64,000 nucleotides of DNA, taken from contig OZ024741.1 of NCBI GenBank assembly GCA_964016885.1, positions 404,116,001 to 404,180,000 on the forward strand, in the 5' to 3' direction. The stretch is from Eledone cirrhosa (lineage: Eukaryota). The notes under the pieces are model-generated. The model made no database searches. It was not told the DNA's origin and worked only from the letters and a program-made list of their open reading frames with translations. The stretch's first letter is position 1. Every line of letters begins with the position of its first letter. This document shows positions 1 to 64,000 of this stretch, piece by piece. Made by a program: the position numbers and the translations under genes.

Positions 1-54
1 CTACTGATTAGTTTGTTTGTTCAGTTTGTCTGGAGCCTGGAGACACATCAGGCT

Positions 55-531
55 GGTGCTTAGCCCGGTTTCCCTAGCATGAAGTGACTGAGTGTACAAG
101 ACTCCCCACTCGACTAGACGCCAGGTTACCACAGTGTTAAAGTCTGTCTAGTGCCCACAGGGTCATCAGGCTAGTGCTTATCCTGGTTTCCATAGCGTGA
201 AGTGAGAGAAAATACAAGACTCTTCCCTGGACAGGACGCAAGTCGATCACAAAGATAATGTCTGTCGAGAGCACTGAGACTCATCAGTCCAATGCTCATC
301 CCAGTTTCCGTGGCTTGAAGTGACTGAGAGCGCAAGACTACGACCCCCTGGATAGGAGACCAGTCCATTGTAAGGGTAAATCTCTAGTTATTACTGGTAC
401 TTAAGTTCAGCTGAGTATAATGGAGCAATGTAAAATGAAGTGTTTTGCTCAAGAACACAACACAGTCCTGGAATCGAACCCACGACATTATGAGAGTAAA
501 TCCAACTCTCTTACCACTAAGCAACACGCCT
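55..531 (-). mobile_element. tRNA-derived CORE-like SINE with a triplicated 3' module
   Basis: The minus strand reads aggcgtgttgcttagtggtaag (A box), gggttcgattcc (B box), then tgtgttcttgagcaaaacactt (CORE-like). The module gtgctta..ggtttcc..agc.tgaagtga..gag..caagact occurs three times (~55, ~172, ~292). Confidence 0.7.
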
Positions 532-839
532 CTGCGATATTATTCAATTTTGTTCATAGTCCTGTATGTGCAGGGGTGTTGTCGAAAACATTTTAGCCGT
601 GACCAGCCATTCTTTTTGTTTCAGTTCATCCCTTGTATAGAACAAAAATGGTAGGATTTGATTTGTGATATGACTCCTGTCCTTTGTAAGCCAGGAGTCC
701 ACGAGGAAGCTTCCTTGATGTAGGTAAAGGAAATGGCGGAAAATGTAATATTATCATCTCCATGCCTTTTACAAAGGATATATTATCATTTCCATGCCTT
801 TAGCAGAGAGAAGGGTAATAATATTGATTTCAGCTGAAA

Positions 840-1115
840 AGTTCATAGGCTGACTAAGATACTCTCATGGAATGACCAAATGAGGTTTATTCTTCCACAC
901 AGTCCTTGGAAAGAAACAATGCAGCTATTAATAAGAAGAGTTAAAATTAATGCATGCAAGATTTCACAGCCCTAGCATCATTTCTTAAAAGGCTGACCAT
1001 ACAAGATTCCACAGCCCTAGCATCATTCCTTCAAAGACTGACCATACAAGATTTCACAGCTCGAGCAACACTCTTTCAGTGTCAGCATATAAACTCTTTC
1101 AGCCTACCTTTATAT
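840..1115. repeat. Dispersed repeat (family also at 16133-16565) with an internal 45-bp triplication
   Basis: atactctcatggaatgaccaaatgaggtttatt...gaaacaatgc...caagatttcacagc is shared with 16133-16565; att(t/c)cacagc recurs at 961, 1006 and 1051. Confidence 0.75.
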
Positions 1116-1985
1116 GATTAAAATGTCCATGTAATGACTAGTTCTTTATTTTATTGAACCCGGATGAATAGTTGGTATAGTTGATCTCGATGGATTGTTG
1201 ACTTTTGAATGTATAAAAATGGATGGATTACTCATATTAGCATTAGAGATTTTGAGGAAAGGTATAGTTACATCGATTAGAGTAAAATTGTGTTTCTTAT
1301 GAAATACAAAACTCAAATCTGTGTCAAAGACAACTCAGGTTAAGGACTGAAACACTTGCATGAAAAGTGTTCTTTTCTGACAACCTTCTGCTGTCCGACT
1401 CTCCTGAGAGTTTCTTACCACTGTTTAGTTGGTTACCAATTGTTTCTGTTAAAGTAGGAAACTATCAACAAAATAAATATTTCCTATTTACACTAGCCCA
1501 CTAATACATTTAGATGTTTCTATCGCCTCAAATATTCAATTAATTCTTATATATCAATGCCGTAGAGTTTAGAGGTGAAACTGACCAGGCGGGAATTGAT
1601 GCGAAAATATCGGGGAAACAAAACAGAACAAAACATCGAAATATTAAGGAGTGTAATGCAATGGTTCGCTGTAACTACATACTCCAGGATGTTAGATTAT
1701 TAATTCAATAAATCATTTTAGAATTTACATGACAGCTGTCTATTGATATCATTGAGAGAAAGGCGAATGTATTGGGATGTAGTTATTAAAAAGAAAAGAA
1801 ACATGAAGTAAAAAGTTGGATGAATGTTAGAGTACATATGGTTTGTGATTTAAATATTTACTCCTTCACGTTCACACGTTTTTATTTCGTGATCGAAAAC
1901 TAGATATAGCTATTATCTACTTAATAATGATAATGATAATAATACTAATAATAATATACATACATATGCGCATATATATATATAA

Positions 1986-2031
<46 letters not shown>

Positions 2032-2067
2032 TACACAATAATCAAAGCTATGTTCAAATCATTTTAT

Positions 2068-2114
2068 TGCTGACAATCGTTTCTTCCAAACTATCGTTTG
2101 AAATCATCGGAGCA
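2068..2114 (-). ncRNA. Minimal type I hammerhead ribozyme motif (PLE-associated, CCGAUGA core variant)
   Basis: Minus strand: tgct CCGATGA tttcaaac-gata-gtttggaa GAAAC gatt GTC agca. Stems I, II and III all pair; GUC cleavage triplet. Confidence 0.7.
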
Positions 2115-2644
2115 GTAGCCATGTTTGTACATATAATTAACCTCCTATTCAACTGAACAATCATATAGATGCATGGATATTAATGTCAACAACAGTTTCG
2201 TATTTACAGGGTGGAATGGATGTGACATAGATTACAAGAGAATTGTACAATAATTAAAATTACAAATTAAAAATCAAAAATGATAAAGGTACAGAGTGGA
2301 ATACAAGCGACAGAGATTATAAGGGAATAGTATAACAATTAAAGAGGCATTAAGGTAGATAGTTACTCGTAAAACGAAGACACTAGCAGTACATATGCAA
2401 GCGTTAAGAGAGTGCAAATGCATTAGTCATATATAGGAAGAAAACAAGCAATGGTATTAGGCATATATAATTTTTTGCAAGGCAAAGGTATCACATGAAA
2501 TAAGCATATCAGGCAAAGCAAAACATTTCATGTATTTACATTGAGCTAATTTTTCTTACTGACAATAAGGTAGTAATAAATGACTGACCTTTCCTCTTTT
2601 TGGTTGTATATAGTGTATACATAACTATAAATAATATATATATA

Positions 2645-2794
<150 letters not shown>

Positions 2795-2853
2795 TGTGTG
2801 TATTAATATTAACAATATTAATAAATGAAAAATATCTTTATACCTTATTTATG

Positions 2854-2905
2854 TTATTATACGTATTTCAAGGACACAAAAGTTTAGTGTGCTTTCATCA
2901 GATAA
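2854..2905 (-). ncRNA. Minimal type I hammerhead ribozyme motif
   Basis: Minus strand: ttat CTGATGA aagcacac..gtgtcctt GAAAT acgt ATA ataa, with palindromic stem III (tacgta). Same family as 14815 and 48345. Confidence 0.7.
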
Positions 2906-4082
2906 AATATAATATTTGGTGTTAAGATATTGACATACCTTCGCATAGACTTAATAGTATAAGCTCGCTAAAATTGTTAATATTAATAATACTCCGGATA
3001 AATACTGTAGTGTGCTTCAAATCTGTTATAACATTAACTTTGTTGAATGATAATCAACAAATCATATAACTCATTGTTTATGTATATATATAAGTGTGTC
3101 TGTATATATATATATAGTGGTAAACAAAAAATGGAAGGTTCTATTCGTAGTAAGTAGTGGACACAGTTTTCAAGGGGCCAGTTCGGTATAGAGATAGTTC
3201 CACCTCAAATTAGCAACACATACTAGGATTGAAAATCCGTTGGTTGAAAAGCACGTCTTTGAGTATGGTTTGCTAATTTGTTGTGGAACTAACTCTCTCT
3301 CTCTCTTTCTCTCTCCCTCACGGCGAATTAAAATGTATTAGACACATTACAATCGTACTGTAATATGTCTAATAAATTTTAATTCGTTGCACCACTGATT
3401 CTCCGTTTCTGATGATATATATATTCGGATTTCTTTGTTTGTTGCCAATTCTGTGATCAATCCAGCGTTGGCCAGAAAACGATCGAATAAATAGGACAAT
3501 AATGTAATATTAAATTGTTATATATTTCTTTACAGTAATGAACTTGCTATTCAAAGACCTCTTTCGTGTCTTTAATTAAATGTTCAGCTCTGAGCATGAA
3601 ACCATAATGAAAGGAGAGCAATACAAAGCAAGACAACTACAAATATATTGAAGGAACTAAGACTTTATTCGTTGGACAAGGAAAAAAATTAATAGCTATT
3701 AAACAAATTGTATTTAGTTTAATTAACCTGGCTGCATCACGTTGCGGGCAGGAATATAATTTATATAGATGTTTGCCTTCGAGCTATAGCTGTTTCATAC
3801 AGTGAATAATTTAAACATTTTGCTAATTGTTACAATAATCAAACTACTTGTACATTTCAAACTAGACATGGCTGAGTGCTTAAGCAATTTCCTTTACAAT
3901 CACAGTCTTGATAACGACCAGAGTCAGAAACGACGTCGTCAAGAGTTACCAACTCTTAACTTCTGCTGGAATCCGCTAGACGGCGCTACGTCATCAGTTT
4001 CAAAATTCATAGCTAAAGGTTTTCAAAAGGTTTGCAAACATACCGTATATCGATAGATATACAAAATATTCATACTTATACT

Positions 4083-4113
<31 letters not shown>

Positions 4114-4288
4114 AAGGATACTATTTATGGTTATGTATATACTAAAACTTTTTATAGTTATATATATTTTAAACCCTGAACAGTGAAAGACAGTAATTTA
4201 TTACTACCTTATCACCAGTAAGATAAATAGCTCAATGTAATAACATCAGTTGTTCTACAGAGCAGTTATATAAAAATGACAGAATCAA

Positions 4289-4723
4289 TGTTCAAACCAT
4301 TTATTAGCTTACAATTGTTTCGTCCAAACCGAGGTTTGGTGTCTTCGGAGCAATTTTTCAATGATTGTTTACATACATGACCTCCTTTCCAACACAAGTG
4401 ACATACAGATACATATGTATATATTGATGCACAGTGGGGTGACATCCATTATAATATTTTTGCATGGCAATTTAAATTCAAAAATTAAAATCATATTAGA
4501 ACAAAATTAAAGTTAAAATACAACATCGGCAGTTTACGAAATTGCCATGCAAAAATATTTTAATGGATGTCACCCCACTGTGCATCAATATATACATATG
4601 TATCTGTATGTCTCTTGTGTTGGAAAGGAGGTCATGTATGTAAACAATCACTGAAAAATTGCTCCGAAGACTCCAAACCTCGGTTTGGACGAAACAATTG
4701 TAAGCTAATAAATGGTTTGAACA
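4289..4723. mobile_element. PLE-derived foldback: ~185-bp inverted arms, each with a hammerhead motif
   Basis: 4289-4473 is the near-perfect reverse complement of 4539-4723. Hammerhead on + at 4661-4705: gct CCGAAGA ctccaaacc-tc-ggtttggac GAAAC aatt GTA agc; mirror copy on - at 4307-4351. Confidence 0.8.
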
Positions 4724-4743
4724 GAACTTTGATTCATGTGAAT

Positions 4744-4831
<88 letters not shown>

Positions 4832-5251
4832 TATTAAATGTATGTTAGAACCATTAAGGAATTAAACTGATTGTTTCCTAGATCCATAGATTGATTGATT
4901 CATGCCTTGATTCAACGCTACATTGATCGATTGATCGATATATTCATTGACTGGTTCAGTAATATATTTAGATAATAGTTAGAAGGAGCTGAGATATTGT
5001 ATCGATTAATACAACCTTAACCGAAAATTTGATAAATTGGGAAAGAAACGATATCTCTTCTGAGCTGCAAGTCCAATGGTTGCCTCAAATACGACTTTGA
5101 CGTAGTTTCACTATATTTCCTATATTAAGTTTTCTTCAAATAAACAAAATAATGGTTTGTATTGGTATATTTTGAAAGAAACGATTTAACGTCTGAGCTT
5201 CGTCTCCAATGATTGCAGCATCTTGACGTATATTCAATATATTTCGTATGT

Positions 5252-5413
5252 GAAGGCGTCCTTTTACGATCTGAGTTTAAATCCTAACGAGGTTAGCTTT
5301 GCCTTTCATCCATACGCGGTCAATAAATAAAATACCAGTAATGCACTAGGGTCGATTTAATCAACTTTTCCTCCCAAAACATTGTTGGCCTTGTGCCTAA
5401 ATCAAAAGACCAG
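5252..5413 (+). mobile_element. Nin-domain-like tRNA SINE, internally deleted, with a 14-bp target site duplication
   Basis: Contains gagtttaaatcc (B box) and ctttgcctttcatcc...aaataccagt. Flanked by tatatttcgtatgt at 5238-5251 and 5414-5427. Confidence 0.85.
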
Positions 5414-5639
5414 TATATTTCGTATGTTAAGTGTTCTTTCAAATAAACTGAATAACGGTCTGTATGTCTACTTCCCATTTACTCTCTGATAGCGATCTCA
5501 GTTACCTGCATTTTTTTAAGATGTTGATTTTCTATCAAAATTACCAATAATATCATTCACACAAACATCTACACACACGTAGAGACTTACACAGACAAAC
5601 AGATACATATATGATGGCTGTTACTCGATTTTGAGTAAT

Positions 5640-5862
5640 GCTATCACTTGATACTTAAGATGTCAGATATCAAGCGATGCCTCTGCTCGAAGCTGCTTTA
5701 AGTGAGGAAAAGCTTGGAAAGTTTACACGGAGCCAATCCTATTCTCTGAACATGGAATGCATTTAGCTAAAAAGTAGAACTGCTCTACGTAATTGGAGGC
5801 AGACGAATTCGCAGGTTTTATGCCAGAGTAACCTTCTCCTAGAGAGATGTCATAATGAAGAC
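5640..5862 (-). mobile_element. Dispersed repeat resembling an RTE LINE 5' UTR
   Basis: Reverse complement of 20437-20718; contains ctaggagaagg-taactctg, a motif I recall from RTE 5' UTRs (family assignment is inference). Confidence 0.55.
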
Positions 5863-5972
5863 TAGGGGGTCTCTCACTCCACTTGCCCTCCCCCAAAAAG
5901 AGAATGCATATACATACATACATTTATACGTATATGCATATATACATATTAGCTTCGTACAGACGTATAATA

Positions 5973-6008
<36 letters not shown>

Positions 6009-6129
6009 TTATATATATATATAAATGAAAGTATAGAAATTATTGTGAGCGTGAAGCCAACAGTATTTCATAATATATAAGTGACTATAACGTCAAAATG
6101 GAAAAATAGTTAACGTAAGATGTGGGAAA

Positions 6130-6655
6130 ATAATTCAAACTCAATTCAAAAAATTCACAGAATTTTGTGAAATCCAGGGAATAATCAATAGAGCCTTAAT
6201 TCAGAATAAAATAAAGTCTAAATACTCATCCTACAATTAGGAAAAACTACAAATGCTCTGTATAGTCTTAAAAAGACTATTTCACGAAACTTTACACACA
6301 CACATGCCTACGCACGTGCACAAGTATAGCTCTTTTTACAAAACGTTCTTTTTCCATTTCAGGTAGACGCACTCCATCATCCACTTTTCTAAAAAACAAA
6401 TCATACACAAAACGCCAGCACCAACGGTTTCGCAAGAGATGTCAACATGAATGAACCTGTTATTTTTTTCTAAAGACATTTTTTTCCAATTCCAACCCAC
6501 CCGTCCCCTCAATCTAACCTATTTCTCATTCTTTTTTCTGATGAAGGACTATCGTCCGAAAAGTTAAGACCCTCTTCCTGCTATATCAAGCGTTAACCTA
6601 ATGTATCCCTTCCATATGCTGTACCGATTGTGTTGTTATTTCTCTTTACCTTTTA
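6130..6655 (+). mobile_element. Degenerate PLE 3' end with hammerhead motif
   Basis: CTGATGA a ggac-tatc-gtcc GAAA agtt aaga at 6538-6569; upstream ILILQLG resembles a PLE endonuclease C-terminus; ends in (TA)n. Confidence 0.5.
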
Positions 6656-6705
6656 CATATATATATATATATATATTCGGTATATATATATATATATATA
6701 TATAA

Positions 6706-6742
<37 letters not shown>

Positions 6743-6744
<2 letters not shown>

Positions 6745-6990
6745 AGGGCGGGTAAAATTCCCGAGATCCATGGACGAGTTCTCTCCAGCGGTCTCTGTCC
6801 CTCATTATCGCTGCCATGTCCTGCGTCTCCAACAGACTAGTGTCTGTCCTTAGGGCATCAACATACGTTAACCTTGGTCTTCCTCTTCCAGTGTGTCCAT
6901 GTAGGGGCTCCCACAGGAGCACTGAGTGCAATGTCAACTCTGGATGTCGGTGAGCATGTCCAGCTAACCTCAGTCTCATCTGTGTCATTT
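6743..6990 (-). mobile_element. RTE-type LINE 3' fragment
   Basis: Encodes RLRLAGHAHRH...LLWEP..GRGRPRLTY..D...MRDRDRWR, typical of RTE ORF C-termini; close paralog at 7499-7745. Confidence 0.85.
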
Positions 6991-7498
6991 TATTATCTGT
7001 ATATATGCATGGATGTATACAGGTAAAATAATAAAGATAGAAGATATGCCTAATCTTTTATATATGCAGGTTTTCATGTCTCTTTCAAACGAAATAGGTT
7101 CATACAAAATATATTATATGTATATATTTAAAGATATAAGTAGGTAATCACAAATTTCATGATTATCTAATTAGATTTTGCTCTAACTGGTTTCACATTA
7201 GGTTTCATTTTGATCTATGTTTGTATTGGAAATATTTTTTTCTCTATAAGCTCTGTTGATTTATATCATCCATCTATTGTTATTTCTCGATACACAAAGA
7301 GCTGGTTTCGTAGTTTCGGATTTTTGTTAACTCTGATTTTCGCTAGGAAACACACCGTTGATTGCATTGACAGCGAAGGTCATGCACCCAGCGATGTGTC
7401 AACATCTCCATTTCACCTACTTTAGCTCGCCAGCCATAGCAGTCTACAAATGTGTTGCATTAGGAGCCCGACGGGGGAGGTTTAAGGGAGGGATCTAT

Positions 7499-8225
7499 CT
7501 AGGTCAGGTAAAATTCCCGAGATCCATGGACGAGTTCTCTCCAGCGGTCTCTGTCCCTCATTATCGTTGCCATGTCCTGCGTCTCCAAGAGACCAGTGTC
7601 TGTCCTTAGGGCATCAACATATGTTAACCTCGGTCTTCCTCTTCCAGTGTGTCCATGCAGGGGCTCCCACAGGAGCACTGAGTGCAGTGTCAACTCTGGA
7701 TGTCGGTGAGCATCTCCAGCTAAGCCCAGTCTCCTCTGTGTCACATTCGAGCTGACTTTTGGGAGGCTCCCATACAGCTCTGAGTTCTTCATCCTCAGAG
7801 TATACTGATTAATGTTCAGAGCCATCCTCAGCATTCTCGTGAAGCACCACCATCTGAGTGAGTTTCTTGGTCAGTGTCCAAGTCTCAGAACCGTACAGCA
7901 GCACAGACACCACTACAGCAACGAAGAGACGGATCTTCAGGTCTTCACGAAGGTCCGATTTCCACACCGATCACAAGCTGTGGCACGCCGCCCAGGCTTT
8001 GCTCTTCCTCTCGACCAAATCGATGTGTTTGGGCCTGAGAATGAATGAGATTAGGACGAAGTATCTGGTAGAGAATATTAAGAAGACAGTGAAATTACTA
8101 ATGTAGGCGGGAAGCCGCTAGAATTGGTTGACGACTTCCTGTATTTGGGAACAAAGATTGGGAATACGGAAGAAGATGTGGTTGAGAGGAAGAGCAAAGC
8201 CTCGGGGGCGTGCCACAGCTTGAAA
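7499..8225 (-). mobile_element. RTE-type LINE fragment with an inverted 5' piece
   Basis: Minus 7499-8020 encodes KIRLF..VSVLLYGSETWTLTK...GRGRP...DRDRWR with stops and frameshifts. Plus 8030-8225 encodes the upstream RT segment GLRMN..TKY..LELVDDFLYLG..RKSKA. Confidence 0.85.
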
Positions 8226-10065
8226 AGCGAGGGATGATAACCCTTAATACAGCCCATTCTCAAGGAAGGCATCTGTCAAACATTAAAGGTACTACCAGTA
8301 CAGAGAGCCCCTTTCGCCCTGGTCTTGAGATAACGTGCCTCAAACCCCTTCTCTCTATTAAACACAATACACAACGCTATGTCCACTTTTGAAATAATAT
8401 TTCTTTAAATCATTCACTCTACGTTTCAAGCCATATACAATAGTGATGTTAAAGAGAATAAAATATTTAGCCTACAATACAAGGGAATCTCTTATTGTCA
8501 GAAACTATTTAAAATCTGCTAAAAATAATCATTACTGATGGTCAAATGAAACATGCTATCAATGTAAGTCTTAAACAAGTTATTCAGGTATAGTAAAAAC
8601 GAAAGCAAGAACAAGAACAAAAATGACAATCAATATTTTCATTGAAGCATTTAATTAGTTTACCTAAACTTAGTCTAAATTCCTTAATCTCGCAGACAAT
8701 ATTTCACCACAGTTTTATTGCTCTCTAGATCTCAATTTTATCTTCATCAATTATCCATCGAGGTTATTTCATGCATGGTATAGTGTAGATGTTGGAGCTA
8801 ATTAGCTGGTCTTTCTGCATGATGGACGACAATCTAGAAAATTCCATGATTGTTCTTACATGTACAGTCATGTTCGTGTTGTCATACTGGATGTTGGTTT
8901 ACGTCTACACTTAAAGTAAATTTACTCCAATGGTCTTGCATACATTTCCGTCCACTAAATTCCACTGACAACCATTTGATTCAGCCAAGGATATGATATA
9001 ATAAACTTTATCTATGTGCCTTGATACTACCAGTTACCATAAACATGTGAAGCGAATTTCCAAACAATTTGTATGGATGTATGGACCCGTATTTCATGAT
9101 GGAGATGTAATGGCTTCGTCGGGGCATACGACGTGTCTTCGAAGATTTAAAGTGGTGAAGCCCATTCCCTCTCTCGGTCTAAACACAACTGATGTTTTCC
9201 AATGGAGGGGAGAGAGAGGGAAAAGGTGATAGGGAGGAAATTAGAAACAGATATAAAGGAGGAATCAAGTTTGGTACTGGATTTGTACTTTTTATTAATC
9301 GACCACGAATGGACAAAACGACAACATAATAGAGCAGTACACCCCCTCTATAAAACCTATCAAACAAAAATTAACAAAAAAATAAACAATTAATGTAATA
9401 AACATGACGAGCTAATGGATGAAATGTCTATAGGAATTAGTTCCAAAAACGTAAATAATTTGATACAGATCATCAAATATAATAGTACCGCATGAATGAA
9501 TATACTCTGGTATTTTAATGTATAAATCATTAAATGTATTTTCGCCTACACAGCAGTTTGATTATCATGCCGATGGCTTCACATTCAGATATATTTTGTC
9601 AATATTTATTTTACTTAGCGTTAACAATCCTGCTATTTATTACACATATTTCGTTGCTTTGCTAATTATTTACAAAGGAATCATTGGACTGTTTTAATCA
9701 GTTAAAAAGCTTTCCCTTGCAAATCAATAGCAATGGTTTTCAGCATTGATTTACTTATCGATATATAAGTCTGGTGGCCGTCAGAAATTAGGTGGGAAGT
9801 TCTGTACCTTCTAGTGGAATATCAAAGGTTTATAGAATGTCTGATATAGATTGAAGAAGCTAGTTCGGATTAGATTATGCGGGTATCGACCGACTGCATA
9901 TCTTTAAATAAACAATGTACAAGAATTGACTATATATCGTTTATATTCCCCCACATACACTCACAAACACACACCCATAGGCACATACGTACATGTACGC
10001 ACATATACACAAACGCACACAACCCCCCAAAAGAAACACACACACACACACACGCACACACACAC

Positions 10066-10170
<105 letters not shown>

Positions 10171-10250
10171 CACATAGATAGTTCTCCCGGGTTCAATCGG
10201 GGGTAACCACAGTAAGTAAGGTACTCAATACAAAGTAGAGTATATATAAT

Positions 10251-10360
10251 TAATATAGAAAAGCTTCTACAGGACTATTATCCGTGAGAAATCATCAGTC
10301 AGCTTCCTGATGATTTCTCACGAATGAAACAGTTCTAGTCCTGTAGCAGCTTTTCTATAT

Positions 10361-10362
<2 letters not shown>
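10251..10362. mobile_element. Short PLE-type foldback with partial hammerhead
   Basis: taatatagaaaagct..ctacaggacta..gtgagaaatcatcag is inverted to ctgatgatttctcac..gaaac..tagtcctgtag..agcttttctatatta. Related fragment at ~48555-48597. Confidence 0.65.
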
Positions 10363-10396
<34 letters not shown>

Positions 10397-10397
<1 letters not shown>

Positions 10398-10579
10398 CGA
10401 AGGAAAAGTGGTAAGGAACCAGGTGGACCATAACGCACCAAAGTACTCAATACTTGAGGTAGTAGTGTGGGTAATAGGAACCAGTAAGACCCCGACAGCT
10501 GAGCTCAAGCCGTTTCGACGGCTAATTCAGAATTAGCCGTCGAAACGGCTTGAGCTCAGCTGTCGGGGTCTTACTGGTT

Positions 10580-10583
<4 letters not shown>
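10397..10583 (-). mobile_element. Hairpin-plus-tail element in (TA)n (family A, PLE 3' end)
   Basis: An ~80-bp tail is followed by the palindrome taggaaccagtaagaccccgacagctgagctcaagccgtttcgacggctaattc-a-gaattagccg...ggttccta; (TA)n on both sides. Confidence 0.8.
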
Positions 10584-10632
<49 letters not shown>

Positions 10633-11219
10633 CATCATCACATACCAACCCGACTCACCATTTATAGCCATTGGTAAACAGCCTAACATAAATGGTATAT
10701 ATATATAAAAAGAGCGCTGTGCTCATGTGCAGATATACTATAAAATAGCTTATAAAATAGCATAAAAGCCCATAAATGCAGAAACAATGGTGTGTGTGTA
10801 TGTGTACATATGTCCTTGTGTGTGTGTGTGTGTCTGTATATCTGTGTGTTTCTACGTACGGCGTGTGTGATGTTTTATCGTTACTTCTATTATTCTATGT
10901 TTCATTTTCATATTTTAGTATATAAGGTCCTAACACTTTATCTCCAGAAGAGCAAAGATGAGATATTTATCATCGCCATATCTACAGGATGGAGTTGTTG
11001 ATATTGTCTTATGTTGCTTTCGTTTTATTGTAGATAACGCCAATGTGATGAATGTTGACTTTACCAACGGAATTTCCAAAGTTCAGAAACACATGATTCT
11101 AAATAAACAACCAACTTCCTCCGGATATTGACAATAGGAATTGTAGAAATAAGGTAAATAATGGATTTAGAAATTTTACTTTACGATATACTGCAAGAAA
11201 CTGATACAAAAACTTTATA

Positions 11220-11346
<127 letters not shown>

Positions 11347-11383
11347 TAAGTTTGAAGGCTAAATATATCCAATTGTTCTTCTC

Positions 11384-11595
11384 CTTAGTCCGTAGAAATT
11401 AACCAGATAAATAATCATTTAAACGGAGCTAAGTTTAAAATGTAACTTTGAAGAAATAACAGATAAATGTTACAAACTTTCTTCTGTGAGGAACAGTCAG
11501 ATAAAATTTACCTAATCTTTCCTCTTAGTCCATAGAAATTAACCTGACAAATAATCAATTAAACGGAGGTAAGTTAAAAATGTTAATTTGAAGAA
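11384..11595. repeat. Local tandem duplication of a ~70-bp segment
   Basis: cttagtcc.tagaaattaacc.ga.aaataatca.ttaaacggag.taagtt at ~11384 and ~11524. Confidence 0.75.
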
Positions 11596-11619
11596 AAAAT
11601 GCATATAAACTTTACCATA

Positions 11620-11651
<32 letters not shown>

Positions 11652-12375
11652 CTTCGTTTTTGCATTTGTTTTGCAAGATTTCTTATCTGAAAACGTGTGT
11701 TCAGACAGATATCGTTATAATTTGGGAGGGTCATGCTGCCAATGAAAACACACGCACCTGTTGGTTTTCACTTCAATTTGTTATAAATTTCCGTTCTCCA
11801 CCAACATACCAAAATAGAACATACTGGCACATTAGAGAGCATAGAGATAAAAATTATATCCACACACAGAAAAGATGCAATGCTCAGAAAAAATCACAGA
11901 AGCGACAAACATAAACGAACTCTAACCAAAATTAAACAGAAAACATGAGTGGAATAACATCATAACTAGTAATTAAGGACAAAATGAAGACATACAGACA
12001 CACACAAAAACAAACCAATAAAGCAAATCAGAAACACACAGATAGAACCAACTAGTGACAAGTTAATAAACACACAAATAAATAAATAAAAACACACACA
12101 TACATAACTGGATGTAGCGCATGTGCAAACTAAGCACACAACACACAACACACGAAAACAAGAGGGTGTAGGACAGAACAAAGGAGGAAGACAAGATAAA
12201 AACCTAGGCACTGAAGAGGTCACAGAGTGTGTGACGAAAGAACTTTGACAATATATAAACTACGATCCGGTTATCGAACCAACCAACCAGCCGTAAATTT
12301 ATAATAAATTGAAGTGAAAACCAACAGGTGCATGTGTTTTTATTGGCAGCATGACCCTCCCAAAGTGTAACAATA
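11652..12375. mobile_element. PLE remnant bounded by ~80-bp inverted repeats, with a degenerate hammerhead
   Basis: 11710-11790 is inverted to 12295-12375. ggca CTGAAGA g gtcaca-gagtg-tgtgac GAAAgaacttt gac at 12207-12249. (TA)n on both flanks. Confidence 0.65.
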
Positions 12376-12625
12376 TATATATATATATAAACTGCTACTA
12401 TAGTTCATAGCAATAGTTCGGCTACTGTCTTCTTAACATCCCACTCCTCCCTGATTAACCTCGATGTCACGTGATTGATTCTTTTGAATTTGCCACCGAC
12501 CAAGTAGGCAGTGATTTTTTCAATGTCTTGGAATTTAGTCCTCGCTTGCTTTTTTCCATCCACTGAATTATTTTTGTATAAGTTCCCTGTGCCCACGCAT
12601 TGCCTGGGAACTTAGCTGAGAATTG

Positions 12626-12709
12626 ACTTCCTGATGACGAAAGGTATTCTCCATGTTGTTCTATTCGGAAACCATGTTTATTCCCTTTCAGAAACTAATT
12701 AGTTAGAGT
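12626..12709 (+). ncRNA. Hammerhead-like motif with extended stem II
   Basis: CTGATGA c gaaagg...cctttc a GAAAC taatta GTT agagt; palindromic stem III, imperfect stem I. Confidence 0.5.
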
Positions 12710-12876
12710 AAAATTTTAGTAAGTAAGTTAATTTTTATAATTTTCTTATTTTACGTCTTTCATATAATTGTTCTGCATCCCCTTGCATTGAACCACAACG
12801 TTACTAAGACAAAACCTATATATTTGCTAGCATAGGTATGCATCTGTATATATATGTTGGTAGATATACTAATTCT

Positions 12877-13008
<132 letters not shown>

Positions 13009-14632
13009 GTCTATAATGAGCATTTATTTTCTATGTGCCGATAGTTTCTATTCGGTTTATGCAGATGACCATCTCTAACAAATATTCATCATGTTAAATT
13101 CTATACAGACACAAGTCTATTTCCCTGCAAGTAGGTGTTGCGTGGGTCTCAATGATGAAAGATTAACAAATCTTGAAAGAGCGCTGTCTGATATTGTCAT
13201 ATATATATACAATGCAATGACAAAACAAAAATATGCAGTAACGAAGATTGAAGGAATAGAGTGTGATGTATGCCGTGTGCATATTCTGAACTATGCAATG
13301 TTTCATATCTCTGTTGACATCAGAATTGGATATGCAAAAGCTACCATGATGACTGGATAAAGAATGCCTGAAAATAAGAAACATTTACTGTCATATTAAT
13401 AATGATGAAATAAAATTTGATTGAAAAATATCTCTTATATAATGAGGTATGAGATAACTGTGACTTTATTTATTTTAAATTTATTTTTGTCTAATTTACA
13501 TAACATTGTTTGCGTCATCTTGCAGCGATGAAATACTTCGTATTTCAACAGAAAATAAATAAAACAAATATTGTTTTCTCAACGGAAACCAAGATAAAAT
13601 TGCTTCTGACTCACATGTGCAATTTGCAGACTGTTTCCTGAAATATGCTTGCGTTATAATTCTCACATCTTTGAATTACGTCACTACCCCATCATGTTAA
13701 ATATTAATTTATCTTTCCTCTTTTTCTCTTCTAATATAATTTTCACTCTTAGCCAATCATCTTCTCTATATTCTGTTGTTGTATTTTGTTGTGTGTTGTT
13801 TTGTTTTTAAGCGGAGGATGAGGGGAATCCACTGCGCTTGCCAGGACAGCAAACAGATAGCAATTACTGGGTATCTTCATTACTTGATTTCATTGATCTC
13901 CTAACTACCTGGCTGCTGGATTGCAGCAACTAGAGAAATGCAATCTCATTAAAACAATCATTTCCCTGCTCTTGGCAAAAATTTACAAACAGTCAGCTAT
14001 TCATTGTAAAGGGAATAGTGATTCAATCTGACTATAGAAATTTACAATATGTTATTTGGACGCCATTAAAAGTTGCAAAAATTTCCGCTGAGAATAAAAG
14101 CAAACAAAACAATAAACTAAGACCATAAAGAAATTATATGGAGAACAAATTACTAAAGTGTAAATTGGTGACCTGTTAATTTATTCATAAATGTTGTTGT
14201 ACATGAACTCAGATGAATAGGAAAGAAGATCATCCAACTTTAGTAGACTAATTACATGAAATGTTGAATAATTAGTGCTGTAATGTTTTTTAAATTAAGA
14301 AAATAATTTTTATTGACTTTGAGAAAGATAAGAAGAAAATAAAGACTAGATATGTAATAACATTCACCAGATTTTCTTTAAAATTTCAACCGTGTCTTAA
14401 ATTATATTTCTAATCTAGGCGTATTGATGATGCATAAAAAAAATCTTTTAACAGATTTTAAATCTTATTTCATATCTTTCATCTATTACATGTGTCTGAC
14501 GACCGATCCAAACGTATATTTTATTATTATCGTCTGTGATCCAGAAATCTTTGGTAATGGAGTAGTTATATTTTGTGTTGTTAACTCTGTTTAAATAGCT
14601 CTTTTTTCCTTTGCTTTTCCTTCGGAATTACC

Positions 14633-14768
<136 letters not shown>

Positions 14769-14814
14769 TACTTCAAAATATTAATAAATATAGACATTCA
14801 TGTGATCAAATATA

Positions 14815-14876
14815 TTTTATTATACATATTTCAGAGGTACTGAGCTATTTCACCTGTACGTCCTCATCAGATAAAA
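14815..14876 (-). ncRNA. Type I hammerhead ribozyme motif at a PLE 3' end
   Basis: Minus strand: ttttat CTGATGA ggacgtac...gtacctct GAAAT atgt ATA ataaaa. Confidence 0.65.
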
Positions 14877-15630
14877 TATATTGATGTCTGACATACCTCA
14901 ACTGTGCTGATGGTTCAATTCCAGTCTTGGCAGTGATTAGTTATGACAAAACTCAATATTTATATACCATAAGTTGTAACATGAAAAACTACATATAATA
15001 GAGAGGGTACGTAGGAAAAGGTGTATAAAAATATATAATAATAAATATAATAAGTATATATAAATAAGTATATATAAAGGCAAGTAATAAATATAAACAT
15101 AAAACTACATAACTGTTAAACATTTAAATAATAAAATATGTATACCTCCGTATTATGGAGGGAGTAAATAAGAGAGGGAGAGGGCTAACAGGAGGAGAGA
15201 GAAAAGGAAAGAGAGATGATAGTAAAAACAAAGAAAGGGAGATATGTATGGTAACATATAATTACATAAGGAGAAGGAGAATCAAGGTATATGATGCGTG
15301 ACCGTTTTCTTTTTCAAATATTAATTTAATTAGAAATAATCAATTAGTTAAATAACTTGAAATTTTTCGACTATAATATTTGAAAGAACCTATATTATTG
15401 TATTATATCAAAATTAAGACAAATATAAAGTGAAAAAGATAATTTAACATAGCTCCAAGGGTAATCAAGAGTATATTTAAATGATTAAATATAGTCAATA
15501 ATTTAGTTAAAAAGATTAAAATTAAAATTAAAAATGTTATTAACTAACCATAAAGCTTATAAATGTAGTAAATATGATATTATTAAACTGTAGTAAAAAT
15601 GTAGTAAATATGATATATATTATATATATA

Positions 15631-15810
15631 TATTTATTAAAATAACAGATTAAAGTTTAAGCAAAGAATCGCTGCTTTCACCCTTAACGGGATCTTCTAA
15701 AACTCAGAAGATCTGAGTTTCAGAAGATAAGATATGAGTTTCAGAAGATCCCGTTAAGGGTGAAAGCAGCGATTCTTTGCTTAAACTTTAATCTGTTATT
15801 TTAATAAATA
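15631..15810. mobile_element. Foldback palindrome (probable PLE 3' end); single arm also at 28730-28797
   Basis: tatttattaaaataacagattaaagtttaagcaaagaatcgctgctttcacccttaacgggatcttct.aaactc and its reverse complement surround a short nested hairpin. Confidence 0.75.
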
Positions 15811-15894
15811 TTTGCTCTACAGTTCTTATATATTTGATATATATTTATCCTTATCGAGCCCTCTTTGGATTTTAGTCTTCAAATTTATTATTAT

Positions 15895-16011
<117 letters not shown>

Positions 16012-16132
16012 CATATTATGACATTATGATCGCATATCCAACACACTTACCTCTGGAGTACGTGGTATTTTTTACGATATGGAATTTTTAAGGTAAACAC
16101 AGGCTGCGATCCATCATGCTGATAGTATATGG

Positions 16133-16565
16133 AATACTCTCGTGGAATGACCAAATGAGTTCAAATCCCACCGTGGTTAAATTTGCCTTTCATCCATTAA
16201 ATTAATTCTTGCAAGATTTCACAGCTGTATCATCACTCCTTCATAGACTGACCAAGATACTCTCATGGAATGACCAAATGAGGTTTATTTTTCAACATAG
16301 TCCCTGGAAAAAAACAATGCAATTATTAATTAGAAAATTTGAAATTATTGCATTCAAGATTTCACAGCCCTATCATGATTCCTTTGAAGGCTGACCAACA
16401 TACTTTCATGAGATGACCAAATGAGGTTTATTTTTCAACATAGTCCCTGGAAAGAAACAATGTAGTTATTAATAAGAAGAGTTGAAATTAATGAATGTAC
16501 GATTTCACAGCTCTAGCATCATTCCTTCATAGTCAATCAATGAACGTTTCAGTCTACCTTCGTAT
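16133..16565. repeat. Tandem ~145-bp units of the repeat family seen at 840-1115
   Basis: gatttcacagc recurs at ~16215, ~16359 and ~16501; atgaccaaatgag occurs three times. Confidence 0.75.
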
Positions 16566-16589
16566 ATTACGAGTAAATATGATGTTTGT

Positions 16590-16806
16590 GAAGGCGTGTG
16601 GCTGAGTGGTTAGAGAATTGGATTCGCAATCTTGAGGTTGTGAGTTCGATTCCTGGACCGAGCGATGTGTTATGTCCTTGGGCAAGACACTTTATTTCAC
16701 GTTGCTCCTTCTACCTGGAGTTGCGACCAATAGATAATATTAGCAATTGGAAAGACCCATGGAAACATTGTTTTCTCTCTCCGATTTGACGAAAGTCGAT
16801 CGAATG
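16590..16806 (+). mobile_element. tRNA-derived CORE-like SINE
   Basis: tggctgagtgg (A box), gagttcgattcc (B box), tgtccttgggcaagacacttt (CORE-like); 3' hairpin ttgac-gaaa-gtcga. Confidence 0.85.
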
Positions 16807-17301
16807 AGGAAATGATGTTTTTCAATAGCCAGCTCTAGCATTCTCTTAAACTAGAACCTCACCCGTTTAGAACGCTCATTTTACGGATAAAAATTAAGAT
16901 TTAAAACTTTGCAGCGAAATGAATTAGTAGAGACATTATTTTTAACGATTTTTAGATAACTAAATTTTACGTTAAAGAAATCTGTAAAATCAACTGAAAA
17001 CACCCAAGCAGGGGAGTGGGCCGTGAAATTTAATAATCACAATTATTACCATAATTACAAATATAATAAGAAGAAAAGAAAGCCTGAAATTCGTTGTATA
17101 AAATGCCTTATGCAAAACATATTTGACTAATTATACCGTTGCAGCCATCATGTTGTCTTGAAACAGAGTCACGTAAACGATTTTGGTTGATTTAATGCAG
17201 AATAAAATAGTTGCGTATCCCGTCATGCGAAAACTACATCTCTTCTCTTTCTTTATCACTCACTCTATTTTACACACGCATACACATACCCCCTGTGTGT
17301 C

Positions 17302-17381
<80 letters not shown>

Positions 17382-17535
17382 CTATATTTCTTTCTCTTGG
17401 AGAATACGCAGAGTCTATGGCTTCAATGACTTCATCTAGCCACACATACACACACATACATACACACACACATACACACATACACACACATAAACACACA
17501 TACACACACACACATAAACGCACAAATAATGATTT

Positions 17536-18074
17536 ATGATTGTACTTTATTTTATTGACCCCAGAAGGGTGAAAGCAAAGTTGACATCTTTGGAATTTGA
17601 ACTGAGAGGGTAAAAAGCAGAAATACTGTTCAACATTTCTCAGCGTCCATACCAATTGTGACAACGTAAAGCCTACATTCACACAAATAATGGCTCTACT
17701 TTTTAAAATAATTGTTTCTACTTTTGGCACAAGGCCAGCAATAACCCAGTACATTACTGGTACTTTATTTTATCGACCCTGTAAGGATGAAAGGCAAAGT
17801 TAACCTCAGCGGGATTTGAACTCAGACCATAAAGGGCCGTAACTCTTTGCTGCAAAGCATGGTGTCAGACCCTCTACCGATACTGCCAAGAAATAATTGT
17901 TTCTACTTTTGACACTAGGCCAGCAATTATCCCAGTGTATTACTGGTACTTTATTTTATCGACCCCGTAAGGATGAAAGGCAAAGTTAACCTCGGCGGGA
18001 TTTGAACTCAGATCATAAAGGGCCGTAACTCTTTCCTGCAAAGTATGGTGTCCGATACTGCCAGTCCACCGCCT
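17536..18074 (-). mobile_element. Three adjacent Nin-domain-like SINE copies
   Basis: Repeated actggtactttattttatcgaccc.gtaaggatgaaaggcaaagttaacctc.gcgggatttgaactcag at ~17755 and ~17942; a degenerate copy at ~17540. Confidence 0.85.
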
Positions 18075-18689
18075 GAAATATATAATAAACCAAAAAACAA
18101 TGAAATTCTCCTGAAATCTTTTCAAATGAGAAAATTCTAAACTAGCCATTAACAAATCAATCTATAACAATGATAAAACCTTGATTTTATAAACCTATAC
18201 ATTCACCCACGTACATATACATGTTTTATATATATATATACATACCCTCACAAACGCACATAGATATGTTGTATATATATATATATACATTCACACGCGT
18301 ACATAAATATGTTGCACATATATATATATATATATATATACACTCACACACGTACAAATACAAGTTGCACACACACAAACTCATTATAAATATATGTGCA
18401 ATATATATACGTGTGCACACACACGTACATATATTGCACACACACACACACCACGTTCATACACATGTTTCACATATATATATCTACACACATACACACG
18501 AACACAAACCCCCACACACACAAGCATACGCATGTTGCACATACACACATATACATATGCAGAGAATAGTATTTTATGCAAGGTTTCCCATGAGTAAAAC
18601 AACGTTTAAAGATTTATCTACATTTCTGAAGCCTGACACACACACCACAAACACATGCACACATATCCACACACATATATATATCTATG

Positions 18690-18742
<53 letters not shown>

Positions 18743-18952
18743 CACATATATATGTGTGTGTATGTGTATGAATGTGAATATATATATATATAAATATACA
18801 TATATATCTATGTATATATATATATGCATATACATACATATATATATATATAGATAGATAGATACATATATATATATATATATGTATGTATGTATGCATA
18901 TATATATACACACATACATAAATATTTATACGTGCGGGGTTGAGGTAAGTGA

Positions 18953-19018
<66 letters not shown>

Positions 19019-19104
19019 GTAGAGCTCTCCAAGATATGCTTTAATAACTCCACCCACTAGAAACACGCCCATACACGGAAATCAATCAGCGTTTTCACAT
19101 TGGC

Positions 19105-19160
19105 AGCCAATCAGCAGATTCTCTAGTACTGCAACCACCCATCTCATAAACCTATATAAA
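19105..19160 (+). promoter_or_regulatory. CCAAT box plus TATA box pair, probably from a retroelement promoter
   Basis: agccaatcag at 19105-19114 and tatataaa at 19153-19160, spaced as in Pol II promoters; motif evidence only. Confidence 0.3.
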
Positions 19161-19539
19161 GGCATAAAACTCTGGCTAGAACTGAAAAACACATTTCCAC
19201 ACACTATAGTATATTATCTGTAGAAGAGCACCGAGGAGACATATTGGAAATATGATTACTTTGATTGACACATGGACACAACCGTTCTCTCTAGAAGGAC
19301 ATTTATCAATTGGCTTAACCCCAGTAGATAACTGGTACTTATTTATAAGCTTTTGAAAGGATAATTGCTGATGCTGATACTGGCGAGATGCGAATCCAGA
19401 TGGCAGTAAGAGTAAACTTGAGGTATATACCATGAAGGCAGGAATTGTAGGGGCGACATATTGACATAAGACGTTTCTGGGACATTTATTAAAAACCCTG
19501 GTGGTGCCTGAGACTCTCCAAGTCCGAATATAGCAGATT

Positions 19540-19573
<34 letters not shown>

Positions 19574-19749
19574 GAAAATGAAAGATCGACCCAGAACTTG
19601 ACTGGTAGTTTTTCTATCGACATCGAACTGATGAAAACTAAAATTGACATCGGCGGGATTTGACCCCAGAGAGCGGAGAGCTGTATCAAATACCGCAAGG
19701 CATTTTATCCTACATTCTAATGACTCTGCTAATTAGCTGCAGGAATCGA

Positions 19750-19948
19750 CATTCGATCGACTTTCGTCAAATCGGGCCGAGGAAACAAAGTTTCCATTGC
19801 TAATACTCTCTATGGATCGCAACTCCAGGTAGAAGGAACAATGTGAAATAAAGTGTCTTGTTCAAGAACATAACGCATCACTCGGTCCGGGAATCGAACT
19901 CTCAACCACACGATTGCGAATCTAATTCTCTAACCACTGAGCCACGCG
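19750..19948 (-). mobile_element. tRNA-derived CORE-like SINE, inverted partner of 16590-16806
   Basis: The reverse complement matches 16590-16806 including the 3' end ccgatttgacgaaagtcgatcgaatg. Confidence 0.85.
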
Positions 19949-20139
19949 ATAGCAGACATCAATCCATTTTAAATGTGTACTCAGTCATATTGGCTATGGT
20001 TTATGATCTGTGAATACACAGACGTGATTTTGTTTTCGTTTTCATTTATTAAATAAACGCCATCGATAAGATATAGGTAATAAACGCCATTCAGTCGATC
20101 AACATCACCCACACAGACACATAAACATACACACACACA

Positions 20140-20257
<118 letters not shown>

Positions 20258-20436
20258 CATATATATATATATAGAGAGAGAGAGAGATATATATATAGAT
20301 ATATACACACACATATATATATATATATATGCGTGTGTATGTGTGTGTGTGTATGCATGTATGTACTTACGTATGTATGTATGTACGTATGTATGTATGC
20401 ATGTATGTATCTTTTTGTGTAGCGAGAGACTCCTCG

Positions 20437-20718
20437 TCTTCATTAAGACATCTCTCTAGGAGAAGGTAACTCTGATATAAAACCTGCGACTTCGTTTACA
20501 TCCAGTGATGTAGACCAGTTATCTTTTGGGGTAAATGCATTCGATGTTCAGAGAGTGGGATTGGCCCCGTCAAATCCTTTCTTTACTTAAAAACTTCAAG
20601 CACAGGTATCGCTTGATATGTGACATTTTTTGCGATGCATGCTATTGCTGGCCATAGGCAAGTCCCTAGCAGGACTAAAAGGCCACGTTAGTGATGCTCA
20701 TACTTAAGTATCAAGTGA
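20437..20718 (+). mobile_element. Dispersed repeat resembling an RTE 5' UTR
   Basis: Inverted paralog of 5640-5862 with an extra internal ~70 bp. Confidence 0.55.
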
Positions 20719-20764
20719 TGTTATTATTCGAAATTGAGTTGCAACTACCATCTATGTATGTATG

Positions 20765-20838
<74 letters not shown>

Positions 20839-22232
20839 TAGAACACTGGAAGGTAATATCCGTAGTGGTAGAGCACTCAGTCCAAGGGATGAGTTTGCTA
20901 GCAGTAGTAACACAACAGTTCACCATACCGAGAAGAATTGTTTCACCTTATGCGCATAACATTGAAAATAAATAATACTTTGATGAAAAGTAGATAAAAT
21001 ACTTTCATCCTATACACTAGCTTTTGTTGGTGTTGTTTTATTCAATAAAAGAGAAAATTTATTGAGAATTAATTTAATATTTAATTATGGAAAATTGATT
21101 ATCATCATAAAATAGGAAAATGTTGTATCATGTCATCAAATCTTTTTTCTTTTCTTTTTTTGCTTTTCGTAACTTTTCCAATATTTAAAATTAATTCTAT
21201 TCCATCTAAACTAAATCGAACCAAGAGCCAATTAATTTTACAGTTATATCAATTTATTAGGTTTAGTTTTCGAAGCCTTTTATTCTATGAAAAGTAGACA
21301 TTAGTAAGCTGAATTAAAATGTTTGAAGTCTTGTACACAGAGCTATGGAAAGGCGGTTTACCAGCTTATATCAGAGATTCACTATTTGCTATAAAATGTC
21401 GTTCACTATCTGGATAAAAAAGTATGTGATTTTAAAATATTATGTAAGGATATTATAAACCAATAATTAGTAATGTTAATTAAAGCAAGTTCAGGATTGC
21501 AACATTAATAATACGATGCCTCTCTGCCAGCGCTGTACGCAACGACCTTTGTTCTTATAAATTATAGTGTGAATAAAGTTATCGTAGAAGGCAACTGATG
21601 ATAGTTTAGACAGTAAGATGAAACTTCATACTGAAAGATTTTTTTTTTATCTTATGTGATCTAAATATTGTGTATTCAGGAGTTTTATATTGAATAATAG
21701 TAATATTTGATTTGTTTGCAAGCAAACAGCCTCATTACACCATGTATTTTAGTGACAATCGCCATCCTGTTGTTCTAGTGGTGACAGAGAATCAACCGAC
21801 AATATTGTTTCTGAGTCATTGCCCTTCGTCAAGATTATATATCTCTCTCCTGTAACACACTGGAACACTTGAGAATATATAGTATTCTCTAAAATATACA
21901 TCGGCTGATTAGCCTAATTTGCATACTGAGCGATTTTACGGCTAGCTTTAACGAAAATTAAAAACAAAATTATAATTTCGTTTTTCGCTCTAACACAGCG
22001 GATACGTAAATGCATTTGTGAGTTTTATATCGAATAATAATAATAATCGATTCGTTCGCAAGCAAACAGCCTCATTAAATTATATATTTTTAATTATGTA
22101 TTTTTAATGACCATCGCCATCCTTTTGGCACCGCTAGAAGATAAGACTTGCAATGATCCGATAAAATAAAGTACCAGTAATGCACTGGGTATTTGCTTGC
22201 CTTGTGCCAAAAATTAGAAACAATTATTATTA

Positions 22233-22430
22233 GGGCAGCGGATTGGCAGTATCGGTAGAGGGTCGGACGCCAAGCTTTCCAGCATAGAGTTACGGCCCTT
22301 TATGATCTGAGTTCAAAGCCCGCCGCGGTTAACTTAGCCTTTCATCCTTACGGGGTCGAAAAAATAAAGTATCAATCACGCACTGGGGTCAATTTAATCG
22401 ACTTTCCCCTCCCCCAAAATTATTACTCTG
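22233..22430 (+). mobile_element. Full-length Nin-domain-like tRNA SINE
   Basis: gggcagcggattggcagtatcggtagagggtcggacgccaagct (A-box head), gagttcaaagcc (B box), gcctttcatccttacggggtcga, and a 3' region. Confidence 0.88.
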
Positions 22431-22800
22431 TTATTATTTGATATAAAACTCACGAATGTATTTACATATCCGCTATGTGAAAGATTAAATTCTAATGTTG
22501 ATGTTAACATTATTTTGGTCATATGTTGTTAGAATTTAACACAATATTTTACACCAAATTCTATTACGTTTCCTTTTTCCTTTTCTCATCCATAATCTGC
22601 CTCCTACTAGCCTTCAATATTTGAAATTTTATTAGTATTTTATTTCATTTTTTACACTTTTAACTCTTATTTTATTACTTGTCTCACTAGCTGTTTTTGA
22701 TTAGTAATTGTAAGAAGTACTCAATACTTCTCCTACTCTGTCATGGCTTACTAGTTCTATGCGGACGTTTAGCTTGAATAAATAAATCATCAATACAGGT

Positions 22801-23003
22801 ATCATCATCATCATCATCATCATCATTTTACGTCTGCTTTTTCCTGCTTGCAAGGGTGGGACGGGTCCTATTCAGCACAGTATCTCTCCACTTGTCACGG
22901 TCCTTCGACATCTCCTCCGTGAGTTTCAGCGATCTTAGGTCTGCTCTCACCATCTCCGCCCATGTTTTTCGTGGTCTACCTCTAGTGCGTCTTCCTTCTA
23001 CTA
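22801..23003 (-). mobile_element. RTE LINE 3' end with (ATG)n tail
   Basis: Minus strand encodes VEGRRTRGRPRKTWAEMVRADLRSLKLTEEMSKDRDKWR and ends in (atg)n. Confidence 0.85.
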
Positions 23004-23907
23004 AATTTCATATCGAATAATAATCTAGGGATGGTCTTCGAGTAACTACTATAAATTAATATGCCGGATGCAATGGGTTCCTTTGCTTCTGGTTTGCATT
23101 TAGTGGGGTTAAAAACCACGATAGTCCCAGATATACTGTAGCAAAAGGAAGTAGCTTATCCGTTGCTTCAACCACATTTATGAAATTTAATTAACATTGA
23201 AATATATTGAAGAGGTAGATTCAGCAATTTTATCAAAATTATAGATGTCATATCAATCTTGACAAAATCATCTCGAGCATCTTTTATGTCAATATATATA
23301 AATAGACACACACACACGCACACACACGCACACACACACATACACACACACATATATATATATATATATATGCATATGTATATATATATATACATGTATA
23401 TGTATATATATATATGTAGGTATATATATATATATATGTATGTATATAGATGTATATATATATATACATGTATATATATATACATACATATATTTATATA
23501 TATATATATAATTATATATACATGTATTTTTGTCTGTGCATTTATAAATATATATATATACCTATACATGTGTCTGTGTGTGTGTGTGCACGAATATATA
23601 ATCGTATTAAATAAAACAACAATGAAAATAATAAAAATAAACGACTTCTGAAGATGAAAGGTTTACTACATTATATACGTCTAACGGGCTTCCACAAAGT
23701 TGAGCAGACAAAAATATATAAGGAACAGAAATTGTGCAACACGTTGTTCAAATTCCATTCTTCCTACATGTGTTTAGATATTATAATCAGTACATTGATT
23801 CCTGCTATTCTCCATTGAACTTTTAAACTGTTCAATTTTCTGTCAGTCGAGTATTTATAAAATATACAAATAAGCATTGAACTTTTAACCTTGTGTGTAT
23901 ATATATG

Positions 23908-23976
<69 letters not shown>

Positions 23977-24530
23977 TTACAAATATGAACATACGCACAC
24001 CCACACAGGCATACACGCATACACACGCATATATATATATATATGAACAGGTATGGGCACACACACACCACACACGCTCGCATGTATATATATATATATA
24101 TATATTTGTGTGTGTGCGTGTGTTTGTGTATGTGTGTGAGTATGTGTGTGTGATGTGTGCGGGTGGCAGTGCGCTATCATCAACTTGGCTTTATTCCAAA
24201 TGAAACTGTTTTTAAAATAAATTTCCACATTGATTTTTCTGTTTAGTTAGTTATATGACTCCCCAAATGATTGTTATCCAAGTTTATCTGCTTGTCCATT
24301 TGACCTGATATGAATAACAGCTAAAACTCCTTTAAATCATATCTAATCTCAGTAAAAAAGACAAGTGGGATAAATTACAAAGAAGATTCGTTGGTCACAA
24401 CTGAAATATCATTACTATATATCTGTTCACTTGGGTAAATCTAAAACTGATCAACAATGTGTGTGTATATGTAAATATATATTTGTATTTATATATACAC
24501 ATGGACGCAACTATCTTGCACCTCTACATA

Positions 24531-24588
<58 letters not shown>

Positions 24589-24875
24589 AAAATGTTCAAG
24601 ACCCCGACGGCAGAGCTCAAGCCGTTTCGACGGCTATTAATGGACAGAAACAGCTGTCGAAACAAAATATCGTTATAGGTAATCCAATTAAAGGTTGTGA
24701 ATACTTCTTATTATGGATGGTTTTAGCGTACGGCGTTGCTTGACTCAACAAGTGGTTTACGTAGATGACGAGTTTCTGATTTCACTTGTATTCGTATGTA
24801 AGTTTATCTTGGAGTAATAAAATTGAAAAAGTGGAGAATAACATGGTAAACAGTACATAAAAGGGGATTTATTTG

Positions 24876-26230
24876 CAGTCTAACAATTGTTTCACTGATA
24901 GAGATGTCTAAAAATTGCTGAACACTAAAAGCAGTGCCACTCAATTTTAAATACGATGATCATCGGAAACTGTTAAAAAAATATATATGTAACCGGCAAA
25001 ATTACAAATTCAATTTACATCATCAATAATAATATTAATAATAAAGATATAGAGAGAAAAGGAGGAAGAAAGGGAGATAGATACAGTAAAGAAAGAAAGG
25101 AAAGGGAGGAGAAAGAAGAAGAAGGAAAAAGAGAAAGAAAAAGAGAAAGGAGAAGAAAAGGAGACATCATTATAGATAGAAATATAAAGAGAGGAAGATA
25201 TATAGAAGATGATGGCAAATAGAGGAGAGACAAACATAAGTGAAATAAGGTAGGATAGAGAGAAGAATAGAGGGACAATAGATAAACAAACGTTAATACT
25301 TGAATAAATGTAAATAAAAATAAAAATAGATATATAAAAAATATACGAAAAAATGGTGAAAATATGATAATGTTAAATATATTTATGTGTGTATTGGTTA
25401 TTGTAAGAAATAAATTAATTAATTAGTTTTAAGTTATATTATATGATAAAATAAAATGACAGAGATGAAATAAATTTAGGGAGAGAAATATTAAGATAAA
25501 GAGTGAAAAGTAGAGATATATAAAATAAGAATGTAAATATAAGAGGTTTTGATGTTGTTCTTTGATAGATGATGACAATTATAATTATAATTATAATTAT
25601 AATTATAATTATAATTATAATGATGATGATGTTGATAATGTGATATAGATCCAAGTGGTACACTCTGGGTTATGGAATAGATAAGATGGAATTAAGCTGG
25701 TCTAAAGTTCTCAAATTTAGTCGCCGAATTATGTCGACAAAAAATGTTTTTTTCAATTTTACTGTTAAGAAGAATTTTGCTGTAATTTAAAATTGGTAAA
25801 AGGTCCATATTACAGAAACTACAGTGGGACATACGAATTTGATAGGCCTTTGCTTGTGATAGCTTTGTCCAGCTGATTTTATGTTCCATGTTTGCATCTT
25901 TAAGTTGCCAGATTTTATTGGTGAGAGTCGTTGTCTTTGAGAGATTCCTGTTAGTCATAGAGTATCTGTTTACGTACCACCTTTTCTTAAACTCCCCCGC
26001 TGTGGGAGCAATGTAATGCCATGCAAGCTACCTGAATTTATAGTACATAGGTATACTATATTTATCTCTAGGCATCTATTTTTTAAATGGCATTTGTCAG
26101 GTAGATGGTAGTTACGTTTAGATGCTTTTCTATTCGCCGGTTCTTCTATATGGTTTTGTAGGTTTGGCTGAGAATTGGGTTTGTTGATGTATTGTGGTGA
26201 TGTACTCTGGCGTGTGTTTGGTTGTGATGA
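24876..26230 (-). mobile_element. 5'-truncated Penelope-like element: GIY-YIG endonuclease remnant, low-complexity UTR, hammerhead
   Basis: Minus 26110-25692 gives CHLKNRCLEINIVYLCTI...YIAPTAGEFKKRWY...LTNKIWQLKD...ISW...CSFC...LLNSK..CRH, matching the PLE GIY-YIG pattern. Hammerhead at 24876-24972: cagttt CCGATGA..GAAAC aatt GTT agactg. Confidence 0.8.
25692..25958 (-). pseudogene. PLE GIY-YIG endonuclease C-terminal fragment
   Basis: The 88-aa ORF has the IWQLKD / W / CxxC / LLN / CRH motif series. Confidence 0.75.
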
Positions 26231-26238
26231 TGTTTTTC

Positions 26239-26286
<48 letters not shown>

Positions 26287-26288
<2 letters not shown>

Positions 26289-27835
26289 GTGGGAAAGTAA
26301 AAATCGGAGAATAGACCGTTAAAACATGTTTATTTAAAACAGCACCGACGTACGTTTCGCCCAGTTGGGCTTCTCAAGGGCAGAAATAATCAAAAGTGTT
26401 CCTTATATTGCTCGGAAAGAGTTTTGGGGGTTAAATCCACATCAAGGTTCATTGCTCGCAAAAATAGCTTGTTTTGATTTTGCAGCAGGTCAAGAGAGGT
26501 AACTCTGGCCGGTGTTAGGGCAGTCTTTCCCGGACAATTTTTTTTCATCTGCTACGAGATGAGGTTACAACCTTACCATTGTCGATACGCATGTAATCAA
26601 CGCTTATTTTGAGAGTTTTTTTGGGGGTTTTTTGTCGCATCTATTTGTCTGAGTCGTTTGAGGCTGGGTCTGGTATGCAAGGATTGTTTCCTGGATGTTA
26701 TTTTGCAGCGCCTGCCCGCCGGGGTGTTAAGACTTATTGCAGGGAGATCCGGTGCACGTTTTCACTCCTCATCCTTAACCCATCTGAAGAAGGATATTTT
26801 TAAGCGATGTGTATAACTTATCGCTGTTTCAGCTCTGCTGTTGACGAGCTCGTGGGGTGCAGTTATGATGTGGTAGAGCTCCATGAGGCAAAGATAGCAT
26901 TTCCTCTTGAAGTTGTACGGTGAAGCCCTGCCGACAATCTCACAGTGCGTGGAGAAGCTGATGTTTAAGTCCTTTAGATCACATCACTAAAGGACTTAAA
27001 CATCAGCTTCTCCACGCACTGGGAGATTGTCGGCAGGGCTGCACCGTACAACTTCAAGAGGAAATGCGATATTTGCCTCATGGAACTCTACCACATCATA
27101 ACTGCACCCCACGAACTCATCAACAGCAGAGCTGAAACAGCGATGAGTTGTACACATCGCTTAAAAATATCCTTCTTCAGATGGGTTAAGAATGAGGAGT
27201 GAAACCGTGCACCGGATCTCCCTGCAACAAGTCTTAACACCCCGGCGGGCAGGCGCTGCAAAATAACACCCAGGAAACAATCCTTGCATACCAGACCCAG
27301 CCTCAAACGACTCAGACAAACAGATGCGGCAAAAAAAAAGAAAAGCTCTCAAAATAAGCGTTGATTACATGCGTATCGACAATGGTAAGGTTGTAACCTC
27401 ATCTCGTAGCAGATAAAAAAAATTTGTCCGGGAAAGACTGCCCTAACACCGGCCAGAGTTACCTCGCTTGACCTGCTGCAAAATCAAAACAAGCTATTTT
27501 TGCGTGCAATGAACCTTGATGTGGTTTAACCCCCAAAACTCTTTCCGAGCAATTTAAGGAACACTTTTGATTATTTATGCCCTTGAGAAGCCCAACTGGG
27601 CGAAACGTACGTAGGTGCTGTTTTAAATAAACATGTTTTAACGGTCTATTCTCCGATTTTTTACTTTCCCACGTGCTTACGCTCTGCTAACTCTCTAGCC
27701 CACTAAATATTAACACTTCGAATATTTAATACTGCCGGCACTAGTATCGAGCAACTTTGGCATACGCTACTTGGCAAATAACTATATGTATCACCTATCC
27801 TCCCCTTTTTTTTCTCTTTCTCGATACGTAAATAC
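26287..27835. mobile_element. PLE foldback: ~690-bp inverted arms with a 9-nt spacer plus a 3' tail
   Basis: 26287-26977 is inverted to 26987-27674. The right arm encodes LKDLNISFSTHWEIVGRAAPYNFKRKCDICLMELYHII..LINSRAE..CTHR (GIY-YIG end). Hammerheads at 26342-26381(-) and 27579-27618(+). Confidence 0.9.
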
Positions 27836-27851
27836 TGTATATATATATATA

Positions 27852-28736
<885 letters not shown>

Positions 28737-28797
28737 TAACGGATTAAAGTTTTAGCAAAGAATCGCTGCTTTCACCCTTAACGGGATCTTCTGAAAC

Positions 28798-29188
<391 letters not shown>

Positions 29189-29318
29189 TATATAGATAGA
29201 TAGACAGATAGATAGATATATAGATAGATAGATAGATATAGAGAGAGACGCATATATATATTATTTATATATGTGTGTGTATACATACATATATATCTAT
29301 ACACACATACACACACAC

Positions 29319-29376
<58 letters not shown>

Positions 29377-29505
29377 ATGTATGTGTGTGTATATATATGT
29401 ACATATAAATATATATATATATATGTATGCATGTATGTTTGTATATGTATATATATATGTATATATGTATATATATTTAATGTATAATAATTACCAGATT
29501 AAAAT

Positions 29506-29583
29506 AATTACCTCATTACCAGAGGTTTCCCGAATAAGACGAATACAAGAAACGTCTGCATTCGTTCGTCAGACGAGGCAATT
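29506..29583 (-). ncRNA. Type I hammerhead ribozyme motif
   Basis: Minus strand: aattgcctcgt CTGACGA a cgaat...attcg g GAAACC tct GGTA atgaggtaatt; 11-bp stem I with two G-U pairs. Confidence 0.72.
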
Positions 29584-29787
29584 CCCTAAATATCTATATC
29601 TATATATATATATATATATATACATTTACTCCCATGTACGTCAATACTCATCTTTTTCCATTTCTCCGAGGGTTCTTAACTCCAATATCTGGCTAAATAA
29701 TTTCTTTAATTTCTTCAAAATACGGCGATAACTTACATTTATAATAATTTCAAACCCGCTCGCTGTTTCGAAAATATTCTTACTATA

Positions 29788-29823
<36 letters not shown>

Positions 29824-29885
29824 GAGAGAGAGAGAAAGAGAGATATTTATATATATATATATATATATGTATTGTATATATATAT

Positions 29886-30069
29886 ATTGTTTCTACTTTT
29901 GGCACAAGGCCAGCAATTACCCAGTGTATTACTGGTACTTTATTTTATCGACCCCATAAGGATGAAAGGCAAAGTTAACCTCGGCGGGATTTGAACTCAG
30001 AATGGCAAGGGCCGTAACTCTATGCGTCAAAGCATGGTGTCCGACCCTCTACCGATACTGCCAATCCAC
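29886..30069 (-). mobile_element. Near full-length Nin-domain-like SINE
   Basis: Complete head-to-tail match to 22233-22430 and 46354-46542. Confidence 0.88.
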
Positions 30070-30172
30070 TGATATATATACATGTATATATATACATGTA
30101 TATATATACATATGTATATATATGTGCACATATGTCTGTATGTATATAAATGTAATATATATGCAATGTATG

Positions 30173-30278
<106 letters not shown>

Positions 30279-30672
30279 TACATATATATATATATATGTA
30301 TGTATGTATGTAAAGTATGCATGTATGAATGTATGTATGTATATATGTATGCCCACATATACACCAATAATATATATATTTTATTATTTTATTATTTGAT
30401 ATTACAATTATGTATCTATTCATTCATTTGAGTTTCCTGGCGCAATGGTAAGTATTCTGAGAGACATAAGTTGGTATCTCTTGTTACCAGTGTATGGCTG
30501 CAGCAGTTGTAAAATCAATAATAGTACGACACATTGCCAGGAACAGACATCCATTAATACAGGAAGATGGGTACACACGTATACTACACTTTTAAGTTCC
30601 ACTTCAATAGCGCTCGAGCCGCATTACAGAGTTTTTTTTAAATATAATGCTAAATTATTTTCAGTGTTATTT

Positions 30673-32827
30673 GGTGGATTGGCAGTAGCGGTAGAGGGTC
30701 CGACACCATGCTAGGGTGGTGGATTGACAGTATCGGTAGAGGGTCGGACACCATGCTAGGGTGGTGGATTGACAGTATCGGTAGAGGGTGGGACACCATG
30801 CTAGGGTGGTGGATTGGCAGTAGCGGTAGAGGGTGGGACACCATGCTAGGGTGGTGGATTGGCAGTAGCGGTAGAGGGTGGGACACCATGCTAGGGTGGT
30901 GGATTGGCAGTAGCGGTAGAGGGTGGGACACCATGCTAGGGTGGTGGATTGGCAGTAGCGGTAGAGGGTGGGACACCATGCTAGGGTGGTGGATTGGCAG
31001 TATCGGTAGAGGGTCGGACACCATGCTAGGGTGGTAGATTGGCAGTATCGGTAGAGGGTGGGACACCATGCTAGGGTGGTGGATTGGCAGTAGCGGTAGA
31101 GGGTCAGACACCATGCTAGTGTGGTGGATTGGCAGTATCGGTAGAGGGTCGGACACCATGCTAGGGTGGTGGATTGGCAGTATCGGTAGAGGGTCGGACA
31201 CCATGCTAGGGTGGTGGATTGGCAGTAGCGGTAGAGGGTGGGACACCATGCTAGGGTGGTGGATTGGCAGTATCGGTAGAGGGTGGGACACCATGCTAGT
31301 GTGGTGGATTGGCAGTATCGGTAGAGGGTCGGACACCATGCTAGGGTGGTGGATTGGCAGTATCGGTAGAGGGTCGGACACCATGCTAGGGTGGTGGATT
31401 GGCAGTATCGGTAGAGGGTCGGACACCATGCTAGGGTGGTGGATTGGCAGTAGCGGTAGAGGGTCGGACACCATGCTAGGGTGGTGGATTGGCAGTATCG
31501 GTAGAGGGTGGGACACCATGCTAGGGTGGTGGATTGGCAGTATCGGTAGAGGGTCGGACACCATGCTAGGGTGGTGGATTGGCAGTAGCGGTAGAGGGTG
31601 GGACACCATGCTAGGGTGGTGGATTGGCAGTATCGGTAGAGGGTGGGACACCATGCTAGTGTGGTGGATTGGCAGTATCGGTAGAGGGTCGGACACCATG
31701 CTAGGGTGGTGGATTGGCAGTATCGGTAGAGGGTCGGACACCATGCTAGGGTGGTGGATTGGCAGTATCGGTAGAGGGTCGGACACCATGCTAGGGTGGT
31801 GGATTGGCAGTAGCGGTAGAGGGTCGGACACCATGCTAGGGTGGTGGATTGGCAGTATCGGTAGAGGGTGGGACACCATGCTAGGGTGGTGGATTGGCAG
31901 TATCGGTAGAGGGTCGGACACCATGCTAGGGTGGTGGATTGGCAGTAGCGGTAGAGGGTGGGACACCATGCTAGGGTGGTGGATTGGCAGTATCGGTAGA
32001 GGGTGGGACACCATGCTAGGGTGGTGGATTGGCAGTATCGGTAGAGGGTCGGACACCATGTTAGGGTGGTGGATTGGCAGTAGCGGTAGAGGGTGGGACA
32101 CCATGGTAGGGTGGTGGATTGGCAGTATCGGTAGAGGGTGGGACACCATGCTAGGGTGGTGGATTGGCAGTATCGGTAGAGGGTCGGACACCATGCTAGG
32201 GTGGTGGATTGGCAGTAGCGGTAGAGGGTGGGACACCATGCTAGGGTGGTGGATTGGCAGTATCGGTAGAGGGTCGGACACCATGCTAGGGCAGTGGATT
32301 GGCAGTAGCGGTAGAGGGTGGGACACCATGCTAGGGTGGTGGATTGGCAGTATCGGTAGAGGGTGGGACACCATGCTAGTGTGGTGGATTGGCAGTATCG
32401 GTAGAGGGTCGGACACCATGTTAGGGTGGTGGATTGGCAGTAGCGGTAGAGGGTGGGACACCATGCTAGGGTGGTGGATTGGCAGTATCGGTAGAGGGTG
32501 GGACACCATGCTAGGGTGGTGGATTGGCAGTATCGGTAGAGGGTCGGACACCATGCTAGGGTGGTGGATTGGCAGTAGCGGTAGAGGGTGGGACACCATG
32601 CTAGGGTGGTGGATTGGCAGTATCGGTAGAGGGTCGGACACCATGCTAGGGTGGTGGATTGGCAGTATCGGTAGAGGGTGGGACGCCATGCTAGGGTGGT
32701 GGATTTGCAGTATCGGTAGAGGGTGGGACGCCATGTTAGGGTGGTGGATTGGCAGTAGCGGTAGAGGGTCAGACACCATGCTAGGGTGGTGGATTGGCAG
32801 TATCGGTAGAGGGTCGGACGCCATGCT
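30673..32827 (+). repeat. 45-bp tandem array 1 (~48 units) derived from the SINE 5' head
   Basis: Unit gggtggtggattggcagta(t/g)cggtagagggt(c/g)ggacaccatgcta; runs directly into a SINE body at 32828. Confidence 0.95.
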
Positions 32828-32998
32828 TTGCAGCAAAGAGTTACGCGCCTTTATGAACTGAGTTCAAATCCCGCCAAGGTTAACTCTGCCTTTCATCCTT
32901 ACGGCGTCGATAAAATAAAGTAACAGTCACGCACTGGGATCGATTTAATCGACTTCCCCCTCCCCCAAAAGGCCTTGTGCGTTTATAAGACGCAATTA
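32783..32998 (+). mobile_element. Nin-domain-like SINE terminating array 1
   Basis: The last unit continues ttgcagcaaagagttacg...gagttcaaatcccgcc..gcctttcatccttacggcgtcgataaaataaagt. Confidence 0.9.
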
Positions 32999-33344
32999 TT
33001 ATTGTATTATTATTAGTATTAAATTATGTCTGTAAATTAAAGGTGGACAACTGGGAGAGGGTACTTGCCCTGGTGGTCTGGGTCACTGTGGCTTTTTAAT
33101 GGGCTTTCTCCACGATTGTCCCTCGGAAGTCTCCCCCGTATTGGGGAATTTTTCATTGTTATTTTTTTGTTACATGCTCTGTTTTTGTTTTTTACACGCA
33201 GAAATGCCCATTTGTACCGTCCTGTATTGTCCTCTATTGTCCTTAATGTCTACTTTATGTAAACCCTTGCGGTTAATACAGAAAGCATTATTAGTATTAT
33301 TGGCTATATTATTATTAGTATTATTGGCAGTATTTTTATTAGTA

Positions 33345-33705
33345 TTATTGGCAGTATTGGTGGATTGGCAGTTTCGGTAGAGCGTCCGACAACATGCTTT
33401 GTGACATAGAGTTACGTTCGTATTTTGTTCTGAGGTCAAACCCCATCGAGATTATGTTTCCCCTCCCCAAATATTTCTGGGCCTGTTGCTTAAATTAGAA
33501 ACCATTATTATTATTGGCAGTATCGGTAGAGCATCGAACAACATGCTTTGTGGCATAGACTTACGGCCCATTGCATTCAGTATTTAAATCCTGCCTACAC
33601 TAGCTTTACCTTTCATCCTTACAGGTTCGGTAAAATAAAGTACCAGTAATACACTGATTTATTGCTGGCCTTGTGCCTAAAGTAGAAACAATTATTGTTG
33701 GCAGA
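33345..33705 (+). mobile_element. Two older tandem SINE copies upstream of array 2
   Basis: Heads at ~33360 and ~33515 with B-box and Nin-like segments and (att)n tails. Confidence 0.75.
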
Positions 33706-33709
33706 ATTG

Positions 33710-36700
33710 GGGTGGTGGATTGGCAGTATCGGTAGAGCGTGGGACACCATGCTAGGGTGGTGGACGGGCAGCATAGGTAGAGGCTGGGACGCCATACTAG
33801 GGTGGTGGATTGGCAGTATCGGGGCAGGGACGGACACCATGTTAGGGTGGTGGATTGGCAGTATCGGTAGAGGGTGGGACACCATGCTAGGGTGGTGGAT
33901 TGGCAGTATCAGTAGAGGTTCGGACACCATGCTAGGGGGTGGATTGGCAGTATCGGTAAAGGGTCGGACACCATGCTAGGGTGGGGGATTGGCAGTATCG
34001 GGGGAGGGTCGGACACCATGCTAGGGTGGTGGATTGGCAGTATCGGGGGAGGGTCGGACACCATGCTAGGGTGGTGGATTAGCAGTATCGGTAGAGGGTC
34101 GGACACCATACTAGGGTGGTGGATTGGCAGTATCGGTAAAAGGTCGGACACCATGTTAGGGTGGTGGATTGGCAGTATCGGTAAAGGGTCGGACACCATG
34201 TTAGGGTGGTGGATTGGCAGTATCGGTAAAGGGTCGGACACCATGTTAGGGCGGTGGATTGGCAGTATCGGTAGAGGGTCGGAAACCATACTAGGGGGTG
34301 GATTGGCAGTATCGGTAGAGGTTGGGACACCATGCTAGGGTGACGGATTGGCAGTATCGGTAGAGGGTGGGACACCATGCTAGGGAGGTGGATTGGCAGT
34401 ATCGGGGGAGGGTCGAACACCATGCTAGGGTGGTAGATTGGCAGTATCGGTAGAGGGTGGGAAACCATGCTAGGGAGGTGGATTGGCACTATCGGTAGAG
34501 GGTGGGACACCATGCTAGGGTGGTGGATTGGCAATATCTGGGGAGGGTCGGACACCATGCTAGGGTGGTGGATTGGCAGTATCGGGGGAGGGTCGGACAC
34601 CATGCTAGGGTGGTGGATTGGCAGTATCGGTAGAGGGTCGGACACCATGCTAGGGTGGTGGATTAACAGTATCGGTAGAGGGTGGGACACCATGCTAGGG
34701 TGGTGGATTGGCAGTATCGGTAGAGGGTGGGACACCATGTTAGGGCGGTGGATTAGCAGTATCGGTAGAGGGTCAGACACCATGCTAGCGGGTGGATTGG
34801 CAGTATCGGTAAAGGGTGGGACACCATGTTAGGGTGGTGGATTGGCAGTATCGGTAAAGGGTCGGACACCATGTTAGGGCGGTGGATTGGCAGTATCGGT
34901 AGAGGGTGGGACACCATGCTAGGGAGGTGGATTGGCAGTATCGGTAGAGGGTGGGACACCATGCTGGGTGGTGGATTGGCAGTATCGGTAGAGGGTCGGA
35001 CACCATGATAGGGAGGTGGATTGGCAGTATCGGTAGAGGGTCGGACACCATGCTAGGTTGGTAGATTGACAGTATCCGTAGAGGTTGGGACACCATGCTA
35101 GGGTGGTGGATTGGCAGTATCGGTAGAGGGTCGGACACCATGCTAGGGTGGTGGATTGGCAGCATAGGTAGAGGCTGTGACGCCATGCTAGGGTGGTGGA
35201 TTGGGAGTATCGGGGGAGGGACGGACACGATGCTAGGGTGGTGGATTGGCAGTTTCTGTAGAGGTTTGGACACCATGCTAGGGGGTGGATTGGCAGTATC
35301 GGTAAAGGGTCGGACACCATGTTAGGGCGGTGAATTGGCAGTATCGGTAGAGGGTGGGACACCATGCTAGGGTGGTGGATTGGCAGTATCGGGGGAGGGT
35401 CGGACACCATGCTAGGGTGGTGGATTGACAGTATCGGTAGAGGGTCGGAAACCATACTAGGGGGTGGATTGGCAGTATCGGTAAAGGGTCGGACACCATG
35501 TTAGGGTGGTGGATTCGCAGTATCGGTAAAGGGTCGGACACCATGTTAGGGCGGTGGATTGGCAGTATCGGTAGAGGGTGGGACACCATGCTAGGGTGGT
35601 GGATTGGCAGTATCGGTAGAGGGTGGGACAGCATGCTAGGGTGGTGCATTGGCAGTATCGGTAGAGGGTCGGACACCATGCTAGGGTGGTGGATTGGCAG
35701 TATCGGTAGAGGGTGGGACACCAAGCTAGGGAGGTGGATTCGCAGTATCGGGGGAGGGTCGAACACCATGCTAGGGTGGTAGATTGGCAGTATCGGTAGA
35801 GGGTGGGACACCATGCTAGGGAGGTGGATTGGCACTATCGGTAGAGGGTCGGACACCATGCTAGGGTGGTGGATTGGCAGTATCGTTAGAGGGTGGGACA
35901 CCATGCTAGGGAGGTGGATTGGCAGTATCGGTAGAGGGTCGGACACCATGCTAGGGTGGAGGATTAACAGTATCGGTAGAGGGTCGGACACCATGCTAGG
36001 GTGGTGGATTAACAGTATCGGTAGAGGGTCGGACACCATGCTAGGGTGGTGGATTGGCAGTATCGGTAGAGGGTGGGACACCATGCTAGGCAGGTGGATT
36101 GGCAGTATCGGTAGAGGGTCGGACACCATACTAGGGCGGTGGATTGGCAGTATCTGTAGAGGGTGGGACACCATGTTAGGGTGGTGGATTGGCAGTATCG
36201 GTAGAGGGTGGGACACCATGTTAGGGTGGTGGATTAATAGTATCGGTAGAGGGTGGGACACAGTGCTAGGGTGGTGGATTGGCAGTATCGGTAGAGGGTG
36301 GGACACCATGTTAGGGTGGTGGATTGGCAGTATCGGTAGAGGGTGGGACACCATGCTAGGGTGGTGGATTGGCAGTATCGGGGGAGGGTCGGACACCATG
36401 CTAGGGGGTGGATTGGCAGTATCGGTAAAGGGTCGGACACCATGTTAGGGTGGTGGATTGGCAGTATCGGTAGAGGGTGGGACACCATGCTAGGATGGTG
36501 GATTGGCAGTATCGGGGGAGGGTCGGACACCATGCTAGGGTGGTGGATTGGCAGTATCGGGGGAGGGTCGGACACCATGCTAGGGTGGTGGATTAGCAGT
36601 ATCGGTAGAGGGTCGGACACCATACTAGGGTGGTGGATTGGCAGTATCGGTAAAAGGTCGGACACCATGTTAGGGTGGTGGATTGGCAGTATCGGTAAAG

Positions 36701-39700
36701 GGTCGGACACCATGTTAGGGTGGTGGATTGGCAGTATCGGTAAAGGGTCGGACACCATGTTAGGGCGGTGGATTGGCAGTATCGGTAGAGGGTCGGAAAC
36801 CATACTAGGGGGTGGATTGGCAGTATCGGTAGAGGTTGGGACACCATGCTAGGGTGACGGATTGGCAGTATCGGTAGAGGGTGGGACACCATGCTAGGGA
36901 GGTGGATTGGCAGTATCGGGGGAGGGTCGAACACCATGCTAGGGTGGTAGATTGGCAGTATCGGTAGAGGGTGGGAAACCATGCTAGGGAGGTGGATTGG
37001 CACTATCGGTAGAGGGTGGGACACCATGCTAGGGTGGTGGATTGGCAGTATCTGGGGAGGGTCAGACACCATGCTAGGGTGGTGGATTGGCAGTATCGGG
37101 GGAGGGTCGGACACCATGCTAGGGTGGTGGATTGGCAGTATCGGTAGAGGGTCGGACACCATGCTAGGGTGGTGGATTAACAGTATCGGTAGAGGGTCGG
37201 ACACCATGCTAGGGTGGTGGATTGGCAGTATCGGTAGAGGGTGGGACACCATGTTAGGGCGGTGGATTAGCAGTATCGGTAGAGGGTCAGACACCATGCT
37301 AGCGGGTGGATTGGCAGTATCGGTAAAGGGTGGGACACCATGTTAGGGTGGTGGATTGGCAGTATCGGTAAAGGGTCGGACACCATGTTAGGGCGGTGGA
37401 TTGGCAGTATCGGTAGAGGGTGGGACACCATGCTAGGGAGGTGGATTGGCAGTATCGGTAGAGGGTGGGACACCATGCTGGGTGGTGGATTGGCAGTATC
37501 GGTAGAGGGTCGGACACCATGATAGGGAGGTGGATTGGCAGTATCGGTAGAGGGTCGGACACCATGCTAGGTTGGTAGATTGACAGTATCCGTAGAGGTT
37601 GGGACACCATGCTAGGGTGGTGGATTGGCAGTATCGGTAGAGGGTCGGACACCATGCTAGGGTGGTGGATTGGCAGCATAGGTAGAGGCTGTGACGCCAT
37701 GCTAGGGTGGTGGATTGGGAGTATCGGGGGAGGGACGGACACGATGCTAGGGTGGTGGATTGGCAGTTTCTGTAGAGGTTTGGACACCATGCTAGGGGGT
37801 GGATTGGCAGTATCGGTAAAGGGTCGGACACCATGTTAGGGCGGTGAATTGGCAGTATCGGTAGAGGGTGGGACACCATGCTAGGGTGGTGGATTGGCAG
37901 TATCGGGGGAGGGTCGGACACCATGCTAGGGTGGTGGATTGACAGTATCGGTAGAGGGTCGGAAACCATACTAGGGGGTGGATTGGCAGTATCGGTAAAG
38001 GGTCGGACACCATGTTAGGGTGGTGGATTGGCAGTATCGGTAAAGGGTCGGACACCATGTTAGGGCGGTGGATTGGCAGTATCGGTAGAGGGTGGGACAC
38101 CATGCTAGGGTGGTGGATTGGCAGTATCGGTAGAGGGTGGGACAGCATGCTAGGGTGGTGCATTGGCAGTATCGGTAGAGGGTCGGACACCATGCTAGGG
38201 TGGTGGATTGGCAGTATCGGTAGAGGGTGGGACACCAAGCTAGGGAGGTGGATTCGCAGTATCGGGGGAGGGTCGAACACCATGCTAGGGTGGTAGATTG
38301 GCAGTATCGGTAGAGGGTGGGACACCATGCTAGGGAGGTGGATTGGCACTATCGGTAGAGGGTCGGACACCATGCTAGGGTGGTGGATTGGCAGTATCGT
38401 TAGAGGGTGGGACACCATGCTAGGGAGGTGGATTGGCAGTATCGGTAGAGGGTCGGACACCATGCTAGGGTGGAGGATTAACAGTATCGGTAGAGGGTCG
38501 GACACCATGCTAGGGTGGTGGATTAACAGTATCGGTAGAGGGTCGGACACCATGCTAGGGTGGTGGATTGGCAGTATCGGTAGAGGGTGGGACACCATGC
38601 TAGGCAGGTGGATTGGCAGTATCGGTAGAGGGTCGGACACCATACTAGGGCGGTGGATTGGCAGTATCGGTAGAGGGTGGGACACCATGTTAGGGTGGTG
38701 GATTGGCAGTATCGGTAGAGGGTGGGACACCATGTTAGGGTGGTGGATTAATAGTATCGGTAGAGGGTGGTACACAGTGCTAGGGTGGTGGATTGGCAGT
38801 ATCGGTAGAGGGTGGGACACCATGCTAGGGAGGTGGATTGGCAGTATCGGTAGAGGGTGGGACACCATGTTAGGGTGGTGGATTAACAGTATCGGTAGAG
38901 TGTGGGACACCATGCTAGGGTGGTGGATTGGCAGTATCGGTAGAGGGTCGGACACCATGCTAGGGTGGTGGATTGGCAGTATAGGTAGAGGGTGGGGCAC
39001 CATGCTAGGGTGGTGGATTGGCAGTATCGGTAGAGGGTCGGACACCATGCTAGGGGGTGGATTGGTAGTAACGGTAGAGGGTCGGACGCCATGTTAGGGT
39101 GGTGGATTGGCAGTATCGGTAAAGGGTCGGACACCATGTTAGGTCGGTGGATTGGCAGTATCGGTAAAGGGTCGGACACCATGTTAGGGTGGTGGATTGG
39201 CAGTAACGGTAGAGGGTCGGACGCCATGTTAGGGTGGTGGATTGGCAGTATCGGTAAAGGGTCGGACACCATGTTAGTGCGGTGGATTGGCAGTATCGGT
39301 AAAGGGTCGGACACCCTTTTAAGGTGGTGGCTTTGCAGTATCGGTAAAGGGTCGGACACCATGTTAGGGCGGTGGATTGGCAGTATCGGTAGAGGGTGGG
39401 ACACCATGCTAGGGAGGTGGATTGGCACTATCGGTAGAGGGTGGGACACCATGCTAGGGTGGTGGATTGGCAGTATCGGTAGAGGGTCTGACAGAATGCT
39501 AGGGTGGTGGATTGGCAGTATCGGTAGAGGGTCGGACACCATGCTAGGGTGGTGGATTAACAGTACCGGTAGAGGGTGGGACACCATGCTAGGGTGGTGG
39601 ATTGGCAGTATCGGTAGAGGGTGGGACACCGTACTAGGGTGGTGGATTAACAGTACCGGTAGAGGGTGGGACACCATGCTAGGGTGGTGGATTGGCAGTA

Positions 39701-42700
39701 TCGGTAGAGGGTCGGACACCATGCTAGGGTGGTGGATTGGCAGTATAGGTAGAGGGTGGGGCACCATGCTAGGGTGGTGGATTGGCAGTATCGGTAGAGG
39801 GTCGGACACCATGCTAGGGGGTGGATTGGTAGTAACGGTAGAGGGTCGGACGCCATGTTAGGGTGGTGGATTGGCAGTATCGGTAAAGGGTCGGACACCA
39901 TGTTAGGTCGGTGGATTGGCAGTATCGGTAAAGGGTCGGACACCATGTTAGGGTGGTGGATTGGCAGTAACGGTAGAGGGTCGGACGCCATGTTAGGGTG
40001 GTGGATTGGCAGTATCGGTAAAGGGTCGGACACCATGTTAGTGCGGTGGATTGGCAGTATCGGTAAAGGGTCGGACACCCTTTTAAGGTGGTGGCTTTGC
40101 AGTATCGGTAAAGGGTCGGACACCATGTTAGGGCGGTGGATTGGCAGTATCGGTAGAGGGTGGGACACCATGCTAGGGAGGTGGATTGGCACTATCGGTA
40201 GAGGGTGGGACACCATGCTAGGGTGGTGGATTGGCAGTGTCGGTAGAGGGTGGGACACCATGCTAGGGAGGTGGATTGGCAGTATCGGTAGAGGGTGGGA
40301 CACCATGTTAGGGTGGTGGATTAACAGTATCGATAGAGTGTGGGACACCATGCTAGGGTGGTGGATTGGCAGGATCGGTAGAGGGTCGGACATCATACTA
40401 GGGCGGTGGATTGGCAGTATCGGTAGAGGGTGGGACACCATGCAAGGGTGGTGGATTGGCAGTATCGGTAGAGGGTCGGACACTGTGCTAGGGTGGTGGA
40501 TTGGCAGTATCGGTAGAGGGTGGGACACCATGCTATGGTGGTGGATTGGCAGTGTCGGTAGAGGGTGGGACACCATGCTAGGGTGGTGGATTGGCAGTGT
40601 CGGTAGAGGGTGGGACACAATGCTAGGGTGGTCGATTGGCAGTATCGGTAGAGGGTCGGACACCATGCTAGGGTGGTGGATTGGCAGTATCGGTAGAGGG
40701 TGGGACACCATGCTAGGGTGGTGGATTGGCAGTATCGGTAGAGGGTGGGACACCATGCTAGGGTGGTGGATTGGCAGTATCGGTAGAGGGTCGGACACCA
40801 TGCTAGGGTGGTGGATTAACAGTACCGGTAGAGGGTGGGACACCATGCTAGGGTGGTGGATTGGCAGTATCGGTAGAGGGTGGGACACCGTACTAGGGTG
40901 GTGGATTAACAGTACCGGTAGAGGGTGGGACACCATGCTAGGGTGGTGGATTGCAGTATCGGTAGAGGGTCGGACACCATACTAGGGCGGTGGATTAACA
41001 GTACCGGTAGAGGGTGGGACACCATGCTAGGGTGGTGGATTGGCAGTATCGGTAGAGGGTCGGACACCATGCTAGGGTGGTGGATTGGCAGTATCGGTAG
41101 AGGGTCGGACACCATGCAAGGGTGGTGGATTGGCAGTATCGGGGGAGTGTCGGACACCATACTAGGGCGGTGGATTAACAGTACCGGTAGAGGGTGGGAC
41201 ACCATGCTAGGGTGGTGGATTGGCAGTATCGGTAGAGGGTCGGACACTGTGCTAGGGTGGTGGATTGGCAGTATCGGTAGAGGGTCGGACACTGTGCTAG
41301 GGTGGTGGATTGGCAGTATCGGTAGAGGGTGGGACACCATGCTATGGTGGTGGATTGGCAGTGTCGGTAGAGGGTGGGACACCATGCTAGGGTGGTGGAT
41401 TGGCAGTGTCGGTAGAGGGTGGGACACCATGCTATGGTGGTGGATTGGCAGTGTCGGTAGAGGGTGGGACACCATGCTAGGGTGGTGGATTGGCAGTATC
41501 GGTAGAGGGTGGGACACCATGCTATGGTGGTGGATTGGCAGTGTCGGTAGAGGGTGGGACACCATGCTAGGGTGGTGGTTTGGCAGTGTCGGTAGAGGGT
41601 GGGACACCATGCTAGGGTGGTCGATTGGCAGTATCGGTAGAGGGTCGGACACCATGCTAGGGTGGTGGATTGGCAGTATCGGTAGAGGGTGGGACACCAT
41701 GTTAGGGGGGAGGATTGGCAGTATCGGTAGAGGGTCGGACACCATGCTAGGGTGGTGGATTGGCAGTATCGGTAGAGGGTCGGACACCATGCTAGGGTGG
41801 TGGATTGGCAGTATCGGTAGAGGGTCGGACACTGTGCTAGGGTGGTGGATTGGCAGTATCGGTAGAGGGTGGGACACCATGTTAGGGGGGAGGATTGGCA
41901 GTATCGGTAGAGGGTCGGACACCATGCTAGGGTGGTGGATTGGCAGTATCGGTAGAGGGTGGGACACCATGCTAGGGTGGTGGATTGGCCGTATCGGTAA
42001 AGGGTCGGACACCATGCTAGGGTGGTGGATTGGCAGTATCGGTAGAGGGTCGGACACCATGTTAGCGTGGTGGATTGGCTGTATCGGTAGAGGGTGGGAC
42101 ACCATGCTAGGGTGGTGGATTGGCAGTATCGGTAGAGGGTGGGACACCATGCTAGGGTGGTGGATTGGCAGTATCGGTAAAGGGTCGGACACCATGCTAG
42201 AGTGGTGGATAGGCAGTATCGGTAGGGGGTCGGACACCATGCTAGGGTGGTGGATTGGCAGTATCGGTAGAGGGTGGGACACCATGCTAGGGTGGTGGAT
42301 TGGCAGTATCGGTAGAGGGTGGGACACCATGCTAGGGTGGTGGATTGGCAGTATCGGTAGAGGGTCGGACACTATGCTAGAGTGGTGGATAGGCAGTATC
42401 GGTAGAGGGTGGGACACCATGCTAGGGTGGTGGATTGGCAGTATATGTAGAGGGTCGGACACCATGCTAGGGTGGTGGATTGGCAGTATCGGTAGAGGGT
42501 CGGACACTATGCTAGAGTGGTGGATAGGCAGTATCGGTAGAGGGTGGGACACCATGTTAGGGGGGAGGATTGGCAGTATCGGTAGAGGGTCGGACACCAT
42601 GCTAGGGTGGTGGATTGGCAGTATCCGTAGAGGGTGGGACACCATGCTAGGGTGGTGGATTGGCAGTATCGGTAAAGGTTCGGACACCATGCTAGGGTGG

Positions 42701-44403
42701 TGGATTGGCAGTATCCGTAGAGGGTGGGACACCATGCTAGGGTGGTGGATTTGTAGTATCGGTAAAGGGTCGGACACCATGCTAGGGTGGTGGATTGGCA
42801 GTATCGGTAGAGGGTCAGACACCATGCTAGGGTGGTGGATTGGCAGTATCGGTAAAGGGTCGGACACCATGCTAGGGTGGTGGATTGGCAGTATCCGTAG
42901 AGGGTGGGACACCATGCTAGGGTGGTGGATTTGTAGTATAGGTAGAGGGTCGGACACTATGCTAGGGCGGTGGGATTGGCAGTATCGGTAGACGGTCGGA
43001 CACCATACTAGGGCGGTGTATTAGCAGTATCGGTAGAGGGTGGGACAGCCTGTTAGGGTGGTGGATTGGCAGTATCGGTAGAGGGTCGGACACCGTGCTA
43101 GGGTGGTGAATTGGCAGTATCGGTAGAGGGTCGGACACCATGTTAGGGTGGTGGATTGGCAGTATCGGTAGAGGGTGGGACACCATACTAGGGCGGTGTA
43201 TTAGCAGTATCGGTAGAGGGTGGGACAGCCTGTTAGGGTGGTGGATTGGCAGTATCGGTAGAGGGTCGGACACCGTGCTAGGGTGGTGAATTGGCAGTAT
43301 CGGTAGAGGGTCGGACACCATGTTAGGGTGGTGGATTGGCAGTATCGGTAGAGGGTCGGACACCATGCTAGGGTGGTGGATTGGCAGTGTCTATAGAGGG
43401 TGGGACACCACGCTAGGGTGGTGGATTGGCAGTGTCTATAGAGGGTGGGACACCACGCTAGGGTGGTAAATTGGCAGTATCGGTAGAGGGTCGGACACCA
43501 TGCTAGGGTGGTGGATTGGCAGTATTGGTAAAGGGTCAGATACCATGCTAGGGTGGTGGATTGGCAGTATCGGTAGAGGGTCGGACACCATGCTAGGGTG
43601 GTGGATTGGCAGTGTCTATAGAGGGTCGGACACCATGCTAGGGTGGTGGATTGGCAGTGTCTATAGAGGGTGGGACACCACGCTAGGGTGGTAAATTGGC
43701 AGTATCGGTAGAGGGTCGGACACCATGCTAGGGCGGTAGATTGGCAGTATTGGTAAAGGGTCAGATACCATGCTAGGGTGGTGGATTGGCAGTATCGGTA
43801 GAGGGTCGGACACCATGCTATGGCAGTGGATTGGCAGTATCTGTAGAGGGTCGGACACCATTCTAGGGTGGTGGATTGGCAGTATCGGTAGAGGGTCGGA
43901 CACCATGCTAGGGCGGTGGATTGGCAGTATCTGTAGAGGGTCGGACACCATGCTAGGGTGCTGGATTGGCAGTATCGGTAGAGGGTCGGACACCATGCTA
44001 GGGGGTGAATTGGCAGTATCTGTAGAGGGTAGGACACCATGCTAGGGCGGTGGATTGGCAGTATCAGTAGAGGGTCGGACACCATGCTAGGGCGGTGGAT
44101 TGGCAGTATCGGTAGAGGGTGGGACACCATGCTAGGGAGGTGGATTGGCAGTATCGGTAGAGGGTCGGACACCATGCTAGGGCGGTGGATTGGCAGTATC
44201 GGTAGAGGGTCGGACACCATGCTAGGGTGGTGGATTGGCAGTATCGGTAGAGGGTCGGACACCATGCTAGGGCGGTGGATTGGCAGCATCGGTAGACGGT
44301 CGGACACCATGCTAGGGTGGTGGATTGGCAGTATCGGTAGAGGGTCGGACACCATGTTAGGGTGGTGGATTGGCAGTATCGGTAGAGGGTCGGACACTAT
44401 GCT
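33710..44403 (+). repeat. 45-bp tandem array 2 (~238 units) with higher-order repeats
   Basis: Same unit as array 1; rare variants recur at 2514-bp and 764-bp offsets; runs into a SINE body at 44404. Confidence 0.95.
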
Positions 44404-45350
44404 TTGCAGCAAAGAGTTATTGTCCGTGCCATTCTGAGTTCAAATCCCGCCGAGGTCAACTTTGCCTTTCAACCTTACAGGATCGATAAAATAAAGTACC
44501 AGTAATGTACTGGATAATTGCTGGCTGGTGCCAAAAGTAGAAACAATTATTATTGACAGAATCGCTACAGCGTCGGATAATATGCTCAAAGTTATGGCCT
44601 TTTACCTTCTGAGTTGAAATGCAGCCTAGATTTGTTTTGTCTTCCATCCTTACAGTGTCGATAAAATAAAGTACCAGTCACGTACCGGGGTCGATTTAAT
44701 TCACTTTCCCTCTCCTCTTCAAATTGCTGGCCTTGTGCCTAAAGTAGAAGCGATTATTATTATTATTATTATCGGCAGTTCCAGTAGAGCATCGGACAAT
44801 ATGCTTTGTGGCATAAAGTTAGGTTCGTTTATGTTATGAGTTCAAACCAAATGTTCCTGGCCCTGTTGCTTAAAGCAGACACAATTATTATTATTGGCAG
44901 TATTGGTAGATTGGCGATATCGGTAGAGCATCGGACAACATGCGTTGTGGCATTCTGTTACATCCCTTTACCTTGTAAGTTCAAATCTCACCGAGGTTAG
45001 TTTTGCCTTTCATCCTTACATGGTCGATAAAATAAAGTACCAGTAATGTACTGGGTAGATTTAATCGACTCACTGCCTTTCAAATTGCTGGCCTTGTGCA
45101 AAATATAGAAACAATTATTATTATTAGCAGTATTGGAGGATTAGTAATATCGGTAGAAAGTCTGACACCATGCTTTGTCGCATAGAGTTACAGCCCTCTA
45201 CGTTGTGTGTTCAAATCCCGCCGAGGTTAAGCTTTCTTTCATTTTTAAGGGGTCGATAAATTAAAGCACCAATAATGAACTGGGGTGATCTATTCCAATT
45301 TTCCGACCCCTCCTCACAAATTTCTGGACTTGTACCAACTTTAGAAATAA
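44360..45350 (+). mobile_element. Head-to-tail cluster of ~5 Nin-domain-like SINE copies
   Basis: B boxes at ~44437, ~44611, ~44839, ~44978 and ~45208, separated by gaaacaattattatt-like tails. Confidence 0.85.
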
Positions 45351-45947
45351 TAATTATAACTTTTACTCTTCATGTGTTAGTCAGAGATAGATTACTAATT
45401 AGTTCAAAGTTTTGAGATTGTTTCAGAAAGTCAATTGATCAGTGTAGGTCGATATATCGAGTTACAGGTCGTGGTTATATCACTAGTTGTTTCTAATATC
45501 GAAACCCCTGATCAATGTCACCGTCTTCCTCAGAAAAATATATATCGAAGAAACAACACCACAGCGTCCGGCCAGCCTCCTCTGTCACGAAAAGAATATA
45601 ATTATTGGATTTTCTAAATTTAAAGGTTTCTTGGGAACGTGCCGTCTGTAGAGCTCAAGCTATCTTAAATGATAGTCCTTAGTGAAATATGTATAACGGA
45701 GTTTTAAATAAACCTGAATCAACTGAATATAATCTCCGATCTTTTATTAACATATATATATATGCCAATACAGTTCGTCTCCGTTGATTTATTATTTTAA
45801 ATCGATATGGACAAACTGTAGTATAATAATTAGTATACTTCAATCTGGCTAAACTTTTCTTTCGCAATATATATACACGGATGTGTTGGTATCTGTGTTT
45901 TATCACATACATATTAATTTATATGTATATATATATATATATATATA

Positions 45948-46167
45948 ACAAAGGAAATGTGGTATGGAACCAGATGGACCATAACCCACCAGAGTACTCA
46001 ATATTTAGGGTAGTAGAGTGGGTAATAGGAAAAAGTACGACGGCAGAGCTCAAGCCGTTTCGGCGGCTATTTCTGGAAATAGCCGTCGAAACGGTTTGAG
46101 CTCGACCGTCGGGTCTCGACTTTTTATAATATGACCATAATCTACTACCCCGAGTATCGATTACTCT
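45948..46167 (-). mobile_element. Family A hairpin-plus-tail element
   Basis: Tail plus palindrome centred on tttc-tg-gaaa. Confidence 0.8.
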
Positions 46168-46256
46168 ATTGAGTAATACCGCCTAAGTAGCTTCCAACGG
46201 AATCCATCCTGATTTACATTCATGTATATATATACGTATGTGTGTGCGGGTGGGTC

Positions 46257-46296
<40 letters not shown>

Positions 46297-46353
46297 TGAA
46301 AAGAAATAAGCAGGGAAGAAGAGAGAGTTAAATTGATAGATAAATAGAATAAT

Positions 46354-46542
46354 TGTTTCTTCTTTTGGCACAAGGCCAGCAATTACTCAGTACATTACTG
46401 GTACTTTATTTTATCGACCCCGTAAGGATGAAAGGCAAAGTTAACCTCGGCGGGATTTGAACTCAGAATAGCAACGGCCGTAACTCTATGCCTCAAAGCA
46501 TGGAGTCCGATCCTTTACCGATACTGCCAATCCACCGCCTTC
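46354..46542 (-). mobile_element. Full-length Nin-domain-like SINE with a 19-bp target site duplication
   Basis: gatagataaatagaataat at 46335-46353 and 46543-46561; the element begins gaaggcggtggattggcagtatcgg. Confidence 0.92.
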
Positions 46543-46789
46543 GATAGATAAATAGAATAATAGTGAGATAGTGAGACGGAAATACAGGTAAATAAAGAGG
46601 TAGCTATAGTGATATATAAAGACAAATATGATTATCCCGATGACTGCTGCAAGACGTCTCTACTAATGTTCAGAAATATAATTACAATTAACACCACAGA
46701 CTGTTGTCTAGACATTGAAATAAAATTTTATAATTCGTTAAATTTCAGATATATCTTCAGGAAATATCAGTTTCAAAATCAATACAAAT

Positions 46790-48019
46790 AATGATTTCTA
46801 TTATAGGCCAAACTTTTTGTGGGGAGGGGATAGTCAATTAAATTGACCTAAGTGTATTACTGGTACTTTATTTTATCGACCACGTAAAGATGATAGGCAA
46901 AGCTAACCTCGGCTGGATTTGAACTCAGACCGTAAAGAGATGTAACTCTATGCTGCAAAGCATGATGTCCGACGTTCTACCTCGGCGGGATTTGAACTCA
47001 TAACGTAAAGGGATGTAACTCTATGCTGTATAGCAAGGTGTCCGACGTTCTACCGATTACTGCCAATCCACCGCCCTTAAAATGCTTTCTGGTTTAGGCA
47101 CAAGGGCAGCAATTTGAGATGGGAAAGTCGATTAAATCGACACTAGTTTGTTACTGGTACTTTATTTTATTGACCGCGGAAGGATGAAAGGCAAAGCTAA
47201 CCTCGGCAGGATTTGACTCTGAACGTAAAGGACCGTAATTTTATGCGATGAAGCATAGTTTCTGGAGCTCCACCGAAAAATCAATATAAATAATTGTTTC
47301 TACTTTTGGCACAAGGCCAGGAATAACCCAGTACATTACTGGTACTTTATTTTATCGACCCCGTAAGGATGCAAGGCAAAATTAACCTCGGCGGGATTTG
47401 AAATCAGAATGGCAAAGGCCGTAACTCTATGCTAGAAAGCATGGCGTCCGACCCTCTACTGATACTGCCAATCCACTGCCAGTATATAATGAAACATTGA
47501 ATTGGATGCAGTTGCAGCTTGTAGTAGTTAAATGATTTATATGGGCCAAGGAAGAGATGTTTTATTGCCTTCTTTGCAGGATGTTCGACATACTACTGTC
47601 ATTGCCTCCCTTACTTCCTCTTATATATATTACGGATTATCTGTTACAAACAGAATTTTCAGCACGAAACAGATTAAATCTCTAATCTGTCCGAGAGATG
47701 AAATAGTTATTGAGACGGTCTGTATACAATATTCTATATCTTCCGTTTGTTTCAGGTTAAATTTATCAAACCAATGTGGTATCTCAACCCTCGTAATTTT
47801 AGACACACAATTTACTGTGTTTATTTCTACATATATTATTATATAATTGTTTCTACTTTAGGCACAAGGCCAGCAATTAACCAGTGCATTACTGGTACTT
47901 TATTTTATCGACCCCGTAAGGATAAAAGGCAAAGTCAACCTCGGCGGGATTTGAACTCAGATCGTAAAGGAACGTAACTATGCTGGAAAGCATGGCGTTC
48001 GACCCTCTACCGATACTGC
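46790..48019 (-). mobile_element. Cluster of minus-strand Nin-domain-like SINEs (~46790-47075, 47085-47275, 47290-47480, 47845-48019)
   Basis: Repeated actggtactttattttat.gacc...aggcaaa...cctcggc.ggatttga. Confidence 0.85.
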
Positions 48020-48091
48020 GCTCAGTATTTATACGTTGAGGTTGTTAATTACAGGGTATCAATATGAGTTAGTAACTCTGTACTTTATTTG

Positions 48092-48301
<210 letters not shown>

Positions 48302-48344
48302 ATAATATTAATAAATGGAAGCTATCTTTATAAAACCATAATTA

Positions 48345-48401
48345 TTTTATTATATATATTTCAAGGGTACCAAATTCTTGGTACGCTCTCATCACATAAA
48401 A
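48345..48401 (-). ncRNA. Hammerhead motif with mutated C3 (GUGAUGA), probably inactive
   Basis: Minus strand: ttttat GTGATGA gagcgtacca..tggtaccctt GAAAT atat ATA ataaaa; same family as 2854. Confidence 0.55.
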
Positions 48402-49459
48402 TACAAAAATTGGTTTACAGATAGTGACATATCCAGACAAGAACTTAATGTTGTGAGTTCTATTTGAATAGTCAAATACAATAATGAACAAGTTAAATAA
48501 CTCATTGCTTATTTATATATATATATATATATACAGTTTTAATATAGATGAGATTCTACAGGACTAGAACTGTTTCATTCTTTAGAAATCATCATTATAT
48601 ATATATATATATATATATATATGGGGGAATGTATGTGTCTGTGTGTGTCTGTGTCTATGTGTGTGTGTGTGTGTCTGTGTGTGTCTGTGTCGATGTGTGT
48701 GTGTGTGTATCTGTGTGTGTATGTGTGTGTCTGTTTGTGTCTCTCTGTACATGTTAAAACAACTATTGCCATGAGAGTTTGATCTTATTTCACACACCCA
48801 CACCCACACACATACATACACAGATACACACACACACAAACACAGATACACGCACACACAGACACAGACAGATACATACACACACACAGATACACACACA
48901 TAGATAGTAAATAGTTATAAAAATGAATGACCAAAAAACAAAGCATTTCTCTGCTAAGACTATTAGTTGAGAATGCTTTAGTTTGAGTCTCACATACATC
49001 TGTTCCTCTTTCACAATAAAATACGTTACGTTTCTTGTTTTAAATTCAAAATGTCTGCCTGAATGAGGCCCAAGTCCTGCCATTCCAAGAAATCTCTAAC
49101 ATTCTCGTCGCCTAATCTTGACATGCCAATTTAGGAGCTGAAACAAAGAAGCTGTGTTCCTTCTTGCGTTAATGCCCGCCTATGCCCGCCTATGCCCGCC
49201 TATGGCCGCCTTCCGCCGGGTGGGCTCGTCTCCTTTTTCTCTTACCACTGACCGCCACCGTGGCGGCGGTCTCTTGCCGTCTCCGTTTCGGCTGGAAAAT
49301 TTACAGCATGAAAGAAAGCCGAAATCGTTCGAATTGCATGAGATACTTCTTCAATTCTCAGAAGCAGAATTGAAGAAGTAGGTTTTCTCTGTAACATATT
49401 ATTGTCATTAGCTTTACAGTATTTAAATTCATTCTTACTTGTTTATATAACTCTATATA

Positions 49460-49499
<40 letters not shown>

Positions 49500-49501
<2 letters not shown>

Positions 49502-50035
49502 TGGCTGCCAACTGAACAAGTGTGACTTTTTAGTCCAGTCAGCGACTTGAAAACTCTGGTACAAACACTACACTTGTGACAATTATTGACACAGTGCTGG
49601 GCCCATGGTACCATGTGACGACAAGTGCAGAGAGATCTCCAGATATAAAGCAATGCCTGTGCCGTGAAGCTTTTATAGTGAGCAAAGGCACTGCACAAAG
49701 CCAGTGCCACTCTCTTAACCAAGATGATATTTACCAAAAAGAAGAACAAGTCAACATCATTGGATACCATCAGGGTTGCAGGTGGTATATCAGTTTTCCT
49801 TCTCCTAGAATTCTGCCTTGACAAATGCTAAGGGGTCATCTCTCCCAGTGATTTTGGATGGCCATTGACTCTTAAGAGCTCCTTTGCCCTTTGACAGGTT
49901 TTGTTTTTAGTCCTACAGGATGTCCAAAGTCCTCACCAAGAAACCTTGGTGGGGTTGCCAGTCTAGTCGCCAACGACCCGACCATGGGACAGGTTGTACT
50001 GGAATACATGTTACCAGTAGCACCAACTGATGATC
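49500..50035 (-). mobile_element. LINE 3' remnant with a C-terminal C2H2-like knuckle (RTE-like)
   Basis: The minus ORF ends HKCSVCTRVFKSLTGLKSH; balanced GC and frameshifted; lies between (TA)n tracts. Confidence 0.55.
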
Positions 50036-50518
50036 TGACATATATATATAAGTATGTATACGTACATACATATATGTGTACAGACGTACAGTAGTATGTA
50101 TATATGTACAGCCGACTAACTCACTCGATATGCAAATTAGGCTGCTCAGCCGTAAATATGCATGAGGAAAATATATACTTTCACACGTTCAATCATCTGA
50201 CAGAAAGGTATACGATGCTGACGATAGCTAATAAGCTTGAAACTAGTACATCGTTCCTGTGTCAGTGTTGAACAAAAGGGCGACGATGGTTGCCGAGCAC
50301 TGTACGGCGTAATTCGGGCTGTTTCTTTACAAACAAACCGAACATTATAATAAATGTTCGGTAAACCCATACGTACATATATATATGTGTGCATGTATGT
50401 ATATATATATATACATACTACTGTACCTCTGTACACATATATGTATGTACGTATACATACTTATATTTAGGTATCAGCCGTACTAAAAGTGAGAAATGAA
50501 ATTTCGTTTCATTATTTT

Positions 50519-50633
<115 letters not shown>

Positions 50634-51144
50634 GAGAGAGCTATATATAGTTATATATATATATATTTATATATTATATATATTGTTATATTTGGGGAGG
50701 GTTAAATTTTTATAATATTACCAGAAACAATAACAGAACACACTGTTTGGTTTGGGTTGGTTTTCGCTTCTGTATATTTTATATCTCCATAGTTAATTTA
50801 CCTGGCAATCAATGTTTATGGTCGATTGACCAACGGTTAAAAATACAGATATAAATATATATATATAGTCTGTAAAAGTTCTTTCGTCACACATCCTTCC
50901 ACCACTTGTTTATCTTCATGTTTATTTTTATTTTTATTTGTACCCCTTCCACCCCCCCCCCCTTTCTAAATGTCTCTCCCCCACTCCCCTACACACCCTC
51001 GGAACTCTCTTCCCTCCCACCTTTCGCCTGAAGAAGGGTTTATGCCTGAAACGCCCCCCCCCCATTCTCAAGAGCGTGAAACTAATAAACCTTTGTTTGT
51101 ACTGCCTCTCTGTTTTGTTCCCGTTCCATTTTTGACTATATATA

Positions 51145-51195
<51 letters not shown>

Positions 51196-51329
51196 ATGTA
51201 GAAAAGATAACACACCAGAGAGAGAGAGACAGTGCGCCATCAGTGAACCACCAGTGTATGGAATCTATACCCCTTGGAGCACATTATTGACAAGGAATAG
51301 CGAGAATCTATGGCTCCGTTAATTTATTG

Positions 51330-51388
<59 letters not shown>

Positions 51389-51569
51389 TAAATGGAATAG
51401 AAAATGCTGACAAATTGTTCACAGTGAAAAATAGTTTAGTTAGGAATAAGTGAGAATTAGTAATAGTATTGGTTAGTATTCAGTTTTGGTCTTAAGTTTT
51501 ACCGGTTGCGCATTTCTAATGCTTTTCAAAAATAATTTTGAGATAGAGCGTCTGTGATGTTTGCTCTGA

Positions 51570-51619
<50 letters not shown>

Positions 51620-51801
51620 TACAATATATTGCAGCGAATGTGAATAAACGATGTTAACCTGTTGACTTACACTTCTTGTTTTTACATTACTCCGGAGTAA
51701 AGAGACCCACTTGCGCACTCGTTCAGTTCTCTTCCCTGCATACTGAAGTGTCGACAAACAGCCAACACATACTCAAAGTTATATATATATATATATATAT
51801 A

Positions 51802-51994
51802 TAGGGAACGATTCAGACCCCGACGGCAGAGCTCAAGCCGTTTCGACGGCTATTTCTGGACTGAGATAGCCGTCGAAATGGCTTGATCTCTGCCGTCAGG
51901 GTCCTGAACCTTTTCCTATTACCCACTCTACTACCCAAATTATCGAGTACTCTGGTGCGTTATAGTTCACCTAGTTTCTTACCACACTTCCTTC
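51802..51994 (+). mobile_element. Family A hairpin-plus-tail element
   Basis: Palindrome followed by ttttcctattacccactctactaccc...cttaccacacttccttc. Confidence 0.8.
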
Positions 51995-52797
51995 ATTATA
52001 TATATTCTATATATATATATATATATATAATATATCACTCATTTGGAAAACTGCTGTATCAATGTAACGGGAGATATTCTCTGGTGTTTGGGTGCAATGA
52101 TACGGCTGTAGAACTCCAAATGGCTGAACTACGAAAGGGTGGTGTCCCTGTGCACCTGGAGAGAAAATATAGCCGGGAAGTTGTAATGGGTGGAGTAAAT
52201 GTTGGGAATCATTTGAAACGAATGACGGCCCAGCTAAGGTACTGGGAACACAGCCGCACGTTCGAGAGAGACGAGTACACAGGCGTTGTCAAGAATGCAC
52301 GATGGAGTCTTTCTCGTCAGTGGTCTGTGATGCCCCAGGCCGGGTGTAACGCACAAACACGACGAAGTAACTATGAATGCATGCTTTTGTGTGTGGGTGT
52401 ATAAGTGAACTATTTCGCTACTTAGCAAGTGTGGGTTGAGTTTAAATGTACTTTATCATTGATCACAAGATGCTCCTGATAGATCAAGAGAGGGAGAGAG
52501 AGAGAGAGAGAAGGAGAGAGGGCGAGAGAGAGAGAGAGAGTTACAGTGTGACAGTGAGAGTGAAAGAGAGAAAAAGAGATTTAGAGTGAGAGGGGCGGAA
52601 ATTTTCAGAGGGAGAGGGGGAGAGGGAGGCTGGGATTATCGCTTCTAACACACTAAGCACATTGAGATATACCGATAACAAACATAGCTATATGCCAACG
52701 AAATCACTAAGACAACAATATTACTAAACCGACTACCGTCGGTTTAGGATGTACTGCACACCCTATTGCCATATAACACACGTATTTCTCTCTCTCT

Positions 52798-53288
<491 letters not shown>

Positions 53289-53379
53289 CGGAACCCGGTC
53301 ATTGAAATGATCATAGTATAATAAACCTTTCAAGGATTTACACAAATCCAGCCTCCTGTCATTTCATTATATATATATG

Positions 53380-53417
<38 letters not shown>

Positions 53418-53419
53418 CA

Positions 53420-53617
53420 TAAAGGAATTGTGGTAAGGAACCAGATGGACCATAACGCACCAGAGTACTCAATACTTAGGGTAGTAGAGTGGGTAATAGG
53501 AAAAAGTATGACCCCGACGCTAGAGCTCAAACCGTTTCGACGGCTATTTCTGGACTATTTCAGTCCAGAAATAGCCGTCGAAACGGCTTGAGCTCTGCCG
53601 TCGGGGTCATACTTTTT

Positions 53618-53621
<4 letters not shown>
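53420..53621 (-). mobile_element. Family A hairpin-plus-tail element
   Basis: Tail plus palindrome centred on ggact-atttc-agtcc; ends tttttccta then (TA)n. Confidence 0.82.
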
Positions 53622-53666
<45 letters not shown>

Positions 53667-53686
53667 ATAATAATAAGTGCGAAGAT

Positions 53687-53730
<44 letters not shown>

Positions 53731-54194
53731 TGATTATATACAACAATAAAAAGGCATGAAAGTGACGAGAGAGGTAGGGAGGGAGGAGTGTAAGGTGTAG
53801 TAAATCAATAAATGCTACAATTATTATTCTGCAACTCAATCACACGTCCGTCTTCCCAACCTCTTCAATATCATATGACTCATCTATACTGGGGCCGGTA
53901 TAGATGTGTTGTTATCCCACAACCTGTCACAAGATACATGTTTACAGTCGGTATATATATCTGTTATGGGCTTCCATTAGCTTCTGTCTTAACTGTATTC
54001 ATTCATTAGTTTGAAGGAGATTACTGCCAGATCACATCATCATCATCATCATCATCAACAACAACAACGTTTCCTCTCCCTCATACGCCTCATATTTTCT
54101 CTATATGTCTATCCTTCCTCTTGTTTTCATTCCAGTGCCTCTACTACTATTTCATTTCTTCTTTTCCACTTCTGCCTCAGAGGGGATGTTGTCA

Positions 54195-54700
54195 GCGAAG
54201 CAACAAGGCAACTAGACAACAAGGCAACTTGGCTACAAGGCAAAAAGGTAACTAAGCAACAGGACAATATGGGTACAATAACAAGGCAACAGAACAAAAA
54301 AGCAACGAAGCAACGAGGTGACAAAGCTACAAGGCAGCTACGCAATTATACAACTTGGCTACAAAGCAACTAGGCAGCTAGGCAACAAGGCAATTAAGCA
54401 TCAATGCAACTACGCAACAAGGCAACTACGCAACAAGGCAACTAGGCAACAAGGCAACTAGGCAACTAGGCTTCTAGGCTACAAAGCAACTAGGCAACAA
54501 GACAATTAAGCATCAATGCAACTACGCAACATGGCAACAAAAAATAAGGCAACTAGGCAACAAGGCAATTACGCATCAATGCAACTACGCAACAAGGCAA
54601 CAAGACAAGGCAACTAGGCAACAAGTTAACAAGGCAACTAATCAACAAGGCAACAAGTTAATAAGGCAACAGAACAACAAAGTAGCAAAACAACAAAAAA
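54195..54700. repeat. Degenerate 8-bp minisatellite (GGCAACAA/GGCAACTA)
   Basis: Alternating gcaacaag/gcaactag units, with gcatcaatgcaactacgc three times. Confidence 0.8.
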
Positions 54701-55077
54701 ACAAAACAAAAAACAACGAAACTATAATGTAATAAAAACGTGATCAGAAAGATGGCTGTTTTCTTCCCATTGATGTTTTTCTATTTGCCAAATTTCTCCT
54801 GTACTTGTTAATAAAATATATGCAAACGAAGAAGATAGCTTCTACATCACATCATAACATACTAGAAAAGAAACCCGAATTTGCATTAAATTTGCATTTC
54901 CAGATCAAAGTCAAGGACTTCTTTTGCGATGGAATAGAAAGATAATACAACGATTTAATAAAAGTCCTCAGGTAAAATTTGGTTGTATTGAAATATTGAA
55001 ATAGAATTATATTTTTCAATTTCATTTCTATTCCCATTTAGACCAAGAGGTTTTGGAACCTCCCTCATATATATATG

Positions 55078-55181
<104 letters not shown>

Positions 55182-55279
55182 TAAGTATGTTTTGAAACAG
55201 TGACCAGGTTTGAAATTAGAAAATAGAATAGCTTTCACCGTATTTTAACTTAGGGTGAAGACATATATATATTCGTATA

Positions 55280-55314
<35 letters not shown>

Positions 55315-55355
55315 GTACATATATAAATATATATATAATAATAATAATAATTATA

Positions 55356-55702
55356 TAGGAAAAGAGTCAAGACCCCGACGGCAGAGCTCAAGTCGTTTCG
55401 ACGGCTATTTCTAGACTAAATTAAATTTTTAGCATGATGCTGATATAGCCGAACTCTTCAAGGTGTAATTCCATATATAGGCATGCGTTGATCGCGATTA
55501 TCGCATGCCTATATATGGAATGAAGAGTTCGGCTATATCCGCACCATGCTAAAAGTGTTATTTAGTCCAGAAATAGCCGCCGAAACGGCTTGAGCTCTGC
55601 CGTCGGGTTCTTGACTCTTTTCCTATTACCCACTCTACTACCCAAAGTATCGAATACTCTGGTGCGTTATAGTCCACCTGGTTCCTTACCACACTTCCTT
55701 CG
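55356..55702 (+). mobile_element. Longest family A foldback, exposing a complete hammerhead
   Basis: Arms 55356-55487 and 55502-55625. The minus strand of the left arm reads acacc TTGAAGA gttcggctat...atagccgtc GAAAC gac-ttgagctct-gcc GTC ggggt. Confidence 0.82.
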
Positions 55703-55729
55703 TTGTGTATATATATATATATGAGTGTA

Positions 55730-56527
55730 TGCGTGTGCGTGTATGTGGTGTATGTGGTGTGTGGTGTGTGGTGTGTGTGGTGTGTGTGGTGTGTGTGCGT
55801 GTGTGGTGTCTGGTGTGTGGTGTGTGGTGTGTGTGCGTGTGTGGTATGTGGTGTATGTGGTGTGTGGTGTGTGGTGTGTGTGCGTGTGTGGTATGTGGTG
55901 TATGTGGTGTGTGGTGTGTGGTGTGTGTGTGGTGTGTGGTGTGTGTGCGTGTGTGGTATTTTGTGTATGTGGTGTGTGGTGTGTGTGTGGTGTGTGGTGT
56001 GTGTGCGTGTGTGGTATGTGGTGTATGTGGTGTGTGGTGTGTGTGGTGTGGTGTGTGTGGTGTGTGTGCGTGTGTGGTGTGTGGTGTATGTGGTGTGTGG
56101 TGTGTGGTGTGTGTGGTGTGTGGTGTGTGTGCGTGTGTGGTATGTGGTGTATGTGGTGTGTGGTGTGTGGTGTGTGTGCGTGTGTGGTATGTGGTGTGTG
56201 GTGTGTGGTGTGTGTGGTGTGTGGTGTGTGTGCGTGTGTGGTATGTGGTGTATGTGGTGTGTGGTGTGTGGTGTGTGTGCGTGTGTGGTATGTGGTGTGT
56301 GGTGTGTGTGGTGTGGTGTGTGTGGTGTGTGTGCGTGTGTGGTGTGTGGTGTATGTGGTGTGTGGTGTGTGTGGTGTGTGGTGTGTGTGCGTGTGTGGTA
56401 TGTGGTGTGTGTGGTGTGTGGTGTGTGGTGTGTGTGCGTGTGTGGTATGTGGTGTGTGGTGTGTGGTGTGTGTGGTGTGTGGTGTGTGGTGTGTGGTGTG
56501 TGTGGTGTGTGGTGTGTGTGCGTGTGT
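55730..56527. repeat. (GTGTG)n compound microsatellite with a larger recurring unit
   Basis: tgtgg pentamers punctuated by gtgtgtgcgtgtgtggtat roughly every 45-60 bp. Confidence 0.9.
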
Positions 56528-57014
56528 ATACAGTTTATTCAAAATACAAATGACTTCTATATGACTGCTTCCTTTTCCAGCGCGTCTCCTTTGCCGTCCA
56601 CCGGGGAAACGCCTCCTCCATTCTGTCCGCCGGGGCTGTGGGGAGGCCACCAATATGATTGACTGACTTGTCATGTTATCAGTCAGATGTTTCTAGACCT
56701 TACTAGTAGGTCTTTTGGTTGACAGCAGCTTATTACATAGATTAACAATGTCAAAGGGGCCATAACATATAGTACGTATGTATATTTGCTAGTCCACCAC
56801 CTACCGATCCCTCTCTCTATGTTAATTAACACCAAACACTCCCCCTCGCTATATCTAATACACAAAACTCTCTTTCATTATCGCAAGTCCATCGGGAATG
56901 AAACAGCTTCAGTCTTGGAGATTCATTTCTATCTGAGATTTATTATCAACGATTTCTACTCATTTTTTAGTACCTTATTTAATAGTGTTAATATGTTATT
57001 TTGTTATTTTGACT

Positions 57015-57795
57015 GTCTATGTGTGTGTGTGTGTGTGTGTGCATGTGTGTGTGTGTCTGTGTAAATGTGTGTATATGTGTATACGTGTGTGTGTGTGCGT
57101 TTGTCTGTGTCTATGTGTGTTTCTGTGTTTATGTGTATGTGTGTGTTTATGCGTGTGTGTCTGTGTGTATGGGTGTGTATATGTGTGACTGTGTGTGTGT
57201 ATGTGTATGTGTGTGTCTGTAGTGTATGTGTGTGACTGGGTGGCTGTGTGTGTCTGTGTGTATGTGTGTGTCTGTGTGCATCTTTGTGTATGCGTGCATG
57301 TTTGTGTCTGTGTGCATGTGTGTGTCTTTGTGTCTGTGTGTGACTGTGTGCATATGTGTGACTGTGTGTATGTGTGTGTATGTGTGTGTATGTGTGTATG
57401 TGTGTGTCGGTGTGTGTCTGTGTGTATGTGTGTGAATGTGTGTCTGTGTATGACTGTGTGTATATGTGCGTGTCTGTGTGTATGTGTCTGTCTGTAAGTG
57501 TGCATGTGTGTGTATGTCTGTCTCTGTGTGTGTGTCTGTGTGTATGGGTGTGACTGTGTGTCTGTGTGTGACTGTGTGTATATGTGTGTCTCTGTGTGTA
57601 TGTGTTTGTCTGTAAGTGTGTGTATGTGTGTCTGTGTGTATGTGTGTGTCTGTGTATATGTGTTTCTCTGTGTGTATGTGTCTGTCTGTAAGTGTGCCTG
57701 TGTGTGTATGTGTGTGTCTGTGTGTATGTGTGTATGTGTGTGACTGTGTGTATGTGTGACTGTTGGTATATGTGTGTGTTTATGTCTATATTCCA
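57015..57795. repeat. Degenerate (GT)n low-complexity tract
   Basis: Direct inspection. Confidence 0.9.
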
Positions 57796-57983
57796 CTATG
57801 TTTATGTGTGTCTGTCCTAGAAGGTATATAGACATAATCTTGACATTAACTCACTACAATGAATGTCTTCTTTTTATAATATTCCCACATTTCACAGCTC
57901 TCCATGTATTACCCACCTTTTCTCACTTACGATGATCGGTTCACATCATTTGCACGGATTAAACATTACATCGTATAAACGGC

Positions 57984-60900
57984 CCACTCCCTCCTTAACC
58001 AGCCTCACGCTACCACCATTCCCTCCTTAGCCAGCCTCACACTACCACCATTCCCTCCTTAGCCAGTCTCACACTACCACTACTCCCTCCTTAGCCAGCC
58101 TCACACTACCACCATTCCCTCCTTAGCCAGCCTCACACTACCACCATTCCCTACTTAACCAGCCTCACACTACCACCACTCCCTCCTTAGCCAGCCTCAC
58201 ATTACCACCATTCCCTCCTTAACCAGCCTCACACTACCACCATTCCCTCCTTAACCAGCCTCACACTACCACCATTCCCTCCTTAACCAGCCTCACACTA
58301 CCACCATCCCCTCCTTAGCCAGCCTCGCGCTACCATCATTCCCTCCTTAACCAGCCTCACACTACCACCACTCCCTCCTTATCCAGCCTCACACTACCAT
58401 CATTCCCTCCTTAGCCAGCCTCACACTACCACCATTCCCTCCTTAACCAGCCTCACGCTATACCATTCCCTCCTTAGCCTGCCTCACACTACCACCACTC
58501 CCTCCTTAGCCAGCCTCACACTACCACCATTCCCTCCTTAGTCAGCCTCACACTACCACCATTCCCTCCTTAGCCAGCCTCACACTACCACCATTCCCTA
58601 TTTGCCAGCCTCACACAACCACCATTCCCTCCTTAACCAGCCTCACGTACCACCATACCCTCCTTAACCAGCCTCACACTACCACCATTCCCTATTTAGC
58701 CAGCCTCAATTTACCACCACACACTCCTTAATCAGCCTCACACTACCACCATTCCCTCCTTTACCAGCCTCACACTACCACCATTCCCTCCCTAACCAGC
58801 CTCACACTACCACCATTCCCACCTTAACCAGCCTCACGGTTCCATCATTCCCTCCTTAACCAGCCTCACACTACCACCATTCCCTCATTAACCAGCCTCA
58901 CACTACCACCATTCCCTCCTTAACCAGCCTCACACTACCACCACTCCCTCCTAAACCAGCCTCACACTACAACCAGTCCCTCCTTAGCCTGACTCACACT
59001 ACCACCATTCCCTCCTTAACCAGCCTCACACTACCACCATTCCCTCATTAACCAGCCTCACACTACCACCATTCCCTCCTTAACCAGTCACACACTACCA
59101 CCAGTCATTCCTTAGCCGGCCTCACTCTACCACCATTCCCTCCTTAAAGAAACTCGCGCTACCACCATTCCCACCTTAACCAAACTCACACTACCACCAC
59201 TCCCTCCTTAACCAGCCTCACACTACCATCAATCCTTCCGTAACCAGCCTCACACAACCACCACTCCCTCCTTAACCAAACTCACGCAACCACCACTCCC
59301 TCAGTAACCAGCCTCTCACTAGCACCATTCCCTCCTTAACCAGCCTCACGCTAGCACCACTCCCTCATTAACCAACTTCACACTACCACCACTCCCTCAT
59401 TAACCAGGCTCACGCTACCACCATTCCCTGCATAGCCACACTCATATTACCACCAATCCCTCCTTAACCAGCCTCACACTACCATCCATCCCTCATTAAC
59501 CAGCCACACACTACCACCACTCCCTCATTGACCAGCCTCACACTCCCACCATTCCCTCCTTAGCCAGCCTCACACTACCACCATTCCCTGCTTAGCCATA
59601 CTCACACTACCACCATTCCCTCCACAGCCATCCTCACACTACCACCATTCCCTCTTTAGCCAGCCTCTCATTACCACCACTACCTCCTTAGTCAGCCTCA
59701 CACTACCACACCTCCCTCCTTAGCCAGCCTCACACTACCACCACTAACTACTTAACCAGCCTCACACTACCACCATTCCCTCCTTAGCCACCCTCACACT
59801 ACCACCACTCCCTCCTTAGCCAGCCTCACACTACCACCATTCCCTCCTTAGCCAGACTCACACAACCACCACTCCCTCCTTAGCCAGCCTCACACTACCA
59901 CCACTCCCTCCTTAACCAGCCTCACCCTACCACCGTTCCCTCCTTAGCCAGCCTCACACTACCACCATTCCCTCCTTAGCAAGCCTCACACTACCACCAT
60001 TCCCTCCTTAGCAAGCCTCACACTACCACCATTCCCCCCTTAGCCACCCTCACACTACCACCACTCCCTCCTTAGCAAGCCTCACAATACCACCATTCCC
60101 TCCTTAGCCAGCCTCACACTACCACCATTCCTTCCTTAACCACCCTCACACTACCACCATTCCTCCTTAGCCACCCTCACACTACCAGCACACCCTCCTT
60201 AGCCAGCCTCACACTACCACCATTCCCTCCTTACCCAGCCTCACACTACCACCATTCCTTCCTTAACCACCCTCACACTACCACCATTCCTCCTTAGCCA
60301 CCCTCACACTACGACCACTCCCTCCTTAGCCAGCCTCACACTACCACCATTCTCTTCTTAGCCAGCCTCACACTACCACCATTCCTTCCTTAACCACCCT
60401 CACACTACCACCATTCCTCCTTAGCCAGCCTCACACTACCACCATTACCTCCTTAGCCAGCCTCACACTACCACAATTCCCTTCTTAGCAACCCTCACAC
60501 TACCACCATTACCTCCTTAGCGACCCTCACACTACCTCCATTCCCTCCTTAACCAGTCTCACACTACCACCATTCCTTCCTTAGCCAGCCTCACACTACC
60601 ACCATTCCCTCCTTAACCAGCCTCACACTACCACCACTCCCTCCTTAACCAGAGTCACACTACCACCATTCCCTCCTTAACCAGCCTCACACTACCACCA
60701 TTCCCTCCTTAACTACCCTCACACTACCACCATTCCCTACTTAGCCAGCCTCACACTACCACCATTCCCTCCTTAACTACCCTCACACTACCACCATTCC
60801 CTCCCTAGCCAGCCTCACACTACCACCATTCCCTCCTTAGCCAGCCTCACACTACCACCATTCCCTCCTTAGCCAGCCTCACCCTACCACCATTCCCTCC

Positions 60901-63900
60901 TTAACCAGCCTCACACTACCAGCATTCCCTCCATAGCCAGCCTCACACTACCACCATTCCCTCCTTAACCACCCTCACACTACCACCATTCCCTCCTTAA
61001 CCAGCCTCACACTACCACCATTCCCTCCTTAACTACCCTCACACTACCACCATTCCCTACTTAGCCAGCCTCACACTACCACCATTCCCTCCTTAACTAC
61101 CCTCACACTACCACCATTCCCTCCCTAGCCAGCCTCACACTACCACCATTCCCTCCTTAGCCAGCCTCACACTACCACCATTCCCTCCTTAGCCAGCCTC
61201 ACCCTACCACCATTCCCTCCTTAACCAGCCTCACACTACCAGCATTCCCTCCATAGCCAGCCTCACACTACCACCATTCCCTCCTTAACCACCCTCACAC
61301 TACCACCATTCCCTCCTTAGCCAGCCTCACATATACCACCACTCCCTCCTTAGCCAGCCTCTCACTACCACCATTCCCTCCTTAACCAGCCTCACATAAC
61401 CACTATTCCCTCCTTAGCAAGCCTCACACTACCACCATTCCCTCCTTAGCCACCCTCACACTACCACTATTCCCTCCTTAGCCAGCCTCACACTACCACC
61501 ATTCCCTCCTTAGCCAGCCTCAGACTACCACCATGCCCTCCTTAGCCACCCTCACACTACCACTATTCCCTCCTTAGCCACCCTCACACTACCACCATTC
61601 CCTCCTTAGCCAGCCTCAGACTACCACCATGCCCTCCTTAGCCACCCTCACACTACCACTATTCCCTCCTTAGCCACCCTCACACTACCACCATTCCCTC
61701 CTTAGCCAGCCTCAGACTACCACCATGCCCTCCTTAGCCACCCTCACACTACCACTATTCCCTCCTTAGCCACCCTCACACTACCACCACTCCCTCCTTA
61801 GCCAGCCTCAGACTACCACCATGCCCTCCTTAGCCACCCTCACACTACCACTATTCCCTCCTTAGCCACCCTCACACTACCACCATTCCCTCCTTAGCCA
61901 GCCTCAGACTACCACCATGCCCTCCTTAGCCACCTTCACACTACCACTATTCCCTCCTTAACCAGCCTCACACTACCACCACTACCTCCTTAACCAGCCT
62001 CACACTACCACCATTCCCTCCTTAACCAGCCTCACACTAGCACCATTCCCTCCTTAGCCATCCTCACACTACCACCATTCCCTCCTTAACCATCCTCACA
62101 CTACCACCATTCCCTCCTTAACCAGCCTCACACTACCACCACACTCTCCTTAGCCAGCCTCACGCTACCACCATTCCCTCCTTAACCAGCCTCACACTAG
62201 CACCATTCCCTCCTTAGCCATCCTCACACTACCACAATTCCCTCCTTAACCAGCCTCACACTACCACAATTCCCTCCTTAACCAGCCTCACACTACCACC
62301 ATTCCCTCCTCATCCAGCCTCACACTACCACCATTCCCTCCTTAGCCAGCCCCACACTACCACCACTCCCTCTTTAGCCAGACTCACACTACCACCAATC
62401 CCTCCTTAGTCAGTCTCACGCTCGCACCATTCCCTCCTCAGCCACCCTCACGCTACCACCATTCTCTCCTTAGCCAGCCTCACACTACCACCACTCTCTC
62501 CTTAGCCAGCCTCACACTACCACCATTCCTTCCTTTGCCACCCTCACGCTACCGCCATTCCCTCCTTAGCAACTCTCACACTACCATCATTCCTCTCTTA
62601 GCCAGCCTCACACTACCACCACTCCCTCCTTAGCCAGCCTCACACTACCACCATTCCCTCTTTAGCCAGCCTTACACTACCACCATTCCCTCCATAGCCA
62701 GACTCACACTACCACCATTCTCTTCTTAGCCAGCCTCACACTACCACCATTCCCTCCTTAACCAGCCTCACACTACCACTACTCCCTCATTAACCAGCCT
62801 CACACTACCACCAGTCCCTCCTTATCCACCTTAACGCTACCACTATTCCCTCCTTAAACATCCTCACGCTACCACCATTCCCTCCTTAGCCAGCCTCACG
62901 CTACCACCATTCACTCCTTAGCCAGCCTCACACTACCTCCATTCCTTCCTTAGCCAGATCCACACTACCACCACTCCCTCCTTAGCCAGCCTCACACTAC
63001 CACCATTCTCTCCTTAGCCAGCCTTACACTACCACCATTCACTCCTTAGCCAGCCTCACACTACCACCATTCTCTCCTTAGCCAGCCTCACACTACCACT
63101 ATTCCCTCCTTAAACAGCCTCACGCTACCACCATTCACTCCTTAGCCAGCCTCACACTACCACCACTCCCTCCTTAACCAGCCTCACACTACCTCCATTC
63201 CTTCCTTAGCCAGACCCACACTACCACCACCCCCTCCTTAGCCAGATTCACACTACCACCATTCTCTCCTTAAAAACCCTCACACTACCACCACGCGCTC
63301 CTTAGCCAGCCTCACACTACCACCATTCCTTCCTTAGCCAGCCTCACACTACCACCACTCCCTCCTTAGCCAGCCTCACACTACCACCATTCGCTCCTTA
63401 GCCAGCCTCACATTACCACCATTCCCTCCTTAGCCACCCTCACACTACCACCATTCCCTCCTTAGCCAGCCTCACACTACCACCATTCCCTCCTTAGACA
63501 GCCCCACATATAGCACCACTCCCTCCTTAGCCAGCCTCACACTACCACCATTCCCTCCTTAGCCAGCCTCACACTACCACCATTCCCTCCTTAGCCAGCC
63601 TCACACTACCACCATTCCCTCCTTAGCCAGCCTCACGCTACCACCATTCTCTCCTTAGCCAGATTCACACTACCACCATTCCCTCCTTAACCACCCTCAC
63701 ACTACCTCCATTCCCTCCTTAGCCAGCCTCACACTACCACCATTCCCTCCTTAGCCAGCCTCACACTACCACCATTCCCTCCTTAGCCAGCCTCACGCTA
63801 CCACCATTCCCTCCTTAGCCAGATTCACACTACTACCATTCCCTCCTTAACCAGACTCACACTACCATCATTCACTCCTTAAAAACCCTCACACTGCCAC

Positions 63901-64000
63901 CACTACGTCCTTAGCCAGCCTCACGCTACCACCATTCCCTCCTTAGCCAGCCTCACACTACCACCATTCCCTCCTTAGCCAATGTCACACTACTACCATT
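57984..64000. repeat. 32-bp C-rich minisatellite array (~188 units; continues past the window end)
   Basis: Unit ccattccctcctta(g/a)ccagcctcacactacca; the period is shown by ccctccttag at 58021 and 58053. Confidence 0.95.

Follow-up and report, generated by a model that had tools for sequence, protein, structure and literature searches.

The question raised by a 64,000-nt stretch of the Eledone cirrhosa genome (contig OZ024741.1, positions 404,116,001 to 404,180,000; hereafter the window) is how two separate SINEs came to carry long tandem arrays of one and the same 45-bp unit. A sequence-only reading had taken the unit for the 5' end of the SINE, had estimated about 48 and 238 units, and had described each array as running seamlessly into one SINE body. 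These points were confirmed: the unit consists of an A plus 44 nt and is 86-88% identical to the TSD-flanked single-head copy at 46354-46542, 48 and 238 heads were counted, and both arrays continue unbroken into one body each (32828 and 44404). The features are collected in Table 1.

Table 1. SINE-head arrays and neighbouring SINE copies in the window
Feature	Position	Strand	Details
Array 1, 48 SINE heads (45-bp unit)	30672..32827	+	lengths as assembled
Array 1 SINE body, long-3' subtype, (ATT)n end	32828..32998	+	B box at 32860
Pair of tandem, older single-head SINEs separating the two arrays; internal deletion in the first	33355..33690	+	
Array 2 element TSD, left copy, degenerate, 19 bp	33691..33709	+	16/19 identical to 44546-44564
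Array 2, 238 SINE heads	33710..44403	+	last head 44360-44403; lengths as assembled
Array 2 higher-order duplication, period 56 units (2,514 bp)	34024..38781	+	2,238/2,244 bases identical
Array 2 higher-order duplication, period 17 units (764 bp)	38918..40221	+	540/540 identical over compared stretch
Array 2 SINE body, short-3' subtype	44404..44545	+	B box at 44436
Array 2 element TSD, right copy, 19 bp	44546..44564	+	
Remainder of older SINE interrupted by array 2 element, then three old tandem copies	44565..45360	+	
Single-head SINE, perfect 19-bp TSD; fixes element 5' end	46354..46542	-	

In array 1 all 47 inter-unit distances are 45 bp and the mean unit divergence is 3.8%. Its first head is 5'-truncated, beginning at about head position 4-5, while its last head (32784-32827) retains the ancestral G37 that the internal units have lost; a TSD was looked for around this array and none was found. 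In array 2 the distances are 45 bp in 220 of 237 cases, 44 bp in 16 and 46 bp in one, the mean divergence is 10%, and 110 distinct unit types are present. Array 2 with its body interrupts the head of an older SINE, with the degenerate TSD on either side, and its body differs from that of array 1 at 18 of 109 aligned bases. Between 30669 and 44560 the B box is matched only twice, once in each body. Both arrays share a unit type with G32 and A37 that is present in just 13 of 87 array segments; array 1 likely took units from array 2, 0.9 kb away, or was homogenised with it. The open reading frames inside the arrays are a by-product of the stop-free 45-bp unit, and no other convincing coding frame of at least 150 aa was found in the window.

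The SINE itself, which may resemble the octopus tRNA-SINEs, is present in at least 66,664 copies (exact 25-mer matches) and ends in a simple (ATT)n repeat; single-head copies are uniformly distributed along the chromosomes. Compared with the consensus sequences, the B box agrees and the A box departs by one mismatch at a conserved A; the A-box pattern gave one strict and 211 relaxed matches. ARAGORN and Rfam scans of the window returned no match, and the fold (z=-2.0) is not a cloverleaf. Membership in the MetaSINEs, defined by a 66-bp Meta domain after the tRNA head, found no support in a comparison by eye, in which the bivalve sequences in the available part of the source (PMC4824008) looked unlike the SINE body.

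The two arrays belong to a genome-wide family. The head-to-head 45-bp junction has 11,053 matches against 0 for a reversed-pattern control, so its abundance is not a matter of chance. Well over 100 loci are multi-headed, the smallest having 2 heads and the largest more than 1,000, and by extrapolation the family amounts to ~34,000 units and ~1.5 Mb. Dimers are the most frequent class (21 of 80 sampled loci), at least five heads occur in 43 of the 80, and all young body subtypes carry arrays. The sequence-only reading had proposed looking elsewhere for arrays that end in a SINE body in the same register and carry TSDs, and this expectation was supported. By script, 18 of 22 ends not picked for a body end in this way and three end in unrelated sequence; this survey stopped short of four limits of long arrays, namely the ends at C1:6.5, C1:20.7 and C3:357.3 Mb and, at C2:17.5 Mb, the start. 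The array end of L018 keeps the SINE 3' end with an internal deletion, and the array at C2:17.43 Mb likewise terminates in a SINE body. A TSD of at least 12 bp flanks 38 of 85 closed multi-head loci, compared with 2% of shuffled pairs and 22 of 44 single-head controls, and TSD-flanked arrays reach up to 66 heads. Furthermore, three other samples bearing the same species label yielded raw reads that cross the junction, some of these reads containing additional heads (runs X5 and X7, with junction-crossing contigs at depth 2-8 only, were left out), and a second organism label also shows the 45-bp register in abundance.

The suggestion that the same register arose anew at each array was not supported; the junction is inherited across loci. 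In 46 of 99 multi-head loci the first head starts at position 3 or later and yet the junction is complete, so that in about half of the loci it cannot be derived from local sequence. Junctions of 46 or 47 bp were not found, 25 of 25 matches being substitutions of the 45-bp form. Among 5,373 junctions T4 occurs in 91% and T43 in 30%, both recurring across chromosomes, and T43 occurs in 4 of the first 100 head-to-body matches; the ancestral C4 is usual in first heads and T4 in later ones. The end and the start of the head have at most one base in common. Head duplications in other registers, which arise de novo, have heterogeneous junctions, and 4 of 12 are located in the interiors of large chromosomes. 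A Pol III stop followed by end-jumping of reverse transcriptase (RT) was rejected as a recurrent source, since the predicted 46/47-bp junctions are absent; RT end-jumping could be the source of the single founding event. G-quadruplex drive was also rejected as weak, because no canonical G4 motif is present with loops up to 7 nt and G4Hunter values are low, averaging 0.76, with 4% of windows reaching 1.2. The two commonest derived variants shift the junction toward the telomere repeat TTAGGG, which might reflect selection by telomere-binding factors.

Multi-head loci are located distally, on a scale of tens of Mb rather than at pinpointed telomeres. On C1-C4, 23 of 25 lie within 55 Mb of an end; among single-head controls 6 of 25 do so (p=1.6e-6), and the median distances are 22 and 99 Mb; the dimers alone (n=5) are also distal (p=0.0008), as are seven new loci found with a second pattern (p=0.001). 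For 108 loci on C5-C28 the median nearest-neighbour distance is 1.14 Mb against 2.23 Mb under uniform placement (p=0.001), a null that keeps SINE density outside the model. Regional confinement is seen for a 50-bp register, in which ~138 of 147 matches were placed, all in C2:18.4-22.0 Mb, with up to nine unplaced. These loci represent six insertions within 3.5 Mb that have unrelated flanks, two with their own TSDs, and include two body subtypes; the extra five bases fit the start of only one of the six.

A single 45-bp junction recurs at numerous TSD-flanked insertions that are separate from one another and include all young body subtypes, and growth in place is evident from locus-specific variants, higher-order duplications and two paralogues bearing 4 and 21 heads. 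These observations are probably explained by ectopic, DNA-level transfer of heads into resident SINE copies, followed by in-place growth through unequal exchange. A break that falls within a single-head SINE or close to it would be repaired on a nearby array, with head and body as the homology; repair synthesis would cross one or more junctions and re-anneal in register, thereby adding heads, and the recipient would keep its TSD and most of its body. Such transfer would take place mostly where recombination and locus contact are high, at chromosome ends and on small chromosomes. If a small circle were reintegrated instead, the product would be identical to that of this repair.

As no pair of alleles before and after an event was seen, we infer the transfer, and several observations count for it: the imported junction of the 46 loci, the distal and clustered positions, the confinement of the 50-bp register, and the independence of head number from body lineage. 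The other copies with the L022 body haplotype are single-headed (6 of 6). In a 180-copy subfamily none of 30 copies on C1, almost all of them interior, is multi-headed, and three consecutive copies at C4:76-83.5 Mb are multi-headed with three different junction haplotypes, these three having been spotted first and the other C4 copies lying outside the sample. First heads are complete in 29 of 63 multi-head loci against 5 of 42 young singles, as expected if homology is needed on the left side, and are truncated at position 10 or later in 1 of 63 against 9 of 42. Transfer is also favoured by L021/L048, where a deletion between heads moved the array onto the body of the neighbouring SINE, and by the three-head loci L054, L088 and L087, in which the middle unit joins the 5' part of head 2 to the 3' part of head 1. 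Against transfer, sharing of non-CpG variants between arrays less than 5 Mb apart reached significance over all 65 arrays (p=0.012) but not over 42 arrays picked by one rule (p=0.28), and the 5'-side homology is at most 44 bp, which is short for homologous repair. Also against it are L022 (C8) and L069 (C12), which have a first-head variant, a 5' start and a rare body haplotype in common but different TSDs, and which are most simply explained by retrotransposition of a dimer. In favour of transfer, the accessible part of a published study (PMC7403614) contains an analogue, satellites entering other satellites. A broader proposition, that the satellite spreads infection-like through the SINE family, its one 45-bp junction being copied by proximity-dependent ectopic repair into any of tens of thousands of resident copies, each of them then a seed able to grow to ~100 kb, is offered tentatively and with rather more doubt than belief.

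It is unlikely, though worth serious weighing, that a two-headed SINE subfamily was instead retrotransposed as RNA, with Pol III starting at the second-last head, interior dimers collapsing to one head and arrays growing only in recombination-rich regions. TSDs around whole arrays as frequent as around singles, the prevalence of dimers, the C4-to-T4 order of the heads, the linked head and body variants on different chromosomes in L022 and L069, and the lack in array 1 of a run of four T that would stop Pol III all agree with it. However, separate masters would be required for every body subtype and junction haplotype, the dimers themselves are distal, none of 86 copies (50, 6 and 30) chosen solely by their body or head sequence had more than one head, and retrotransposed dimers cannot explain how a 50-bp register came to occupy six insertions inside a 3.5-Mb region. 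With L022/L069 as the sole exception, neither linkage of the junction to one body lineage nor parent-like dispersal was found, and retrotransposed dimers may account for a minority of loci. That every array originated independently, through re-priming by RT or slippage at the head and each time in one register, is highly improbable. The head is able to form a fold-back structure (-11.6 kcal/mol, without a shuffle control), its terminal TTT resembles a weak Pol III stop, and de novo duplications do arise in other registers, but these have variable junctions and are in part interior, whereas in the arrays the number of T at the junction is invariant, junction bases are missing from many first heads, T4 and T43 recur on different chromosomes, and the rare G32+A37 unit type is common to both window arrays.

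Selection for function, by which many A boxes with one B box alter TFIIIC/Pol III loading or form a boundary, would fit an array polarity that is real and general and a register that is abundant in the second organism label, but it is improbable, and no evidence for a Pol III or boundary role emerged. Paralogues differ in head number, which overall extends from 2 to more than 1,000, array units mismatch the A-box consensus, and the polarity is explained by mechanism alone. TFIIIC binding rests mainly on the B box, and only the last head would be within its reach. CpG is depleted to 0.034-0.038 per base in arrays, compared with 0.089 in the ancestral head, as in methylated repeats, which argues against function; the arrays are likely inert, methylated tandem DNA. 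That the long arrays are assembly artefacts is scarcely credible: the perfect identity across the 764-bp period and the failure of Logan contigs to span arrays point that way, but array 2 holds its 110 unit types, variant sets are specific to each locus, TSDs enclose as many as 66 heads, and raw reads of the three other samples cross the junction, some into further heads.

How satellites spread to many loci is an open question that is usually hard to test, since the recipients leave no record. If head transfer is true, SINEs are landing pads for a spreading satellite, and because each recipient bears an individual TSD and the signature of its subfamily, the sequence shows which locus was the donor, which the recipient and in what order events took place. 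If the spread is infection-like, every transfer would be datable and mappable, as the recipient keeps its own TSD and body, and zones rich in recombination, as well as former chromosome ends, could be traced from the clusters. Every stage between dimers and arrays close to 100 kb is represented in one genome, and TSD-flanked tandem elements should not necessarily be regarded as retrotransposed as such.

No report of a 45-bp SINE-head family was found in the literature, subscription journals and most supplements being outside the search. Minisatellites were reportedly derived from the first ~44 bases of Alu by Jurka and Gentles in 2006. The comparisons that follow draw on the accessible parts of the cited papers. 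Alu-derived minisatellites likewise consist of a portion of a SINE and are ascribed to short direct repeats flanking the segment at the individual locus, and duplications of part of an element at its 5' end are described (PMC3389668); here no such repeats were found that explain the junction, which is shared rather than re-made, and arrays reach tens of kilobases. The quasi-dimeric and quasi-oligomeric PRE1 SINEs of pig also contain a ~46-bp duplication with rare three-copy forms, but it is in the body and fixed in a retrotransposing subfamily, without long arrays in the part of the report available (PMC9327148). In Drosophila simulans and mauritiana, entry of Rsp-like into 1.688 clusters similarly left a rare junction common to loci, followed by intralocus expansion and higher-order repeats, and it was proposed that interlocus gene conversion or eccDNA had seeded repeats already present in abundance (PMC7403614). 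There a satellite entered another satellite on one chromosome, whereas here a dispersed retrotransposon serves as the pad and itself supplies the unit, namely its head, and each event is marked by the recipient's TSD. The architecture of a repeated SINE part with one complete terminal unit is already described in squamate reptiles as sSat1-3 (PMC10702118). As there, the tandem unit is part of a tRNA-SINE, here shorter than the SINE and having four or more monomers in the middle, and a longer terminal unit continues to the SINE end; arrays of a few to about a thousand units occupy many loci with a subtelomeric preference, here relative to uniform SINEs and on a scale of tens of Mb, and minor variants derive from the 5' or tRNA part. 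The sSat1-3 units measure ~70-290 nt, and most of them contain box B or body, whereas the present unit is 45 nt, contains the A box only and begins at the first base of the element; and while the available portion of that report describes neither TSD-flanked arrays nor a route of spread, here TSDs, an imported junction and regional spread were measured.

The two arrays of the window lie in an animal genome of 3.0 Gb, on a contig of 416 Mb and 12 Mb short of its end. Their unit (the head) consists of an A followed by the 44 bases that begin a SINE; a copy at 46354-46542, flanked by a target-site duplication (TSD), defines the limits of this SINE. At its end each array continues into a single SINE body carrying one B box, and the anatomy proposed in the sequence-only reading holds.

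Tandem arrays of the SINE head in the window
Array	Coordinates	Heads	Basis
Array 1	30672-32827	48	Tandem Repeats Finder and unit-by-unit cut
Array 2	33710-44403	238	Tandem Repeats Finder and unit-by-unit cut

The arrays represent two separate insertions, since their bodies belong to different subtypes, one with a long and one with a short 3' end, with 18 differences over 109 aligned bases. Array 2 and its body are surrounded by a degenerate 19-bp TSD and interrupt the head of an older SINE; internal duplications of 56 and of 17 units were found in this array. A unit type with G32 and A37 is common to both arrays (46% and 40%) and exceeds 2% in 13 of 87 array segments, at the window locus, C1:10.3-10.5 Mb, C2:21.9 Mb and weakly C1:20.7 Mb. 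The last head of array 1 retains the ancestral G37. The head-to-head junction was crossed by raw reads of three other samples under the same species label. It was also covered deeply by contigs assigned to a second organism label; of that depth, 93% showed a variant at head position 43.

Several other repeat features were noted. SINEs inserted in older copies, both in their (ATT)n tails and in their heads, resulting in head-to-tail clusters (window 33287-33700, 44546-45360 and 17728-18074), and such insertion was also seen in many control copies. A SINE subfamily of at least 180 copies (L217, L218, L054, L231-L260) carries a B-box substitution, yet was evidently retrotransposed. Another satellite, G/C-skewed, unrelated to the first and built of 32-bp units, spans window 57984-64000 and positions 1-4630 of the outside segment L195 (~10.6 kb in total; 188 units inside the window, 139 motif matches beyond), and was absent from every other locus examined. 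Another dispersed repeat (953-1067 and 16199-16529), with internal tandem periods of 45 and 143 bp, is unrelated to the SINE head.

Genome-wide, the junction pattern gave 11,053 exact matches, its reversed control 0, and the SINE head-to-body pattern 66,664. A pattern of junction plus last head gave 110 matches, and 80 of the 100 listed were studied, leaving out the window's own match, one small contig, four repeats inside one array, one locus already included and the final entries of the list. All 80 were multi-headed, with 2 heads in 21 loci, 3-4 in 16, 5-9 in 10, 10-30 in 22 and more in 11; a second pattern gave 67 matches, partly overlapping the first set. Several arrays are tens of kilobases long, and sampled stretches of one cover C1:10.32-10.42 Mb. 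The 80-locus sample includes the body by construction of its pattern. The expectation that arrays elsewhere end in a SINE body was borne out by script at 18 of 22 ends chosen independently of the body, but not at three that stop in unrelated DNA, and one body kept its 3' end with an internal deletion. TSDs, likewise expected, were confirmed: 38 of 85 closed multi-head loci had one of 12 bp or more (shuffled pairs 2%), as had 22 of 44 single-head controls (shuffled pairs 6%). At C1:10.31-10.42 Mb (L106 and L109), a ~97-kb array stops at its 3' end without a body; after it comes a copy of 10 heads that shares its 5' flank and does have a body. This arrangement suggests a segmental duplication across the array.

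Arrays grow in place. In three-head loci such as L054, L087 and L088, the middle unit combines the 5' allele of head 2 with the private allele that head 1 has on its 3' side, and long arrays are marked by variant sets of their own and by CpG loss. Two loci, L021 and L048, have 2.8 kb of flank in common but 4 and 21 heads, and the array of L021 is fused to the body of the next downstream SINE. The junction is inherited, not made anew at each locus, since 46 of 99 loci have a first head that does not begin before position 3 and nevertheless carry the element's full start at the junction. If the junction arose repeatedly at the RNA level, at the TTT that follows the head, the number of T should vary; no such variation was found at the junction, 25 of 25 matches being plain substitutions within the 45-bp unit. 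True de novo head duplications spanning the B box (19 matches at 12 loci, 4 in interiors of large chromosomes) had varied junctions. These three observations speak against the earlier proposal that the register was re-made each time by a reproducible mechanism such as reverse-transcriptase re-priming or slippage. Head duplications of ~85-95 bp that take in the B box occur at C19:16.17, C23:22.73 and C26:17.04 Mb, each giving two to five matches to the junction, and on small chromosomes only among the matches listed. In the window, an older SINE copy (46906-47054, minus strand) contains an unexpanded 73-bp internal duplication in another register, B box included.

Retrotransposition distributes the SINE evenly: on C1-C4, 19 of 25 control copies are >55 Mb from an end, and the 180-copy subfamily is dispersed along all four chromosomes. 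Multi-head loci on C1-C4 lie within 55 Mb of an end in 23 of 25 cases, including all five dimers, and the 108 on C5-C28 are clustered beyond expectation under a null of uniform placement, not SINE density. None of 86 copies selected by non-junction sequence (50, 6 and 30) was multi-headed, and arrays are present on every young body subtype. The strongest case for DNA-level transfer between nearby loci is a 50-bp register, with ~138 of 147 matches placed, every one in C2:18.4-22.0 Mb; its six insertions have unrelated flanks, four with 45-bp units mixed in, and represent two body subtypes, of which just one has a start that fits the five extra bases. In the 180-copy subfamily, three consecutive copies on C4 have multiple heads and differ in junction haplotype, versus 0 of 30 multi-headed on C1, a post hoc comparison because the three were noticed beforehand. 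Clusters of multi-head loci away from contig ends, at C7:40.9-47.4 and C4:76-83.5 Mb, may mark zones rich in recombination or places where chromosomes once ended.

DNA-level transfer of heads between nearby loci into resident SINEs is probably the main route of spread, which the distal and clustered loci, the arrays on all subtypes, the 50-bp cluster and the C4 trio fit. A break in a single-head copy would be repaired using a nearby array and then re-anneal in register, and reintegration of a circle would give an identical product. Retrotransposed dimers are unlikely to be the main route, though L022 and L069 are most simply explained so, since these two loci, despite different chromosomes and TSDs, agree in a variant of the first head, in their 5' start and in a rare body haplotype. 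Evenly distributed insertion of dimers, with later collapse in chromosome interiors, could have occurred, but leaves the 50-bp cluster unexplained. For variant sharing between neighbouring arrays, the significance seen over 65 arrays (p=0.012) was lost in the 42 chosen by one rule (p=0.28), which counts against transfer, and no allele pair displaying head gain was seen. Both processes may be at work; post-insertion spread through resident SINEs is the better-supported mechanism, testable with population data.

As to function, TFIIIC binds via the B box, from which an A box is in reach over ~100 bp, so that an A box could be used in one of the last two heads only; the units differ from the A-box consensus at its conserved A. 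CpG loss suggests array methylation, and a boundary role for the arrays is unsupported. Among 5,373 junctions, T4 (a CpG transition) occurs in 91% and T43 (not one) in 30%; in 23 of 65 arrays T43 makes up at least 15%. These variants change the junction to CTAGGGT or TTAGGGT, near the telomere repeat (e.g. window 34114-34250), and a relation to telomere-binding proteins is a possible lead.

No description of this SINE-head satellite family was found in the literature searched. The phenomenon is real, and its architecture matches that of squamate SINE-derived satellites, in which, according to PMC10702118, the terminal unit of most arrays is longer and extends to the SINE end, and subtelomeric regions are favoured. 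Looser precedents are Alu-derived minisatellites and PRE1 oligomers (PMC3389668, PMC9327148; review PMC9659126). The proposed route is similar to the model, outlined in PMC7403614, for Rsp-like entering 1.688 clusters.
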